Origin: Rhodospirillaceae bacterium
GTDB taxonomy: Bacteria; Pseudomonadota; Alphaproteobacteria; Rhodospirillales; Rhodospirillaceae
Length of the DNA stretch: 64,000 nucleotides
Assembly: GCA_040219235.1 (NCBI GenBank)
Contig: JAVJSV010000007.1
Coordinates: 102,841-166,840, forward strand
Reading direction: 5' to 3'
Part shown: in pieces, positions 1 to 64,000 of the stretch
Position numbering within the stretch: the stretch's first letter is position 1
Layout: each line of letters starts with the position of its first letter
Notes under the pieces: generated by a model
Databases searched by the model: none
Told to the model about the DNA's origin: nothing
The model's input: the letters and a program-made list of their open reading frames with translations, nothing else
Translations under genes and position numbers: made by a program

Positions 1-256
1 CGCCGCCGCGCGGAAATACAGCAACGCCTTGGCTGGTGGCCGCGGCTATCACTTGGGACAATTTCTCTATCGTGTCCGGTTGCAGCACGGCCAGCACGGC
101 TGGGCCCTGGTTGTAAACATCCTGAGAATAATAACTGCGCTCGGCTTCATCGGTGATGATGTTATCGTGGCCCAAAATTCCCGTCAGGGTCTTAATCAGA
201 GTGGAATGTGATCCGGATGACATCTCAACGGCTTCAGACATGACGGCTTCAGACAT
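1..256 (-). CDS. FAD-linked oxidase (GlcD / D-lactate dehydrogenase-like), N-terminal part; gene runs off the window start
   Basis: Hand translation of the minus strand from ATG at 256: MSEAVMSEAVEMSSGSHSTLIKTLTGILGHDNIITDEAERSYYSQDVYNQGPAVLAVLQPDTIEKLSQVIAAATSQGVAVFPRGG. This layout ending in PRGG(G) is the start of PCMH-type FAD-binding domains. It is absent from the ORF track because there is no stop in the window. Confidence 0.6.
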   Translation of the reverse strand, partial: MSEAVMSEAVEMSSGSHSTLIKTLTGILGHDNIITDEAERSYYSQDVYNQGPAVLAVLQPDTIEKLSQVIAAATSQGVAVFPRGG

Positions 257-361
257 GGGGGCCTCTTTCTCATTTCGCGCTTTTTAGCGCGCGGTGATCC
301 ATAACGATTTCAACTTTTACAGCTTTCATGAAGTGTTAGCTAGGCGCGGTTTTTAAATAGA

Positions 362-393
362 AAAAGGGTTGGCCTCGTGAGGCCAACCCTTTT
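362..393 (-). terminator. Rho-independent terminator after the TonB-dependent receptor gene
   Basis: Perfect 13-bp stem AAAAGGGTTGGCC / GGCCAACCCTTTT with loop TCGTGA, about 20 nt past the stop at 415. On the minus strand the stem ends in a T run. Confidence 0.65.
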
Positions 394-414
394 GTAGGCG
401 TCATGGACCTCTAT

Positions 415-2511
415 TTAGAATGTGACGTTGAGCGAAAATCGCGCGTTGATAGGTTCACCGGTTGATATGTTGTCGTTGCTATGCGCATCCGGGAAATAGG
501 TTTCATCCAGAAGGTTTTCGATATTGAGTTGAAGGCGAACGTCCTCTGAGAGCTTATAATACGCTGCCGCATCGAAGCGGATATAGCTTGGAATCTCCAC
601 CGTGTTATCTTCACTAACAAAGAAACTATCCTGATACGTTGCGCCCAAGCCAAATCCAAGCACGTCGCTCACCTGATAGGTGTTCCAGACTGAGAACATA
701 TGTTCAGGTGTCTGGCGTGTTCTGTTGCCATCGGCACCACTTCCATCCACACGCTGAACCTTGCCGTCCAGATAACTATAGCCAGTTGTGACGAACCACT
801 GGTCCGTAAGGTTGCCGGTGAACTGAACTTCGAATCCTTTGGTTTCAGATCCTTCGATAATGATCACTTGAGCCGCATCTTCTGGATCAACTGACGTGAA
901 GCTCTCACGATCTAAGTCGAACGCGGCAGCGGTCAGACTTAAGTCCGGCCTAATATCCCACTTCACGCCAACTTCTTTGTTCTTGTAGAATTGTGGGCGT
1001 GTGCTTTCTGCATCCAGGTTGAGGGTCAAAAATTGATCACCGGAGCGGGGCAGGAAGGTTTCGCTGTAGCTGGCGTAAAACGAAACATGATCGACTGGTT
1101 TAAAGATGGCCCCCAGTCGTGGTGTGAATTCTTCGTCAAGGCGACTGAATTGCGCGCCATTGAAGAGATCGTTGACCTCAATGTCGAACCGATCAAAGCG
1201 CCCACCGAGAACGATTTTGAGGCTCTCGGTCAGATCGACCTGATCTTGAAAGTATATCGATGCAAACTCGACTTCAGAGGCTCGATCACGAGCTGGGCTT
1301 GAAAAAGAGAATTCTGGAATGTTCAGCGGGTCCGTGAAGGGGATGAACAATTGGTCATCACCGTTAGAGGCAAACACGTTGTCGTTACGCGCGTTGGCTG
1401 TGTCTTGAGTGCCAAATTCAGCTCCAAACAAGATCGTGTGTCCGAAGCGTCCGGTTTCGAATTCACCAACCAGATTGGCCTGAATGATCAGGTTTTCGCG
1501 ATGGGTGGTGTCGAGGTAACCATCGAACTCCACTCCCGCGTACGTTCCATTCGTGACCAAAATTTTTTCACTCGCATAAAGGTTCTTATAGAGCTTTTCG
1601 AAATCAGCGTATTGAGCCGTAACATTTCCACGTAAGGAGTCTGAGAAGGCGTGATCAACTCGGGTTCGGAAAATGTGCGCTTCGAGGGTCGCGGTGTTTT
1701 CGTCCGGGGAGCCAAAGAAGGTCTTGTTAAACCCGTCTAACGGCACATCGGGTTCTCCATCGACATTTTGTGACGGCACACCACGGTCTACAATACGGTC
1801 ATCATCCACGTATTCGTAGGATAACAGAACGTCCGTGTCCGGCGAGGCTTGAAAAGCATAGGTGGGGTTAAGTGCAAACCGCTCGCCATCAAAAAAATCG
1901 CGGTGATTGTTCAGGCCGTCGTAAAAGGCATTGAAGCGCAAGGCGGCGGTGTCACCAATCGCGTAATTCACATCCCCAGCGACGTTATAGGCCCCAAACG
2001 TATCGATACTTGATGTAAAGCCCGTGAATTGCTCACCAAACTCTGGTCGTTTTGTTACCCGGTTGATCACGCCACCTGCGCCGCCACGCCCAAACAGCAG
2101 CGCGTTAGAGCCGCGCAGGATTTCAATTTGCTGCAAGTTGTATAGGGGTCGGAAGTATTGGACGTCGTCTCTCAATCCGTCGAGGAAAAAGTCTGCAGTG
2201 GTTTGGTTGCCGCGAATGATGATCGCATCTCTGTGGCCTTCGCCCTGGCTAATGGAGAGACCAGGCGTATAGCGCAGTACATCACCGAAATTGGTGAACG
2301 CCTGTTTGGCAATTTGTTCGCTACTGACGATCGATAAGCTCTGCGGCACGTCGATAATCGGTGTTGGTGTTTTCACGGCATTCAGTTTGTCGAGTGAGAG
2401 ATATTTTCCGGTCACGATAACTTCGTCCAAGGCTTCTTCGCCAAGTGCTGTGCCAGATAGGAGGAGCGGAGCAAGAACAGTGGTGAGCTTTAACGTGTGT
2501 GTGTGCCGCAT
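415..2511 (-). CDS. TonB-dependent outer-membrane receptor, siderophore-receptor type
   Basis: 698 aa. Signal peptide MRHTHTLKLTTVLAPLLLSGTALG, TonB-box-like DEVIVTG, plug motif NALLFGRGGAGGVINRVTK, long beta-barrel region, C-terminal aromatic residue (...RFSLNVTF). A Fur box lies upstream. Confidence 0.9.
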   Translation of the reverse strand: MRHTHTLKLTTVLAPLLLSGTALGEEALDEVIVTGKYLSLDKLNAVKTPTPIIDVPQSLSIVSSEQIAKQAFTNFGDVLRYTPGLSISQGEGHRDAIIIRGNQTTADFFLDGLRDDVQYFRPLYNLQQIEILRGSNALLFGRGGAGGVINRVTKRPEFGEQFTGFTSSIDTFGAYNVAGDVNYAIGDTAALRFNAFYDGLNNHRDFFDGERFALNPTYAFQASPDTDVLLSYEYVDDDRIVDRGVPSQNVDGEPDVPLDGFNKTFFGSPDENTATLEAHIFRTRVDHAFSDSLRGNVTAQYADFEKLYKNLYASEKILVTNGTYAGVEFDGYLDTTHRENLIIQANLVGEFETGRFGHTILFGAEFGTQDTANARNDNVFASNGDDQLFIPFTDPLNIPEFSFSSPARDRASEVEFASIYFQDQVDLTESLKIVLGGRFDRFDIEVNDLFNGAQFSRLDEEFTPRLGAIFKPVDHVSFYASYSETFLPRSGDQFLTLNLDAESTRPQFYKNKEVGVKWDIRPDLSLTAAAFDLDRESFTSVDPEDAAQVIIIEGSETKGFEVQFTGNLTDQWFVTTGYSYLDGKVQRVDGSGADGNRTRQTPEHMFSVWNTYQVSDVLGFGLGATYQDSFFVSEDNTVEIPSYIRFDAAAYYKLSEDVRLQLNIENLLDETYFPDAHSNDNISTGEPINARFSLNVTF

Positions 2512-2563
2512 GGTGGGTGTTAGATCCTTAGTTAAGATTCATTCGCAACACCTCCTTATTATT

Positions 2564-2582
2564 GATAATAATTATCATTATC
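2564..2582. promoter_or_regulatory. Fur box (ferric uptake regulator operator)
   Basis: GATAATAATTATCATTATC matches the 19-bp consensus GATAATGATAATCATTATC at 17 of 19 positions. It lies 53-71 nt upstream of the receptor start codon at 2511, in an AT-rich stretch. Confidence 0.7.
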
Positions 2583-2773
2583 AACTTATATTTTGAGGAA
2601 ACCCATATTTTATGAACCACCGCCGGTCGCTTGTGGTCGCATCAGTTATCGGTGGGAGGTTAGGACGTCCGGTAGGTCGCAATGGCTCGGCTTAAGAGCG
2701 AGCGGCGACGCATCTGCGGGACTGACAGATGAACCCTGTTTCAGAGCTTAAAGATGGACGACCAGGAATTAGG

Positions 2774-3574
2774 TTATTTGACTGGTGTATGCGCTTCATC
2801 AAAGGCAGCGCCGATGGCTTTGGCCGTCTCTTTCATAAAACCGAAGTGTTTGTCGATGGCCTGATCTGCCGTAATGGCCGAGCGGATAAACCGCACCACC
2901 AGGCCGCCAATCACGTTGCCTTTCACAAACAACGGTACGGCAATGCTCGTTTCCGACATCGAAGGATTGTCGTATACGGCGTACCCATTGCGTCGCACTT
3001 CCGATAAAATCCGGCTCACCATCTCGCGGTCGCGGGCAATGGTGTCTTCCACGCGGTCTGATTTCTTTAAAACTTCCAGCAGCACGTCCCGCTGCTCTTC
3101 GCTGCAGAACGCCAAGTACACACGTCCGGAAGACGACCCCAAAATCGGCACCCGCAATCCGGCGGAATAGCGTTCCAGGGCGAGGGGGCTGTCGCGGTCG
3201 GTGGTTTCCCGCACCAACATCGACATGCCGCTGAGCGTTGAGATGGCCAAAGGCCACACCACATCTCCCGCCAGCTTGTTCAGCATGGGCTTGGCAATCT
3301 CTTGCACCCAGGATTCATCATCATAGCCGTCCGACAGCGAGCGGACTTTTGTGGTCAGGCGATAACGGTCATCGCTCTGGTCTCGGACGGCATAGCCGGC
3401 GACACATAAGGTTTCCAAAACCCGATAGGCCGTGGTCCGTGGCAGTTTTACGGCTTTGGCTACATCGGTCACTGTTGCGCCATTGTGGCGATTAAGTTGC
3501 TGCAGGGCATCTAGTCCGCGCATCAACGCTCGGATTGGGCGAACAGAGTCTTCGCTTTGTTTTTTTGTCGGCAT
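2774..3574 (-). CDS. IclR-family transcriptional regulator
   Basis: Track ORF 2774..3703 trimmed to ATG 3574 (MPTKKQSEDSVRPIRALMRGLDALQQLN...). Winged HTH ATVTDVAKAVKLPRTTAYRVLETLCVAGYAVRD plus a C-terminal IclR effector-type domain. Divergent from the 3900-7629 operon. Confidence 0.85.
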   Translation of the reverse strand: MPTKKQSEDSVRPIRALMRGLDALQQLNRHNGATVTDVAKAVKLPRTTAYRVLETLCVAGYAVRDQSDDRYRLTTKVRSLSDGYDDESWVQEIAKPMLNKLAGDVVWPLAISTLSGMSMLVRETTDRDSPLALERYSAGLRVPILGSSSGRVYLAFCSEEQRDVLLEVLKKSDRVEDTIARDREMVSRILSEVRRNGYAVYDNPSMSETSIAVPLFVKGNVIGGLVVRFIRSAITADQAIDKHFGFMKETAKAIGAAFDEAHTPVK

Positions 3575-3833
3575 AAGTGCGTGTCCCGGATAAGGGTGAT
3601 GTGTCGTCCTGGAAACATATGAAGTGTCTATAGGCGCGGCCCTGATCGTCCAATCCTGACCACTCTGTGGAGGTATAAGACCGCCTGTGGCGCAATTGAA
3701 CACGAGGGTATATCAAGCCGACCACCAGATGGACATCATATGTGGTTCGAGGGCGCTATCATCCTAAAATACTAGATATTGGTGTTAACCAAAATGATGC
3801 CCTAATGCCTTTAATACCCGATGAAAATGTGAT

Positions 3834-3880
3834 GGATATGGGACGGTTACGCCTTTTAAAGGATATGGGGCGGTTACGAC
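3834..3880 (+). promoter_or_regulatory. Direct repeat (27-bp period) just upstream of the flavin reductase gene; candidate operator
   Basis: GGATATGGGACGGTTACG (3834-3851) and GGATATGGGGCGGTTACG (3861-3878) agree at 17 of 18 positions. They lie in the IclR / operon divergent region. Confidence 0.3.
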
Positions 3881-3899
3881 CCTTACAAATGGATTTACT

Positions 3900-4487
3900 G
3901 TGAGCACTGACTCTTTTCTATCTCCCACCAATGCTAAAATCGGTTTGCAGGCTAATGAAACCAATGATTTAACAATCGATGGCGAATCCGGCCTTGATCC
4001 TTCCACCAGCGCGGACGCCCGCCGGGCCTTCCGGGATACCCTGGGCCAGTTTTGCACGGGTGTCACCGCTGTTACTACAATTTCACCGGATGATGAGTGG
4101 GTCGGTATCACCGCAAACTCATTTAATTCCCTCTCCCTGGATCCACCGCTCATCCTCTGGAGCATTGCCCGCACCACGCCCAGTTTTGACTTATTCAAAG
4201 CGGGCGATCCGTTTGTGGTGAATGTCTTATCCGCCGCACAAGAAGAACTGGCCATGCAGTTCGCTCAATCCGGGGCAGACAAATTCAAAAATGTCAAAAC
4301 CCATCCCGGATTGCGGGGTATTCCCATCATTGATGGTTGCGTCGCGTACTTGGAATGCGATGTGGAAGCGCGGCACCCCGGAGGGGATCACGACATCATC
4401 GTGGGCCGCGTGCGCCGGGTCTTCAATCTCAGTAAAGCTCCACTTTTATTCCACGGTGGAGCATTTCATTCGCTTCCTGAACGATAA
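3900..4487 (+). CDS. Flavin reductase-like FMN-binding protein (HpaC/NtaB type)
   Basis: FRDTLGQFCTGVTAVTT...GITANSFNSLSLDPPLILWSI...GGDHDIIVGRV is the split-barrel flavin reductase domain. The GTG at 3900 gives the longest ORF, but about 45 aa precede the domain, so the start is uncertain. Confidence 0.8.
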   Translation: MSTDSFLSPTNAKIGLQANETNDLTIDGESGLDPSTSADARRAFRDTLGQFCTGVTAVTTISPDDEWVGITANSFNSLSLDPPLILWSIARTTPSFDLFKAGDPFVVNVLSAAQEELAMQFAQSGADKFKNVKTHPGLRGIPIIDGCVAYLECDVEARHPGGDHDIIVGRVRRVFNLSKAPLLFHGGAFHSLPER

Positions 4488-4660
4488 AAGAGAACTGTAT
4501 CGCGCCTGCTCAACGGCCATGACCTAATTACTGATCACGGCGTGGATAACTGGGTAGCCTGCCTTGTTCCTCCTAGGACGAGTGCTAAAACCGTATCCAA
4601 CAGTTTGCCAGGGCGGTGCCACGTCCAGCTTCTATCTTAAGAGTTCAAGGACGCAACAGC

Positions 4661-5872
4661 ATGTCGATTAATATTATGGGAAAAGATCCGGTCATCATCG
4701 CAGGCGCGGGGCCCGTCGGATGTACCTTGGCCCTCTATCTGGCACAGAAAAACGTCCCGATTGTGCTGCTTGAAGCGGACAGCGAGCTCCCGGAAGATTT
4801 GCGCGCCTCCACCTGGCATCCGCCGACCTTGGATATGCTCGACGAGCTTGGCATCACTGAGGAATTAATTGGCACCGGACTTCTGGTGCCGAACTATCAA
4901 TACCGCGATCGACGCACCGGCGAATATGCCGACTTTGAAATGGCCATGCTGGGCGACACCACAAAGCATCACTATCGTTTGCAGACCGAGCAGTTCCGCC
5001 TGACCCGTATTGTCTGCCGTATACTGGAAGACATGCCCAACGCGGACGTGCGTTTCAATCACAAGGTTACCAACGTGTCGCAAGACGATGAAAGCGTGAC
5101 CGTGACCGTTGAAACGCCCGAAGGTGAGCAGAACATTCGCGGCTCCATCGTGTTTGGGGGCGACGGGGCCAACAGTGCCATCCGTCGTAAAGCGTCCATT
5201 GAATTCGAAGGCTTTACCTATCCTGAGAAATTCCTGGTCGCCTCAACATCCTATCCATTGCAAGATCATTTCCCCGGATTGGCCTGGGTTAACTATGTGT
5301 CTGATCCTGATGAATGGTGTGTGTTGTTGCGCTGTAACAACCTCTGGCGCTGCTTGTTCCCAACACCACCCGAATATACCAACGAACAACTGCTGTCGGA
5401 TGAGTACATTCAAGAGCGTCTGCATTTCCTCGCGGACGTTGAAGGCGACTTCGAGGTCAAACACCGCACACTCTACAACGTGCATCAGCGTGTGGCATCG
5501 ACCTACCGCATCGGTCGCATCCTCTTGGGCGGCGACTCAGCGCACGTCAACAACCCACTCGGGGGCATGGGCATGAATGGTGGCATCCATGATGCCATCA
5601 ATCTGGCCGAAAAATTGATCATGATGGTCAGTGGCGAAGCCAACGACAGCATCCTTGATTTGTACGACCGTCAGCGCCGCATCATCTGCAAAGAGTTTGT
5701 CCAGGCGCAGTCCATCGCCAACAAGAAGGCCATCGAAGCGGCTGATGCGGAAGCGCATAAAAAACAGCAGGAGAAGTACATGCAGGCTGCGGCTGATCCG
5801 GCGTTGGCCAAAGCGTTCCTGATGCGCACCTCGATGATTGATAGCGTGCGGGATTCTTACCAGATCACTTGA
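4661..5872 (+). CDS. FAD-dependent (group A, single-component) aromatic-ring monooxygenase
   Basis: VIIAGAGPVGCTLALYLAQKNVPIVLLE (GxGxxG), GGDGANSAIR, GGDSAHVNNPLGGMGMNGGIHDA (GD motif). Start moved from 4616 to ATG 4661. Confidence 0.85.
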   Translation: MSINIMGKDPVIIAGAGPVGCTLALYLAQKNVPIVLLEADSELPEDLRASTWHPPTLDMLDELGITEELIGTGLLVPNYQYRDRRTGEYADFEMAMLGDTTKHHYRLQTEQFRLTRIVCRILEDMPNADVRFNHKVTNVSQDDESVTVTVETPEGEQNIRGSIVFGGDGANSAIRRKASIEFEGFTYPEKFLVASTSYPLQDHFPGLAWVNYVSDPDEWCVLLRCNNLWRCLFPTPPEYTNEQLLSDEYIQERLHFLADVEGDFEVKHRTLYNVHQRVASTYRIGRILLGGDSAHVNNPLGGMGMNGGIHDAINLAEKLIMMVSGEANDSILDLYDRQRRIICKEFVQAQSIANKKAIEAADAEAHKKQQEKYMQAAADPALAKAFLMRTSMIDSVRDSYQIT

Positions 5873-5908
5873 TTGATTTAAGGACGGAGAACGGCTTCGG
5901 AGGGTTCT

Positions 5909-6664
5909 ATGGTTGATTCACTTGGCTACCGCATGAAGTTCGGCGTCATTGCGCCGTCGACCAACACCAGTGTCGAGCCTGAATACGCGTTGATGCAGCC
6001 GAAGGGCATCACCAACCATTTTTGCCGCATTGAAATTCCCGATGATCCGGTGCACTCCGATGAAGACTTCGAGCAACTGCTGGTCAATATTCGTGGTGCC
6101 ACTGACGTTGCCATGGATCGTGTCATGACCTGTTCGCCAGGCTTTGTCATCATGGGGATGTCGGCGGAAACGTTCTGGGATGGCGCTGACGGCGCAGAAG
6201 CCTTGCATCAAAAGATGGAAGCGCGCGCTGGGGTAGGGGTCTCACTCGGCTCACATGCTTGCGAGCATGCTTTAAAAGCTTATGGCGAAGAAAAACCCAT
6301 CAAGACGCTGGGTGTGCTGACGCCTTACATGCCTGCCGGTGATGCCATGGTGCGCAAGTTCTTTACCGACAACGGCTATGAGGTGAAGGCATTGATTGGC
6401 CTCAAAAGCCCAAGCCCCATGTTGATTGCCCATGAGCCGCCTGAGAAATTGCGCCAAGCCATTATCGAGTTGAATCAGGCTGATGTGGATTGCATCATTC
6501 AGGTCGGCACCAACCTGGCCTGTATGCAGGTCGCCGCCGAAGCTGAGCGCTGGTTGAACAAACCTGTGATCGCCATCAACGCCGCCACTTATTGGCACTC
6601 GCTGCGCCGCAATGGATTCACCGATAAAGTACAGGGCTGCGGACGTCTTCTCGAAGACTGGTAA
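5909..6664 (+). CDS. Asp/Glu/hydantoin racemase superfamily protein, maleate isomerase / arylmalonate decarboxylase-like
   Basis: KFGVIAPSTNTSVEPEY N-terminal motif and two candidate catalytic Cys (MTCSPG, GTNLACMQ), spaced as in maleate cis-trans isomerases. Confidence 0.7.
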   Translation: MVDSLGYRMKFGVIAPSTNTSVEPEYALMQPKGITNHFCRIEIPDDPVHSDEDFEQLLVNIRGATDVAMDRVMTCSPGFVIMGMSAETFWDGADGAEALHQKMEARAGVGVSLGSHACEHALKAYGEEKPIKTLGVLTPYMPAGDAMVRKFFTDNGYEVKALIGLKSPSPMLIAHEPPEKLRQAIIELNQADVDCIIQVGTNLACMQVAAEAERWLNKPVIAINAATYWHSLRRNGFTDKVQGCGRLLEDW

Positions 6665-6714
6665 TCCACATCCATCCGAAACACACTGACACCCCAATTT
6701 AGGAGAACGTCCCC

Positions 6715-7629
6715 GTGGTAATGAGTTATCCCTTCTCGGGCATCGCCCAACGCGGCCCACTGAAATGGCCTGACAATAAAAAAGTCGCCCTGATGCTCAC
6801 TCTGAATCTGGAGCACTGGGACATGACCAAGGACACCGACGAAGGCTACTACGCCGGTGGACCAGCGATTCTGCCTGACATTCTCCCGGGCCGTATTCCC
6901 GATTTCCCAAACTTCACCTGGCGAGAGTATGGCCAGCGCGTTGGCATCTGGCGTTTGTTCGATGCCTTTCGTAAATCCGGTGTGGCACCGGGCTGTACCG
7001 TCAACGCCAAGACGTTGTTAGAACGCCCCGAAATTGCCCAAGTGCCGAAGGATGAAGGCTGGGAAGTGGTTGCCCATAACTACGAGCAAGGCGAATTGCT
7101 CACGGGACTTAACGGCGACCTCGCGGCAGAACGAAAAATCGTTGAAGCCACGCTCAAGGAATATGAAAAGTTTTACGGCAAGCCCGCCAAGGGATGGTTG
7201 TCATCGTCCTTGCGGGGCACTCCGAACACGCCGGAAATTCTGGCCGAGAACGGCTGCATCTTCTTCTGTGATTTGTTGAACGATGATCAGCCCTACATGC
7301 TGCAAACCGATGCCGGCCCGATTGTCTCAACCCCGTACTCTAACGAGATCAACGACTTCACCATTCTCACCCGCCGGGGTCACACCACCGATGAAATGCG
7401 CGATATCCTGATCGAAGAACTGACCGTGCTTCATCGCGAAGCCACCGAGCAGGGCTCAGGCCGGATGATGAATGTGGGGCTTCACCCGCACGTCACAGGC
7501 CGCGCCTATCGAGTCCGCGCCATCACAGAATTCCTGGACTTCGCCAAAAGCCTCGACGGTGTTTGGTTCGCCACCCGCGAAGGCATCGCCGAGTGGTATA
7601 TGGAAAACAACGAAGGGCATATTAAATAG
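6715..7629 (+). CDS. Polysaccharide-deacetylase (NodB) fold hydrolase, PuuE-allantoinase-like branch
   Basis: WPDNKKVALMLTLNLE...FTWREYGQRVGIWRLFDAFRKSGV...EVVAHNYEQ parallels the YEYGSRAGVWRLL...SHGYRW region of PuuE-type enzymes. The start is GTG 6715 or ATG 6721. Confidence 0.7.
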   Translation: MVMSYPFSGIAQRGPLKWPDNKKVALMLTLNLEHWDMTKDTDEGYYAGGPAILPDILPGRIPDFPNFTWREYGQRVGIWRLFDAFRKSGVAPGCTVNAKTLLERPEIAQVPKDEGWEVVAHNYEQGELLTGLNGDLAAERKIVEATLKEYEKFYGKPAKGWLSSSLRGTPNTPEILAENGCIFFCDLLNDDQPYMLQTDAGPIVSTPYSNEINDFTILTRRGHTTDEMRDILIEELTVLHREATEQGSGRMMNVGLHPHVTGRAYRVRAITEFLDFAKSLDGVWFATREGIAEWYMENNEGHIK

Positions 7630-7630
7630 G

Positions 7631-7890
7631 CACGCGCATAGTAAAACAGCGGAGCTGTTTTAGGACGTGGCGCGTGCGGCATAAAAACCACGGCGCATAG
7701 TAAAACAGCGGAGCTGTTTTAGGACGTGGCGCGTGCGGCATAATAACCACGGCGCATAGTAAAACAGCGTCATGCGTTAGCGTGCAAACTATAAAGCTGT
7801 TTTAGGACGTGGCACGTGCACAAAAAAACACGGCGCATAGTGAGACGGCATTTCGCCGTCTCAGGGCGTAATGCGTGCACAATAAAAATT
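7631..7890. repeat. Tandem repeat of four units (period 59, 59 and 81 bp), each carrying a hairpin
   Basis: The GCGCATAG core recurs at 7634, 7693, 7752 and 7833. Units 1 and 2 are near-identical (GCGCATAGTAAAACAGCGGAGCTGTTTTAGGACGTGGCGCGTGCGGCATAA). Unit 3 has a 22-bp insertion in the hairpin loop. Unit 4 has a different hairpin, GAGACGGCATTTCGCCGTCTC. The array begins right after the stop codon at 7629. Confidence 0.9.
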
Positions 7891-7902
7891 ATAATTCCTA
7901 TT

Positions 7903-7932
7903 CGTCATGCTCGGATTTAGTCCGAGCATCCA
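7903..7932 (-). repeat. REP-like dispersed hairpin element (copy 1)
   Basis: Stem ATGCTCGGA / TCCGAGCAT with loop TTTAG. Its reverse complement CTGGATGCTCGGACTAAATCCGAGCATGAC matches 14116-14146 at 26 of 30 positions. Confidence 0.75.
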
Positions 7933-7960
7933 GAGTAACAAACTCTGTGCGTGCGTTATG

Positions 7961-7992
7961 CCCTGGGCCCTCGGCCTAAAGCCGAGGGTGAC
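7961..7992 (+). repeat. REP-like hairpin element (variant copy)
   Basis: CCTGGG followed by stem CCCTCGGC / GCCGAGGG with loop CTAAA. Same architecture and loop as the 14116 copy. Confidence 0.6.
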
Positions 7993-8134
7993 AGTTGGGC
8001 TTTACTCAAGACGTGGCGTACGCCTTAAAATTCCGTCGTCCCAGGGTTTATGGAATTTATCCTTGCGCCGTCCACCTAAAGCCACGGGCTAAAATCAAGC
8101 ACTTTCGGTTTTGGCGTTTGCAGCATGACCCGCT

Positions 8135-8150
8135 GTGACTATTTAGTCAC
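8135..8150. promoter_or_regulatory. Perfect palindrome upstream of the second TonB-dependent receptor; candidate operator
   Basis: GTGACTA-TT-TAGTCAC, a 7-bp perfect inverted repeat about 170 nt upstream of the start at 8321. Confidence 0.25.
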
Positions 8151-8320
8151 GCCACGTAAATGTTTTGCCATACATGCGCGGAAAGTGTTGGTTTAAGAAG
8201 TCTAAATTCATATGTAAATGACTGTAAATTAAAACCATTACTTCGCTAAACTTCACCCCCTGATTCACATCTCAATTTATCGGTTGAAGAGGGGGGCCTA
8301 ACCATACAAAGGCATTATTT

Positions 8321-10504
8321 ATGACTCTCAAACGTTTCCTTGCTGCCACCTGTGCCCTGACAGCGCTTGGCGCCGGTTCGGCTAATGCGCAACAAATCGC
8401 TCTGGAAGAGATTGTTGTGACGGCGCGTAAAACAGAGGAGCGCCTGCAGGATGTTCCATTGTCCATCACCGCGTTTACCGCTGATGAATTGACGGAGCGT
8501 GGCCTGGATGATGTGTTTGAGATCAGCCAATTCACCACAAACTTCGGCTTTGAAAAACTCAACCGCTATGGTGTGCAAGGCGGTGGCAGCCGTCCGGTGA
8601 TTCGCGGGCAATCCAACATTCTTGGCGAAGGCAATGCCTCGGTGTTCGTGGACGGGATTCAATACAACGATTCAATTTTATCCTTCCCCTTCGACATTGT
8701 TGAACGGGTCGAGGTCATCAAAGGGCCGCAAGCCGCTCTGTTTGGCCGTTCAACCTTTGCCGGTGCGATCAGCATCACCACGAAAAAGGGCTCAAACGAA
8801 TTTGAGAATAAAGTTTCCGTCCGTGCCGCCGAGCATGATGATTACGAAGTCAATCTTATGTCCCGCGGCCCAATCGTAGAAGACAAAGTGTTCTACATGG
8901 TGCATGGCCGCTACTATGATTACGGCGGTGAATACCGCAACAGCCTGGATAACCAAAAAGTGGGCCAGGAAGAATCCCTCAACTTCAATGCCGCTTTAGA
9001 GTTCCGGGCCAGCGAAAATTTCACAGCAACCCTGGCCGGCGGGTATGGCAAGGATGATGACGGTGCCGCTGCAATCGTGTTGCAGGACCGCACTTTCAAC
9101 AACTGCTTCCTTGATGTCGCCCGGCAATACTACTGCGGTGAAGTCAACGAATTCACCACAACCGAGCAAAACCTAGATCTGTTCGGTGATGACATCGGCC
9201 TCGACAAAGACAGCTACCGTCTGTCCGCTAAGCTAGAATACGACGGCGGTGATTTCGCCATCACCTCCAACACCGGTTATTTCAAATCCGATCAGAAATA
9301 CGGCTATGATGTTGACTTAACGTCCAACTCAACCGCGCTCGGCGGCACCTTTAACCGTATTGCTTTCAGTGATCGCGAAGAGTGGTCAACGGAAGTCCTG
9401 GTGCAGTCCACCTGGGATTCACCGCTCAACTATCTGTTCGGCACATATTACTACAACAGCGACCGCAGCTTCCGTGAAGATCGTTTGGCCGGATTTACCG
9501 TCGATGATGGTGTCGACAAGGTCCGCAACTGGGCCGGTTTTGGTCTGTTGTCTTATGACCTTACGGAAAGCCTGACCGCGGCGGTCGAACTCCGTTATTC
9601 CTCGGATAAAGTCTCCAACGAAAACCCAACACGTGCGGGATTGCCTCTGCTTGAAGAGACCTTCAAGAGCTGGACGCCGCGCTTTACCGTGGATTGGCAG
9701 GTCAATGATGACTCCTTGATCTATGCCTCGCTAGCCAAGGGCAACAAGCCGGGGGCGTTCAACGCCAACCCGTTGATTGACCCAGTGCTCATTCCGGTCG
9801 AGGAAGAAAAATCTTGGAACTACGAATTGGGCACCAAGAACACTCTGCTTGATGGCCGCATGACGTTGAATGCCGCGATCTTCTACATTGATTGGACCAA
9901 TCAGCAACTTACCTCACAGACCACCCTGAGCTCAGGGGCGCCAGCCTCATACATCAGTAATGCTGGTGAAACCAAGGTGGAAGGTATTGAGATTGAGATG
10001 ACCAACGCCTTCACCGACAACTTTACGGGCGGCTTTGGCTATGGGTTGAATGACGCTACCTTTGTCGTTAACGATGATCTTGAACAGGCGGCCTTCTTTG
10101 GTGATCCGTCGGTTGCGGGCAACCAAACCCCGAACAACTCCAAGCATCAGCTTAACGTGTTTGGCCGTTATGAGTATCCGGTGGCCGATGGCATTAACGC
10201 CTTTTTCCGGGCTGATTTCTCTTACGCCGAACGCAAGTATGCTCAGGTCTATAACCTGGCCCATACCGGTGATCAGAAGCTGTTGAACCTGAAGGTCGGA
10301 TTGGACGCCGATAATTGGCAGGTCACTTTGTTTGTCGATAACGTGACAGACGACTTGACCCCGTCCACCGTCATCCGGTTTGTCGACTTCAAGAACTTCT
10401 TACCCGTTGGCACCAGTGCTCGCACATCCAGCTTCGTCCGGGCTTTCCAGTATCCGCTGGCCGATGGACGGCAGTTCGGTCTCACCGCGTCCTACTCCTT
10501 CTAA
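8321..10504 (+). CDS. TonB-dependent outer-membrane receptor
   Basis: 727 aa. Signal peptide MTLKRFLAATCALTALGAGSANA, TonB box/plug EEIVVTARKTEERLQDVPLSITAF, C-terminal ...GLTASYSF. Confidence 0.9.
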   Translation: MTLKRFLAATCALTALGAGSANAQQIALEEIVVTARKTEERLQDVPLSITAFTADELTERGLDDVFEISQFTTNFGFEKLNRYGVQGGGSRPVIRGQSNILGEGNASVFVDGIQYNDSILSFPFDIVERVEVIKGPQAALFGRSTFAGAISITTKKGSNEFENKVSVRAAEHDDYEVNLMSRGPIVEDKVFYMVHGRYYDYGGEYRNSLDNQKVGQEESLNFNAALEFRASENFTATLAGGYGKDDDGAAAIVLQDRTFNNCFLDVARQYYCGEVNEFTTTEQNLDLFGDDIGLDKDSYRLSAKLEYDGGDFAITSNTGYFKSDQKYGYDVDLTSNSTALGGTFNRIAFSDREEWSTEVLVQSTWDSPLNYLFGTYYYNSDRSFREDRLAGFTVDDGVDKVRNWAGFGLLSYDLTESLTAAVELRYSSDKVSNENPTRAGLPLLEETFKSWTPRFTVDWQVNDDSLIYASLAKGNKPGAFNANPLIDPVLIPVEEEKSWNYELGTKNTLLDGRMTLNAAIFYIDWTNQQLTSQTTLSSGAPASYISNAGETKVEGIEIEMTNAFTDNFTGGFGYGLNDATFVVNDDLEQAAFFGDPSVAGNQTPNNSKHQLNVFGRYEYPVADGINAFFRADFSYAERKYAQVYNLAHTGDQKLLNLKVGLDADNWQVTLFVDNVTDDLTPSTVIRFVDFKNFLPVGTSARTSSFVRAFQYPLADGRQFGLTASYSF

Positions 10505-10557
10505 CAGGACCGCGAAACACTTATCGCTTTACGGGGAGGGGAACCCTAAAGCGGGAT

Positions 10558-10588
10558 AAGGCCGGACCTTCGGGTCCGGCCTTTTTCT
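10558..10588 (+). terminator. Rho-independent terminator
   Basis: AAGGCCGGACC-TTCG-GGTCCGGCCTT followed by TTTCTT, about 55 nt after the stop at 10504. Confidence 0.7.
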
Positions 10589-10694
10589 TGTGCGTGCTGT
10601 CATACTTGGATTTGTTGCGAGCAGCGAGGGTTCCAAAGCTCACCTGTGCCATTTACTCTGGACACTCGGTACATGCCCGAGGGGGACAAGAGAG

Positions 10695-11498
10695 ATGATA
10701 CCTATGATCCGATTTCTAATGATCCGATTTCTAACTGTGGCTCTGCTGGCCGTCCTGCCTGTGCCCTGGACAATGGCCCAAACGGGTGCGCCCGCTCAAG
10801 CGAACGCGCTCAGCGCCAATACCAAATGGATCAAGGGCTCGTACGAGTACGGCTTCCTCGACTCTGATGTCATTCGTGGGCATGAGGATTGGACCATCAC
10901 CGTCCACCCTGACGGCTCGCGTACGGTCGAAGCCTTTGTGGACTTGCGCGAGCAGGGTCATCAAAGCAACGTCATTCTGCGGGTCGATCAGAACTTCCGG
11001 CCCTTAGATACCTATGCCAATTTCTGGCGCTTTGGCGCGTACGGTGGGGCGGCCCGCTTCTGGCTGGAGACTCGCCAGCGCCCCCAAACGGATATTCTCA
11101 ACGGCAACATCATTGGCCCCAACGGCAACGCTACGCTCGCACTTGAGGTGCCGGAGGCGTTTTCCTTGCGGGTTCATCCGGTCATCACCGAGGGCTGGCA
11201 GGTTTTGTTCTACGATCACACCAAGCCCAGCCCGCAGACGGTACCGCTGTATAATATGGTCACCACCAGCGGCGAGGGCATCAAAGGCATCGGCCAGATG
11301 GTCGACAACGAAATCATTTACCATGGCCGCGAAACCGTCACCGTGCCGGCCGGCACTTTCGAGGCCGACCATTACACCTTTTACTTTGGCCGCTATGATA
11401 TCTGGCTGTGGGGCGACGATCAGGTGCTGGTGCGCTATGTCGCCAAAGCCAATAACCGGGAATACCGCCTGACCAAGCTGGAGGTCGGACCAAGATAG
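10695..11498 (+). CDS. Secreted hypothetical protein; paralogue of 30008-30730
   Basis: Track ORF trimmed to ATG 10695, giving signal peptide MIPMIRFLMIRFLTVALLAVLPVPWTMA. It shares the blocks ...W.ITVHPDG.R..., NFRPLD and VTVPAGTFEADHYTF with the 30008 ORF (ITVPAGTFKVDHYHF). I recognised no family. Confidence 0.6.
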   Translation: MIPMIRFLMIRFLTVALLAVLPVPWTMAQTGAPAQANALSANTKWIKGSYEYGFLDSDVIRGHEDWTITVHPDGSRTVEAFVDLREQGHQSNVILRVDQNFRPLDTYANFWRFGAYGGAARFWLETRQRPQTDILNGNIIGPNGNATLALEVPEAFSLRVHPVITEGWQVLFYDHTKPSPQTVPLYNMVTTSGEGIKGIGQMVDNEIIYHGRETVTVPAGTFEADHYTFYFGRYDIWLWGDDQVLVRYVAKANNREYRLTKLEVGPR

Positions 11499-11584
11499 AG
11501 CCAGAACCACGTTCGAAAACGCCGTCAAACCCCCTCCCACAAATTTGATCGCGCATCGCACCTCGCTCGCGGTATACTGCAGGC

Positions 11585-12367
11585 ATGAACATTATGACTC
11601 CTCAGCCCGAAGCCCTGCAGTGCCTGGAAGTGTGGGGCGGCAACCGCATCACCAATCAGGTGGTCAGGGCGGCCAATATCTCCATCGCCATCCACGCGCG
11701 GCCCCATGGGCAAAGCGAGCAGGGTGGCGATATCCATTATGTCTCGGCCTGTAGTGCAGACTCACTGATCCGCATCGCCCTCGCTGATATTTCGGGTCAC
11801 GGCGAAACCTCCGGCCAATTGGCCCAGGGGCTGCATCATCTGATGCGCGCCAATATCGAAAACACCGATCACACCGGCTTTGTCCGCACCCTCAACGAAG
11901 AATTCGGCAAACTGTCTACCGAAGGGAATTTCGCAACGGCTATCATTGCGGCCTATTATAAGCCGAACAATTCCCTCGTGCTCAGCAATGCCGGGCATCC
12001 ACGGCCGCTATGGTTTCGCGCGGCGGATAAGATGTGGCTGTTTCTTGACAACAGCATCGATAACGCCTTGCTTGGCATTGCCGACGCGCCCCTGGGCGTG
12101 ATCGACGGCACCGATTACTCACAGATCGGCATCATCATGGCCCCCGGCGATTTTATCGTGATGTACAGCGACTCCCTGATTGAATCAGAAAACGCCGAGG
12201 GCCAGCCGTTGCATGAAGAAGGGCTGCTCAATCTGGTGGCACAGCTGCCGACCAACGAAGGCTGGGAACTCTGCGATGCGGTCATTGACGCCGTCTCGGC
12301 CTATCGCGGGCATGCCCCGGCTGATGATGATGAATCCGTGCTTGTGATCAGCCGGCCCAACGCCTAA
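11585..12367 (+). CDS. PP2C-family (SpoIIE/RsbU-type) serine phosphatase, catalytic domain only
   Basis: GGDIHYV, ADISGHG, ATAIIAAYY, SNAGHPRPL, IVMYSDSLIE and DDDESVLV are the metal-binding/aspartate blocks of SpoIIE-type PP2C domains. Confidence 0.8.
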   Translation: MNIMTPQPEALQCLEVWGGNRITNQVVRAANISIAIHARPHGQSEQGGDIHYVSACSADSLIRIALADISGHGETSGQLAQGLHHLMRANIENTDHTGFVRTLNEEFGKLSTEGNFATAIIAAYYKPNNSLVLSNAGHPRPLWFRAADKMWLFLDNSIDNALLGIADAPLGVIDGTDYSQIGIIMAPGDFIVMYSDSLIESENAEGQPLHEEGLLNLVAQLPTNEGWELCDAVIDAVSAYRGHAPADDDESVLVISRPNA

Positions 12368-12492
12368 TTCGGGTGTTAAGCCTTTAGTCCACTATGTGGC
12401 GACCTGCACGGAACCGCGCGCATGGTACGCTAGGCTGATTTAGAGTTTACGCACGGAATCTAGATCAAACCTTAGTTTTAGGGAGTCCCGCC

Positions 12493-14007
12493 ATGAATGT
12501 TGTTGTCTCAGATGTGAAGCCACAAACCGCAGGCGCCCAATCGTTTCTGGCCGCGCCCGCCCGCAAAATGCTGATCAACGGCGCGTGGGTTGCAGCTCAA
12601 TCTGGCGCGACACTCGAAACCAAAGACCCGGCCACCGGTAAAGTCCTGGCGACCATTCCCAAAGGTGAGAAGGCCGATGTCGATGCCGCCGTCGCCGCCG
12701 CCCGCGCCAGTTTCGAAAGTGGTGTGTGGAGCAAGATGACCCCCGATGACCGCGGTCGCATTCTGTGGAAAATCTCCGAGTTGATCGAAGCCAACATTGA
12801 TGAACTGGCCGAGTTGGAAACTCTGGACCAGGGCAAGCCGTTGTTTGTTGGCCGTTGGGCCGAGATCCCTGGTGCCGCACAACAGTTCCGCTACTTCGCG
12901 GGCATGACCAGCAAGATCGAAGGGCAAACCATCACGCCGTCCATCAATTACCAGCCCGAAGGCAAAAAAATGTTTGCCTACACCCAGAAGGAACCCCTGG
13001 GCGTCGTTGGGGCCATCACCCCGTGGAACAGTCCGCTGGTGCTGGAGGCCATGAAAATTGCGCCGTGTTTGGCTTCGGGCTGCTCGATGATTCTCAAGCC
13101 CGCCGAAGACACTTCACTCACGGCGCTGAGATTGGGCGAGTTGATCATGGAAGCGGGCGTGCCCGCCGGGGTGTTCAATGTGGTCACAGGGCTGGGGCCA
13201 GAAGCCGGTCAGGCGCTGGCCGAGCACATGGACGTCGACAAAATCGCTTTCACCGGCTCAACCCCGACCGGCCGCAAGATTATCGATGCTGCCAAAACCA
13301 ACATGAAAAAGGTCGCGCTTGAACTGGGTGGCAAATCACCCGCCATTGTCATGGCCGATGCCGATATGGACCTCGCCATTCCCGGTGCGGCCAATGCCAT
13401 CTTCTTTAACGGCGGCCAGGTGTGTGTCGCCGGGTCTCGCCTATACGTTCAAAAGAAAGTGTTCGACAAAGTGGTCTCCGGCATCGCCGACATCGCCAAA
13501 GGTATGCAAATGGGTCACGGCCTTGATCCCGCCACCACCATTGGCCCCATGGTCAATCGGGTGCAGGCCGACCGCGTTAAAGGCTACATTGATGGCGGTG
13601 TTGCGGCGGGGGCTGAAATCGTTGTTGGCGGCGAACAGTTGGGCGAGACGGGCAACTTCATTTCGCCCACCGTCATCGCCAATACGCGCCAGGATATGGC
13701 GGTGGTGCAGGAAGAAATCTTTGGCCCCGTTGTGGTGGCCGCGCCCTTTGACTCCATGGAAGACGTGCCGGCCATCACCAACGACAGCCGCTTCGGTTTG
13801 GCCGCCAGTGTATGGACGCAGGACATTTCCAAGGCCACACGTCTCGCAAACGACATCAAGGCTGGCACCGTGTGGATCAACTGTCACCTGATGTTCGATG
13901 CCAGCCTGCCCATCGGTGGCTATAAGGAATCCGGCTGGAGCCGTGACTCCGGCCAGCAGGCTGTCGACAACTATATGGAAACCAAAACCGTCTGCGCGGT
14001 GGTGTAA
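12493..14007 (+). CDS. NAD(P)+-dependent aldehyde dehydrogenase
   Basis: 504 aa. ITPWNSPL, FTGSTPTGRKI, ELGGKSP (catalytic Glu), FFNGGQVCVAGSRLYV (catalytic Cys), EEIFGPV. Confidence 0.9.
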   Translation: MNVVVSDVKPQTAGAQSFLAAPARKMLINGAWVAAQSGATLETKDPATGKVLATIPKGEKADVDAAVAAARASFESGVWSKMTPDDRGRILWKISELIEANIDELAELETLDQGKPLFVGRWAEIPGAAQQFRYFAGMTSKIEGQTITPSINYQPEGKKMFAYTQKEPLGVVGAITPWNSPLVLEAMKIAPCLASGCSMILKPAEDTSLTALRLGELIMEAGVPAGVFNVVTGLGPEAGQALAEHMDVDKIAFTGSTPTGRKIIDAAKTNMKKVALELGGKSPAIVMADADMDLAIPGAANAIFFNGGQVCVAGSRLYVQKKVFDKVVSGIADIAKGMQMGHGLDPATTIGPMVNRVQADRVKGYIDGGVAAGAEIVVGGEQLGETGNFISPTVIANTRQDMAVVQEEIFGPVVVAAPFDSMEDVPAITNDSRFGLAASVWTQDISKATRLANDIKAGTVWINCHLMFDASLPIGGYKESGWSRDSGQQAVDNYMETKTVCAVV

Positions 14008-14115
14008 CACCCATTGCGTCACTCTCACATTTATTGCGAGAGTCCAGGGCGACGTGAACCTTCAGCGAACCTGGGGAAGCGTCCAGAGTGACTTGAACAC
14101 TTGCGTTTCCCCACC

Positions 14116-14146
14116 CCTGGGTACTCGGACTAAATCCGAGTACGAC
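14116..14146 (+). repeat. REP-like dispersed hairpin element (copy 2)
   Basis: CTGG-GTACTCGGA-CTAAA-TCCGAGTAC-GAC, a 9-bp stem. Inverted copy of the element at 7903-7932. Confidence 0.75.
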
Positions 14147-14265
14147 AGCTTTATTTTTTATCCAAAGCCGGTATCTAAATTCTGTCCGTCACTCCCTCAG
14201 CTTTGTCGGGGTGAAACGTTTTCTGCGGCAACAGGTATCGCTTCCCATGAGCTCTAAATGCGGGC

Positions 14266-14709
14266 ATGGTGCGCCGCATGAATTCAGATATACCAGCGAC
14301 CATCCATATTGTCGGCCCAGCCGATGCACATCTGCTCGAAAACATCGCCGAAGATGTGTTTGACGAACAGGTCACGCCTGATCTGTTGGCCGACTATCTG
14401 GCCGAGCCCAACCATGTTTTATGCGTGGCGGTTCTTGAAGGCGTGGTTATTGGCCAGGCCCGCGCGATCATCCACAAGCATCCCGATAACACTCCGGAAC
14501 TTTACATTGATAATGTGGGTGTGTGCCCGCGCTTTCAACGCAACGGCATTGGCCTGGATATGGTCACCGAGCTCTTTGCCATCGGTCGCGCCCGCCACTG
14601 CACCGATGTTTGGGTGGCCACCGAGGCCGATAACGCCGCCGCGCGCGCGTTCTACAAAAGCTTCGACCTCACCATGGAACCCATGGTCATGTTTGATGGT
14701 GAGCTGTAA
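14266..14709 (+). CDS. GNAT-family N-acetyltransferase
   Basis: IDNVGVCPRFQRNGIGLDMVTELF...ATEADNAAARAFYKSFD is the acetyl-CoA-binding motif A (Q/RxxGxG) region. Confidence 0.8.
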   Translation: MVRRMNSDIPATIHIVGPADAHLLENIAEDVFDEQVTPDLLADYLAEPNHVLCVAVLEGVVIGQARAIIHKHPDNTPELYIDNVGVCPRFQRNGIGLDMVTELFAIGRARHCTDVWVATEADNAAARAFYKSFDLTMEPMVMFDGEL

Positions 14710-14859
14710 GGGGTGCGTTAAACCTCAGATTGCCCAGCCTGTGATAAATCTCAACTTCGTGCGATGCACTCCGGTATAGGGACACGAAGACACCCCTGCT
14801 AAGTTAGGTCTGCTGCATTTTTTGAGTATTCTCAACAATGTGGTGTCTCACGCGCCGCC

Positions 14860-15441
14860 GTGAGAATTGGGGACGATCAACGGGAAAGCCGAGTGGCCAA
14901 GTCTTTATTCCAGTCAGCCGAGTGCCTTGGCTTTTTTAGGCACTGGCAATCTTTGTGCAGCGACGGCCAGATTGTTCCCACACACGCAGATTTTTTAGAT
15001 CATCCACACCCAAGTTACGCGCCGTTTGTTCACATTTCAGAGATGAGCGAAGATGGCACCATGATCGTGCGGCTCATGGGCACCGGCTTGGTTGAACGCT
15101 GGGGCAAAGATAAAACCGGCGAGGCCATGGCCGCAGACCAGCCAGAGGAAATTCGTGACGCGCTGTATCACAACACCCATCAGGTCATAGCGACGCCTTG
15201 CGGTCTGCGCTCGGAAATTGAGCTGGCCGCCAGCAGCGGCTCTGAAATGGTGATCGAAGCGATCACCTTGCCCCTGGTTGTCGCACCGGGAAAACCGGGG
15301 CGTGTGGTGGCCTTTTCGGCGCTGATGCGCAATCTTGAATACGGCGAGCACTCAAAGCGCTACAAAAGCCTCTCCAATGTGCAGTGGCTCGACATCGGCG
15401 CGGGCGTTCCAGACCAGCCACCCTCTATCACTGAGGACTGA
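14860..15441 (+). CDS. PAS_5 (DUF1457)-like PAS-fold protein
   Basis: FFRHWQSLCSDGQIVPTHADFLDH...MIVRLMGTGLVERWGKDKTGE resembles the single-domain PAS_5 proteins common in alphaproteobacteria. GTG start, uncertain. Confidence 0.5.
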   Translation: MRIGDDQRESRVAKSLFQSAECLGFFRHWQSLCSDGQIVPTHADFLDHPHPSYAPFVHISEMSEDGTMIVRLMGTGLVERWGKDKTGEAMAADQPEEIRDALYHNTHQVIATPCGLRSEIELAASSGSEMVIEAITLPLVVAPGKPGRVVAFSALMRNLEYGEHSKRYKSLSNVQWLDIGAGVPDQPPSITED

Positions 15442-15651
15442 CCCCTTAACGCACCTCACAAAACTGAGCACGTGCGTTGCGCTACGCCTGGGTCTTCAGG
15501 TTAAGCCCAAAGACAACGGTATGTGTGTGATGCACACCCTAAGTCACAACTCTAGCCGTCGCCGTCGCAAGTGTTGCGAGGGCCCAGAGTAATAATCACG
15601 CGACACACCGGCCTTTAAAGAACCCGCGTATTCTCAAAAGTTTACGCCAAC

Positions 15652-16491
15652 CTACTTATCCGGCCGTGTAAAGAACTCCGGCTTAATCACCCGCTCGTAC
15701 ATGTCGTAAAAACGCTCCGCGCCGTCGCCCAGGTCGTATTCTAGATCGACCGCATGAAAGATGGTGTTCAGGCAGTCCGCGTTATCGACACACTCCAGGG
15801 TCAACCGCGCCAGTCCATCCCGCGTCACCGGGCCCACGGCAGTGCGGTCGCGGCTCAACATCGCCTCGCCCGATTCAACCGAGCCATCGGGCATCAGGCT
15901 CAGGTGGCGGATAATCGTATAGGGTACGCCACTGTCCGTCAGCACATCTTCGGCGATGGTTTTGGCGGCGATGGCGGTGCGTTGAAATTCAAACACTTCT
16001 TCCATGTTGACTAAGCGCGCGCTGTCGCCCGAGCCCACCGCGCCATGAAAAATAATCTGCTCCACGCCGGTCTGTTTGGCGTACTTTGAAATCAGCTCTT
16101 GGGCTTGATAATAAAAGGCGTTATCGCCGCCCATGCCCTGGGCCGAGGCATCAATCACCACGCGATAGGTGCCCTCTGTAAAGATGCGCTTCATGTCCGC
16201 ATCATCGAGCATGTCACCCACCACGAACGACACCTCAAGTCCGTCGAGACGTTCCCGGTTCGAGCTCGGGCGCGACATCACGGTCACGGTCTGTCCGGCT
16301 GCGACCAAATCTTGCACGATTTCAGAACCGAGCTTGCCGGTGCCGCCAAACACCAATACGCCACCGCTGCCGTTCGTTTCAGCTTCAGCCTGAACCGCGA
16401 ACCCTGACAGACCGAGCGTGGTGGCCAGAACGGCGAGAGCCGCCAGTCCGCTCATCCGAAGTCCAGTCATTTTAATTATCTGTTTGAACAT
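15652..16491 (-). CDS. NAD(P)-binding Rossmann protein (NmrA/atypical-SDR-like) with N-terminal signal peptide
   Basis: Hydrophobic leader ...MSGLAALAVLATTLGLSGFAVQAEA followed by VLVFGGTGKLGSEIVQDLVAAGQTVTVMSR (GxxGxxG). Confidence 0.75.
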   Translation of the reverse strand: MFKQIIKMTGLRMSGLAALAVLATTLGLSGFAVQAEAETNGSGGVLVFGGTGKLGSEIVQDLVAAGQTVTVMSRPSSNRERLDGLEVSFVVGDMLDDADMKRIFTEGTYRVVIDASAQGMGGDNAFYYQAQELISKYAKQTGVEQIIFHGAVGSGDSARLVNMEEVFEFQRTAIAAKTIAEDVLTDSGVPYTIIRHLSLMPDGSVESGEAMLSRDRTAVGPVTRDGLARLTLECVDNADCLNTIFHAVDLEYDLGDGAERFYDMYERVIKPEFFTRPDK

Positions 16492-16709
16492 GTCTTTATC
16501 CTTACTTTCGCAATGGTTTTGTCTCAGCGCAGCAGAATACGATGTACCCTGAACATCTTAAAAAAGGGACTCAAAAGATGAAACCAATATCGAGTTAACG
16601 GGCCTGTGATGTGCGGGCCTGTGATGGGCTGGCAGGTGAGGGGGGTAATCCTATGACTCTCAGCAAACCGGAAGATCTTTAATCAATCGCCCTGAGTGGC
16701 GCTCAGCTT

Positions 16710-18245
16710 TCAGGGCCCAGCGGCATAGGCCGTTTTCAGGTCCATCAGCAAACCGTCCAAGGTGGCCTGGTCATACATGTGGCCAGCTTTAATCACGGTG
16801 TTGATGCGTTTGGCGTTGCCGATATTTTCGCGGGGGTCGGCGTCCAGCAGCACCAGATCGGCCCATTTTCCTGAGCTGACTGTGCCCATCTTATCGTCCA
16901 GGCGCATAAACTCTGCCGGGTACAGCGTGGCGGCCCGCAAGGCTTCCAGCGGCGTCAGTCCGCCTTTAACCAACAACGCCAGCTCTTCATGCAAACTGTA
17001 GCCGGGGGTCAGAAAACCGATCGGGCTGTCCGTGCCGGCCATCACCTTTACGCCGCTGTCATTCAGCTTAGCGACCATGGCGTAGCTCCAGGCTTCGAAG
17101 GCTTTGGATGCTTCAGTGGGCTGCATGCTTTCGGCAAAGCGCTTCGCGCCCGTGTCCCATTGCGCCTGAACCTTTGTGGGCAGATAAGCGTAGGTGTCTT
17201 GAAAATCCGGGCGGGCATAGAGCCGCTCCGTGGCGATGGTGTTGACGGTTAACGTTGGCGTTTGAAACACCGCTTCGCGCGCCAGCACGGCCACCACCGC
17301 GTTACAGCGGGCGCTGTCTTGGGCGGCGATGGCGGCTGTGCGTTGCATGCGGTGCAAGGTGCTGCGCAAGTCCCCGCCATCCATATCAGTGCTGTCGGCT
17401 AGGGTCTTGCGACGCTCCGCCAGCAATGTTTGATAATTCTCCGCGCAGGCCAGTTCCAGATTACGCAGATGCTCCATGCCATCCACCCCGGCTTCTGCGG
17501 CCCCCACCGCATCCATGCTTAAGGGGATGTGAGTGGTGATGGGCAGGCCGAGTTCATTGGCCCGTTGTGCCGCCGCGGCAAAGGTTTCTGGCGTGTTCAT
17601 TTCATACAGCTTGATCAGGTCCATGCCCAAGCCATGCAGCCGGTCGATTTCCGCGCGGGCTTCCTCGGGTGTGCTGACGCCGACTGAAATATTGGGGCGG
17701 CCGTTTAATCCGGCATACACCCGTTGCGCGCCATCCACCAAAGGCCCCGCCAAATACACGCGCGGCGCAATGGCCCCGGGCGCGTGGGCCGCGTCTCGCA
17801 TCGGCAGAACAATATCGGTTAGTCCACCCGTATCGCGCACGCTGGTGATGCCGTTGGCAATAAACAGCGGATACGACGCCTCAATGCCCAGGTCCGGATA
17901 ATAGGAAAGATGCACATGGGCATCCCACAAGCCGGGGATCAGAAACTTGCCCGTGCCATCTATCACACTGGCCCCGACGGGCATGGTGACGGTGGAGGCG
18001 GGACCAACCGCTGTAATGGTGTCGCCGGTCATGACCACTGTGGCATGTTCGATCTGCTGGGTGGCGTCGATCACCGTGACATTTGTAATTACGACTGTCG
18101 TCGCGGGGGTAATGGCCGTTGCTGCCGGGCTTGCCAGCTCAGACGGCGCGGGGCCATCGTCGGAGCATGCTGCGAGGCCAATGCCTAATACAATGCAAGA
18201 TTTGAAGGCAGCGGGCTTGAACAGGCAGCGCAACAGATCGGTCAT
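16710..18245 (-). CDS. Amidohydrolase-superfamily metal hydrolase, lipoprotein-type leader
   Basis: Lipobox-like GIGLAAC, the HxH motif in PGLWDAHVHLSY, and a later ...MAGTDSP block typical of imidazolonepropionase-like amidohydrolases. Confidence 0.85.
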   Translation of the reverse strand: MTDLLRCLFKPAAFKSCIVLGIGLAACSDDGPAPSELASPAATAITPATTVVITNVTVIDATQQIEHATVVMTGDTITAVGPASTVTMPVGASVIDGTGKFLIPGLWDAHVHLSYYPDLGIEASYPLFIANGITSVRDTGGLTDIVLPMRDAAHAPGAIAPRVYLAGPLVDGAQRVYAGLNGRPNISVGVSTPEEARAEIDRLHGLGMDLIKLYEMNTPETFAAAAQRANELGLPITTHIPLSMDAVGAAEAGVDGMEHLRNLELACAENYQTLLAERRKTLADSTDMDGGDLRSTLHRMQRTAAIAAQDSARCNAVVAVLAREAVFQTPTLTVNTIATERLYARPDFQDTYAYLPTKVQAQWDTGAKRFAESMQPTEASKAFEAWSYAMVAKLNDSGVKVMAGTDSPIGFLTPGYSLHEELALLVKGGLTPLEALRAATLYPAEFMRLDDKMGTVSSGKWADLVLLDADPRENIGNAKRINTVIKAGHMYDQATLDGLLMDLKTAYAAGP

Positions 18246-18407
18246 TTTAATCCCCTCTAAGGTCTCACAAACAGTCTACCGTTCCCGGTGTCCTGATGTA
18301 ACCTAGGGATATCTATACATCTGGAGGGGATTTCCATGAACCGCAAAGCGGCTTTAAGCATGCTTGGGGGCGCGTTGATCTAAGTATCGGCTGTGGTGGC
18401 ATTACGA

Positions 18408-18611
18408 TCAGGGGGGGGCGGCGGTCTCTGGTGCGGCCATGGTCGCCCGGGCTTCGACGAAACGCTCCAGGTCCACCTTTGCTATGCGAAACTCCCGTTC
18501 GAATTTCACGGCTCGCAGTTCTTCATTCTTGATCCAGGTACGTACCGTCGCTTTGCTCACCTTCAGAAGTTCAGCGACGTCCTGAATCGTCATGAATGGT
18601 GCACTTAGCAT
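18408..18611 (-). CDS. Excisionase-family (MerR-superfamily, HTH_17) DNA-binding protein
   Basis: MTIQDVAELLKVSKATVRTWIKNEELRAVKFEREFRIAKVDLERFVE. The start is 18611 or 18593. Divergent from the usp operon across an AT-rich 113-bp spacer. Confidence 0.7.
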   Translation of the reverse strand: MLSAPFMTIQDVAELLKVSKATVRTWIKNEELRAVKFEREFRIAKVDLERFVEARATMAAPETAAPP

Positions 18612-18724
18612 GACTCATTGATCCTTATTTATTCTTATTCTCACTTATTTATACCGATTTCGATTTACCTTTGCCAGGGCTGATTTTATGATCTGTAGTG
18701 GCAATCGGAATAAGGAGATTTTAA

Positions 18725-19666
18725 ATGCGCCACTATCACAACCCACTCTACGTCAGCCACGGAACTGCTGATGAAACTGAGGGCCTGAAGCAGGCGCTGA
18801 GTCTGGCGCGCAACAACAACGCTCCGTTGAGTGTTCTGGTTGTCTGCCCGGAATTCTCTGTTGATTTTCCTGATTACCGAAAGAAGTACGAAGAGTCGCT
18901 TATTGCCCAGACTGAAGCGTCGATACGTTCGACCAAAAAAGCGATCAAGCTGGAAGAAGGCTCAGTCGATATTTCGATTGAACTCGCCAGCGATAAAACC
19001 CCTTCAACAAAGATAATTCAGCATGTGCTTCAGCACGGTCACGACCTGTTGATCAAAGAAGCAGAGCCTCGTGACGGCGGTGGCGGCGGTTTTAAAGCCA
19101 TCGATATGGACCTGCTACGCAAATGCCCCTGTGCATTATGGTTATGCCGCCCGATTGCACATTCAAGGCAACATATTCAGGTCGCAGTCGCAATTGATCC
19201 GGAAACGACTGAGCAGGCCGCAGAAGATCTGTCAAAACGGATGTTAGAGTTGTCACGTTCCCTGGCGGATAGCTGCAGCGGCGAACTGCATGTCATTTCC
19301 TGCTGGGATTATGAATTTGAATCCTATCTGCGTGACAGTTCCTTTGTAAAAGCAAAAGATGAGGAAATTGCCAAAGCTGTTCTGACCACGCAGCAGGAAC
19401 ATCGCACGGCCCTTGACAGATTGGTTAAGGCATCCGGTATTTCCGGCAGCCATCAGGCCCACCATCTGCGTGGGAGGGCCGAAGACTGCATCCCTGCATT
19501 CGTAAGGGACATAAAGGTCGATATTCTAGTGATGGGTACGGTCGCGCGGACCGGCATCCCCGGCTTTATCATCGGGAATACGGCGGAAAATATCCTACAG
19601 AATTTGTCTTGCTCGCTGCTGGCGCTTAAACCAAAGGGGTTCATCTCACCGGTGAAAGCCTATTGA
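18725..19666 (+). CDS. Tandem-domain universal stress protein (UspE-like)
   Basis: Two Usp halves. The C-terminal half has ILVMGTVARTGIPGFIIGNTAENILQNLSCSLLALKP (the ATP-binding-type G-2x-G-9x-G(S/T) region). Confidence 0.8.
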   Translation: MRHYHNPLYVSHGTADETEGLKQALSLARNNNAPLSVLVVCPEFSVDFPDYRKKYEESLIAQTEASIRSTKKAIKLEEGSVDISIELASDKTPSTKIIQHVLQHGHDLLIKEAEPRDGGGGGFKAIDMDLLRKCPCALWLCRPIAHSRQHIQVAVAIDPETTEQAAEDLSKRMLELSRSLADSCSGELHVISCWDYEFESYLRDSSFVKAKDEEIAKAVLTTQQEHRTALDRLVKASGISGSHQAHHLRGRAEDCIPAFVRDIKVDILVMGTVARTGIPGFIIGNTAENILQNLSCSLLALKPKGFISPVKAY

Positions 19667-19681
19667 TTGTAAGAGTAGATA

Positions 19682-22414
19682 ATGGAAAAGTCGGGCCCGG
19701 ATCGTACTGAGAATTTATGGCACACATTATCAACTGAGAATGTTTTAGAGCGGCTGAATGCTTCAGCGGAGGGTCTCTCTCATGCCGAAGCAAAGATGCT
19801 GCTGGCGGATTATGGTCCTAATCGCCTGCCAGAAGCCGCCCGACGCAATGGCTTTATACGTTTTTTGCAGCATTTTCATCATGTTCTAATCTACGTGCTA
19901 CTTGGTTCCGCTGTGATTACAGCGATGCTCGATCACTGGATTGACACTGGCGTGATCCTGGCCGTGGTTGTCGCCAATGCCCTCATCGGCTTCATTCAGG
20001 AAGGCAAGGCGGAAAAGGCGATGGACGCGATCCGCCATATGCTGGCGCCCCGCGCCAATGTGTTCCGCGATGGGGAAAGACAAAGCATAGAAGGCGATGC
20101 GCTCGTTCCTGGTGATATTGTCTTACTTGAAGCGGGAGACAAAGTACCCGCCGATCTGCGCCTTCTAACCGCGCATGGGATGTCGGTGCAGGAGGCTATT
20201 CTGACCGGCGAGTCCGTGCCGGTTGAAAAACATACAAAGCCGGTTTCCGGGGAAGCTGCCTTAGGCGATCGTTCGTGCATGGCCTTTTCCGGCACTCTGG
20301 TAACAACCGGCCAGGGTAAAGGGGTTGTTGTTGGCACCGGTAGCCAAACCGAGATCGGGCGTATCAGCGGACTGCTTTCAGAAGTTGAAACGTTAACCAC
20401 GCCGCTGGTGGCGCAGATGGGAATTTTCGCCAAATGGCTGACCATCCTCATCCTGCTGATTGCGGCGCTGTTATTGGTATATGGCTATTTTGTCGGTCAT
20501 CACGATTTTGCGGAAATGTTCATGGCGGTGGTCGGACTATCAGTCGCTGCGATCCCTGAAGGGCTGCCCGCTGTACTAACCATTACATTGGCAATCGGCG
20601 TCCAGGCCATGGCGCGACGCAACGCCATCGTCCGGCGTTTGCCCGCAATTGAAACGCTGGGTTCGGTTTCTGTTATCTGCACTGACAAAACCGGTACGCT
20701 CACACGCAACGAGATGATGGTGGCTTCCGTGCTTACCAGTCAGCATCTCTTTGCCCTGGAAGGCGACGGATATACACCCAAAGGGCTGCTCAAGCTGGAA
20801 GATGCGCATGTGTCACCGTCCGACCACGCCGTGCTGGAGGAACTCGCCCGTGCGGCGGCGCTCTGCAACGATGCGTTCTTGCGCGCGCATGAGGGCGTAT
20901 GGACGGTAGAAGGCGACCCGATGGAAGGGGCGCTCCTCGCCTTTGCGGGAAAAATGGATGTAGATGTCCGCAAGACACAAACAGCGTGGACTCGCACCGA
21001 CGCCATTCCATTCGATGCCAAGCACCGCTTCATGGCGACACTGAATCATAACCATGAACGCCATGCGTTCGTGTTCGTTAAAGGCGCACCAGAACAGATA
21101 CTCGCCATGTGCCAGGGGCAGCGCGGCATGGATGGAAAGACGGAAGCGTTGAATATTGATTACTGGCATGGGAAAGCCGAGGCTATTGCCGCGCTCGGAC
21201 AACGCGTGCTCGCCTTTGCCTTGAGGCCGGTGCAATCGGAACATACGGTGCTCGAACTTGGCGATGTTGAAGGCACACTCACCTTACTGGGCATGACGGG
21301 GATGATCGACCCGCCGCGTGCGGAGGCGATTGCGGCAGTCGATGAGTGCCATGGCGCAGGCATCCGTGTGAAAATGATTACAGGCGATCATGCGAAAACG
21401 GCCGCTGCCATTGCAAAGCAAATTGGCTTGAAAAACCCAGAGCAGGTCCTGACCGGGCGCGATCTAGACGGCATGGATGACGCCGCGCTGCGTCAGACTG
21501 TTCTGGAGTGTGACATCTTCGCCCGGACCAGCCCGGAACATAAGTTGCGGTTGGTTATGGCATTGCAATCGCATGGTATGACGGTGGCGATGACTGGGGA
21601 TGGTGTGAATGACGCACCCGCCCTGAAGCGCGCCGATGCGGGCATCGCCATGGGTATGAAAGGCAGTGAGGCAGCCAAGGAAGCGGCGGAACTGGTGCTG
21701 GCGGATGACAATTTTGTTTCCATTGCCGCTGCAGTGCGCGAAGGCCGCACCGTTTACGACAACATCAAGAAAGTCATCAGCTGGACGCTTCCCACCAATG
21801 CGGGCGAAGCGATGACCATCATCGTGGCGTTGCTGGCTGGGATGACGCTGCCAATAACACCTGTCCAGATTCTATGGGTCAATCTGATTACTGCTGTAAC
21901 ACTTGGCATCGCGCTTGCATTTGAGCCGACGGAAGAAAGCACCATGCGCCGTCCGCCACGCCCGCGTGATGAACCGCTGCTCACCGGCGGGTTGGTCTGG
22001 CATATTGTGCTGGTGTCGCTGCTGTTCCTTTGCGGCGTGTTCGGCATGTATCACTATGCCGTTGACCGGGGCTATTCAATAGAGCTCGCCCGCACCATTG
22101 CGCTCAACACGCTGGTGGTGATGGAAATATTCCACCTGTTCTTTATTCGGAATATCTACGGCACCTCGCTAACATGGAAGGCGGTGCGCGGGACCAAGAT
22201 GATCTGGACGGTGGTCATTGTTATTACTGTTGCGCAGTTCGCCATTACGTACCTCCCGCTCTTGCAGACTGTATTTGTCACAGAGCCCATCCCGTTCCTG
22301 GACGGTATGCTGATTGTCGGTGTCGGAGTGGCGCTTTTTGCGATTATCGAAACCGAAAAGCAGATTCGTCTTCGGGTATCACAACAAGTGACGCATGATC
22401 ATGCCCGATCTTAG
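19682..22414 (+). CDS. P-type (P2-like) cation-transporting ATPase
   Basis: 910 aa. N-terminal cation-ATPase domain, TGES (LTGESVPVEK), phosphorylation site ICTDKTGTLT, MITGDH, TGDGVNDAPALK, about 10 TM segments. Confidence 0.95.
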   Translation: MEKSGPDRTENLWHTLSTENVLERLNASAEGLSHAEAKMLLADYGPNRLPEAARRNGFIRFLQHFHHVLIYVLLGSAVITAMLDHWIDTGVILAVVVANALIGFIQEGKAEKAMDAIRHMLAPRANVFRDGERQSIEGDALVPGDIVLLEAGDKVPADLRLLTAHGMSVQEAILTGESVPVEKHTKPVSGEAALGDRSCMAFSGTLVTTGQGKGVVVGTGSQTEIGRISGLLSEVETLTTPLVAQMGIFAKWLTILILLIAALLLVYGYFVGHHDFAEMFMAVVGLSVAAIPEGLPAVLTITLAIGVQAMARRNAIVRRLPAIETLGSVSVICTDKTGTLTRNEMMVASVLTSQHLFALEGDGYTPKGLLKLEDAHVSPSDHAVLEELARAAALCNDAFLRAHEGVWTVEGDPMEGALLAFAGKMDVDVRKTQTAWTRTDAIPFDAKHRFMATLNHNHERHAFVFVKGAPEQILAMCQGQRGMDGKTEALNIDYWHGKAEAIAALGQRVLAFALRPVQSEHTVLELGDVEGTLTLLGMTGMIDPPRAEAIAAVDECHGAGIRVKMITGDHAKTAAAIAKQIGLKNPEQVLTGRDLDGMDDAALRQTVLECDIFARTSPEHKLRLVMALQSHGMTVAMTGDGVNDAPALKRADAGIAMGMKGSEAAKEAAELVLADDNFVSIAAAVREGRTVYDNIKKVISWTLPTNAGEAMTIIVALLAGMTLPITPVQILWVNLITAVTLGIALAFEPTEESTMRRPPRPRDEPLLTGGLVWHIVLVSLLFLCGVFGMYHYAVDRGYSIELARTIALNTLVVMEIFHLFFIRNIYGTSLTWKAVRGTKMIWTVVIVITVAQFAITYLPLLQTVFVTEPIPFLDGMLIVGVGVALFAIIETEKQIRLRVSQQVTHDHARS

Positions 22415-24122
22415 CTTCCTGCACGCCTCGCCGTTTTATGAGTTGACGGCACTCATTGCCTTAGCCGCCATCATTGGTTCCGTTGGGTTGCTGCTGCGTC
22501 AGCCGATGATCGTGAGCTTCATCGCGGTTGGTGTGCTGGCCGGACCGTCCGTCCTTGGGATTGTAAAATCGCACGAGCATATTGAGCTGCTGGCTGAGCT
22601 GGGCATTGCTGTGTTGCTGTTTCTGGTCGGCCTCAAGCTGGATTTGAAACTGATCCGCACCTTGGGTCCTGTGGCGTTGGCAACCGGGTTAGGGCAAGTG
22701 ACGTTCACCTCGGTGATCGGCTTTCTCATCGGACTTGCGCTGGGGCTGGATACAGTGACCTCGCTCTATGTCGCCGTAGCGCTGACCTTCTCCAGCACCA
22801 TCATTATTGTCAAACTACTTTCAGATAAACGGGAAGTCGATTCCCTGCATGGCCGGATCGCGATCGGATTTCTAATTGTGCAGGACCTTGTCGTCGTGTT
22901 GGCGATGATGATCCTGTCAGCCTTCGGTGTAAGTGCCCAGGAAGGGGCCGATGGGTCGGTATTCGTGCATATCGGCACTGTTCTGCTCTATGGCCTTATG
23001 ATGCTGGGCTTTATTCTGCTGTTTATTCGCTACCTGGCGACACCGCTGGTCAGCCGGGTTGCGCACTCGCAAGAACTGCTGATTATTTTTGCCATTGCTT
23101 GGGCGGCGCTGCTGGCCGCCATTGGCAGCCAGCTCGGCTTCAGTAAAGAATTGGGCGGTCTGCTCGCTGGTATATCGCTGGCCTCCACACCTTTCCGCGA
23201 GGCGATTGTGGCGCGCCTGTCCTCCTTGCGCGATTTCCTGTTATTGTTTTTCTTCATTGCACTGGGCTCGCAGCTTGATCTTGGCCTGCTCGGCGGACAA
23301 ATCGGTCCCGCATTACTCTTCTCTGTCTTTGTACTTATCGGCAATCCGCTGATCGTGATGATCATTATGGGTCTGATGGGGTACCGAAAACGCACCGGGT
23401 TTTTGGCGGGCCTGACTGTCGCGCAGATCAGTGAGTTCTCGCTTATTTTCATGGCGATGGGACTCACGTTGGGACATGTCTCCAAAGAGTCTCTTGGGTT
23501 GGTGACTCTGGTTGGGCTGATTACGATTTCCCTATCAGTCTATATGATCACGTATTCCCATGGCCTCTATAGTAGGCTGGAGTCCTGGCTCGGCGTGTTC
23601 GAGCGCAAGACGCCCTACCGCGAAGCAAAGCTTGAACAACAGCATATGACCAAAGGGGAATACGACGTCATCCTCTTTGGATTGGGGCGTTACGGCAAAG
23701 CCCTAGCCCATTATTTACAGCAGCAGGAGTTCAGCTTGCTGGCTGTTGATTTCAATCCGGATGAGGTGCGCCGCTGGCGTGCCCAAGGTCATGCGGCCGT
23801 CTATGGAGACGCGAGTGATCCGGCATTTATCGAGAGCCTCCCCTTACGTGGCGTCAAGTGGATTGTTTCTGCCATGCCCCAGCATAATATCGGAGTCACT
23901 CATGAAGACCCTCGTCTCAGTCTCCTGGAAGGATTGAAGCAGCAGCGGTATGGTGCCGGAATCGCCATATCGACGCAGCACCTTCACGATCAGGAAATCC
24001 TCAAGGAAAAAGGAGCCACCCTGATCTTGCTGCCCTTTTATGACGCGGCAGAACAGGCTGTGGTGCGGATGAAAGAGAACCAGGACAAAGCAGAGCATTT
24101 TCATAGGTTTGAATCCGCCTGA
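22395..24122 (+). CDS. CPA2-family cation:proton antiporter with C-terminal RCK/TrkA-N domain (Kef-like)
   Basis: Twelve or more hydrophobic segments, then VILFGLGRYGKALAHYL (Rossmann GxGxxG). The start overlaps the ATPase stop by 20 nt. Confidence 0.9.
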   Translation: MIMPDLSFLHASPFYELTALIALAAIIGSVGLLLRQPMIVSFIAVGVLAGPSVLGIVKSHEHIELLAELGIAVLLFLVGLKLDLKLIRTLGPVALATGLGQVTFTSVIGFLIGLALGLDTVTSLYVAVALTFSSTIIIVKLLSDKREVDSLHGRIAIGFLIVQDLVVVLAMMILSAFGVSAQEGADGSVFVHIGTVLLYGLMMLGFILLFIRYLATPLVSRVAHSQELLIIFAIAWAALLAAIGSQLGFSKELGGLLAGISLASTPFREAIVARLSSLRDFLLLFFFIALGSQLDLGLLGGQIGPALLFSVFVLIGNPLIVMIIMGLMGYRKRTGFLAGLTVAQISEFSLIFMAMGLTLGHVSKESLGLVTLVGLITISLSVYMITYSHGLYSRLESWLGVFERKTPYREAKLEQQHMTKGEYDVILFGLGRYGKALAHYLQQQEFSLLAVDFNPDEVRRWRAQGHAAVYGDASDPAFIESLPLRGVKWIVSAMPQHNIGVTHEDPRLSLLEGLKQQRYGAGIAISTQHLHDQEILKEKGATLILLPFYDAAEQAVVRMKENQDKAEHFHRFESA

Positions 24123-24238
24123 GGAGTCTGGTTACTCTTGCAGGCGCCCGCTGTTTCTGGTGACCGGCAAAGTCTGAATTGACGCCCAGACTACGGCGAC
24201 TAACATGGCGCTGTTAGGAACAGGAGGTGTGGCGTCTT

Positions 24239-24817
24239 TTACCCTTGAGGTGCTCCATTCAATATGATTGCCGTTGACGCTACGCCAAACCCGCCTCCAA
24301 AAATCATAGAGAAGTATGCGATCAGAAAAGCGATCTTGGTCAAACCTCTAGAAACTCGTGGCCAGATCATATCCATATCGTACGCTGAGCTATGGAATAA
24401 TTTTTGTGTCGTGGGAAAATTATTTTGGAGTTTTTCTTTGGCGTCTTGTGTAAGCCAAAAGCCACCAATTACTTTTATCGTCCTGGTTTCATTCTCAGAT
24501 ACGGGCACTTGTTTATCGAATGTATATACGGTGATTAATATCGTATAAGCCATTAGGCCAATGAAAAGTGCGACGCTAGCAAAAATCATTGTGCCAAAGA
24601 AAAAGCTGTAATCGTATTCGTTAATTGATATGGCATAAAGCGCGCCAACGCCAATACCGGTAATAATGCTTGCAACTTTTATTGGGCCGTTTGGTACATC
24701 TTCCTCGCTAGGTTCCCAACGTGCACGACCTTTGACCGCAAAAACAACAGCGCTGCCAGCTCCTATGACCAAGCCGATTTCATCAACTATTCCAGTTAGT
24801 ATTCCATAGTCAGTCAT
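24239..24817 (-). CDS. Hypothetical membrane protein (about 4 TM), AT-rich ORFan
   Basis: 192-aa ORF with hydrophobic stretches (GLVIGAGSAVVFAV; VASIITGIGVGALYAI; FFFGTMIFASVALFIGLMAYTILITV; IAFLIAYFSMIFGGGFGVASTAII). It lies 8 nt downstream of the 24826 ORF. I recognised no family. Confidence 0.6.
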   Translation of the reverse strand: MTDYGILTGIVDEIGLVIGAGSAVVFAVKGRARWEPSEEDVPNGPIKVASIITGIGVGALYAISINEYDYSFFFGTMIFASVALFIGLMAYTILITVYTFDKQVPVSENETRTIKVIGGFWLTQDAKEKLQNNFPTTQKLFHSSAYDMDMIWPRVSRGLTKIAFLIAYFSMIFGGGFGVASTAIILNGAPQG

Positions 24818-24825
24818 AAAGAATC

Positions 24826-25674
24826 CTAAAAGTGTTTTTTCATATCTATCTCGTAGTTAGGAGGAATGTGCTGTTCAATTTCGACTATGTTTGCACTGCC
24901 GTTTTCCAGTGCGCCGAAGTACCACCCCCCGGGTGGTAGGAAAGACTCGACGGGTGTTGAGAGTGTTCCCCCAAAACGTTGATTCAGGGTAATGAATGCA
25001 GCTGACGTATACAAAATCTCTAGACCGGACTTTTTAGTTTTCACCTTTACGGCTAGCCCTGGATTAGACCCATCCAGGTAGTTTGATAGCTGACCACCAC
25101 CTTCCGACTTTCCCAGAGGTGAATTAATCGACTCACCTCTTTTGCGCTCGAAGAGATGAAATATGTTAGCGATAGAATCAGCCATGCCTTTCGAAAAGAC
25201 TAAATCTGCGTCATCAACTTTCATAACTGTTGGCTGCAGACCGGAATCAACGGTGATAGTTATCGCGTGACCTAAAATCTGTTGAGATGCTTCATCTGAA
25301 ACATGACCCAAATCTATCATCTGCTGTAAATCACTATCTATGAAGTTAATCGGAATTACTTTTCCGTTTCTTAGTCGTGCACTTGGAAAATCTATTTCCA
25401 GACTTTCGCAAAGTTTCTTCACACGATAATACTTGTCTAATTCTCTAAAGATGTATTGAAAGAGTTGTGATTTTGTAACGTCTATTTCCAAATCAATGAG
25501 GTGTTTTAAGTCAGAGTAATTGCTGACAATGCTGTGGACTCCAGCAAACTGCTCTTCTGTACTGGTGACATAGTCGAGATGTTCCAGTTTGCGCTCTTCG
25601 AGCTTTTTAGGTTCTGGTAATGGCATCTGTTCCAAAGGCTTGCTCCCTAAGATAACTGGCTTATTGTAATTCAA
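24826..25674 (-). CDS. Hypothetical soluble protein, AT-rich ORFan
   Basis: 282-aa uninterrupted ORF in the most AT-rich part of the window, with no competing ORF. I recognised no motif. Confidence 0.6.
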   Translation of the reverse strand: MNYNKPVILGSKPLEQMPLPEPKKLEERKLEHLDYVTSTEEQFAGVHSIVSNYSDLKHLIDLEIDVTKSQLFQYIFRELDKYYRVKKLCESLEIDFPSARLRNGKVIPINFIDSDLQQMIDLGHVSDEASQQILGHAITITVDSGLQPTVMKVDDADLVFSKGMADSIANIFHLFERKRGESINSPLGKSEGGGQLSNYLDGSNPGLAVKVKTKKSGLEILYTSAAFITLNQRFGGTLSTPVESFLPPGGWYFGALENGSANIVEIEQHIPPNYEIDMKKHF

Positions 25675-25758
25675 TCAGAAATTGTCATTGATGTAAAAAT
25701 GTAATTTTCTTAGCCGATAAGTTATCCATTGTAGTAATGCTGAAGTTTTGGTGATGTC

Positions 25759-26619
25759 ATGAAACGCAGAACAGTATTAGGCGCGCTTGGTGGTGCCGCG
25801 TTAAGCAGCGCCGCAGGCTTCCCGACCATCATCGGTGCTAAGCCCGCGCGGGCGGCGACGCTGCTGGACCCGAGTAAGCCGGAAGACCTTTATACCATTC
25901 ACCGCAAGCTCAATTTCAGTTTTGATGAAAAGCCGGTATTTTGGTTTATTGAGGCCGTGCGGATGGGCCTGAAAGACTACGAATTCACGCCGTTCTGGAA
26001 CATGCATGTGGGCATGATCTTTAAAGTCCGCGATGTTGACGACTGGACTTACGAGTCTTCGCTGCTCAGCATTATTTTTTACTCTGATTTAGAAACCGGA
26101 AAACTCCTTGAAGTGTTCGATAATCCCTACACTGGCGAAAAACGTCCGGTGAAACAGCCGAGTGTCGCCCGGGTGACTCGCCGCCATGGACTCACCGGCG
26201 TGATCTCGGGGCCGCGGGCGCGGGCCGGTTCAGGGGCTGTCAGTCGTAATGAACAGATCGGCCCCGCCTGGGTGATCAACGACGACGTCTGGTGCAACGG
26301 CGATCTGGTGGTCAAGGCCGAGACGCCCAACGACTTAGGCATGACCATCCATGTCAACGATTGGTCGACCTATCACGGTTCCATCTCGGAGGTGTCGGAC
26401 CCGGAGGTGAAAAGCGCGACCGCCACGCACACGTTTAACGACATCAACACCTTCAATCATCCGTGGATTGGCATGGAGGGCGTCACCGCCAATTCGGTGT
26501 CGCGGGGCTTTGGCCGCAAGAGCCGCTCGGTCGAGGGGATGCCGCCAGCCTGGCGTGGCTTTATGGCCGGCCAGCACCCGGACATTCTGGCCGACATTGA
26601 GGGCGCGATAGAGGGGTAG
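25759..26619 (+). CDS. Tat-signal secreted protein (DUF1838-like)
   Basis: MKRRTVLGALGGAALSSAAGFPTIIGAKPARA is a twin-arginine leader with an AxA site. The family call is from memory of similar ~280-aa Tat proteins and is tentative. Confidence 0.65.
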   Translation: MKRRTVLGALGGAALSSAAGFPTIIGAKPARAATLLDPSKPEDLYTIHRKLNFSFDEKPVFWFIEAVRMGLKDYEFTPFWNMHVGMIFKVRDVDDWTYESSLLSIIFYSDLETGKLLEVFDNPYTGEKRPVKQPSVARVTRRHGLTGVISGPRARAGSGAVSRNEQIGPAWVINDDVWCNGDLVVKAETPNDLGMTIHVNDWSTYHGSISEVSDPEVKSATATHTFNDINTFNHPWIGMEGVTANSVSRGFGRKSRSVEGMPPAWRGFMAGQHPDILADIEGAIEG

Positions 26620-26703
26620 GGGCTGTCGATCATCATGAGGGAATGATAACAAATTAGATTGTTATTTGCAAGTCAAATCGCTGTTTTCCGGGATATACAT
26701 CGG

Positions 26704-26993
26704 TGCATGGGCTCGTTCCAAGGGGGTCTCGAAACTGCCGTCCATGGGCTCGTTCCAACGATCATACGTGCATGGGCTCGCTTGATCCGAACCAGTCGTG
26801 CATGGGCTCGAACCAAGGGGAGAGCCCCTACAAGAAAGTCTCGAACCAAGGGGGAGAGCCCCTACAAGAAAGTCTCGAACCAAGGGGAGAGCCCCTACAA
26901 GAAAGTCTCGAACCAAGGGGGAGAGCCCCTACAAGAAAGTCTCGAACCAAGGGGAGAGCCCCAACAAGAAAATCTCGAACCAAGGGGGAGAGG
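26704..26993. repeat. Intergenic tandem repeat array: about 4 degenerate units, then 5.5 near-perfect units alternating 33 and 34 bp
   Basis: The unit CTCGAACCAAGGGG(G)AGAGCCCCTACAAGAAAGT starts at 26807, 26840, 26874, 26907, 26941 and 26974. Upstream degenerate units share CATGGGCTCG at 26706, 26743, 26771 and 26801. Confidence 0.95.
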
Positions 26994-27090
26994 TGCTTGG
27001 TAAAAAAGTGGCCTCCCGCGGTCCCAGCGCATTGCCCCTGAAATCAGGCATTGTCACACTGGGGTCGTGTTTAATGAAGGACGCCAAATC

Positions 27091-27714
27091 ATGCCCGCGT
27101 ACACCATCACCAACCGAGATGAGTTGAGGTCTATCTACAAGCAGCCGGGCGAGGGGGCTGTGAAAAAGGTGCTGTCTCACCTCGATCCGCACAGCATTGC
27201 TTTTATCGCACGCAGTCCGTTTTGCGTGTTGTCTACGTCCGATCACAGTGGCCGTCTTGATGCATCGCCTAAAGGCGGTGACCCCGGCTTCCTGAAGGTG
27301 CGCGATGCCTCCACCGTGCTGCTGCCCGACTGGCCCGGCAATAACCGCCTCGACAGTTTCGAGAATATTATCGACAATCCTCATGTTGGTCTCATGCTGA
27401 TGATACCGGGCATGGATGAAACCCTGCGCCTCAACGGCACAGCCGTTTTGTCCACCGATCCTGCCTTGCGGCAAGAGTTATCCATCAACGGCAAGCTGCC
27501 CCTGTCTGTGCTGGTGATCACAGTCGAGGAAGTTTACATCCACTGTGCCCGTGCGATGTGGCGGGCGGATTTGTGGAATGCTGACAAGCATATGGCGCGC
27601 TCTGACTTTCCCAGCATGGGGCAAATTCTGGCCGATCAAGTTGCCGGATATGACGCCGCTGCGGTCGATAAGCTGATCGCCGACAACCGCAATAATCTTT
27701 ACGCTTTAGACTAA
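27091..27714 (+). CDS. Pyridoxamine 5'-phosphate oxidase-family FMN-binding protein
   Basis: FIARSPFCVLSTSD...DASPKGGDPGF...GNNRLDSFENI..NPHVGLMLMIPGMDETLRLNGTA...VEEVYIHCARAMWRADLW. Start set to ATG 27091. Confidence 0.8.
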   Translation: MPAYTITNRDELRSIYKQPGEGAVKKVLSHLDPHSIAFIARSPFCVLSTSDHSGRLDASPKGGDPGFLKVRDASTVLLPDWPGNNRLDSFENIIDNPHVGLMLMIPGMDETLRLNGTAVLSTDPALRQELSINGKLPLSVLVITVEEVYIHCARAMWRADLWNADKHMARSDFPSMGQILADQVAGYDAAAVDKLIADNRNNLYALD

Positions 27715-27738
27715 ACCAAACACCAAAAAGGAACTGCT

Positions 27739-28422
27739 ATGAGTGATGCAAAACAGGTCGCGATCATCGTCGGGGCTGGCCCAGGATTAGGCGCTGCAGC
27801 CGCTAAACGTTTTGCCGAGGCCGGTATGATCTCGGTCCTGGTCTCGCGCACTGCGGACCGTTTACAAGAGCTTGCGGCGGGCATTGAAGGGGCCATCGCC
27901 TATCCGTGCGATGCCACCAATGAAGCTGCTGTCGAAAAGCTGTTTAGCGATGTTGAAGCCCAGCATGGCCCGGTCGAGGTTTTGGTTTACAACCCCGGCG
28001 GCGGGTTCGGGCGGACCCCTGTGGTTGAGCAAACCGCCGCGCGTTTCCGGGCTGTGTGGGAATTCACGGCCCTAGGTGGATTCCTTTGCGGTCGCGCCGC
28101 TGCCCGGCTGATGCAGGCCCGCGGGCATGGGACGATTTTGTTCACCGGCGCGACCGCGTCCTTACGCGGTGGCAAAGGATTTTCAGCGTTTGCGTCGGGT
28201 AAGTTTGCGCTACGAGCGCTCGCTCAATCGATGGCCCGTGAGCTGGGGCCAGACGGCATTCATGTCGCCCACATCAACATCGATGGTCTGATCGGTCCCT
28301 CTGATGATGGCTCTAAACTTGATCCCGATGATATCGCTGAGACCTATTATGGCCTCTACAAACAGTCCAAATCTAATTGGACTCATGAGTTGGATATCAG
28401 GCCGTGGCTGGAAAATTTTTAG
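27739..28422 (+). CDS. SDR-family oxidoreductase (variant lacking the canonical catalytic Tyr)
   Basis: VAIIVGAGPGLGAAAAKRFAEAGM (TGxxxGxG-like), NPGGG. The active-site region reads SAFASGKFAL, where YxxxK is expected. Confidence 0.8.
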   Translation: MSDAKQVAIIVGAGPGLGAAAAKRFAEAGMISVLVSRTADRLQELAAGIEGAIAYPCDATNEAAVEKLFSDVEAQHGPVEVLVYNPGGGFGRTPVVEQTAARFRAVWEFTALGGFLCGRAAARLMQARGHGTILFTGATASLRGGKGFSAFASGKFALRALAQSMARELGPDGIHVAHINIDGLIGPSDDGSKLDPDDIAETYYGLYKQSKSNWTHELDIRPWLENF

Positions 28423-28495
28423 GGACGTAAAACGTCCCAACGAAAAACGGCGGCCCCACCCGGAACCGCCGTTCTTTTAGTGTCATGCGTTGCGC

Positions 28496-29146
28496 TTAAA
28501 CGGTTTTCAAACGCGCTTTCATGATTTTTTGTGTTTCTGCCATATGCGTTTGAGCAGACGGATGCTTTTTCATGGCAGCCCAGTACTTCTTCACATTTGG
28601 GCGGCCCTTGAGGGGGTCCTTCAGGCCAAACAGCGGTGCAGCTGCCGTCACAAACAACAGAGCCGGGATCAGGTAGCAATCCGCGATGGTGAAGCTGTTC
28701 CCAGTGGCGCAAGGCCCACCGGGCTTCATGAAGCCATTGACGATGTCCAGACCGGCTTCCATATCGGCCAGCGCTTTGTCAGCGGCGGCTTTATCTTTCG
28801 GCGCACGCCCGACGATTTGCCGGAATAGCGCCAACGCCGGTTCCTGCACATACTGGTCGGTGACGCTTGCGATCAGACGGGCCTTACCGGCTGCGGCTGC
28901 TGAGGCCGGGATGATTTTCTTTTTTGGAAATTTGTCATCCAGGTAGGGCAGAATCACGCCAGATTCAAACAGAACTGTCGCGCCGTCTTTGATTGTCGGA
29001 ATCTTGCCGAACGGATTCAGCTTCAGATATTCCGGCGTTCTCAAACCGCCTTCTGGCATCTCACAGGTGTATTTAATGCCCTTGTGATCACAGGCTAAAA
29101 TCAGCCGTGCGACGAACGGGGACAGGGGGCTTCCAAAGATTTTCAT
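28496..29146 (-). CDS. Glutathione S-transferase
   Basis: MKIFGSPLSPFVARLILACDHKGIKY...EYLKLNPFGKIPTIKDGATVLFESGVILPYLDDKFP is the thioredoxin-like GST N-domain, followed by a helical C-domain. Confidence 0.85.
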   Translation of the reverse strand: MKIFGSPLSPFVARLILACDHKGIKYTCEMPEGGLRTPEYLKLNPFGKIPTIKDGATVLFESGVILPYLDDKFPKKKIIPASAAAAGKARLIASVTDQYVQEPALALFRQIVGRAPKDKAAADKALADMEAGLDIVNGFMKPGGPCATGNSFTIADCYLIPALLFVTAAAPLFGLKDPLKGRPNVKKYWAAMKKHPSAQTHMAETQKIMKARLKTV

Positions 29147-29172
29147 GGTGTTTATTCCTTCAAAAACCTGGC

Positions 29173-29817
29173 CTAAATGCCGAAAAACTGTTTCGCCATG
29201 GCGTTCATTTCTTTCATCGCCTGCTTGGTCAGGGCGTCGCGCTTTAGGCTGTTCCAGTACTTCTTGACGTTCTTATGTTCCGCAAACGGGTCTTTAACGC
29301 CAAACAGTGGAACCACCATATTTACGAAGTACAGGGCTGGCATGGCATAGCAATCGGCGATCGTGAAGCGTTTGCCCATCGCCCATGGCCCGCCAGCAAC
29401 CAGGTAGCCATCGAGAACACTAAGACCGTGTTGCACGTCAGCCAGGGCTGATTTCACAACATCTTTATCGCGTGTTTTGGGATCGCGCTGTTTGAATAAC
29501 GGCGAAACGGCCGCTTGAATGTACAGATCTGAAATCGTTGCGATTAAGCGCGCTGTTGCAGCGCCTTTTGCTGTCCCCGGAATGATCGGCTTCTTGGGGT
29601 GCTTGTCTTCAATGTATTCCACAATCACGGAAGACTCAGGCAACACCGTCGCGCCGTCTTTGATCGCTGGCATTTTGGCCAGGGGATTGAGCTTCAGATA
29701 CTCAGGGCTTTTCATGCCGTCCTTAGGCATAAGGACTTCGTGATCGATGCCTTTGTAACGCAGCGCAAGCATTACACGGCAGACGTAAGGTGATAAAATT
29801 GCGCCATAAACTTTCAT
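29173..29817 (-). CDS. Glutathione S-transferase (paralogue of 28496-29146)
   Basis: Track ORF trimmed to ATG 29817: MKVYGAILSPYVCRVMLALRYKGIDH...EYLKLNPLAKMPAIKDGATVLPESSVIVEYIEDKHP. Collinear with the neighbouring GST. Confidence 0.85.
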   Translation of the reverse strand: MKVYGAILSPYVCRVMLALRYKGIDHEVLMPKDGMKSPEYLKLNPLAKMPAIKDGATVLPESSVIVEYIEDKHPKKPIIPGTAKGAATARLIATISDLYIQAAVSPLFKQRDPKTRDKDVVKSALADVQHGLSVLDGYLVAGGPWAMGKRFTIADCYAMPALYFVNMVVPLFGVKDPFAEHKNVKKYWNSLKRDALTKQAMKEMNAMAKQFFGI

Positions 29818-30007
29818 GGTCAGTGCATCCTCTAAAGTGAATTGGGTCCCCGGTGCATCAAGGCGTTGACCGCCCCTGCTGGCGCGTATCATATCGAAAT
29901 CCAAACAAAAAGCACCTGTCATTGTGGTGATGATTTTAAGGCGAATATAACGTGCCCGGAGTCTGTTCTCTGAGCCCCATTCATGGTCTTCTAGACTCTA
30001 TCGTTTT

Positions 30008-30730
30008 ATGCTGGGAGGGCACACAGCCATGGATCATCGCAACGTCAGAGGTAAAATTTTATACATTGGTGGTGATAACGAGGAGCGCGGCCGTGAGTGG
30101 TTTTCCATAACCTTTCACGAGGATGGCCAGCGCACGCTGCGCGCCCATTGTGAAATCGACGATACGGAAGTGCTACGCGAAGTCACGTATACGATGGATG
30201 AGAACTGGCGGCCCTTAGATTGCTTCAACCGCCTGCATGTGAACCGCAAGTTTTTGGGCACAGGGTGGGTGCGGGTCGATGGCTCGGAGGCCGAGTGCGA
30301 AGTGTTGAACACGACCTTGGGCCGCACGTCCCAGCGTATAAGCTTGGACGGTCCCGCGCACAGTCTCACAGTTCATCCGTTGACCTGTGATGTGTTTCAC
30401 TGTGCGGGATACGACCATAGCAACAGTCAGAATCCTCAGACGCTGACGAATGTGTTGTCCACATCTCCTATGCCCAATGGGGCCAGCGGGCCGTTTCTAA
30501 GTGTTGGCCAAGTCACTGTTCAGTATGACGGTCGGGAAAAAATCACAGTTCCTGCCGGTACCTTTAAGGTCGACCACTATCACTTTGTGTTGAAACCTCA
30601 GCCTGATGGCACGCCCCGGCGCGAAGACGTATGGTGCCTGCCGGAGGATTTTACCTTTGTGAAAGTTACGGTCGATGGTTTTCTCAAAAATTCTCGTTAC
30701 GAATTAGTCGAATACGAGACGGAGTATTAA
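30008..30730 (+). CDS. Hypothetical protein, leaderless paralogue of 10695-11498
   Basis: Shares WFSITFHEDGQR / NWRPLD / ITVPAGTFKVDHYHF blocks with the secreted 10695 protein. No signal peptide. The start is 30008 or 30029. Confidence 0.6.
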   Translation: MLGGHTAMDHRNVRGKILYIGGDNEERGREWFSITFHEDGQRTLRAHCEIDDTEVLREVTYTMDENWRPLDCFNRLHVNRKFLGTGWVRVDGSEAECEVLNTTLGRTSQRISLDGPAHSLTVHPLTCDVFHCAGYDHSNSQNPQTLTNVLSTSPMPNGASGPFLSVGQVTVQYDGREKITVPAGTFKVDHYHFVLKPQPDGTPRREDVWCLPEDFTFVKVTVDGFLKNSRYELVEYETEY

Positions 30731-30749
30731 GTCGACCGGGACATCCAAA

Positions 30750-32072
30750 TCAGTCTTTTAAAACAGGTGCCTCTTTTTCAGGCGCGGCCATGTGCAAAAC
30801 CCGTTGCGGATACGGAATTTCGATGCCGTTTTCTTCCAGGGCATCCCACAGTTCAAGCAATACTTGGCCTTTGACGTTGGTCACGCCGCCTTCAGGGTCG
30901 CGGATCCAGAACCGCAAGGTGAAGTTGACCGAACTGTCACCGAATTCCAGCAGATGGCAGACTGGTGCAGGGTCTTTCACCACGCGGTCAATTTTAACGG
31001 CGCAGGCTGCGGCCAGTTCTCGAACTTCGCGCGGCTTACACTTGTAGGTCACGCCAAACTTCACTTCCATACGGACTTCGCGGGCTGAGTGCGACCAGTT
31101 GATGACCTGATGCGTGACAAAATCATCATTGGGAATCAGAAGTTCTTTGTTGTCGCGTGTGGTTACCCCAACATAGCGGGCGTTCATCTTATTGACCCAG
31201 CCGAAGGTCTGGCCCACCTCAATCACATCGCCAGGCTTGATGGATTTATCCAGCAGCAGAATGACGCCGCTCAATAGGTTTGAAACCTGCTTTTGCAAGC
31301 CGATCCCAATGCCCACACCAACGGCGCCAGAGAACACAGCCAAGGCCGCAAAATTGATCCCGACGCTGGACAGCGCAACTATGACCGCGACGACGATAGC
31401 GACGAAGCGAATGGTCTTTCCGATCAGTACTCTGGCGCGTGGCGTAATTTCGGAAACCTGAGAAAGTCTGTTTTCTGCCAGCTTACTAATGGCCATTGCA
31501 CTCCATAGAAGCGCAATCATGAGAAGAATACCATTGACGACGGTCAGAATCGTAATGCGTGTTTGTCCCAGAGGGAAACTAACGGAGTCGAGTGCGTCAA
31601 TCGTTGGGCTGAGTAGGCCGACGATGTTTAGGGCAGCGATAGTCCAGGCTAGGGCAGCGACCAATTGGGCAACAAAGGGATTGGCGATGAAGGCCGAGGT
31701 CAGGCGGATGATAATCCACGCACTCATCAGGCTAGCGATAATCTCGAGAAGATCAGTCTCTAATCCGGAGCCGACTTGGCCCGAAACACCGGTTGCAAGC
31801 CAAAGGATAATGAGAAAGATGACAGAGAAAAATTGATTGGAAACCGCTGTCAGAAAGCGCCGTAAGGGTGAGAAGACGCGCAATTGAGAGATTTTATCTG
31901 ACAGGCGCGGTTTGAGAGGTTTTTGTATGGCATAGGCGATGATCGCTGCAGTCAGCAGAATGCCAAGTTGTGTAAGCGATTCAAGCGCTAGTACTTCCTG
32001 CTCAAACCAAGCCACAAACGTGGCGTAAAAAACCATCCATGTTTGGGGCTCGAGAAGGTCGTTGAGTTTCAT
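30750..32072 (-). CDS. MscS-family mechanosensitive channel
   Basis: Multiple N-terminal TM segments, then LLSGVILLLDKSIKPGDVIEVGQTFGWVNKMNARYVGVTTRDNKELLIPNDDFVTHQVINWSHS (MscS beta-domain signature). Confidence 0.9.
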   Translation of the reverse strand: MKLNDLLEPQTWMVFYATFVAWFEQEVLALESLTQLGILLTAAIIAYAIQKPLKPRLSDKISQLRVFSPLRRFLTAVSNQFFSVIFLIILWLATGVSGQVGSGLETDLLEIIASLMSAWIIIRLTSAFIANPFVAQLVAALAWTIAALNIVGLLSPTIDALDSVSFPLGQTRITILTVVNGILLMIALLWSAMAISKLAENRLSQVSEITPRARVLIGKTIRFVAIVVAVIVALSSVGINFAALAVFSGAVGVGIGIGLQKQVSNLLSGVILLLDKSIKPGDVIEVGQTFGWVNKMNARYVGVTTRDNKELLIPNDDFVTHQVINWSHSAREVRMEVKFGVTYKCKPREVRELAAACAVKIDRVVKDPAPVCHLLEFGDSSVNFTLRFWIRDPEGGVTNVKGQVLLELWDALEENGIEIPYPQRVLHMAAPEKEAPVLKD

Positions 32073-32264
32073 CGTATTAACTTGCCATTCCTGACCAACT
32101 GAGTCGAGGTGACACGCTTTACATGGTTTTCGAAAGGAAGACAGATCATATTAACTAATAAACGCGTTAACGTAGTCGATTCAACCATGGATTATGTTGA
32201 TGTGGAGAAGTGAGAACCGGTTGGTTTTCAATGTAGTAAACTGACATCCGGCTACTGAATAGCT

Positions 32265-32543
32265 GTGCCGCGATCCCGGACGCCAAGCTCGGGTCGATGG
32301 CGAACCCAGAGACGTGTTTGAGAAGTTGAATGATCTCAAGGCTTGGATGAGTGGAAATAATTTGCCCAAGTTGTGGCTCATCCAAATGAGGACAGCATCA
32401 TGATGGGTCAGCGAAAAGCTACGGCTGAGGCTTTTTCTTGCCAAACAGTGCTGGAAATTGAGGGCGGGCATTACACGCCAGAGAGGTCGCCCGACGCTGT
32501 CGACCGGGCGATCTCTGAGTGGGTTAAAGCTTTAAGGCTTTAA
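32265..32543 (+). pseudogene. Probable decayed 3' remnant of an alpha/beta-hydrolase gene
   Basis: Hand translation gives two plus-strand frames separated by a frameshift and a stop: ...EPRDVFEKLNDLKAWMSGNNLPKLWLIQ... then ...AEAFSCQTVLEIEGGHYTPERSPDAVDRAISEWVKAL. The second piece resembles the catalytic-His C-terminus (G-H-x-x-x-E-x-P) of haloalkane-dehalogenase-like hydrolases. There is no intact ORF. Confidence 0.35.
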
Positions 32544-32546
32544 GTC

Positions 32547-33245
32547 TTAGCTTAACGCCGCTTTGAACATCTCAATGGTGCGGCTGTGGGCCAGTTCCGT
32601 GGCTGCCTTGTCGTAATGGCTGGCATCGGTTTCACGGGCGAAACCATGATCGCATCCGGGGTAATTGTAAATCGTGACGAACTCGTGGCCTTGCAGACCG
32701 TCGCGCACCTGATCAGCAGCTTCTTTGGGTACAAACGAGTCTTTCTCCGCAATGTGAAGGATGGTCGGGGCTTTGATGTTGCCCGCTTCCCCAAGAAGGC
32801 CTTCGATGCCGACACCATAGTATCCGGCATTGGCGTCTGAATCTGTGCGCGTGGCCGACAAAAAGGCCAGCAGCCCGCCAAGGCAAAAGCCTGTTGTCCC
32901 CACTTTACCCGAGCAGCCCTCAAGACCCCGCAAGTGCGTGATGCTGGCTTGGATATCTTTCACACCAGAATCGACATTGAATTTTCCGTAAAGTTCCAAG
33001 CCTTTGTTGAATTCAGCTTCTTTTGTGGCATCCAGTTGAACACCAGGCTCAATCCGCCAGAATAGGTCAGGTGCCAGGGCCATAAATCCTTGTTCGGCGA
33101 GCATGTCACAGACACTCCGCAGCCAGCCGTTTACGCCAAATATTTCTTGGATAACGATGACACCGGGGCCACCACCTTCAGGTGAGGCGAGATAGCCCAT
33201 GAAGTCTCCGTCAGCGCCGGAAATCGTAACTTCTTTAGAACTCAT
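32547..33245 (-). CDS. Dienelactone hydrolase family protein (carboxymethylenebutenolidase-like)
   Basis: PGVIVIQEIFGVNGWLRSVCDMLAEQGFMALAPDLFWR, nucleophile elbow GTTGFCLGGLLAF, C-terminal GCDHGF. Confidence 0.85.
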   Translation of the reverse strand: MSSKEVTISGADGDFMGYLASPEGGGPGVIVIQEIFGVNGWLRSVCDMLAEQGFMALAPDLFWRIEPGVQLDATKEAEFNKGLELYGKFNVDSGVKDIQASITHLRGLEGCSGKVGTTGFCLGGLLAFLSATRTDSDANAGYYGVGIEGLLGEAGNIKAPTILHIAEKDSFVPKEAADQVRDGLQGHEFVTIYNYPGCDHGFARETDASHYDKAATELAHSRTIEMFKAALS

Positions 33246-33341
33246 TATTGATGTGCTCCCTATGGTTTCTATGAACAGAAACTTAGAGGGATTTTACCGC
33301 ATTGGCCAGACCAAGCGCGTCACTGTTTGGAACCCGATCAG

Positions 33342-34130
33342 CTATTCTGCAGCTGTTTTCCAGCCACTGGTGCGTCCCGAGGTTTCGTGGGTCAAAGAAG
33401 TGCGCATGGCATAGCGATCACCGCGATAGAGCGAGGTCAACCATTCAACAGGCTGTCCTGCGTCATCGAGAATGAGTCTTGTCAGTTTCAAGAGGGGCGC
33501 GCCGACCTCTATCCCTAAAGGCACAGCAACGGCAGGTTCGGCCAGGGTGGCCGTCACTTCCTGCTCGGCCCGTGCAACCGGCACGCCAGCTTTGTTGAGT
33601 TGCACCAGCATGGGCAGGTTTTCTGAACCAGCATCAAGCTGTTCTGCGATGATCTGCGGCACATAGGTGACGATGAGAGAAAGGGGTTCTCCGTCGCTCA
33701 GTCTGATCTGGCTAGACTTGAGAACCATCGCACCCGCCTCAAGTTTAAGTTTTTCTGCGACGTCTGTTGGCGGAGTCATGAGGTCTGATGAGAGGTGGCG
33801 CACATCCGTTGCCGCGCCAATGGCTTCGACGCTCTTCAATAAATCGGTCATCGCATCGGAACTTGGCGCTGCAACGCCTTCCGCAACAAAAGTGCCTTTT
33901 CCGCGGTGTCGGACCACAAATCCGTCGGCTACCAGTTCGCGCATCGCCCGCTTCACAGTGATTCTGGAGACCCTAAATTCTTTACAAAGGGCCTGTTCCG
34001 TGGGGAGGGCGGTGCCGGTTGAATAGGTGCCCGACCGGACGTTTTCTTTGAGGATCAGATAAACCTGATGATACAGCGGCACAGCCAAGCCATCGTCAAC
34101 CGCGTGCTTGATGGCCGAAATCTTATTCAC
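33342..34130 (-). CDS. GntR-family (HutC/UTRA subfamily) transcriptional regulator
   Basis: PLYHQVYLILKENVRSGTYSTGTALPTEQALCKEFRVSRITVKRAMRELVADGFVVRHRGKGTFV plus a UTRA-like C-domain. Start set to GTG 34130, which overlaps the upstream SDR stop as GTGA. Confidence 0.85.
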   Translation of the reverse strand: MNKISAIKHAVDDGLAVPLYHQVYLILKENVRSGTYSTGTALPTEQALCKEFRVSRITVKRAMRELVADGFVVRHRGKGTFVAEGVAAPSSDAMTDLLKSVEAIGAATDVRHLSSDLMTPPTDVAEKLKLEAGAMVLKSSQIRLSDGEPLSLIVTYVPQIIAEQLDAGSENLPMLVQLNKAGVPVARAEQEVTATLAEPAVAVPLGIEVGAPLLKLTRLILDDAGQPVEWLTSLYRGDRYAMRTSLTHETSGRTSGWKTAAE

Positions 34131-34870
34131 GCGTCGAGCACCAGACCAGAGGAAATATTCATATTTGTGCCGGTCATAGAGGCCGCGTGCGCCGAGCAGA
34201 GGAACAGAACCGCACCTGCACATTCTTCTGGTGTTGCATAATGCCCAAGCGGCAGCGCTTGCTTAAGGCCGTTATGCTGCTCCTCTGAGAGGCGGTCCAG
34301 CATGGGCGTGTCGACCGGTCCCGGCGATATAAGATGCGCGCGAATACCATCCGGGGCCCATTCTTTCGCGCAATAGCGTGTCAGGTTGGTGAGCGCTGCT
34401 TTGGAAGACGCATACGCCGCGCCGGAGAGATAACTGCCACCGTTATAGCCATTGGATGATCCACACAGCACCGCCACACCGCCCGGCTTCGTGATGTGTT
34501 TGTAGGCGTGTTTAAGCACAAGAAAGGAAGATGTGAGATTGGTTTCTACGACCGTATTCCAATCCTCCAATGGCATTTCGTCCAAGCGGCCTTTGCCGAC
34601 CATGCCGGCCATGTGAATCACGTAGTCGAGCCGCCCAAACGCATCGACGCAACTTTGAAGCGCGGCTGAGACAGAGTCTTCGTCCGTGATCTCAAGGGTG
34701 ACGGGCAGCACGCGCGCATCGTCGAACGGAATAGCCCGACGACCGGTGGCCGCAACCTGACCTCCGGCGTCGAGCATCATCCGTACAACAGCCTGACCTA
34801 TGCCGCCAGTCGCGCCGGTGACGAACGCGACGCGACCAGTTGCATCAAGAAGGGCTGGGCGCGCAGACAT
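34127..34870 (-). CDS. SDR-family oxidoreductase
   Basis: VAFVTGATGGIGQAVV, NAG-like region HMAGMVG, YASSKAALTNL (YxxxK). Confidence 0.85.
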   Translation of the reverse strand: MSARPALLDATGRVAFVTGATGGIGQAVVRMMLDAGGQVAATGRRAIPFDDARVLPVTLEITDEDSVSAALQSCVDAFGRLDYVIHMAGMVGKGRLDEMPLEDWNTVVETNLTSSFLVLKHAYKHITKPGGVAVLCGSSNGYNGGSYLSGAAYASSKAALTNLTRYCAKEWAPDGIRAHLISPGPVDTPMLDRLSEEQHNGLKQALPLGHYATPEECAGAVLFLCSAHAASMTGTNMNISSGLVLDA

Positions 34871-34872
34871 GC

Positions 34873-35601
34873 TTATTCAGCAGCCTGCTTAACGTTCTTA
34901 CCAAAGGCGTCATTGATGCCGTCGAGCATACGCCAGCGCATTTCTGTCGACGCCCGCACAGCTGAGATGGCTTTCTGCTGAAGTTCTGGTGTGGTTGCAT
35001 ACTGATCGGTGATTTCCAGACCAACGTGGGCATGTTCGGCATCGCCTTCAATGTGCACATGGAAGAATTCCATATCATCGTCATTCAGGCCCATTTTGCG
35101 CATGGCTTCGACGTATTTCGGATACAGAGTTGGGAGTTGTCCTTCGAGAGCCACCATGATTCCCGCAGCACCTTCCGCGAGATGGCGGACCGTAACGAGT
35201 TCCCAAATCCAGGCGCGCATGGCACGGGTGGATGGTAAGACTTTACCGCTGTGCTCGGCGTCGTAAAAATCGGACTCGGACATGCCACAAGCCTTGCCAA
35301 ATTTAACCAGCAAGTCGGGGTGGCGCTTTTCAGGGGTGTCGGGCATTTCTTCGCCCAGAAGGTTTTCCAGCATGTGCTGACGGGCTTCCAAATCATCTAG
35401 TCGGCAAAAGAATTGCGCAAACTGTTGGGGAATTGGATCAATATAGTGGAAGTGCTGGACGGCCCACTGGCCGATTTGTTTGAGGCTCAGTTCGCCTTCG
35501 GCCCAGGAAACGCTAAAGGGGTGGCCGCCTGAATGGACCGGGCTGCGGGCCGCTTCTAAAGCTTTAGAAAAATCTTCATAGTTCATAAGCGCTTTGGTCA
35601 T
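34873..35601 (-). CDS. Heme-oxygenase-like fold protein (PqqC/TenA/CADD-type iron-containing redox enzyme family)
   Basis: HPFSVSWAEGELSLKQIGQWAVQHFHYIDPIPQQFA... with Glu/His-rich helices (LLGEEMPD...HPDL; MVALEGQ; HVHIEGDAEHAHV), as in PqqC/CADD-like proteins. Only 2 nt separate it from the next gene. Confidence 0.65.
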   Translation of the reverse strand: MTKALMNYEDFSKALEAARSPVHSGGHPFSVSWAEGELSLKQIGQWAVQHFHYIDPIPQQFAQFFCRLDDLEARQHMLENLLGEEMPDTPEKRHPDLLVKFGKACGMSESDFYDAEHSGKVLPSTRAMRAWIWELVTVRHLAEGAAGIMVALEGQLPTLYPKYVEAMRKMGLNDDDMEFFHVHIEGDAEHAHVGLEITDQYATTPELQQKAISAVRASTEMRWRMLDGINDAFGKNVKQAAE

Positions 35602-35657
35602 CGTGTCTTCTCCTACTTACTTTGTGTTTCGGTTTATTTGGGGAAACTTGAAAATTG

Positions 35658-37178
35658 TCAGTCGCTGGCGCCCCACTTGGCCAACGGGAACGTGCTCATC
35701 GGAATGGTTGTAGTTTTCTCTTCGGTAAAGAACTGCAGGCAGTCTTTGGCGCTATCACGCCCGATGCCTGATTTTTTATAGCCGCCAAAAGGCGCGCGCA
35801 GTTCACGTGTCATGGGTGTGTTTACCCAGATTGTTCCAGCGCGCAATTCTTGCGACGCTTTCATGACCGTGGGCAGGTGGTCGGACCAAATGTAGCCCAC
35901 CAGTCCAAATTCAGAGTCATTTGCAATGGCCAGGGCTTCGTCGATATCGTCGTACTTCAGGAAGGTGGCAAAGGGCCCAAAGATTTCTTCCTGGCAGACT
36001 TGTGCCTCATTCGACTTTGCCATCACGGCTGTGGGTTCAAGATAAAGCCCGGTCTCAAAACGGCTGTCTCTGTTGCCACCGGTAAGAAGCTCACCTCCGT
36101 CTTTTTTGGCGATGTCGACAAAACTTAAAACGCGCTCCATATGGGCGCGGTAACACACCGGGCCGATCTCTGTGGTCGCGTCCATGGGGTCGCCGACCTT
36201 AATTTTTTTGGTCCGCGCGATGAATTTCTCAATGAATTCATCGGCGATAGAATTTTCAACAAGAATACGAGATCCCGCCAGGCACTGTTGCCCATTGTTG
36301 GAGTAAATGCCGAGGATTGCACCATCAAGCGCCCGCTCCAGATCAGCCGAGGCCGTAATGATATTGGCCGACTTGCCCCCCAGTTCCAGTCCCACGGGCT
36401 TGAGGCCCTGGCCCGCACGAGACGCAATCATCGCCCCGGTTTGAGTGCCGCCGGTGAAGGAGACAACGTCGACTTCGGGGTGCGAGACCAAGGCGTCACC
36501 CGTGATATGACCCCGGCCGTTGACCAAGTTGACAACGCCCTTTGGAATATCTGTCTCGTGAATCAGTTCGACCACGCGCAGCAAAGACAGCGGCGTAAAC
36601 TCGCTAGGTTTGAGAACACAGGTATTTCCAAAGGCGATGCAGGAGGCGATCTTCATCGAACATAATGCGAGGGGAGCGTTCCACGGTCCGATCAAGGCCC
36701 CCACGCCGACAGGCTCACGTGTGACGACGGACAAATAGGGTTTCGTTTGGGTGTAGCATTCGCCCGTCGCCTGACTGGCAACCTCTGCAAAAAACTCGAA
36801 GTTCCAGCCCGCCCGCTTGACGTGCATGCCTTTGACATAATTCATCGTCAGGCCAGCATTGAGCGTTTCCAGATAAGCAAGTTCTTCAGCATGCGCTGTG
36901 ATGATGTCTTTAATCTGCAGCAGGATGACTTTGCGCTCATCCACCGACATGTTGCGCCAGGGTCCGTTCTCAAACGCATTTCGCGCCGTGCGAACAGCGT
37001 GATCGACTTCTTCTACGGAGGCTTCGCGCAGTTGGGAAATCTGCGTTTCCGTGATCGGGCTGATGACAGGAATGTCTTCGCCGCTTGCGGAGGGGCGGAC
37101 CGCTTGGCCGCCAATGAAGCTGGTGACGTGCGGGTTGACAGAAAATTTCTTCATCATGTCTTGGGTGACAGCATTCAT
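35658..37178 (-). CDS. NAD(P)+-dependent aldehyde dehydrogenase (hydroxymuconic-semialdehyde-dehydrogenase-like)
   Basis: 506 aa. IGPWNAPL, FTGGTQTGAMI, LELGGKSANII, SNNGQQCLAGSRILV, EEIFGPF. Confidence 0.9.
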   Translation of the reverse strand: MNAVTQDMMKKFSVNPHVTSFIGGQAVRPSASGEDIPVISPITETQISQLREASVEEVDHAVRTARNAFENGPWRNMSVDERKVILLQIKDIITAHAEELAYLETLNAGLTMNYVKGMHVKRAGWNFEFFAEVASQATGECYTQTKPYLSVVTREPVGVGALIGPWNAPLALCSMKIASCIAFGNTCVLKPSEFTPLSLLRVVELIHETDIPKGVVNLVNGRGHITGDALVSHPEVDVVSFTGGTQTGAMIASRAGQGLKPVGLELGGKSANIITASADLERALDGAILGIYSNNGQQCLAGSRILVENSIADEFIEKFIARTKKIKVGDPMDATTEIGPVCYRAHMERVLSFVDIAKKDGGELLTGGNRDSRFETGLYLEPTAVMAKSNEAQVCQEEIFGPFATFLKYDDIDEALAIANDSEFGLVGYIWSDHLPTVMKASQELRAGTIWVNTPMTRELRAPFGGYKKSGIGRDSAKDCLQFFTEEKTTTIPMSTFPLAKWGASD

Positions 37179-37233
37179 GGTGTGCGTCCTTGTCGTGTTT
37201 TTGGTGTCGTCGGTAAAAATTTTACAGGCAGGA

Positions 37234-38034
37234 TCATGGCATGTATCCGCCGCCGTTAATGTGGAGAACCTGGCCTGTCATGAAGCGTGAGGCGTCTCCG
37301 CACAGGAAAAGGATAGGGGCCACAACATCTTCAGTGACGGCCAGTCTGCCCAGAGGTGTTGCGGTGGCATAGCGCTTAGTATCGATGTGAGTGGCATGGT
37401 TTTCATCATCGCCAGTCCGGCTGGTGCCACCGCGCAGGAACGCCGTATCGACAGCGCCAGGGGCAATAACATTCACACGAATGTGCGGCGCTGTTTCATT
37501 GGCCAGGGATTTAGACATGGCGATGACGCCAGCCTTGGCCGCACCATAGGGCGAAGTTCCAGGTAAACCCTTATAAGCCAATCCCGATGCCGCATTGACG
37601 ATGGCACCGCCCCCCGCTTTTTCAAGCAAAGGCAATGCTGCTCGCGCGCATAGAAAAGCGGCGCGCAGGTTCCCGGACACAACGTCATCCCATATTTTTG
37701 AGTCAAGTGAGCTGACGGGCTCAAAGTCATTGGTGAAGCCGCAGAGGTTGACCAAGGCATCGGTGCCGCCCCATTCATTTGCGACTGCGGTGAAAGCCCT
37801 CTTGACCGACTCTTCATTGGTGGCATCAATCTCATGTTGAATACAGCCCTTTGGGGGCGGGTGATTGCCCAGAGAGGTTGGCAAATCCAATACCGCTACC
37901 TTAAGTCCTGTAGACAGCGCCGCCTTCACCAGTGTGCGTCCAATACCGCCGCAGCCGCCAACCACAACAAGCCGCGCCCCTATCGGAGGGCCAAGGCGAG
38001 ACAGATCAAGCGCGGGTATGGTTGCAGCGTTCAC
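37234..38034 (-). CDS. SDR-family oxidoreductase
   Basis: LVVVGGCGGIGRTLV, NLCGF, YGAAKAGVIAMSKSLA (YxxxK), APGAVDT. Confidence 0.85.
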   Translation of the reverse strand: MNAATIPALDLSRLGPPIGARLVVVGGCGGIGRTLVKAALSTGLKVAVLDLPTSLGNHPPPKGCIQHEIDATNEESVKRAFTAVANEWGGTDALVNLCGFTNDFEPVSSLDSKIWDDVVSGNLRAAFLCARAALPLLEKAGGGAIVNAASGLAYKGLPGTSPYGAAKAGVIAMSKSLANETAPHIRVNVIAPGAVDTAFLRGGTSRTGDDENHATHIDTKRYATATPLGRLAVTEDVVAPILFLCGDASRFMTGQVLHINGGGYMP

Positions 38035-38038
38035 TGAA

Positions 38039-38242
38039 TTATCCTGACGTCACCAGCCGCTTGGCAGCAGATTGATTGAATTCGTGGTGACAGGAGGGGC
38101 AGTGCAGGTCGACTTCGGGCCGGTCTAGAAGGCCAGGGCCAACATGGAACCAACTGTCGCACTTGGGGCATTGGGTCCAAGAGGTGTTGCCGGATTTTTC
38201 CCAGGGCGCGCCAAGGCGCACGATCTCGCGATTACTGCTCAT
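38039..38242 (-). CDS. Small Cys4 zinc-ribbon protein, candidate VdcD/BsdD-type decarboxylase small subunit
   Basis: 67 aa with CPKC...(22 aa)...CPSC. Its ATG overlaps the UbiD-family gene stop (ATGA at 38239-38242). Size, Cys4 pattern and position match the D subunit of phenolic-acid decarboxylases. Confidence 0.6.
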   Translation of the reverse strand: MSSNREIVRLGAPWEKSGNTSWTQCPKCDSWFHVGPGLLDRPEVDLHCPSCHHEFNQSAAKRLVTSG

Positions 38243-39786
38243 AGGGTTGGCCAGACTGACATATCAATCCCGGACAAGACTTTTGCCGCATGCTCCATGG
38301 ACTCAGGCGGCACGGTCGAGCGCGGTGGAACAGGGGGGGGTGCACCTGGTCGCCCGGGCAGGGGCATGCTGGCGTCGATGCCCATTTTAGAAAGGGTTTT
38401 AGACCCCGCAGGCGTGGAGGGGTCGAGCAAAGAGCCGGATAAACCATCCACGGTGAAACTGTCGCGGCTCCATTGTACCCGCGTTGCCAGCGCAAACATC
38501 ATTTCAGAATCATCAAAGATATCGATGTCTTGATCGACGGCGATCGCCATCTTGAGGCGGCGGTAAGACAGCGCGGCCATCAGGGCATCACGCACTTCAC
38601 CCGGACCTGGGTTCTCAACTTGGATATAGGCATGAAACCGGCGGCCTTGGGCGGGCACATGCACATTGGTAATACTCGGTGCGACCTGCTTACAAAGTCC
38701 GAAGACTTTGCCTTCCATGGCCATATTGTCGGGCACCAGCATGTCTGTCAGGCCGGAGCCGTAGTCATGATAGATTGCGCCTTTACGCAGGGTGAGGCAG
38801 GTGACGTCCACCACAGGCGCAGCGACTTGAGGGCCGGAGTATCCAGTGTATTCGCCGAACGGGCCATCTGCTTCTAAGACGTCCCGCGGCACAGTGCCTT
38901 CGATAACGATCTCAGCATCAGCCGGGACCATAATCGCATCGCCAAAGGTCCGGCTGGGGACAACGCGCAGAGGTTCGCCGAGCAATCCGCCACAGGCGCC
39001 CCAATGGCTCTCCGGGTAATTCAGTTTGGCTTGCGTGCCCATCAGCACGGCGGGATGGTGACCGATCCAAAACACCACCGGGCAGTCTTCGCCACGCGCC
39101 CAAAACTTCCGCATATTGCGATTGTTATGAGAGGCTGGGTAGGGGAAGTAGGACATCCGCTTTTTCGATTTAATCCAGCAGCGCTGAATGGCAGTGTTGT
39201 CGGTTTTTGTATCCGGGTCGTAGGTCGTGGCATGGGCCGAGGTTAAGTAAGGGCCGGGGTCGGTTTCATGTTGGGTCAAGGCGGGCAAGCGGGTCAGGTC
39301 AATATCATCGCCCTCGATCACGATTTCCTGGACCGGCGCTTCGGCTCCACTGATGACCTTTGGCGCGATCTGGCTCCCCGTCCGTTGGGCATAAATCGGC
39401 GCTGCTTTTTGGTGATCATTGATCCCGAGGGCTTGAGCGACGATGGCGCGGCTGGCCGTCAGATTAGTCACGACTGGCATCTCGCTGGAAGACCCGTCCG
39501 CCATCTTTGGAGCCTTCACCATCACAATGGGCCTGCGCCCGGCTTTTTCCAGAGCGTACTGAAGGGCTGTGATCTCATGAACCACGGACAGTGAGGTTGA
39601 TGGCTCAAACACGGCGGACTTCTGAGAGTCCAAAAATGTGCGAAGGTCTAGTATGGCCAGCTCCCTGTGATTTCTCAAAAGGTATAAAAGTATGCCTTTA
39701 TACTCAAGCGGAATCTTTTGGGGGTGCAAAACCAAAAGAAACCCAGTGAATGAAGCTCTTTCGCCTATTCTAAATCCCCTATACAC
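38239..39786 (-). CDS. UbiD-family (prFMN-dependent) reversible decarboxylase
   Basis: The N-terminal DLRTFL motif and length are typical of UbiD/VdcC/AroY enzymes. The conserved domain starts near 39650. The track start (GTG 39786) adds about 45 aa of AT-rich, unlikely coding sequence; an in-frame TTG at 39678 (MRNHRELAILDLRTFL) is a plausible alternative. Confidence 0.88.
   Translation of the reverse strand: MYRGFRIGERASFTGFLLVLHPQKIPLEYKGILLYLLRNHRELAILDLRTFLDSQKSAVFEPSTSLSVVHEITALQYALEKAGRRPIVMVKAPKMADGSSSEMPVVTNLTASRAIVAQALGINDHQKAAPIYAQRTGSQIAPKVISGAEAPVQEIVIEGDDIDLTRLPALTQHETDPGPYLTSAHATTYDPDTKTDNTAIQRCWIKSKKRMSYFPYPASHNNRNMRKFWARGEDCPVVFWIGHHPAVLMGTQAKLNYPESHWGACGGLLGEPLRVVPSRTFGDAIMVPADAEIVIEGTVPRDVLEADGPFGEYTGYSGPQVAAPVVDVTCLTLRKGAIYHDYGSGLTDMLVPDNMAMEGKVFGLCKQVAPSITNVHVPAQGRRFHAYIQVENPGPGEVRDALMAALSYRRLKMAIAVDQDIDIFDDSEMMFALATRVQWSRDSFTVDGLSGSLLDPSTPAGSKTLSKMGIDASMPLPGRPGAPPPVPPRSTVPPESMEHAAKVLSGIDMSVWPTL
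39682..39703. promoter_or_regulatory. Inverted repeat GTATAAA-N8-TTTATAC in the ubiD-like / ubiX divergent region; candidate GntR(HutC) operator
   Basis: Perfect 7-bp arms. HutC-type GntR operators are typically GT..TA..AC-like palindromes, and the operon encodes such a regulator. Confidence 0.3.
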
Positions 39787-39852
39787 AGAGTTCAGGAATC
39801 CTTTACTCCCGCTGAGTAGGGTGTTTTCACTTATAGGTTTGAGGACGTCGTT

Positions 39853-40470
39853 ATGGGTGAGGCCAAACGCCTAATTGTTGCTATCAGTGGTGCGTCAGGC
39901 ATCGCATATGGCATCCGGTTGCTTGAAGTCTTGCGCGATACGCCGTTTGAATCTCATCTCGTCATGTCTCAGTCTGCCGAAGTGACCCTGGCCTATGAGT
40001 CAAAGCTGAAGGTCGCAGATGTGAAAGCACTGGCAGATGTTGTGTATGCCAATGGCGATATTGGCGCCGCCATTTCCTCAGGCTCGTTTCGCACCGCAGG
40101 GATGGTGATCGCGCCGTGTTCCATTCGATCTGCGTCAGAAATTGCGACGGGTGTGACTTCGACCTTGCTGACCCGTGCGGCTGATGTTGTTCTCAAAGAG
40201 CGGCGGAGATTGGTTCTGCTGGTGCGCGAAAGCCCTCTTCATACAGGGCATTTGCGGACTTTGACTCACTTGTCAGAAATTGGCGCGATCATCGCACCAC
40301 CGGTGCCCGCATTTTACACCAAACCAGAAACAGTAGACGATATGGTTAACCACACCATTGGCCGGGTCTTAGACATGTTTGAGATTGACGCAGGATTGGT
40401 GAAACGCTGGGGCGAGCCGGGAGGGTCCGGCAAACCTGCGAAGCGGCGCGCTAGTAAACAGGGATCATAA
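39853..40470 (+). CDS. ubiX: Flavin prenyltransferase UbiX (prFMN synthase)
   Basis: KRLIVAISGASGIAYGIRLLEVL..., MVIAPCSIRSASEIATGV, LLVRESPLHTGHLRTL. Divergent from the UbiD-family gene. Confidence 0.9.
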   Translation: MGEAKRLIVAISGASGIAYGIRLLEVLRDTPFESHLVMSQSAEVTLAYESKLKVADVKALADVVYANGDIGAAISSGSFRTAGMVIAPCSIRSASEIATGVTSTLLTRAADVVLKERRRLVLLVRESPLHTGHLRTLTHLSEIGAIIAPPVPAFYTKPETVDDMVNHTIGRVLDMFEIDAGLVKRWGEPGGSGKPAKRRASKQGS

Positions 40471-40475
40471 AAGAC

Positions 40476-41036
40476 ATGCCAGAGGTCAGTGGTACCGACA
40501 TTGCGAAGGGCAACCCCTTTTGGGAATTTGCCACCTGGGCGTACAGCCAGCCTGGTGTCGATAAAGCGATGCTGTCCTTGCAAAACCGCATGGGTGTCGA
40601 CATCAACATGGTGTTGTTTTGTGTGTGGTTGGCCTATCGCGGTTCCAACGGCAATGATCTGGCCCAGCATCTGGCATCTGCTTTGAAAATGTCGCGATCC
40701 TGGCAGCGCGACTTGGTTGAGCCCATCAGAACCTGCCGAGAGAACCTCAAAGTGATTATCGAGGGGCCAGACCTTGTGGGTCGTAACCGCGAGGCGGCAA
40801 CTGCGTTGCGCGAGCGCCTCAAGGCCAATGAACTCGACTTGGAAGCCCTTCAAATCCTTGGTTTATTTGGCTTGGTCAGCACCGGTGATGATGACGAAGG
40901 CGCGCCAGTTGATATCGTGACGCAAAAAGAAGACGCCCAGAACAATCTGAACGTCTACTTTGCGGCCACGGGCATCAAGCTAGACCATTTGGCTCAAAGC
41001 CATGTGCTGCGGGTTTTAAACGGCGTCTTTCAGTAA
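40476..41036 (+). CDS. TIGR02444/DUF2390-like conserved hypothetical protein
   Basis: NPFWEFATWAYSQPGVDKAMLSLQNRMGVDINMVLFCVWLAYRG resembles the N-terminal signature of that family (from memory). It starts 5 nt after the ubiX stop. Confidence 0.6.
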   Translation: MPEVSGTDIAKGNPFWEFATWAYSQPGVDKAMLSLQNRMGVDINMVLFCVWLAYRGSNGNDLAQHLASALKMSRSWQRDLVEPIRTCRENLKVIIEGPDLVGRNREAATALRERLKANELDLEALQILGLFGLVSTGDDDEGAPVDIVTQKEDAQNNLNVYFAATGIKLDHLAQSHVLRVLNGVFQ

Positions 41037-41043
41037 AATCCGT

Positions 41044-41829
41044 CTACCAGGGCACGGTCTCGCCGGTGTAGATGATGTATTCGCCAGAGGTCTCTGGGCC
41101 GAGGTTTTCAACGTTTTTTATGACACCGGCGACACTTTGTTCGGTCGTCATGCCCATGTCGCCGTATCCTGCTTGTCGAAGCAGGCGAGTCTGGACAACT
41201 CCAGGTGCCAGAATACCCACCATGATGCCTCGTGGAGCCAATTCAACCGAAAGCGCCCGATAACCCATGTTTATTGCGGTTTTTGACATGCGGTACTGAT
41301 ACAGAGCCTGGAAAAATGCGCCGGGTTGCAGGTTTGTGAGTGAGGCCGTGCCGGAGGTGATGACGGCGATTTTCTTCTGCTCGCTGGCGGCCACATGCTC
41401 CAGAAATGCCTCGGCCATTTTCATCGGGCCGATCGCGTTGGTTTTATAGACCCGCTCCATCGCCTCAAAATCGATATTGCCGATGGTCTGGACTTCGCGG
41501 CCGCCGCCCAGAATTCCGGCGTTATTCATCAGCACATCAATGGCCGTGCCTTTGAGCTTGGCGGCCAGGGCGTCGATTTGGGCGTGATCCGTGACGTCGA
41601 GGGCCTCAACTCTGATATTGGAATGGGCTGCGGCCAGCGCTTGCAGGTCTTCGTCGTCTGCGGGACTGCGGCTGGTGGCGATCACGTCCCAGCCGTTTTC
41701 CGCATATTGCTTGGTGAGTTCGAGGCCGATCCCCCGGTTTGAGCCGGTGATCAGCACGGTTGCCGCTTCGACAGCGATGCTTGAGAACATCGCGACAAAG
41801 CTGGCGATGATGAGGGAATAACGCATCAA
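41044..41829 (-). CDS. C-factor/sniffer-type classical SDR with Sec signal peptide (array copy 1)
   Basis: MMRYSLIIASFVAMFSSIAVEA|ATVLITGSNRGIGLELTKQYAENGWDVIATSRSP...NNAGI...YRMSK...TGETVPW. Confidence 0.85.
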   Translation of the reverse strand: MMRYSLIIASFVAMFSSIAVEAATVLITGSNRGIGLELTKQYAENGWDVIATSRSPADDEDLQALAAAHSNIRVEALDVTDHAQIDALAAKLKGTAIDVLMNNAGILGGGREVQTIGNIDFEAMERVYKTNAIGPMKMAEAFLEHVAASEQKKIAVITSGTASLTNLQPGAFFQALYQYRMSKTAINMGYRALSVELAPRGIMVGILAPGVVQTRLLRQAGYGDMGMTTEQSVAGVIKNVENLGPETSGEYIIYTGETVPW

Positions 41830-41849
41830 AATGCTCCTGAAACGGCGGA

Positions 41850-42641
41850 TTAAAAGGGCTGTGCTGTTCCGTCATAACGGTAGTAAGCCCCGGAATCCGC
41901 GATGGTCAGGCCATCGATCACCGAGATCATACCGCCGATGCTGTCTTCCGGCTCAATCAAGCCTGGAAAGTTGGCATCACCCATTTTTTCTACTTTCACG
42001 GTGCCCGGCGATAACACAGCCACGATCACGCCGTCGGCCTTCAGATCGCTCGCTATATTTTTCATATACATGTTGAGAGCTGTCTTGGACGATTTGTACC
42101 AGTAGCCGCCCGCGATGTTTGGTCCCTGATAGCCGAAGGAACCCGCCAGAGAACTGACGGCCAGGATTTTTTTGTCTTCACTGGCTTTGACGTGCGGCGC
42201 AAAGGCTTCGCTGACTTTAAGCGGGCCGAGCGCGTTGATGCGCATGAAGTTTTCCCACTGGTCATAGGCGAGCGTGCCGAAGGACTGTGGTGCGGGTTGG
42301 CTGAAATCGCCCGTGATCCCGGCGTTGTTAATCAAAACATCGATGGGGGTGTCTTTGAGTTTCCCGGCCAGGGCATCGATCTGGGCGTGATTGGTGACAT
42401 CCATGGTCTCGATCCGCACCAGATCAGGATACTCAGATTTTAGCGTCAAAAGTGATTCTGGGGCTGTGTCGCGGCGATGGGTGGCGACCACATCCCAGCC
42501 CCGGGCGGCGTACTGCTTGGCGAACTCAAGCCCAATGCCTGAATTGGAGCCCGTGATGAGCACGGTCTTGGCGTCAGCTTGAGTGATAGAGGTTGCGGCA
42601 AGGAAAGCTGCCACAGCGGCTGCGAGACGGGAGAGGCGCAT
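41850..42641 (-). CDS. C-factor/sniffer-type classical SDR with Sec signal peptide (array copy 2)
   Basis: MRLSRLAAAVAAFLAATSITQADA|KTVLITGSNSGIGLEFAKQYAARGWDVVATHR...NNAGI...YKSSK...DGTAQPF. Confidence 0.85.
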   Translation of the reverse strand: MRLSRLAAAVAAFLAATSITQADAKTVLITGSNSGIGLEFAKQYAARGWDVVATHRRDTAPESLLTLKSEYPDLVRIETMDVTNHAQIDALAGKLKDTPIDVLINNAGITGDFSQPAPQSFGTLAYDQWENFMRINALGPLKVSEAFAPHVKASEDKKILAVSSLAGSFGYQGPNIAGGYWYKSSKTALNMYMKNIASDLKADGVIVAVLSPGTVKVEKMGDANFPGLIEPEDSIGGMISVIDGLTIADSGAYYRYDGTAQPF

Positions 42642-42777
42642 GGTTTGAAGGTCCCTGATAAAGTGAAGAGTCGTTGGTGGGGATCATAGCGATAGAAATG
42701 CCAAGTCTACGCAGCCCTGCAGCACGTGACCGCAGAGCGGCAGTTTATGAGGGGCGAAAAAAGTGTCCGCCCCCTTG

Positions 42778-42800
42778 CCTTGGAACGAGCCCATGCATGA
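42778..42800 (-). repeat. Solitary inverted copy of the degenerate unit of the 26704 array
   Basis: The reverse complement contains TGCATGGGCTCGTTCCAAGG, identical over 20 nt to 26704-26723. Confidence 0.8.
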
Positions 42801-42991
42801 CCACTTTTTTCTGCATGTTTAGCTTTAGGATAGCACTGTAATTATTTGTTATTAAAGAATAATATGAGATATATTTATCGTTGACATTAAGCTATACGCC
42901 AATGGCGTAGTTGGTGCTTGCGTATGTTCGAACTCGGATGCTCGAAAGTGTAAAGCGCCCTTGTTATAGGTCCCTTGTTATTAGAGGCAGG

Positions 42992-43756
42992 CTACCAGGT
43001 CATTTCTTCGCCGGTGTTGGCGAAGTACTTACCCGACATGCTGAGGTCGTATTTGTCGATCATCGTCATGGATTGGGCGACGCTGGTTTCAACCGATTTC
43101 ATCATTTGCTTGGGCAGACCGGCGGTGAAGTCCGTATCGACAAACCCGGGTGTGAGAATACCGATGATGACGCCGCTCTCCTGCACCTTCGGGTGCTGAT
43201 AGACGTTGAGCATCACCATGTTCAGGGCGGACTTGCTGGCCCGGTAGAAGGCCTGGCGTGAGCCACGCACGGCGGACAACCGGCCTTCTGAGGAGGAAAT
43301 GTTGATAATCTTCTTCTGGTTGCTGGCAGCGACGTGGTCCAGAAACGCTTCCGTAACCTTTAACGGCCCGAGTACGTTGATGTTCATCACATCGTTAAAC
43401 ACCGAATAATCAATGTTGCCGAAGTCCTGAGTATCCCGGCCCCCTGAGATCCCTGCGTTATTGATCAGCACATCAATGGCGGTGCCGCGCAGTTTCTCGG
43501 CCAGGCGGTCAATGCCCGGGTGGTCGGTCACGTCCAGTGTTTCCAGGCGGACATTGGGGTTGGCGGCGGCCAGGGCCTGGAGGTCGGCATCGTCTGCCGG
43601 CGAGCGGGCGGTTGCGATCACATCCCAGCCGCGCTCGGCATAGCGCTTGGCGAATTCAAAGCCGATGCCCCGACTGGCCCCGGTGATCATAACCGTGGCC
43701 GCCTCAGCCGTTGTAAAGGACAGGAGAGCGATGAACAGTGTGGCGGTGCGCAGCAT
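42992..43756 (-). CDS. C-factor/sniffer-type classical SDR with Sec signal peptide (array copy 3)
   Basis: MLRTATLFIALLSFTTAEA|ATVMITGASRGIGFEFAKRYAERGWDVIATARSP...NNAGI...YRASK...TGEEMTW. Confidence 0.85.
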   Translation of the reverse strand: MLRTATLFIALLSFTTAEAATVMITGASRGIGFEFAKRYAERGWDVIATARSPADDADLQALAAANPNVRLETLDVTDHPGIDRLAEKLRGTAIDVLINNAGISGGRDTQDFGNIDYSVFNDVMNINVLGPLKVTEAFLDHVAASNQKKIINISSSEGRLSAVRGSRQAFYRASKSALNMVMLNVYQHPKVQESGVIIGILTPGFVDTDFTAGLPKQMMKSVETSVAQSMTMIDKYDLSMSGKYFANTGEEMTW

Positions 43757-43813
43757 GAGAGACTCCTAGATGTTTTTAATCTGATTTCAGAAACCTAAGC
43801 TACCACGGGCCGA

Positions 43814-44623
43814 TTACCATGGAATTATGGTGCCGTCGTAGTTGAGAAAATCGCCAGACCGCTCCAGGGTTAGGCCAGCCGTTGTGGCGATCATCTGGGA
43901 CACGCTCTGTTCCGTGGTGAGCGGGGTAAAGCCGCCATAATCGTAGTCTTCAGCGGCTTCAGCGGTTTCCTGATCGAGCCCAAAAGCCTCGCGCAACATG
44001 CGGGTGTCCACGGCGCCCGGCATGAAGATGCCAACGGCGATGCCCTGGTCTTTCAGGCGCATGGCGGTGCCGCGCATGGCCATGTTCACGGCGGCCTTAC
44101 TGATGGCGTAATAGGGCGCGCCGGGGCTGCGCGTCACCGAGGCGATGGACCCGGCGGTGCTGGAAATGACGACGATCTTTTTGTCCGTGCTGGCGGCCAC
44201 ATGAGGGGCAAAGGCTTCAGACATCTTGAGCGGGCCAACCACGTTGACGTCCATCACCTGCTGGAACAGGTCCCGGTCCAACTGTCCCCAGGTCTGGCCC
44301 TCGCGGTCGCCGTACATGCCGGCGTTGTTGACCAAAACATCGATGGGTGTGTCTTTGTAAGCCTCGGCCAAAGCTGAAATGCGGTCCTGGTCGGTGACAT
44401 CCAGCTGTTCGATGGTAATTTTCGGATTGGCGGTGGCCAGGGCTTGCAGGTCTTCATCGTTGGCGGGCGAGCGGCTGGTGGCGATGACATCCCAGCCGGC
44501 AGCGGCATATTGGGTGACGAATTCCAGGCCGATGCCCCGGTTTGAACCAGTGATGAGCACGGTTTTGGCAACTGCGGCGTGTGAGCCCAGCAGGGCGACA
44601 ATAATGAGAATAATCCGTATCAT
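43814..44623 (-). CDS. C-factor/sniffer-type classical SDR with Sec signal peptide (array copy 4)
   Basis: MIRIILIIVALLGSHAAVA|KTVLITGSNRGIGLEFVTQYAAAGWDVIATSRSP...NNAGM...YAISK...DGTIIPW. Confidence 0.85.
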   Translation of the reverse strand: MIRIILIIVALLGSHAAVAKTVLITGSNRGIGLEFVTQYAAAGWDVIATSRSPANDEDLQALATANPKITIEQLDVTDQDRISALAEAYKDTPIDVLVNNAGMYGDREGQTWGQLDRDLFQQVMDVNVVGPLKMSEAFAPHVAASTDKKIVVISSTAGSIASVTRSPGAPYYAISKAAVNMAMRGTAMRLKDQGIAVGIFMPGAVDTRMLREAFGLDQETAEAAEDYDYGGFTPLTTEQSVSQMIATTAGLTLERSGDFLNYDGTIIPW

Positions 44624-44674
44624 AGCATAATATCCTTTATTGAGGCTCTATTAACACAAGGCTTACCATGCCCA

Positions 44675-45427
44675 TTACCATTCTAGGGGCGCGCCCGTGT
44701 ATTGCATGAACTCACCTGAGGTTTCCGGGGTGTACCAGTCAATCACGCTGCGCACGCCGGTGGCGCTTTCTTCCACTGAGATTTTGGGAATGTCGAAGGG
44801 CGCGGACATATCCGTATCGACCACGCCAGGATGAATGAGGCCGATGATCAGTCCGTGCTCGGCGGTATCTTTGGCAAAGTTGCGCATCAGCATATTCAAG
44901 GCCGTTTTGCTGGCCCGGTAGAAATAGATGTTGCCGTTGGTGTTGGCCAGCGAGCCGACAATGCTGGAAATGTTGATGATTTTCTTGGTGTCGCTGGCGG
45001 TGACGTGCGCCTGAAAGGCGGTGGCCATTTTCAGGGGCGCCAGTGTGTTGGTTGCAAACAGGGGAGCGGCCTGGTCAAAATCCAAACTGCCAATGCGTTG
45101 CTGGCCGGCGTCGCCGAGAATACCGGCATTGTTGATCAAAACGTCGATGGCAGTGCCGCGCAGTTTATTGGCCAGCGCCTCGATTTGGGCGTGATCTGTC
45201 ACGTCCAAGGCTGCGATTTGAACAGTATCATAGGCAGCGGCGAGTGCCTGCAGCGCCGTATCGTCGTCCGGGGAGCGCGCTGTGGCAATAACCGTCCAGC
45301 CATCGGCCGCGTATTGCGTGGCCAGTTCCAACCCCAGGCCACGGTTGGAGCCGGTGATCAGAACGGTTTTGGCGCTTGCGGAAAAACTTAATAATATCAA
45401 TAGGGTGGAGATCAATACCCTGATCAT
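44675..45427 (-). CDS. C-factor/sniffer-type classical SDR with Sec signal peptide (array copy 5)
   Basis: MIRVLISTLLILLSFSASA|KTVLITGSNRGLGLELATQYAADGWTVIATARSP...NNAGI...YRASK...TGAPLEW. Confidence 0.85.
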   Translation of the reverse strand: MIRVLISTLLILLSFSASAKTVLITGSNRGLGLELATQYAADGWTVIATARSPDDDTALQALAAAYDTVQIAALDVTDHAQIEALANKLRGTAIDVLINNAGILGDAGQQRIGSLDFDQAAPLFATNTLAPLKMATAFQAHVTASDTKKIINISSIVGSLANTNGNIYFYRASKTALNMLMRNFAKDTAEHGLIIGLIHPGVVDTDMSAPFDIPKISVEESATGVRSVIDWYTPETSGEFMQYTGAPLEW

Positions 45428-45506
45428 ACTTGAAGTCCTGTCGTGCGGTGTGGCGGTGGAAGACTGAGCCCGATGGTAAAGCCTGGTCCGTGGAGAAGGA
45501 AGCAGA

Positions 45507-46037
45507 TTACGCAGTCAGCGCTGTTTTCAGACCTAGGATGTCTTTGGCGCTCACCATAACCGCATAGCCTTCGGTTGTTGGGAGATAGACCACCGCTGTG
45601 AGGTCTGTGATGTAGCACCAGGCTTTCTCGTTATTCTTGAGCTTGAACCACCCCAATTGGAGCCGGGGTAGGCCAACACCATTGGTTCGCCATTTAGGTT
45701 TGAAGTCCCGGTCGCGGTCTGTGGTCAGATCCAGTGTTTTAAGCGCTGCGCTGTCGAGGGCCGTCAGCGGCACAGAACGTCCATAAAACGGCGCTTTCAG
45801 GATGAGGTGCGTCTGCGTAATCTCAAGAGCTGTGCTGCGACGGTGAAACACGAAAAGCCCAATAAAAGCGGAGACGGCAGCGATGATTAGAGTGGCAATC
45901 CAAAGTCCAAGACTGCCTGCCGTTGGGTCTGAGCTAAACCCCCACAAAACCGCAGCGTAAACGGTGCCCATAAACCCGAAGACCACTGCCCCTGGCAGCG
46001 GGCCTGGATTGGGGATTGCGAAGGTTCGGAACGCCAT
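45507..46037 (-). CDS. Hypothetical membrane protein (2 N-terminal TM segments plus a soluble domain)
   Basis: Track ORF trimmed to ATG 46037: MAFRTFAIPNPGPLPGAVVFGFMGTVYAAVLWGF...LGLWIATLIIAAVSAFIGLFVF, then about 110 aa soluble. I recognised no family with confidence. Confidence 0.55.
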   Translation of the reverse strand: MAFRTFAIPNPGPLPGAVVFGFMGTVYAAVLWGFSSDPTAGSLGLWIATLIIAAVSAFIGLFVFHRRSTALEITQTHLILKAPFYGRSVPLTALDSAALKTLDLTTDRDRDFKPKWRTNGVGLPRLQLGWFKLKNNEKAWCYITDLTAVVYLPTTEGYAVMVSAKDILGLKTALTA

Positions 46038-46217
46038 GCGATGGCTATACTCAGACTGTCGGTGCCGCTCTATCCTTAAATGGCGTGTTTCGCTTGCCAC
46101 TAAGACGCAGACCGGACCCTAGTATTAATAAAAACAGCTTCAGTTTGTTCGCGGCAGAATTTTTTACTTAAAGCGAGGTCTAAGTAAAAATAACTGCTGT
46201 CAGCTGGGTAAATGTAG

Positions 46218-47159
46218 TCACTGCTTCATGTGGGCCTTCAGGAATGCCTGCATAATGATTTCAACGGCTTCAGGCTTAACATGCCGTCCGTCCTTTTCTT
46301 GGAAGGCGCCTGCGCCTAGGATTTGAACGATCTCATATGAAGGAAAGTAAGTCACATTTTGGTATAGCGATGATACTTCGCCTGCAACGGCTCGAAGAAC
46401 TGCCTTACTGAGCGTATTTGCCGTATATATATCTTTACCAGACCAAGTGAGTGCGAGAGGAACTGGTGAAACTGTAAGAACAATTGGCACGTTTTTGCCC
46501 TTGCGATCTCGAATGATATCAACGACTGCTTTCAGATTGTCCTTATTATCCTCAAAAGAACTGAGATAAAATTCTGTCTGCTCAGCACCGCCGCCGCGCT
46601 CATATCCAGGTTCCTGGCAGGAAAAACGTCCGTTATCTTTCTTGCGCCAAACCTCAATCAGTCCAAGGGTAATAAAGAAGGCCGTCGCGCTATTAAATCC
46701 GTTGGTTATCGTTAAGTTTGATAACTCAATAGCGTCGAGCAAATCATTCTTAGATTTACCGAATAGGCTTCGTCTGTATGGATCCTGAAAACAGGTTTCC
46801 TGGCCCCACCAATTATCCTGAATTTCCCAGATGTCTTCGTCAGACTGTTTCCAAAGCCCGGCGCAGCGCTCAAATTCTTGATGAATTGTATAGGTATTAT
46901 AATAATTCATGTGGGGTCGATTGGGCAGGGTATCTATTAAATAGCGAGAAGGGTCAGTTTTGACCTGCTCAAACTCTGGCAGGCATTTAACGTTTTGATT
47001 TGAAAGCGCCTTACGGACCTCTTCCGCAAAACAACTACCGATCGTGAACACTCTGTCTTCGGCGCCAATCAGTGCTTTAGGTTTGATGGTGAAAAGATGC
47101 TCATTGAAGTACTTACTCCACATGAAATTACCAACTTGCGGAAATTCTATTCGTTTCAT
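46218..47159 (-). CDS. GSCFA-domain protein
   Basis: Contains the family-naming motif in VFTIGSCFAEEVRKAL near the N-terminus. 313 aa. Visibly AT-richer than its neighbours. Confidence 0.8.
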   Translation of the reverse strand: MKRIEFPQVGNFMWSKYFNEHLFTIKPKALIGAEDRVFTIGSCFAEEVRKALSNQNVKCLPEFEQVKTDPSRYLIDTLPNRPHMNYYNTYTIHQEFERCAGLWKQSDEDIWEIQDNWWGQETCFQDPYRRSLFGKSKNDLLDAIELSNLTITNGFNSATAFFITLGLIEVWRKKDNGRFSCQEPGYERGGGAEQTEFYLSSFEDNKDNLKAVVDIIRDRKGKNVPIVLTVSPVPLALTWSGKDIYTANTLSKAVLRAVAGEVSSLYQNVTYFPSYEIVQILGAGAFQEKDGRHVKPEAVEIIMQAFLKAHMKQ

Positions 47160-47363
47160 TCGGCGATTCTCATGTAGTAAAATTGTAAGGTTTCAGTCCT
47201 TAATTTATCGGACAGAACTCTATTCGTCCCCTTAAATAATAGGTAAGCACCGTCAATGTGCTGCGAAACCAAGGTTCGGGAGATGTTTTCTCACTTGCTA
47301 TGGAGGGGAAAGTTTACTGAAGTTCTGTTGCCAGCTTACTGCTTTGAGGGCATTGCTAGGGCC

Positions 47364-48926
47364 ATGAAAAAACATCTCAGTATGATTGCCGCCATTGTCC
47401 TTTCCCTGTTGCTTTCCGGCTGTGGGGATCAGGAGGCGGGCACGTCTTCTTCCGGAGTTCAAAACGACACCCTGCGCGTCGGAGTGCTTGGGTTACCCGC
47501 TATGCTGGGCAATCCCTATGCCTCGTTGAATGCGCCAACGATTTACACCTGGTCGGCGATCTTCGATGGACTGACCTATGTGGGCCTGGACAGCGTAGTG
47601 AAGCCGTGGCTGGCTACGGCCTGGGCGCAGACCAGCCCCACCACCTGGGTGTTCACATTGCGGGACGGCGTGACCTTCTCAAACGGAGAGCGGTTCACAG
47701 CAGATGCGGTGGTGAACGCGGTCGACTATCTGACCAGCCCTGAAGCCGTGACCGAGGTTGTGGCGCAGATGCTCAGTTCCTTGGCCAGCGCGCGGGTGAT
47801 CGATGACTACACCGTTGAGATCACGACCAAGGTCCCGAATGTGCTGTTTCCTCGCGAGGCGGCCAGTTTGCGTATTGTTGCGCCAGAGCACTGGCGGGCC
47901 TTGGGCCCGCAGGGCTTTGCCCGGGATCCGCATGGCACCGGTCCGTTTCGCGCTGCGGAATGGAAGCCGTCAGTGGTAAACATGGTGGCTTTTGAAGAGT
48001 CCTGGCGTCCGCCACATTTCAAAAAACTCGAAGTTTATGCGGTGCCGGAAGGCCCGCAGCGCATTCAAGGGGTGATCAGCGGACGGTTGGATGTGGTTTT
48101 GGGAACCATTCCAGATCAGATGGAGGAGTTGGAGGCTGCTGGGCATCAGTGGGTGAGCGTGCCCGGAACGGGAACCTATGTGTTTGCGTTGATCCTCAAT
48201 CCTGATCATCCCGCGTTTGGACCGAAGAATGCGCCGCTGACCGACAAACGCGTGCGTCAGGCGCTCAATCATGCGGTGAACCGTGAGGCGTATATTCAGG
48301 TGCTGCTGGACAACAAAAGCCGCGCGCCATCGCAGCCTGCGCCAGCCTCGGCCTTTGGCTATAACCCTGACTTGGTGCCTTACAGCTATGATCCTGATCT
48401 CGCCCGGGCGTTGCTGGCGGAGGCGGGATACGCGGATGGGTTTGATCTGACCATTGAGGTTGTGCCGGGCACGGCTATTCCCAACGGCGTCGCCATCTAT
48501 CAGCGCGTGGCGGAAGATTTGCGGGCAATTGGGGTTAATCTGGAACTCAAGACGTTCCCCATATCTCAGTATTTCAATGCCATCCACACCGGCGATTTTA
48601 AGGGGCAGGGTTTCATGATGGATTTCCCGACCGCGCCGCAAATGGATGCTTTACGGGGCATGAGACTTCATAGCTGCCTCTGGAAAACGCCTTGGCTCTG
48701 CAATGAGGCGGATCAGGCGATGATTGACGCGGCCATGGCCGAGCCTGATCTGGACCGCCGAGAAACGCTGACGCGTGAGTTGATGCGGCACTATCACGAG
48801 CAGGCGTATATGCTTTATCTGTTTGAATCGGTCGATTTTTATGGCGTGCGGGCGGGCCTCGAGGGCTTTGAAGCCGAGGGTCTGTTTATTCAATATGAGA
48901 AAATCCGAAGCGAACCCCTGTTGTAA
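47364..48926 (+). CDS. ABC-transporter substrate-binding lipoprotein, family 5 (peptide/nickel/opine type)
   Basis: Trimmed to ATG 47364: MKKHLSMIAAIVLSLLLSGCGDQ (lipobox LSGC). WVFTLRDGVTFSNGERFTADAV and LNHAVNREAYI are typical family-5 SBP blocks. Confidence 0.85.
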   Translation: MKKHLSMIAAIVLSLLLSGCGDQEAGTSSSGVQNDTLRVGVLGLPAMLGNPYASLNAPTIYTWSAIFDGLTYVGLDSVVKPWLATAWAQTSPTTWVFTLRDGVTFSNGERFTADAVVNAVDYLTSPEAVTEVVAQMLSSLASARVIDDYTVEITTKVPNVLFPREAASLRIVAPEHWRALGPQGFARDPHGTGPFRAAEWKPSVVNMVAFEESWRPPHFKKLEVYAVPEGPQRIQGVISGRLDVVLGTIPDQMEELEAAGHQWVSVPGTGTYVFALILNPDHPAFGPKNAPLTDKRVRQALNHAVNREAYIQVLLDNKSRAPSQPAPASAFGYNPDLVPYSYDPDLARALLAEAGYADGFDLTIEVVPGTAIPNGVAIYQRVAEDLRAIGVNLELKTFPISQYFNAIHTGDFKGQGFMMDFPTAPQMDALRGMRLHSCLWKTPWLCNEADQAMIDAAMAEPDLDRRETLTRELMRHYHEQAYMLYLFESVDFYGVRAGLEGFEAEGLFIQYEKIRSEPLL

Positions 48927-49011
48927 GGGAACGGGCTAAGGGCAAGCCCCCTCAGCCCGTTGTCCTTCGGGGTATTGAGCTATCGTAGCGCGTATGCCTA
49001 GGGATCAAGGC

Positions 49012-49440
49012 TTAGGCTGCTGTTTTTTGCCGCCATAGGCCGTCTTTAAAGCGTTGGATGATCTTCTTTGCCCTGCTGCCACTCATGGTCAAAGCATCAA
49101 GCTTGCCAGTATATCCAACGAACCCTTCAAGCATTTCGGCGGTGTGCGTGGGGTCAACAAACCCCATGGACCATTCTTCGTATTCAGGCTCCTCTACGTG
49201 GTCTTCCAGTAACAGGCGGAAATTACAATGACGCGGATCGCTTTTGATGCGTTTTAGCGTCTCTTTGACAGCGTTTTCGGGGCCTTCTAGGACTTGAAGA
49301 AATGAGCCTTGGTGATAGACCAGTATACCGCTGATCCCTTCTGTTGAGTTATTGCGTCGAGACAGAGCCAACAGTTCAGCCAGTTCTTGGCTACTGGGAG
49401 ACTGTGTTGCTGCGCTTATGTAAATGGTTTGAAGCATCAT
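49012..49440 (-). CDS. Short BLUF-domain blue-light FAD photoreceptor
   Basis: LQTIYISAATQSPSSQELAELLALSRRNNSTEGISGILVYHQGSFLQVLEGPENAVKETLKRIKSDPRH contains the conserved Y, Q and W/M-type BLUF residues. 142 aa, no output domain. Confidence 0.85.
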   Translation of the reverse strand: MMLQTIYISAATQSPSSQELAELLALSRRNNSTEGISGILVYHQGSFLQVLEGPENAVKETLKRIKSDPRHCNFRLLLEDHVEEPEYEEWSMGFVDPTHTAEMLEGFVGYTGKLDALTMSGSRAKKIIQRFKDGLWRQKTAA

Positions 49441-49585
49441 TCTGAGTCCTCCATTTAATTTAGCTTAACCAGTTCTATACGCAGCCGGAGAGGGCTTGGA
49501 TCATCAACAGAAGAATAATAAGAAAAACTATATTAAACAAATACTTAAATAATATTCCTCTTCTAATTTATTAGCATGTATATGC

Positions 49586-51151
49586 TTACATCTCACCGGA
49601 GGAGTAGCGGTTTTCGATGAACTGCATGCGGTCTCGCTCGAACTCGATCTTTGGCGCGATGGCTGTATTTGAAAAGTCCAACAGCACATCTTGCTCGGTG
49701 GTATGACGCGGCCAGTCGGGCAGGCCCGCCGCGTTGGGAGTGCCGGTCTTGGCAAAATTGACCCAATACGCGCTGATCAGGTTGGCCATTGCCCGATCTG
49801 AGTCTGATACCGGGTTTTGAGATGTCGCATCTATGGTTTTAAACACATAGGCTGTTTCGGCGCCGTGCGGCGCGCCGGGCATGGTGCCAAGCTTTTCCTC
49901 GAAGACGTAGTCGAAGCGATACAGGTAAGTCGGTTGATCTGTCTTTGCATGCTGCCGCGCCAGCCAGCGCTGAGAGCCAAAGAAGGTATCGAATTCCAGA
50001 TTGTTGAGGATGGTGCGGTCATCCACGTCGCCATAAAGCTCTGTAATCTCCTCCCGGCTGATTTGTAGGGCGTTCAGCAGCAAATCCGCCTTGTCCAGCC
50101 GCATCAGCAGGCTGCCTTCCCAACTGGTGGCTCCCGTAAGATACGGCACCGGATGCTGGCGGCCCTCGCTGAACACCGGCCCAAGGGCCTCCGGCAGATA
50201 AATGCCATCCACGGCGGGGTTGAGAGAGCCAAAGGCGGTTTTGTTCTGGTAGTCTAAAACCTGCTCCCAGGTGAGCGCCCGCAGCCCTGCAACAATCGCG
50301 GCGTCGGACTCCTTATCTTCAACCAGAGCCGTCGCCATGGCCGCACCTGTGGTTTCCAGAGATGGAGACATATAGCGATCTATGGAAATGTGTTTTGCTT
50401 TGTAGGGGCGCACATTTGAGCTTTGCGACATGGCTTTATGGAACAGACCTTTTGCGGCAGGGAGGCCCATCAGGTAGTTGACCGAAACGCCGCCCGCCGA
50501 CATGCCGAAAATGGTGACGTTGGCCGGGTCTCCCCCGAAAGCTGCGATATTGTCGCGCACCCATTCCAGGGCCCGGACCTGGTCTGAGAGATAGTAGGTG
50601 CCGATGGCGTCCTCCGGTGATTGGCGGCTGAGCGCGGGGTGGGCGAACTGGCCGAGATAGCCCAGACGATAATTAAAGGTCACCACGACCATGCCCTGTG
50701 TGGCCAAGGCAGAGCCATTGTAGACCGCCATGCCGCTGTCACCGCTGGTGAAACCGCCCGGCAGCATCCACACCATGACGGGTTTCGGTTCAGAGGCGGG
50801 TGTATTCAGGGTCCAGACATTCAGGGTCAGGCAGTCTTCCTGCATGGAGCGGTCGCTGAGGTCTTCGGCGTTGTAGCCGAGGCGCAGGGCTTGCGGGCAG
50901 ACACCGCCGAATTGTTCTGCGTCGCGGGTGCCCTCCCAGGCAGTGGGCGGTTGCGCCGGACGCCAGCGTAAATCGCCAACCGGCGGCGCGGCATAGGGAA
51001 TGCCTCTAAACACCTTGAGGTCATTTACCACTGTCCCGCGGACTTGGCCCTGTTGAGTTGTTACGGTAGGACGGTCTTGAGCGAGGACTGCGCCAGTGAA
51101 CTGGCTGGCGAACTGGCTGGCGATGGCGAAAACAATAAGCAGCGTCTTCAT
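49586..51151 (-). CDS. Secreted type-B carboxylesterase/lipase
   Basis: Signal peptide MKTLLIVFAIASQFASQFTGAVLA, oxyanion region WMLPGGFTSG, nucleophile elbow FGGDPANVTIFGMSAGG. Confidence 0.9.
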   Translation of the reverse strand: MKTLLIVFAIASQFASQFTGAVLAQDRPTVTTQQGQVRGTVVNDLKVFRGIPYAAPPVGDLRWRPAQPPTAWEGTRDAEQFGGVCPQALRLGYNAEDLSDRSMQEDCLTLNVWTLNTPASEPKPVMVWMLPGGFTSGDSGMAVYNGSALATQGMVVVTFNYRLGYLGQFAHPALSRQSPEDAIGTYYLSDQVRALEWVRDNIAAFGGDPANVTIFGMSAGGVSVNYLMGLPAAKGLFHKAMSQSSNVRPYKAKHISIDRYMSPSLETTGAAMATALVEDKESDAAIVAGLRALTWEQVLDYQNKTAFGSLNPAVDGIYLPEALGPVFSEGRQHPVPYLTGATSWEGSLLMRLDKADLLLNALQISREEITELYGDVDDRTILNNLEFDTFFGSQRWLARQHAKTDQPTYLYRFDYVFEEKLGTMPGAPHGAETAYVFKTIDATSQNPVSDSDRAMANLISAYWVNFAKTGTPNAAGLPDWPRHTTEQDVLLDFSNTAIAPKIEFERDRMQFIENRYSSGEM

Positions 51152-52161
51152 TGCTGGTTTTCCTGGCTGTGCCTGAAGGCGGCTTTGCCCTCAAGCAGGA
51201 GATCGTAAAGCCGGGCACCGTCGGCCCCGGTATCGTCGAGAATGCGCTGCAAGCCGCTGGCGGACGCGTCTTTCCATAGCTTGCGTTGATCTTCCGTCAG
51301 GTCGAAATAGGACATGCCGTTGGCTTCGCCCTGTTTGACCACGCCTTCTACGTACGCGCGGACATTGGGCCGTGAGACGTCCAGCTGGTCGTAGGACTCA
51401 ATCAGGGCGGCTTTCTGGGCATCGGTGGCCGAGGCGAGCCACCGCTTGTTGGCGAAATTGGCCCCCATCTCGTACATGCCTTTGAGGCGGGTGGCACAGC
51501 AGACCTGGCCGTTGAGGGCGTTATGCACAAAAACGATGTTGGACAAGCCGCCCTGGACCATGCCGGTTTGCAGGCCGGGCACCAGTTCGCCCAGTTCTAA
51601 GACGGCGTAGTCTGCGCCCACCGCTTCGACAAAGGATTGCAGAATGATGGAGGGCGAAATCCGAAGCGTCATGCCGTTGAGATCGCTGGGCACCAGAACC
51701 GGCTGGTCAACCGTATACAAAACGGTCCAGCCCACATCGGTAAAGTGAAGGACCTCGAGATCAAGTTCTGAGAAAAACTGACGGATGGGCTCGGCCAGAT
51801 AGTTGTCGAGGACGAAGTCGGCTTCCTCGATGCTATCAAACACGTAAGGGGCCAACAGGACGCCCATTTCTGGCACCAGCGAGGTCATGCCCTGGGACGA
51901 CACGCTGACGATTTGTATACGATTGCGCCGTGCGCCGGTGATCAGTTGCTGTTCCGAGCCGAGTTCGCCGCGCAGGTACCATTCCAGATCAAAGTCGGGG
52001 TTGCTGTCGATTTTTGATTGAAAGCTCATCCACTGATCCCACCAGACGCTGTCGGGAAAGGAATAAACGGCGACCTTGCCTTTGAGCGGGTCTGCCGCAG
52101 CCGGAACGACTGAGAGAAGGCCGACGATAACGGTGATAAGCGTGCTGAGATATTTCATCAT
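51148..52161 (-). CDS. TRAP-transporter DctP-type periplasmic substrate-binding protein
   Basis: Trimmed to ATG 52161: MMKYLSTLITVIVGLLSVVPAAA. GELGSEQQLITGARRNRIQIVSVSSQGMTSLVPEMGVLLAPYVFDS is DctP-like. Its stop overlaps the esterase start (ATGA at 51148-51151). Confidence 0.8.
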   Translation of the reverse strand: MMKYLSTLITVIVGLLSVVPAAADPLKGKVAVYSFPDSVWWDQWMSFQSKIDSNPDFDLEWYLRGELGSEQQLITGARRNRIQIVSVSSQGMTSLVPEMGVLLAPYVFDSIEEADFVLDNYLAEPIRQFFSELDLEVLHFTDVGWTVLYTVDQPVLVPSDLNGMTLRISPSIILQSFVEAVGADYAVLELGELVPGLQTGMVQGGLSNIVFVHNALNGQVCCATRLKGMYEMGANFANKRWLASATDAQKAALIESYDQLDVSRPNVRAYVEGVVKQGEANGMSYFDLTEDQRKLWKDASASGLQRILDDTGADGARLYDLLLEGKAAFRHSQENQQ

Positions 52162-52245
52162 CCCATCACAGTAAGTCGCCCCTTGGCGTGAGGCAACTGA
52201 GCGTGCAGAGTCCGGCACTCAGTTTTTGAAAATGAGGAGCCGCGC

Positions 52246-52965
52246 ATGCCGACTGTTTTAATTACCGGAGCCAACCGGGGGATCGGTCTGGAGTTTACGC
52301 GCCAATATGCCGCCGACGGCTGGACCGTGATTGCCTGTTGCCGCGCCCCGGACGGCGACAGCGCGGCAGATCTCAGGTCTATCGCCGAGACGGCTGGGGG
52401 CCGGGTGTCGATCGAGACGATGGATATGCTGGATCATGGCTCCATCGACGCGGTTGCCAAAAAATACGCGGGCACGGCCATCGACGTGCTGTTGAACAAC
52501 GCGGGCATTATCGGGCCGGTGCCGATACAAGATCATCTCGACGCCCAGCATTTCGGCACCATTGATTATGAGGTGTGGGATCAAGTGATTCGCACCAACA
52601 CGTTTGCCCCAATCAAAATGGCCGAGGCTTTTATCGAGCATGTCCGGGCGGGGGATCAGAAGAAGATCATTACCCTGTCCAGCACCGTCGGCTCGTTTCA
52701 GGAGGATGTGACTCCGGCATTTTGTTACTGCACCTCAAAAACAGCGGTGACCAAAGCCGTGCAGTTGTTGTCGGAGGCGCTCAAAACGGACGGCGTGATC
52801 GCCATGGCGTTCTGCCCGGGGCATGTCAAAACGCGCATGGGCGTTGGCGGCGCGACCGTTGAAATTCCCGATAGCGTGGCGGGCATGCGGGGATTGATTG
52901 ATGGGTTCACAATGTCGGACACGGGCACCTTCCGCCGCTTTAACGGCGACACGGTCGCTTGGTAG
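52246..52965 (+). CDS. C-factor/sniffer-type classical SDR, leaderless (sixth paralogue)
   Basis: MPTVLITGANRGIGLEFTRQYAADGWTVIACCRAP...NNAGI...YCTSK...NGDTVAW. Starts directly at beta-strand 1 with no hydrophobic leader. Confidence 0.85.
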   Translation: MPTVLITGANRGIGLEFTRQYAADGWTVIACCRAPDGDSAADLRSIAETAGGRVSIETMDMLDHGSIDAVAKKYAGTAIDVLLNNAGIIGPVPIQDHLDAQHFGTIDYEVWDQVIRTNTFAPIKMAEAFIEHVRAGDQKKIITLSSTVGSFQEDVTPAFCYCTSKTAVTKAVQLLSEALKTDGVIAMAFCPGHVKTRMGVGGATVEIPDSVAGMRGLIDGFTMSDTGTFRRFNGDTVAW

Positions 52966-52986
52966 AAATTGGCGTGGTGACGAAAT

Positions 52987-53349
52987 ATGACGACGCTGTT
53001 TGATCCTGATCGAGAAGTTCCAGACGCCCTGAAACAGGGGGCGTTTCTGAGTGTGTTTGTGGTTCATGGCATCGCCGATGCGGACGCCTATGCGCGCTAT
53101 CAGGCGATCAGCGATGGTAAGAGCCGCAAGCCCAGTGTGTTCGGCGGGCAGGTTCTGGGATTTTCAAAACCGGCGTTTCGATTTGTTGGCCCCGAAGACG
53201 CCCATGCGGTGGCCGTTATCCGCTGGCCTGATTTTGAGTCGTTTAAAGCGTGGCGCACGCAGCCTGTGTATGCGGCAGAAGGTGTGGCCGACCTTCATGC
53301 CAAGGCCGAGCGCGAGAGTGTTTACTTTTTGCCATGGCTCGATGGGTGA
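52987..53349 (+). CDS. DUF1330-family (dimeric alpha/beta-barrel) protein
   Basis: FLSVFVVHGIADADAYARYQAISDG...FGGQVLGF...VAVIRWPDFESFKAWRTQPVY matches the size and layout of DUF1330 proteins. Confidence 0.65.
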   Translation: MTTLFDPDREVPDALKQGAFLSVFVVHGIADADAYARYQAISDGKSRKPSVFGGQVLGFSKPAFRFVGPEDAHAVAVIRWPDFESFKAWRTQPVYAAEGVADLHAKAERESVYFLPWLDG

Positions 53350-53634
53350 GAGTCAGATTGGCAAACTCTGTAGTGATTAAGTCTGACCATTGCCTTTTAA
53401 TATTTGAGTCACATAAGGCACATCAAAATATTAGAAACACCACGCGAATAAAACTGAAACTTTTCTTAGACAATACCTTAACTTGAACACCCCTTACCTA
53501 AAAACCATAACCCCCTGACTTTCATTTTGCACTGACGCGTTACCGCGACATCAGTGCGAAAGATTTCGAACGCAGACTTAGAACGCGGAGTCATGTGTTG
53601 AGTCATTCGAGCGTTGAGTCATTTGGGGATTATA

Positions 53635-56229
53635 ATGAAATCGATATACCGCAATCTTTCCATCACCGCTGTTGCCGTGTCTATGATCAGTCCGGCTGCA
53701 GGCCAGACAAATGCGACCGGCGACACCACATCAACCGATGAGACGCAAGTTGAAGAAGTAACTGTTTTTGGACAGGCGCTTTCAATCAAACGGGCCATCG
53801 AGGTCAAACGCGCCGCCACAAACATCGTTGATGCCGCCGTGCAAGATGATGTCGGCCGCTTGCCGGATTTGAATACGGCGTCGGTGATCCGCCGGATCTC
53901 GGGCATTTCGGTTCAGAATGACCAGGCAGAGGCGCGCTTTCCCATCATCCGGGGGCTGAATCCAACCTATAACCGCACCACCATTGACGGCGGAATTGTA
54001 TCGTCACCGGAGCGCGGTTCGAATGCGCGCTCCGTGCCGTTGGATGTGGTTCCGGCCTCGCTGCTGTCGCGCCTGGAAGTTATTAAATCCGTCACGCCGG
54101 AGCTGGATGGCAACGCCATTGGCGGCACCATCAACGTGGTGACACGCAGTGCTTTCGAGGAAGACCCCGGGTTCTTCTACGGCTCGGCCTATGTGGGACA
54201 TCATGAGCAATCCGGTGACGGCGGAAAACTCAACGGCGGCGGTAAAACCCAGCCGTGGCGGGCCAATTTCGCCACCGGCACCCGCTTCGGACCGGATGAA
54301 GAATTTGGTATTGTTTTGGGTGTGGATTATTCCGTCCGTAACTTTGAAATTCCACAAATTGAGGTGGACGACGCCGACTACACGGAATTTGATGCCGCCG
54401 GGAACAACGTCGGACTGGGCAACGGCAACGGCATTGTGGTGCCGACGAACAATCGCGTGTTTTTCTACAACAACAACCGCGAGCGCCTGGGCGGTGCTGT
54501 CAAACTTGAATGGCGCCCGGACAGTGATTTCGAGTTCACTTTGTCATCCCTGTACACCGAGTTTAACGATGACGAACGGCGCGATGAATTTACCTATGAG
54601 CTAGGCACCAATGGCAGCTCATCGCAACCGGATACGATTACAAACCAAACACCGATTTCAGGTGTGACGGAAGATGGGCGGGGCATCGTCGGCCTGGGCC
54701 GCTTTACCCTCGACCGCAAAATCTACAACGTTCAAGGCGTTGCCGAATGGCAGGCATCGGACAGTCTGTTGCTTGATGCCCGCATGACCTACTCCGGGGC
54801 CGAACTGAACAACCCGGAGTCAACGGAGAGTTTTTCGACTGCGGCGACGTTCGGGGCGGTCTACGACACCAGCACCTTTTTCCCGCGCACCTACCCGCTG
54901 GACCCACAGGGGTACTTTGACCCGGCAAGTTACAACCACAACAATCGCGGCGTCCTCGACCGTTTTGCAGAGGACGATATTTTTGAAGTCGCGGTGAACG
55001 GCACCATGGACTTTGACACCTTCACCGTGAAGACCGGTGGTGTGTATCGTGATCGCAATAAAGACGAAGGCTTTACGTTCAACCGCTTTGTCGCCGTCAA
55101 CCCTTACACGCTGGCTGATGTGCCCGACAATGGGCTCGCCGATGTTGAGTTTCAGGGCAATTATAAATTCCTCACCCGCGTCGATTCAGATGGCGCAAAT
55201 TCTTACTTTTCCAGCAATCCGTTTACCAACGTGCTGACCTCTCAAAACGGCTCTTCGGCCAGCGAAGAGGTCTATGCCGGTTACGCACAGGGCACGATGG
55301 ATTTTGGAGCGTTATCGGTGACCGGCGGGGTGCGGGTTGAACACACCTCGTGGAATGGTGCGCCGCTGAACGGGGGCGATGTTTCCGGCGATTATACGGA
55401 CATCCTGCCCAGTGCCGTGGCCCGGTATAACATACAGGACGATCTGGTGTTTCGTGTGGCGGCATCAAGAACCATCGGCCGGCCAAACATCAGTGACCTC
55501 ACACGCGGTTTCTCACCGAGCACGGACGGCGCAGACCTGGTGCTGTCGCGCTCTAATCCAGACCTCAAGCCGCGCCGCTCGACGAATCTTGATGCGACGG
55601 TTGAATGGTATATTCCCAACGGATTGCTGGCCTTCGGGGCCTTTTATAAAGACATCTCCGATGAAATTTTTGTTCTGACGACCACCAATGCCAATCTGAC
55701 CGTGGACGGTGTTACCTATGACCGCATCACGCAACCGGAAAACGCAGCCGACGCAGAAGTTTTCGGAATTGAAGGTCAGTTTCAACAAACCTTCGCGTGG
55801 TTGCCGCAGCCGTGGGATGGGGTTGGCGTTGCGGCTAACTTTACCTTGCTGGACACCAAATTCGTGGTGCCGCTGGCCAACGGTACGACCCGGACCACAA
55901 CGCTGTTCCAGCAGCCTGACTTTGTCATGAACCTGACCGCGTTTTATCAGAACGAGTTTTTCGAGGTCCGGGGGTCTTACAACTACACAGACTCATTCCT
56001 CGATCTGCTCAATGCGGGCAATCCCAACTTAGATGAATACTGGGATGATCGCGGGCAGTTTGATATGCAGGTGCGCGTGAATGTGACCGAGAGCATTTCT
56101 CTTGTGGGAGAGGCTGTGAACATTACCGACCAAGGCCGGACGGAATTGACCGGGCCGGACGCACGGTTCCTGCAAGAGGATGCGAGCTTTGGCCGCACAT
56201 TCTGGCTTGGCGTGAACGCCTCATTCTAA
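53635..56229 (+). CDS. TonB-dependent outer-membrane receptor
   Basis: Trimmed to ATG 53635: MKSIYRNLSITAVAVSMISPAAG. Plug region EEVTVFGQ...DVGRLPDLNTASVIRRISGISVQNDQAEARFPIIRGLNPTYNRTTIDG. C-terminal ...WLGVNASF. Confidence 0.9.
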   Translation: MKSIYRNLSITAVAVSMISPAAGQTNATGDTTSTDETQVEEVTVFGQALSIKRAIEVKRAATNIVDAAVQDDVGRLPDLNTASVIRRISGISVQNDQAEARFPIIRGLNPTYNRTTIDGGIVSSPERGSNARSVPLDVVPASLLSRLEVIKSVTPELDGNAIGGTINVVTRSAFEEDPGFFYGSAYVGHHEQSGDGGKLNGGGKTQPWRANFATGTRFGPDEEFGIVLGVDYSVRNFEIPQIEVDDADYTEFDAAGNNVGLGNGNGIVVPTNNRVFFYNNNRERLGGAVKLEWRPDSDFEFTLSSLYTEFNDDERRDEFTYELGTNGSSSQPDTITNQTPISGVTEDGRGIVGLGRFTLDRKIYNVQGVAEWQASDSLLLDARMTYSGAELNNPESTESFSTAATFGAVYDTSTFFPRTYPLDPQGYFDPASYNHNNRGVLDRFAEDDIFEVAVNGTMDFDTFTVKTGGVYRDRNKDEGFTFNRFVAVNPYTLADVPDNGLADVEFQGNYKFLTRVDSDGANSYFSSNPFTNVLTSQNGSSASEEVYAGYAQGTMDFGALSVTGGVRVEHTSWNGAPLNGGDVSGDYTDILPSAVARYNIQDDLVFRVAASRTIGRPNISDLTRGFSPSTDGADLVLSRSNPDLKPRRSTNLDATVEWYIPNGLLAFGAFYKDISDEIFVLTTTNANLTVDGVTYDRITQPENAADAEVFGIEGQFQQTFAWLPQPWDGVGVAANFTLLDTKFVVPLANGTTRTTTLFQQPDFVMNLTAFYQNEFFEVRGSYNYTDSFLDLLNAGNPNLDEYWDDRGQFDMQVRVNVTESISLVGEAVNITDQGRTELTGPDARFLQEDASFGRTFWLGVNASF

Positions 56230-56275
56230 CGGCGTGAACGCCGCGCTCAAAGGCGCGTGAACGCCGCGCTCAATG
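56210..56275 (+). repeat. About 22-bp tandem triplication spanning the receptor stop codon
   Basis: GCGTGAACGCC occurs at 56210, 56232 and 56255. The last two units are GCGTGAACGCCGCGCTCAA(A/T)G. Confidence 0.8.
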
Positions 56276-56382
56276 GAGTGTAAACGCGGATAAAATTAAG
56301 GAGGGGCGTGCAAGGCATCACATATATCACGTCATATATTGTGTGTCCTGCACGCCTCTCTCATGCGCAGCCGGAGAAAAAG

Positions 56383-57300
56383 ATGAAAACGCTCGGAACA
56401 ATTATAACCATTGGGCTTGTGGTGTTGTCCATGAACGGCGTTGTTGCCGGGGAACAGACAAAGCAGCAGACAAGCATCGACGCACGCCGAGACGCGTTTC
56501 AAAAAGCGTGGGCCGCAATTGGAGTGAAAGACTATCAAGCTCCGGAGGTGCGCCAGCATACGGCAACGGATATCACGTCCTACCCCGCCGTCGAGGCCGG
56601 TCAGGGCGCTGCGGCAGATGCAACGCACTTTTACGCCATTGTGAATTACGTCATCGGAAAATATGACCGTGAAACGGGCCTGCTGACCAGCCGTTGGGTT
56701 GGCGATCGCGGCGGCCTTATCGGCCATCTTAACAGTTGTTTGCTGGATGGTTCGGATCTGATGTGCGCCAACTCCAACCATCCGAACCTGCCGATGGCCA
56801 GCAGCATTGAAGTGTTTGATACCAAGACTATGACCCATAAATCCTCCAAGAGCCTTGGCATTACGGAAGAAGGGTCGCTGGTCTGGTTCGATCATTATCA
56901 AGGCGGATGGATTGCCGGCTTCGCCAACTACGATGACGAAACCGGCCTGCCGTATAAAGACCATACCTATGCGGGTATTGTTCTGTTTGACAAGGAGTGG
57001 CGCCGTCGCGGCGGCTATGCCCTGCCAGGTTCCATTCTGGCAAAGATGGCCCCGCAAGCCGCATCCGGTGGGTCCATCGGGCCGGATGGCCGCCTCTATG
57101 TTATGGGCCATGACTTGCCTGAGATGTATGTTCTGGAGTTTCCGCTCATGGGGCCGACGATGATGCATGTGGCAACTATTACCGTCCCGTCGGAAGGCCA
57201 GGCGTTCGCCTTTGACCCGGACGAGCCGCAGCGGGTGTGGGCGATCAGCCGGCCCAGGCGAGAAGTTGTGACTTATGTGATTCCTGAATTGGTGCCTTAA
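56383..57300 (+). CDS. Secreted hypothetical protein
   Basis: Trimmed to ATG 56383: MKTLGTIITIGLVVLSMNGVVAG. The ORF is long and uninterrupted and sits directly downstream of the receptor. I recognised no family; the antisense 278-aa ORF is judged a shadow. Confidence 0.6.
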   Translation: MKTLGTIITIGLVVLSMNGVVAGEQTKQQTSIDARRDAFQKAWAAIGVKDYQAPEVRQHTATDITSYPAVEAGQGAAADATHFYAIVNYVIGKYDRETGLLTSRWVGDRGGLIGHLNSCLLDGSDLMCANSNHPNLPMASSIEVFDTKTMTHKSSKSLGITEEGSLVWFDHYQGGWIAGFANYDDETGLPYKDHTYAGIVLFDKEWRRRGGYALPGSILAKMAPQAASGGSIGPDGRLYVMGHDLPEMYVLEFPLMGPTMMHVATITVPSEGQAFAFDPDEPQRVWAISRPRREVVTYVIPELVP

Positions 57301-57358
57301 GGCGCGCGATCAAGGCGTAAGATTAAGGTTCACGATTAGGTTCAGGGCGCAAAAAAAG

Positions 57359-57383
57359 TGGGCGGGGCTAAAAGCCCCGCCCC
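57359..57383 (-). terminator. GC-rich hairpin terminator, stronger in the minus orientation
   Basis: TGGGCGGGGC-TAAAA-GCCCCGCCCA. It is preceded on the plus strand by AAAAAAA (a T7 tail for a minus-strand transcript) and followed only by AGTTTC on the plus strand. Confidence 0.55.
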
Positions 57384-57941
57384 AAGTTTCAGGGACGCAC
57401 CTCTAGCCGGGGCCAGGCGCTAACTCGTCAACATGCTCATGTCTGATTGGCTCATGTCTGACGAGGAGCGTCTGCCCCGCGAAAACAAAATCATACTCAA
57501 ACTATTCAGATAGGCTGTGAGACTTGGACAGGAGGACTCATCTGCCACATTGGTTTGGTCGCATTTCTGCCAGTTGGTTACTGAAACCTGCTGTGGCATT
57601 GCTGACTCATTCCCCAAGAAACCCGTCGCTCACAGCCAAGAGTGTTCCAAAAATTTTCGGAGTTGTCACTATTATTGGTATGAAGAAGCCCTATATATAC
57701 AATATATAGTATGGTGTACGCATTGTAAGCTGCCTGAATCCTTGGTGAATTCCTGGTTTATGCAGACTTCACGTTTTGGGGCTTTCGACCAAGCTATGTA
57801 ACGGTCCGATGACTAAAAAAAGACAGTTTTTGACGAATCGTCTCTCTTGCGTCCCACAGGGCGGTCGATACAATAATGAAATAGTTGAAAAGACGTGACT
57901 TGGGTCTTACACCCTACATATAGCTTTCTCAGGAGGTTTAG

Positions 57942-58391
57942 ATGGCGATTACGTTGCGCGTCAACGGCACAGAGCATTCGGTGGATGTTGATCCAGAAAC
58001 CCCATTGCTATGGGTGTTAAGAGACAACCTTGGACTGACCGGCACAAAATACGGTTGCGGTATTGCAGCCTGTGGCGCGTGTACAGTCCATGTTGATGGT
58101 GTAGCCGAACGGTCCTGTTCCGTCCCCGTTGAATTTGCGGCTGGCACAGAAATTACGACCATCGAAGGATTGTCGGAAGATCGCAGTCACCCGGTGCAGG
58201 CCGCCTGGATTGAGGAAGATGTGCCGCAGTGCGGGTACTGTCAGTCTGGCATGATTATGTCGGTGGCCTCTCTGTTGAAAGAAATCCCAGAACCAACAGA
58301 TGAAGACATCAACGCCTACATCACCAACATTTGCCGGTGCGGGACCTACACGCGCATTCGCAAGGCCATTAAGCGAGCCGCTGCGGCTTAA
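57942..58391 (+). CDS. [2Fe-2S]-binding small subunit of a xanthine-dehydrogenase-family molybdoenzyme (IorA/CoxS/NicA-like)
   Basis: [53 protein letters not shown]...[11 protein letters not shown]...CRCGTY carries both 2Fe-2S cysteine clusters. Confidence 0.9.
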
Positions 58392-58536
58392 ACCTGTCTG
58401 GCAACAAACTTTCAGAGTGTGATGGGCGTGGGTCAAACCGCGCCCATTTCTTTTGGGACGGCTTAATCGCCACATTTCTTTTTTGAGCTGCTTAACAGCC
58501 CTATGATTTAAGATTTCAGCCGTGCATGGATGAACA

Positions 58537-59472
58537 ATGACGCAAACACTGCCTCAAAAACGGCCCAAAACACTGCCACAGAGCATTGAAGATACCGAAG
58601 CCCTGCTGGCTGGTGCGGGCTACGTGCCTGACCGGGCGTTGTCGACCGCTCTGTTTCTTGCGCTAAAACTTGGACGTCCGCTTTTTTTGGAAGGTGAGGC
58701 CGGGGTTGGTAAAACAGAAATTGCGAAGGTGCTGTCGTCGGCGCTGGGGCGGGACCTCATTCGCTTGCAATGCTACGAGGGGTTAGACGTTGGTTCGGCG
58801 GTGTATGAATGGAACTACCCGCGCCAAATGATGGCCATCCGATTGGCGGAATCCGATCGCGATGGGGCAGCGGGGCGGTCGTCTGAAATCGCGGAAGATA
58901 TTTATGGTCCTGATTATCTGATCGAGCGGCCGTTGTTGTCGGCCTTGAGGACACGAAACGCGGGTCCGCCGGTGCTTCTGATTGATGAACTGGATCGGAC
59001 AGATGAACCTTTTGAGGCGTATCTTTTAGAAATTCTCTCTGACTTTCAGGTCACCATTCCTGAGGTTGGAACGGTGAAGGCAGAGTCTCCGCCGATTGTT
59101 ATTATAACATCAAACCGCACGCGCGAAATTCACGACGCTCTCAAGCGCCGGTGTTTGTATCATTGGGTTGGCTATCCGGATGCCGCGCGCGAATACACCA
59201 TTCTGAGAAACAAGGTGCCGGAGGCGGCGGACAGTCTCAGCCGTCAGGTGGTGGCCGCCGTGCAAGAGTTACGCAATGGAGACTTGTTTAAGCCACCGGG
59301 TATTGCCGAGAGCATTGATTGGATACGCGCGCTGATTGCGTTGAACCGCAGCGATTTAGACCGCGACAGTATTGCGGACACGCTGGGTGTGGTGCTGAAG
59401 TATCAAGACGATATCGCACGCGTGCAAGACGATAAGGCTGAGCGGGTTCTTGCCGCAGCCCGTGCTGTTTGA
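58537..59472 (+). CDS. MoxR-family AAA+ ATPase (CoxD-like)
   Basis: Walker A GEAGVGKTE, Walker B VLLIDELDR, TSNRTRE sensor region. Confidence 0.9.
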   Translation: MTQTLPQKRPKTLPQSIEDTEALLAGAGYVPDRALSTALFLALKLGRPLFLEGEAGVGKTEIAKVLSSALGRDLIRLQCYEGLDVGSAVYEWNYPRQMMAIRLAESDRDGAAGRSSEIAEDIYGPDYLIERPLLSALRTRNAGPPVLLIDELDRTDEPFEAYLLEILSDFQVTIPEVGTVKAESPPIVIITSNRTREIHDALKRRCLYHWVGYPDAAREYTILRNKVPEAADSLSRQVVAAVQELRNGDLFKPPGIAESIDWIRALIALNRSDLDRDSIADTLGVVLKYQDDIARVQDDKAERVLAAARAV

Positions 59473-59496
59473 TGTTTAAGACGAAGAAGCAGTGTC

Positions 59497-60825
59497 ATGA
59501 ACGATCACCCGTCCGCCGGTAAGCTTGATCGTCATGTGGTGCAGTTCGCCCGGTTGTTGCGGGCGGCGGGTTTGCCCATTGGTCCTGGTAAAGTGCTGCT
59601 GGCGGTTGAGGCATTGTCCGCAATAGACCTGAGACGCCGCGACGATGTCTATTGGGCTTTACACGCGGTCTGTGTTGAACGGCACAGTCAGACAGAATTA
59701 TTTGAATTGGCCTTTGATCGCTTTTGGGTCGTCAGACCGCAGGTAGATGATGGGGGCAGCAATACCTTTGACGATGTTGTCGATCGCGCACCTCAGACCA
59801 AGCAAGACGCGTTGCCGAGACGGCTAGCCGATGCGCTGGTTGATCAGGACTTGGCCAATAAAGTCAACGAAGACGCGGCACCTAAAGAGGGCGATGACAG
59901 CCAGTCTTGGTCTGCAATGGAACGTCTTCAGTCAAAAGATTTTGAGTCCATGTCGGCAGACGAGTTAGCGCAAGCGCGCAATGCTATGACACAGTTTACG
60001 TTGCCGCTGCCGGACCTGCCAAGCCGAAGGTTTAAGCCTCATACCTCTGGCCGCCGGATTGATATGCGGGCAACGCTGCGTGGCACTATCCGTGCAGGTG
60101 GCTCTATTGATCTGAAGCGCAAAAAGCGCGTGCGCCGCCATCCGCCGTTGGTGGTGCTCTGTGATGTGTCCGGTTCTATGGAAGCCTATGCCCGCATGTT
60201 GCTGCACTTTCTGCACAGCGTGACCAACGATCAGGAGCGCGTGCATACTTTTGTCTTCGGGACGCGATTGACGAACATTACCCACCATTTAAAACACGCG
60301 GATCCTGATGTCGCCTTGGCCCGCATTGGGGCCACGGTGACGGATTGGTCTGGCGGCACCCGGATTGGGGAAACTCTGGCGTCTTTTAACAAACACTGGT
60401 CGCGACGCGTTCTCGGGCAGGGTGCTGTTGTGTTGCTGATTACGGATGGTTTGGACCGGGATGGCGGTATCGGGTTGTCTGAAGAAATGAACCGCTTACA
60501 AAAGTCCTGTCGGCGGTTGTTATGGTTAAACCCGTTGTTGCGATTTGAAGCCTTTGAACCCAAGTCTGCCGGTGTCAAAGCGATGCTGCCCTATGTGGAC
60601 GAGTTCAGGTCTGGGCATAATCTGGAGAGTCTGTCGTCTTTGGCGGAGGTTTTGTCAGAGATGAAAGCGCCGCAGCGCGGTCACAATAACGCGTCGTTGC
60701 GCGATCACAAAAACGCGTCGTTGCGCGATCACAAAAACGCGCCGTTGCGCGACTACAAAAACGCGCCGTTGCGCGACCAACAACGCAATCATCAAAGCGA
60801 CGGGAGTGTTGCAGGCCATGCTTGA
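59497..60825 (+). CDS. VWA-domain protein (CoxE-like) with repeat-expanded C-terminus
   Basis: MIDAS motif VVLCDVSGSM, ...WSGGTRIGE..., LLITDGLDR. The C-terminal tail is NASLRDHKNASLRDHKNAPLRDYKNAPLRD. Confidence 0.85.
   Translation: MNDHPSAGKLDRHVVQFARLLRAAGLPIGPGKVLLAVEALSAIDLRRRDDVYWALHAVCVERHSQTELFELAFDRFWVVRPQVDDGGSNTFDDVVDRAPQTKQDALPRRLADALVDQDLANKVNEDAAPKEGDDSQSWSAMERLQSKDFESMSADELAQARNAMTQFTLPLPDLPSRRFKPHTSGRRIDMRATLRGTIRAGGSIDLKRKKRVRRHPPLVVLCDVSGSMEAYARMLLHFLHSVTNDQERVHTFVFGTRLTNITHHLKHADPDVALARIGATVTDWSGGTRIGETLASFNKHWSRRVLGQGAVVLLITDGLDRDGGIGLSEEMNRLQKSCRRLLWLNPLLRFEAFEPKSAGVKAMLPYVDEFRSGHNLESLSSLAEVLSEMKAPQRGHNNASLRDHKNASLRDHKNAPLRDYKNAPLRDQQRNHQSDGSVAGHA
60682..60777 (+). repeat. 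24-bp tandem repeat x4 inside the CoxE-like C-terminus
   Basis: CACAA(T/A)AACGCG(T/C)CGTTGCGCGA(T/C) starts at 60682, 60706, 60730 and 60754, in frame (8 codons per unit). Confidence 0.9.
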
Positions 60826-61141
60826 TCTCGATTTAGACCCGCTGTCAAAAATTGCCGAATGGCAGGAGGCAGGCAAGGCGACGGCTTTGGCCACGGTGAT
60901 TCAAACCTGGGGGTCTTCGCCACGGCCTGTGGGCAGTCATTTGGCCATCAACGAGGATGGCGATTTTGTTGGATCTGTCTCTGGAGGCTGTATCGAGGGG
61001 GCGGTGATTGAGGCCGCGCTTGAGACCATTGAGAGCGGCAGTGCGAAACGTCTTGAATATGGCGTCACCAACGACATGGCGTGGGAAGTTGGGCTGGCTT
61101 GCGGTGGCACGGTTCATGTGTATGTGGAGCGGGTGGTGTGA
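60806..61141 (+). CDS. XdhC/CoxI-family protein, N-terminal-domain ORF
   Basis: ATVIQTWGSSPRPVGSHLAINEDGDFVGSVSGGCIEGAV is the XdhC_CoxI signature. The start overlaps the CoxE-like gene end by 20 nt. Confidence 0.8.
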   Translation: MLQAMLDLDLDPLSKIAEWQEAGKATALATVIQTWGSSPRPVGSHLAINEDGDFVGSVSGGCIEGAVIEAALETIESGSAKRLEYGVTNDMAWEVGLACGGTVHVYVERVV

Positions 61142-61830
61142 AAACCGGTATTTTCAAAGCGCTCCGACAGTCGCTCGCCGGCAAAGTGCCCTGCGCCACA
61201 GTGACAGACACAGAGACGGGCCAGCAGTGCCTATATGTTGGGTCTGAGTGTATTGGTGATCTCGTTGTGCCGGACATCGCTTTGGCAACGGTTTCGCAGA
61301 TGATTCAAACAGACAGTTCGGGTGTTCTTGAAAACACGTCTTTGTTTGTGCGGGTCTATGGCCCTCCGTTTAGAATGATCATTGTGGGGGCGGTGCATAT
61401 TGCGCAGGCGCTTGCGCCGATGGCGCAATCGGCGGGCTATGAGGTCACGATTATTGATCCCCGCGAGGCGTTTGCAAGTGCTGAGCGTCTGGCAGATATC
61501 GCCGTGCTGTCCGATTGGCCCGATGAAGGAATGGTGAAGTTGAAGCCAGATATCCGCACGGCTGTTGTGACCTTGACCCACGACCCTAAACTGGATGATC
61601 CCGCCTTGGAACAAGCGTTGAAGTCGGATGCGTTTTATATCGGCTCTCTCGGTAGTCGGCGCACCCATGGCAAACGCCTGGAGCGGTTGCGCGAGAGTGG
61701 ATTTACGGACGCAGACCTGAGCCGCATTCATGGCCCCGCCGGGTTGGACATCAAAGCCAAATCGCCGGCGGAAATTGCCGTCTCCATTTTGGCCCAGGTG
61801 GTTGCGACACGTCGCCAGGCTCAGGTTTAG
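61138..61830 (+). CDS. XdhC-family protein, Rossmann-like C-terminal-domain ORF
   Basis: Start set to GTG 61138 (GTGA overlap with the previous stop): VKTGIFKAL...MIIVGAVHIAQALAPMAQSAGYEVTIIDPREAF...THDPKLDDPAL. Confidence 0.8.
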   Translation: MKTGIFKALRQSLAGKVPCATVTDTETGQQCLYVGSECIGDLVVPDIALATVSQMIQTDSSGVLENTSLFVRVYGPPFRMIIVGAVHIAQALAPMAQSAGYEVTIIDPREAFASAERLADIAVLSDWPDEGMVKLKPDIRTAVVTLTHDPKLDDPALEQALKSDAFYIGSLGSRRTHGKRLERLRESGFTDADLSRIHGPAGLDIKAKSPAEIAVSILAQVVATRRQAQV

Positions 61831-61839
61831 GGGCGGCGC

Positions 61840-63504
61840 GTGAAATTTTCTGAACTCAATGTTGCTGAGGCTGACGGCGCGATCCTTGCCCACACCACTA
61901 AGACCGAGACTTTTACAATCAAGAAAGGCACGCGCTTAACAGCTGAAGACTGTGAGCGCCTGCTGAAAGCCGGGCGGCAAACGATCGTCGTGGCGATGTT
62001 AAGCGATACGGATGTGCATGAAGATGTCGCGGCCAAGACGATTGCCGAGGGGCTTTTAGGGCGTGACGTTGCGAACACTGCTGCCTTTACCGGGCGTTGT
62101 AACATCACCGCTGCAGCGGACGGTATCGTGCAGTTGAATACGGACCTCATAAACGCGATTAACGCCATCGATGAGTCGGTTACGATCGCGACGTTACCGA
62201 ATTATACCCGCGCTGAGGCCGGGCAGATTGTTGCGACCGTCAAGATTATTCCCTTTGCCGTTACGCGCGATGTATTGGACGCTGTTAAGGCAGTGATGAA
62301 GACGGCAACGATGAAGACGGCAACGATGAAGGCGGCGGGTGAGGTCATTTCTATTGCACCGTTCAAGCCGCTGGCCGTCACGTTGATCAACACGCTTTTG
62401 CCCTCGCTGAAGGAATCGGTTGTTGCAAAGACAACCGATCTGACGTCGCGCCGGATTCAATCAGTCGGGGGTCACGTTCAGCACATCCTTTCCTGTGACC
62501 ATGCCACAATGGATGTAAAGGACACGCTAAAAACAGCGTTGGCGAGCGCCCCTGATCTGCTGGTGATCGTTGGCGCATCAGTGACGGTTGACCGGGCAGA
62601 TGTTGTGCCGTCGGCTATTGTAAAAAGTGGCGGCGAGATTGTGCATTTTGGCATGCCCGTTGATCCGGGCAATCTTGTTTTGCTCGGCCAGCAGGGTGCG
62701 ACGCGAATTCTTGTTCTGCCGGGGTGCGCGCGGTCACCAAAATTAAATGGCATCGACTGGATTTTTGAACGATTGGCGGCGCGGTTGCCGGTGAACCGTG
62801 CTGAGATCATGTCTCTTGGTGTCGGCGGGTTGTTGGTGGACAGCCCGGCGCGTCCGCTGCCGCGCGCAGAAGCGGTGCGCGGTGAAGCACCTGAAGACAT
62901 AAGACGAAATGTTGCCGCTGTTGTGCTGGCCGCGGGGCAATCCCGTCGCATGGGCAGCGTCAATAAGTTGTTAGAGCCAGTCGATGGAGAAGCACTCATA
63001 CACAGAACGGTGTCGTCAATCGTGAACTCTGCTGCGCAGTCTGTCATTGTGGTGACAGGACATGAAGCAGATCGTGTCAAAGCCGCGTTGTCTGGTTTAG
63101 ACGTGACGTTTGCATCCAATCCAGACTATGCGGACGGACTCTCGACCTCGTTGAAAGTTGGTTTGTCTCAGGTGCCGCCTCAGTGTGATGGTGCCGTGAT
63201 TTGCTTGGGCGACATGCCCAACCTTTCCGCGTCTCACATCGACGCTCTGATTGCGGCGTACAGGCCAGACGCGGGGCAGGCCATTGTTGTGCCCGTTCAT
63301 AAGGGCAAGCGCGGGAACCCGGTGCTGTGGGATAAGCGGTTTTTTGAGGGCATATCTGAGGTTTCTGGTGATGTTGGCGCGCGCCATCTGATTGGAACCT
63401 ATGCGGAGCTTGTCACTGAAGTCGATTTTGGGGACACTGCTGTTCTGACGGATTTGGATACGCCTGAACAGTGGTCGAAGTTTCGCGAGACCCACCCATC
63501 CTAG
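61840..63504 (+). CDS. Fusion protein: molybdopterin-binding (MoCF-biosynthesis-like) domain plus MocA/MobA-type nucleotidyltransferase
   Basis: The C-terminal half has AAVVLAAGQSRRMGSVNKLL...VVTGHEADRV...ICLGDMPNL (molybdenum cofactor cytidylyl/guanylyltransferase motifs). The N-terminal ~330 aa resemble the molybdopterin-binding domain fused to MocA in many alphaproteobacteria. GTG start. Confidence 0.8.
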   Translation: MKFSELNVAEADGAILAHTTKTETFTIKKGTRLTAEDCERLLKAGRQTIVVAMLSDTDVHEDVAAKTIAEGLLGRDVANTAAFTGRCNITAAADGIVQLNTDLINAINAIDESVTIATLPNYTRAEAGQIVATVKIIPFAVTRDVLDAVKAVMKTATMKTATMKAAGEVISIAPFKPLAVTLINTLLPSLKESVVAKTTDLTSRRIQSVGGHVQHILSCDHATMDVKDTLKTALASAPDLLVIVGASVTVDRADVVPSAIVKSGGEIVHFGMPVDPGNLVLLGQQGATRILVLPGCARSPKLNGIDWIFERLAARLPVNRAEIMSLGVGGLLVDSPARPLPRAEAVRGEAPEDIRRNVAAVVLAAGQSRRMGSVNKLLEPVDGEALIHRTVSSIVNSAAQSVIVVTGHEADRVKAALSGLDVTFASNPDYADGLSTSLKVGLSQVPPQCDGAVICLGDMPNLSASHIDALIAAYRPDAGQAIVVPVHKGKRGNPVLWDKRFFEGISEVSGDVGARHLIGTYAELVTEVDFGDTAVLTDLDTPEQWSKFRETHPS

Positions 63505-63569
63505 GGCTGTTCATCCGTTTACCACTGGGCCAGCTTATGTTGGGCCTGCAGAAGTGAGGGGGTTTCACG

Positions 63570-64000
63570 ATGCTGGATTCCGGGGATGATGCCGCGGGCA
63601 AACTGAACACAGACGTTATTATTATCGGCGCTGGACCGGTTGGTCTGTTCGCCGTTTTTGAACTCGGGTTGCTCGGTCTCAAAAGTGTTGTCATCGATAT
63701 TTTGGATCGCCCTGGCGGTCAATGCGCTGAGCTGTATCCGGAAAAACCGATTCTTGATATTCCAAGCCGCCTCCACATTACGGGGCAAGATTTGACGGAC
63801 GATCTGTTGAAGCAGATTGAGCCCTTTGAGCCCGCCATGTACTTCAACCAAATGGCCGACAGCTTAACCAAGCTGGACACTGGGCATTGGCGCATGACCA
63901 CAGATATGGGGTTGGACATAGAGGCCCCTGTTGTTTGTATTGCTGGCGGTGGCGGGAGCTTTACCCCTAAGAAGCCGAAGATTGAGGGGATCGCGCCGTT
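63570..64000 (+). CDS. Thioredoxin-reductase-like ferredoxin-NADP+ reductase, N-terminal part (runs off the window end)
   Basis: Hand translation from ATG 63570, with GAGGGGG 8 nt upstream: MLDSGDDAAGKLNTDVIIIGAGPVGLFAVFELGLLGLKSVVIDILDRPGGQCAELYPEKPILDIP... Confidence 0.85.
   Translation, partial: MLDSGDDAAGKLNTDVIIIGAGPVGLFAVFELGLLGLKSVVIDILDRPGGQCAELYPEKPILDIPSRLHITGQDLTDDLLKQIEPFEPAMYFNQMADSLTKLDTGHWRMTTDMGLDIEAPVVCIAGGGGSFTPKKPKIEGIAP

Follow-up and report, generated by a model that had tools for sequence, protein, structure and literature searches.

The window analysed here, 64,000 nucleotides of contig JAVJSV010000007.1 from a Rhodospirillaceae bacterium, carries between positions 41044 and 45427 five tandem minus-strand genes for paralogous SDRs, and the coordinates and strand given for them in an earlier note hold; all five match adh_short. 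S5 (44675–45427, 250 aa, adh_short E = 5e-38) is the first gene of a sub-array S5-S4-S3, and is followed by S4 (43814–44623, 269 aa, E = 7e-40), which has an acidic insertion within its C-terminal substrate loop, S3 (42992–43756, 254 aa, E = 6e-36), S2 (41850–42641, 263 aa, E = 2e-35) and S1 (41044–41826, E = 6e-32); all five products are sniffer-like SDRs that are predicted to be exported. The gene lengths and starts proposed earlier stand except for S1, where an AGGAG lies 8 nt upstream of the ATG at 41826, which is most likely the start (giving 260 aa) in place of the TTG at 41829. The 350-nt gap between S3 and S2 (42642–42991, minus strand) is non-coding and probably splits the array into two transcription units, S5-S4-S3 and S2-S1; on the minus strand it holds a terminator-like hairpin (42788–42767) and a promoter-like site (42887–42859), and shows neither a notable ORF nor anything matching Rfam. 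At the same position, one related locus (L082) has a DUF6632 gene and another (L084) has three inserted genes; a DUF6632 remnant was looked for in the window's gap and none was found, nor did the locus give a riboswitch or other known RNA at E ≤ 1. A sixth paralogue, S6 (52246–52965, plus strand, 239 aa), begins MPTVLITG and, as noted earlier, has no leader; it contains five Cys, is classed as cytoplasmic, and has an 81% identical orthologue (L082_cyt) that is likewise leaderless with five Cys.

All six proteins match Pfam PF00106 (adh_short) at 111–137 bits, compared with a gathering cutoff of 26.6, with E-values across the five array proteins of 5e-32 to 7e-40. The estimate that the copies differ at about half of their positions proved accurate, the copies being 43–54% identical to the first. 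The alignment has 56 invariant columns, which include TGxxxGxG, the R after beta-2, the D of DVTD, NNAG, N, S, Y, K and PG, confirming that the nucleotide-binding and catalytic motifs are conserved in all five; the TGxxxGxG loop, NNAG and the catalytic N-S-Y-K are unchanged in S6 as well and are conserved across 70 exported representatives of the family, and the array proteins also show a C-terminal G..xPW/F motif. The Gly-loop of S2 reads TGSNSGIG, with Ser in place of Arg, and this protein has a double Arg after beta-2. The top NCBIfam matches were PRK08177, PRK06953 and IsoH. Scores against the first two were 116–182 bits (S5 matches PRK08177 best, at 182 bits versus a cutoff of 251), below the equivalog cutoffs of 251–254, so the array proteins are related to these families without being equivalogs; for IsoH (NF049951, 1-hydroxy-2-glutathionyl-2-methyl-3-butene dehydrogenase) the scores of 78–134 bits did not reach the cutoff of 350. 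Three multi-domain top matches (P0121, P0122 and P0161) were fusions of leaderless domains and unrelated to the array. By sequence and by fold, the PDB neighbours were all NADP(H)-bound carbonyl reductases, and the AF2 model of S5 (pLDDT 94.6) has its Rossmann core from residue 21. The basic residues for the NADP 2′-phosphate are retained in exported members of the family, R29 of the Gly-loop in 87% and R51 after beta-2 in 100%. These sequence and model comparisons support placing the array proteins in the sniffer-like branch of classical SDRs, of the NADPH carbonyl reductase type.

Each array protein starts with a leader: MIRVLISTLLILLSFSASA and then KTVLITG in S5 (45371–45427, with AGGA upstream and no other start), MIRIILIIVALLGSHAAVA and then KTVLITG in S4 (44567–44623), MLRTATLFIALLSFTTAEA and then ATVMITG in S3 (43700–43756), MRLSRLAAAVAAFLAATSITQADA and then KTVLITG in S2 (42570–42641), and MRYSLIIASFVAMFSSIAVEA and then ATVLITG in S1 (41764–41826), all on the minus strand and with start sites inspected. 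The leaders are 19–24 aa long, with a basic residue at position 2–5, an uncharged hydrophobic run of 11–17 aa, and in all five an A/V-x-A site one residue ahead of the T-V-(L/M)-I-T-G of beta-strand 1. We looked for true starts downstream that would eliminate the leaders, and between the hydrophobic core and beta-1 there is none except a Val codon inside beta-1; a Shine-Dalgarno-like site precedes the leader start codon in each array gene. A heuristic tripartite n/h/c test (positive n-region, uncharged h-region of ~8–17 aa, small-x-small c-region) was passed by 5/5 window leaders and 184/204 (90%) extended homologues, the rate among control windows taken from mature domains being 6.2%. The Tat motif S/T-R-R-x-F-L-K and consecutive Arg are absent from the five leaders, as is the lipobox L-x-x-C (the five proteins contain no Cys at any position), in line with the Sec-type leaders lacking twin arginine that were first proposed. 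In the AF2 model of S5 the leader forms a helix at residues 2–13 (pLDDT 74–80) ahead of beta-1 at residue 21, and the array leaders look like those of DctP, TonB-receptor, SBP_bac_5 and esterase proteins encoded elsewhere in the window. Lys, which is mildly unfavourable for Sec export at this position, occupies the predicted mature +1 site in three copies. We infer from these features that the five proteins are translocated by Sec and cleaved by signal peptidase I.

Among 277 sampled homologues, 163 had Sec-like leaders, 20 a lipobox, about 14–20 a Tat-like leader and 66 none, so that three interchangeable export signals occur ahead of the same SDR domain; the Tat motif was seen in P0130, P0132, P0144, P0145, P0091 and the array member L085_d, the last with a classic TRRDF leader. 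The leaderless relatives form a large block of their own in the tree, apart from a large leader-bearing clade, and S6 begins at the predicted cleavage point of the array proteins, in keeping with the earlier view of the leader as an added feature. The predicted leader thus characterises a large clade and is not peculiar to this window. All sampled clusters were metagenome or MAG derived, and a named cultured host was sought with none among them. Plasmid and chromid homologues (Sinorhizobium, Ensifer, Vibrio, Pseudoalteromonas) align from residue 20–22 only and are therefore leaderless. A profile search of genome contigs with the family alignment carried little information on array distribution, the matches listed being mainly generic or leaderless SDRs.

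Comparing 70 exported with 65 cytoplasmic representatives, we found conservation of 100/98% at R51, 100/91% at D75, 100/98% at N127, 94/100% at Y170 and 100/100% at K174, with entropy raised in the exported members only at the substrate loops 159–170 and 201–230. The mature domains of all five array proteins have zero Cys, versus five in S6, and family means are 0.34 for exported and 2.27 for cytoplasmic members; at position 49, 55% of cytoplasmic members have Cys and 97% of exported ones have Thr. Because shared ancestry confounds the Cys depletion and the independent contrasts are underpowered (6 pairs only, 4:1, p = 0.19), we take it as supporting evidence only.

Related MAGs carry, in unchanged gene order, 1:1 orthologues of every array copy at 70–85% identity: L082_a (76%) and L083_a (70%) for S5, with dN/dS of 0.10–0.13; L082_b (76%), L084_p (73%) and L083_b (73%) for S4, 0.06–0.19; L082_c (85%) and L084_q (84%) for S3, 0.05–0.14; L084_a (85%) and L082_d (81%) for S2, 0.04; and L084_b (84%) and L082_e (79%) for S1, 0.09. 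Leader identity between orthologues is 16–70% where the mature domains are 70–85% identical. Because of the conserved order of these orthologues and a dN/dS of 0.04–0.19 over all five copies, the array is judged ancient and maintained, as the earlier note had suggested, with strong purifying selection on each copy. Recent amplification or gene conversion is ruled out by the DNA identity between copies, 60–78% even in the best-conserved segments with no near-identical tracts. Arrays of 2–7 copies occur in six related loci (L082–L085, L087 and L089), and the comparison indicates that a marine alphaproteobacterial lineage keeps at least seven ancient tandem paralogues in fixed order, of which the window holds five.

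We consider it probable (roughly 0.6) that the five genes encode a battery of Sec-exported, signal peptidase I-processed, soluble periplasmic NADP(H)-type carbonyl reductases or alcohol dehydrogenases with diversified substrates. Such enzymes would act outside the cytoplasm on small molecules or envelope components, transferring hydride at a carbonyl or alcohol via N-S-Y-K; since divergence is concentrated in the substrate-binding loops, the battery may apply one chemistry throughout to different substrates. Gene neighbourhoods gave no consistent clue to what these substrates are.

The best-surviving alternative, though an unlikely one, is that the leader stays uncleaved as a signal-anchor in the inner membrane and holds the catalytic domain on the periplasmic face, where it would act on lipids or lipid-linked intermediates as Caulobacter CerR does on oxidised ceramide. 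It draws on the in vitro oxidation of cardiolipin and phosphatidylglycerol by the CsgA/Sniffer branch (PMC4579348) and on the arrays L087 and L089, whose vicinity includes a CDP-alcohol phosphatidyltransferase and a sulfatase-fold membrane protein, but such lipid-gene neighbours appear in only one of three contexts. Against it, the uncharged run of 11–17 aa and the modelled helix of 12 residues are short for a membrane span, a canonical small-x-small site directly follows the hydrophobic run in 5/5, and the lipobox homologues show that tethering, where used, comes by lipidation. It is improbable, too, that the proteins are not exported at all, the N-terminus being a cytoplasm-facing membrane-association helix or an inefficient leader. 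Use of ordinary NADPH would then be the simplest reconciliation of perfectly conserved NADP sites with physiology, and the Lys found at +1 in three copies speaks slightly against Sec; yet positive charge N-terminal to the hydrophobic run predicts an N-in, C-out orientation, the same domain bears clear-cut Tat and lipoprotein signals in homologues, and members of the exported type have few Cys, compared with five in the leaderless paralogue of the same genome. A leader is moreover not required for a cytoplasmic job, because the genome already keeps that leaderless paralogue.

CsgA-like signalling, in which the proteins or fragments of them are surface signals or make lipid-derived signals and have no metabolic or detoxifying role, fits the full-length similarity to CsgA and the historical C-signal model, but we regard it as very improbable given that CsgA has no leader and that its surface location has been disputed in favour of an inner-membrane enzyme (PMC4579348). 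In addition, 5–7 differentiated, catalytically intact paralogues better fit substrate diversification than one signal, and nothing in the hosts, which are marine MAGs, suggests developmental biology. Least credible is a set of exported non-catalytic binding or scavenging proteins retaining the SDR fold, which would no longer need a periplasmic cofactor, since pseudo-enzymes normally lose catalytic and cofactor residues, whereas here dN/dS is 0.04–0.19, and N-S-Y-K and all NADP-contact residues show the same degree of conservation as their counterparts in cytoplasmic enzymes.

The prevailing view is that the periplasm contains no NAD(P)H, and a battery of periplasmic reductases thus raises the cofactor paradox that the earlier note pointed out, which has been stated in print for periplasmic CerR, whose authors were left without an electron source. 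We infer that the array proteins bind NADP(H) in the periplasm, and since most clade members use Sec, the nucleotide would be bound after export. In the most speculative step of this proposal, it would be kept by the exported protein as a quasi-prosthetic group, and most likely the oxidation of one periplasmic substrate would be coupled to the reduction of another by a ping-pong mechanism, as in GFOR and AAOR; these enzymes, the sole analogy behind this step, belong to another fold family and are exported by Tat. Alternatively, a partner may recharge the cofactor, along the lines put forward for CerR. In the window and seven related loci we recognised neither a redox partner gene nor one that would supply NAD(P) to the periplasm.

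While GFOR and AAOR, the known periplasmic NADP enzymes, sidestep the difficulty by binding their cofactor before Tat exports them, this locus points to a classical SDR clade that appears to have long been exported, mostly by Sec, with its NADP site intact and in some lineages with ordered batteries. Tentatively, Sec-exported sniffer-like SDRs may constitute a large, so far unrecognised class of periplasmic enzymes that genuinely depend on NADP(H). If so, many Gram-negative bacteria would supply the periplasm with pyridine nucleotide or hydride equivalents by an undescribed route, for which a cofactor exporter, post-export loading of non-dissociating NADP and a protein relay are candidates, and some lineages would use batteries of up to seven enzymes to transform carbonyls or alcohols before uptake. 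Confirmed export would make these small soluble enzymes a convenient system for studying how the periplasm obtains nicotinamide cofactors or reducing equivalents, and would imply unrecognised extracytoplasmic carbonyl/alcohol chemistry in abundant uncultured marine bacteria.

Among characterised proteins, we compared the array with the sniffer-like NADPH carbonyl reductases Drosophila Sniffer (1SNY), P. aeruginosa carbonyl reductase (5WQM/5WQO), the Burkholderia structures 5TT1/5UZX/5TQV, a patulin-detoxifying SDR (7XWH) and chicken carbonyl reductase (3WXB), of which Sniffer, 5WQO and 7XWH are closest. These share the fold and subfamily of the array proteins (29–38% identity, TM 0.78–0.86), as well as the Gly-loop Arg, the Arg after beta-2, NNAG, N-S-Y-K and the C-terminal G..xPW tail. 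The match runs only from about residue 18–21, with the leader outside every alignment, and the array proteins differ in their 19–24 aa leader, their lack of Cys, their tandem arrangement and their scores below NCBIfam equivalog cutoffs. The C-factor/sniffer-type label given earlier is supported, the best NCBIfam, PDB and fold matches being sniffer-like. Compared directly, Myxococcus CsgA (P0307) is homologous at 38% identity over its full length (E = 2e-47) and has the same motifs, including HPGxVxTDM and the G.F.DY.G..VPW tail, but it is a single gene whose product begins MPCMRYVITG without a leader, is about 229–232 aa long (the array proteins carry an additional 19–24 residues) and contains Cys. 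CsgA orthologues are 58–99% identical to each other, whereas the 38% between CsgA and the array is on a par with the array's identity to other bacterial sniffer-like SDRs; on this identity, we rejected orthology. CsgA is also a poor precedent for an extracellular SDR, the role in which it was first cited, having been reassigned as an NAD+-specific inner-membrane enzyme that oxidises cardiolipin and PG (PMC4579348).

Our search of the literature on periplasmic, secreted or exported SDRs and periplasmic NADPH was essentially empty, and exported SDRs of this type were not found described; a chlorine-stress SDR and a Brucella rhomboid paper were irrelevant to the array. CerR, GFOR and AAOR are better export precedents than CsgA. 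Like the array proteins, CerR is a reductase of the Rossmann type; its NAD(H) site is conserved, and its periplasmic location was established by beta-lactamase fusion and permeabilisation; unlike them, it is NDUFA9-like, encoded by a single gene and peripheral to the inner membrane, with a defined lipid substrate (as a ceramide reductase) and pathway. AAOR of Caulobacter and GFOR of Zymomonas are periplasmic, carry NADP and couple the oxidation of one substrate to the reduction of another (PMC4628093; Halbig et al. 1999 via PMC7317946), and for this reason they need no free cofactor pool. Both belong to the Gfo/Idh/MocA family and are exported folded with their cofactor by Tat, in contrast to the array proteins and most of their clade, which are SDRs with Sec-type leaders.

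All five of the minus-strand paralogous SDR genes claimed in the earlier note are present as ORFs, S5 (44675-45427), S4 (43814-44623), S3 (42992-43756), S2 (41850-42641) and S1 (41044-41829), with matches to Pfam adh_short (E 5e-32 to 7e-40) and shared motifs. Identity to the first copy is 43-54%, in line with the estimate that the copies differ at roughly half of their positions, and 56 alignment columns are invariant, including the TGxxxGxG loop, the Arg after beta-2, the Asp of DVTD, NNAG, PG and the catalytic Asn-Ser-Tyr-Lys. The leaders are translated: an AGGA/GGAG element lies 6-9 nt ahead of each leader-encoding start, no in-frame start separates the hydrophobic core from beta-strand 1 in S1-S5, and the reading frames are closed upstream after 3-29 codons; the true starts farther downstream that the note had allowed for were not found. 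For S1, the ATG at 41826 is a more probable start than the TTG at 41829. Intergenic spacers measure 51 nt (S5-S4), 57 nt (S4-S3), 350 nt (S3-S2) and about 20 nt (S2-S1). The 350-nt gap contains terminator-like and promoter-like sites, with no ORF of note and no Rfam match, which suggests two putative transcription units, S5-S4-S3 and S2-S1. On the same strand, 79 nt upstream of S5, a bPH_5 (bacterial PH domain) gene encodes a predicted membrane protein of 197 aa (45507-46100); its place beside the array is not conserved in the related contigs L082-L084.

The N-termini of S1-S5 bear out the proposed Sec-type architecture in five of five copies: a basic residue is followed by 11-17 uncharged hydrophobic residues and then by A/V-x-A, which stands one residue ahead of T-V-(L/M)-I-T-G. 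Neither consecutive arginines nor cysteine was found in any of these leaders, in agreement with the reported lack of a twin-arginine motif, and the sixth paralogue, S6 (52246-52965, plus strand), does begin MPTVLITG without a leader. Between orthologues, leader identity is 16-70% where mature domains are 70-85% identical, as expected of signal peptides. The S1-S5 leaders also resemble those of the window's DctP, TonB-dependent receptor, SBP_bac_5 and carboxylesterase genes. At 49586-52218 (minus strand), a type-B carboxylesterase gene with a Sec-like leader overlaps that of an upstream DctP-type TRAP solute receptor by 4 nt, in what looks like an operon joining an exported esterase to an uptake receptor; a stand-alone BLUF blue-light sensor protein (142 aa, 49012-49440) is encoded between the esterase and SBP_bac_5 genes.

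None of the five proteins contains cysteine, and the mature domain is Cys-free in nearly all array members at other loci, while the leaderless paralogues S6 and L082_cyt (in L082) have five Cys each. The mean count is 0.34 in exported versus 2.27 in cytoplasmic representatives (p about 5e-16), and at position 49 Cys occupies 55% of cytoplasmic sequences, against Thr in 97% of the exported. As this depletion is confounded by ancestry, with only six independent exported/cytoplasmic contrasts (4:1, p=0.19), we treat it as a hint of extracytoplasmic life and as supporting evidence only.

The leader is a trait of a large clade. A signal-like extension was present in 105 of the 120 90%-identity clusters closest to S5. 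A profile search over 1.84 billion representatives gave 2409 matches at E<=1e-30, and of the best 150 about 65 carry a leader and 64 do not. The top-scoring representatives, P0121 (715 aa), P0122 (640 aa) and P0161 (1462 aa), are tandem fusions of two or three sniffer-like SDR domains that lack leaders. For 277 sampled homologues of normal length, we counted 163 Sec/SPase-I-like leaders, 20 lipoboxes, 14-20 Tat-like leaders (convincing in P0091, P0130, P0132, P0144 and P0145) and 66 leaderless proteins; a heuristic test of n-, h- and c-regions was passed by 90% of extended homologues versus 6.2% of control windows cut from mature domains. The neighbour-joining tree gathers the leaderless proteins in a single large block, the remainder being exported proteins, with about seven transitions inferred. 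One array member of L085 (10808-11632) has a classic twin-arginine leader, MVKPKAIDLTRRDFAQGAAMGVALA... with TRRDFAQGAA, beside three Sec-type array neighbours, so the export route switches inside a single array. All sampled leader-bearing clusters derive from metagenomes or MAGs, whereas plasmid or chromid homologues from cultured bacteria are leaderless, which probably explains why the clade has remained unstudied.

Related contigs share the array: three SDRs, DUF6632 and then four SDRs in L082; two SDRs in L083; two SDRs, three inserted exported proteins and then four SDRs in L084; four SDRs in L085, where the surroundings differ; and four in each of L087 and L089, in a third context beside MsrA and CDP-alcohol phosphatidyltransferase. 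The L084 insert (5255-9008), which splits two SDR sub-arrays, encodes a multicopper oxidase, an FGE-sulfatase-domain protein and an unknown protein of 254 aa, each of which starts with a signal-like segment; the same spot corresponds to the 350-nt gap in the window and to the DUF6632 membrane protein in L082. DUF2390 and UbiX adjoin the array in the window, L082, L083 and L084, as does UbiD except in L083. In the window, a UbiD-family decarboxylase (minus), UbiX flavin prenyltransferase (plus) and DUF2390 (plus) directly adjoin it (38239-41036), a conserved synteny in which a functional link is not evident. The second exported-SDR array type, in L087 (8698-11815) and L089 (8003-14837), is flanked by leaderless MsrA, the phosphatidyltransferase and a large membrane or sulfatase-fold protein, flanks that may hint at envelope lipids or else reflect inherited synteny. 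Elsewhere in the window, a CoxD-like AAA ATPase, a CoxE VWA protein, XdhC and a MobA-like nucleotidyltransferase fusion (58537-63504) are molybdenum hydroxylase maturation genes, a set also found in L082 (1-4791). A region of detoxification or catabolic flavour (28496-37178) encodes two glutathione S-transferases, a dienelactone hydrolase, a GntR/UTRA regulator, an aldehyde dehydrogenase, a TenA/haem-oxygenase-like protein and two more leaderless SDRs from other subfamilies.

In the distance tree, each window copy has an orthologue of 70-85% identity, with gene order preserved, and two further orthogroups lack a window member. Together with a dN/dS of 0.04-0.19 in the mature domains and an inter-copy DNA identity of just 60-78% even in the best-conserved segments, this indicates that the array is ancient, ordered and maintained, much as had been supposed; the ordered orthologues and low DNA identity rule out recent amplification.

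Comparing 70 exported with 65 cytoplasmic representatives, we found the NADP and catalytic residues as strictly conserved in the former as in the latter (R29, 87% versus 95%; R51, 100% versus 98%; D75, 100% versus 91%; N127, 100% versus 98%; S155, 86% versus 95%; Y170, 94% versus 100%; K174, 100% in both), so the claim of intact nucleotide-binding and catalytic motifs, invariant in the five copies, extends to exported relatives. Variability is higher among the exported proteins in the substrate loops alone, positions 159-170 and 201-230, which fits active enzymes with diversified substrates. The cofactor paradox is real: Sec moves chains unfolded and cofactor-free, and Sec-type leaders occur in most of the clade despite the conserved NADP site. 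In the window and seven related loci we recognised no candidate gene for a partner or for cofactor supply, and a full-text literature search on periplasmic, secreted or exported SDRs and periplasmic NAD(P)H returned essentially nothing.

We put at roughly 60% the probability that S1-S5 are soluble periplasmic NADP(H)-binding oxidoreductases. The leaders would send them through Sec and be cleaved, NADP(H) would be loaded after export and would thereafter stay bound for coupled, redox-neutral turnover or be recharged by a putative partner, and the copies would form a battery with diversified substrates. It is possible, if doubtful, that the hydrophobic run instead persists as an uncleaved anchor facing the periplasm, with the enzymes acting on lipids; the same leaders carry a candidate cleavage site. 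That the proteins are not exported at all would remove the cofactor paradox, and is somewhat less likely again. CsgA-like signalling, to which family membership might point, seems improbable for proteins with leaders that CsgA lacks, and non-catalytic binding proteins, which would need no periplasmic cofactor, are the least credible of all beside the conserved catalytic residues. Overall, the observation in the earlier note is confirmed and its interpretation upheld wherever the analysis could test it. The finding reaches beyond this locus and takes in a large branch of a well-known enzyme family, one that is exported by prediction and apparently undescribed.

The best NCBIfam models for the array proteins are PRK08177, PRK06953 and IsoH, all scoring far under equivalog cutoffs, and by sequence the nearest solved structures are 5TT1, 5WQM/5WQO, 5IDQ, 5TQV, 3WXB, 7XWH and Drosophila Sniffer (1SNY). 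The AlphaFold2 model of S5 (pLDDT 94.6, pTM 0.90) is a Rossmann SDR from residue 21, with a lower-confidence helix at residues 2-13 ahead of it, and Foldseek with this model led to the same set of carbonyl reductases with bound NADP(H) (TM 0.78-0.86). With genuine Myxococcus CsgA, taken from the database, S5 shares 38% identity along its whole length (E 2e-47), so the label "CsgA/sniffer-type" is correct at subfamily level, although the array genes are not CsgA orthologues. CsgA is also leaderless (N-terminus MPCMRYVITG), unlike S1-S5, and PMC4579348 reassigns it to the inner membrane, where it would oxidise cardiolipin and PG with NAD+, as Sniffer is also reported to do, so this homologue is a weak precedent for export. 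Other precedents are GFOR of Zymomonas and AAOR of Caulobacter, NADP-containing, Tat-exported oxidoreductases of the periplasm (PMC4628093; Halbig et al. 1999, listed in PMC7317946), and the Caulobacter ceramide reductase CerR, which has a conserved NADH site and is placed in the periplasm by beta-lactamase fusion and permeabilisation.
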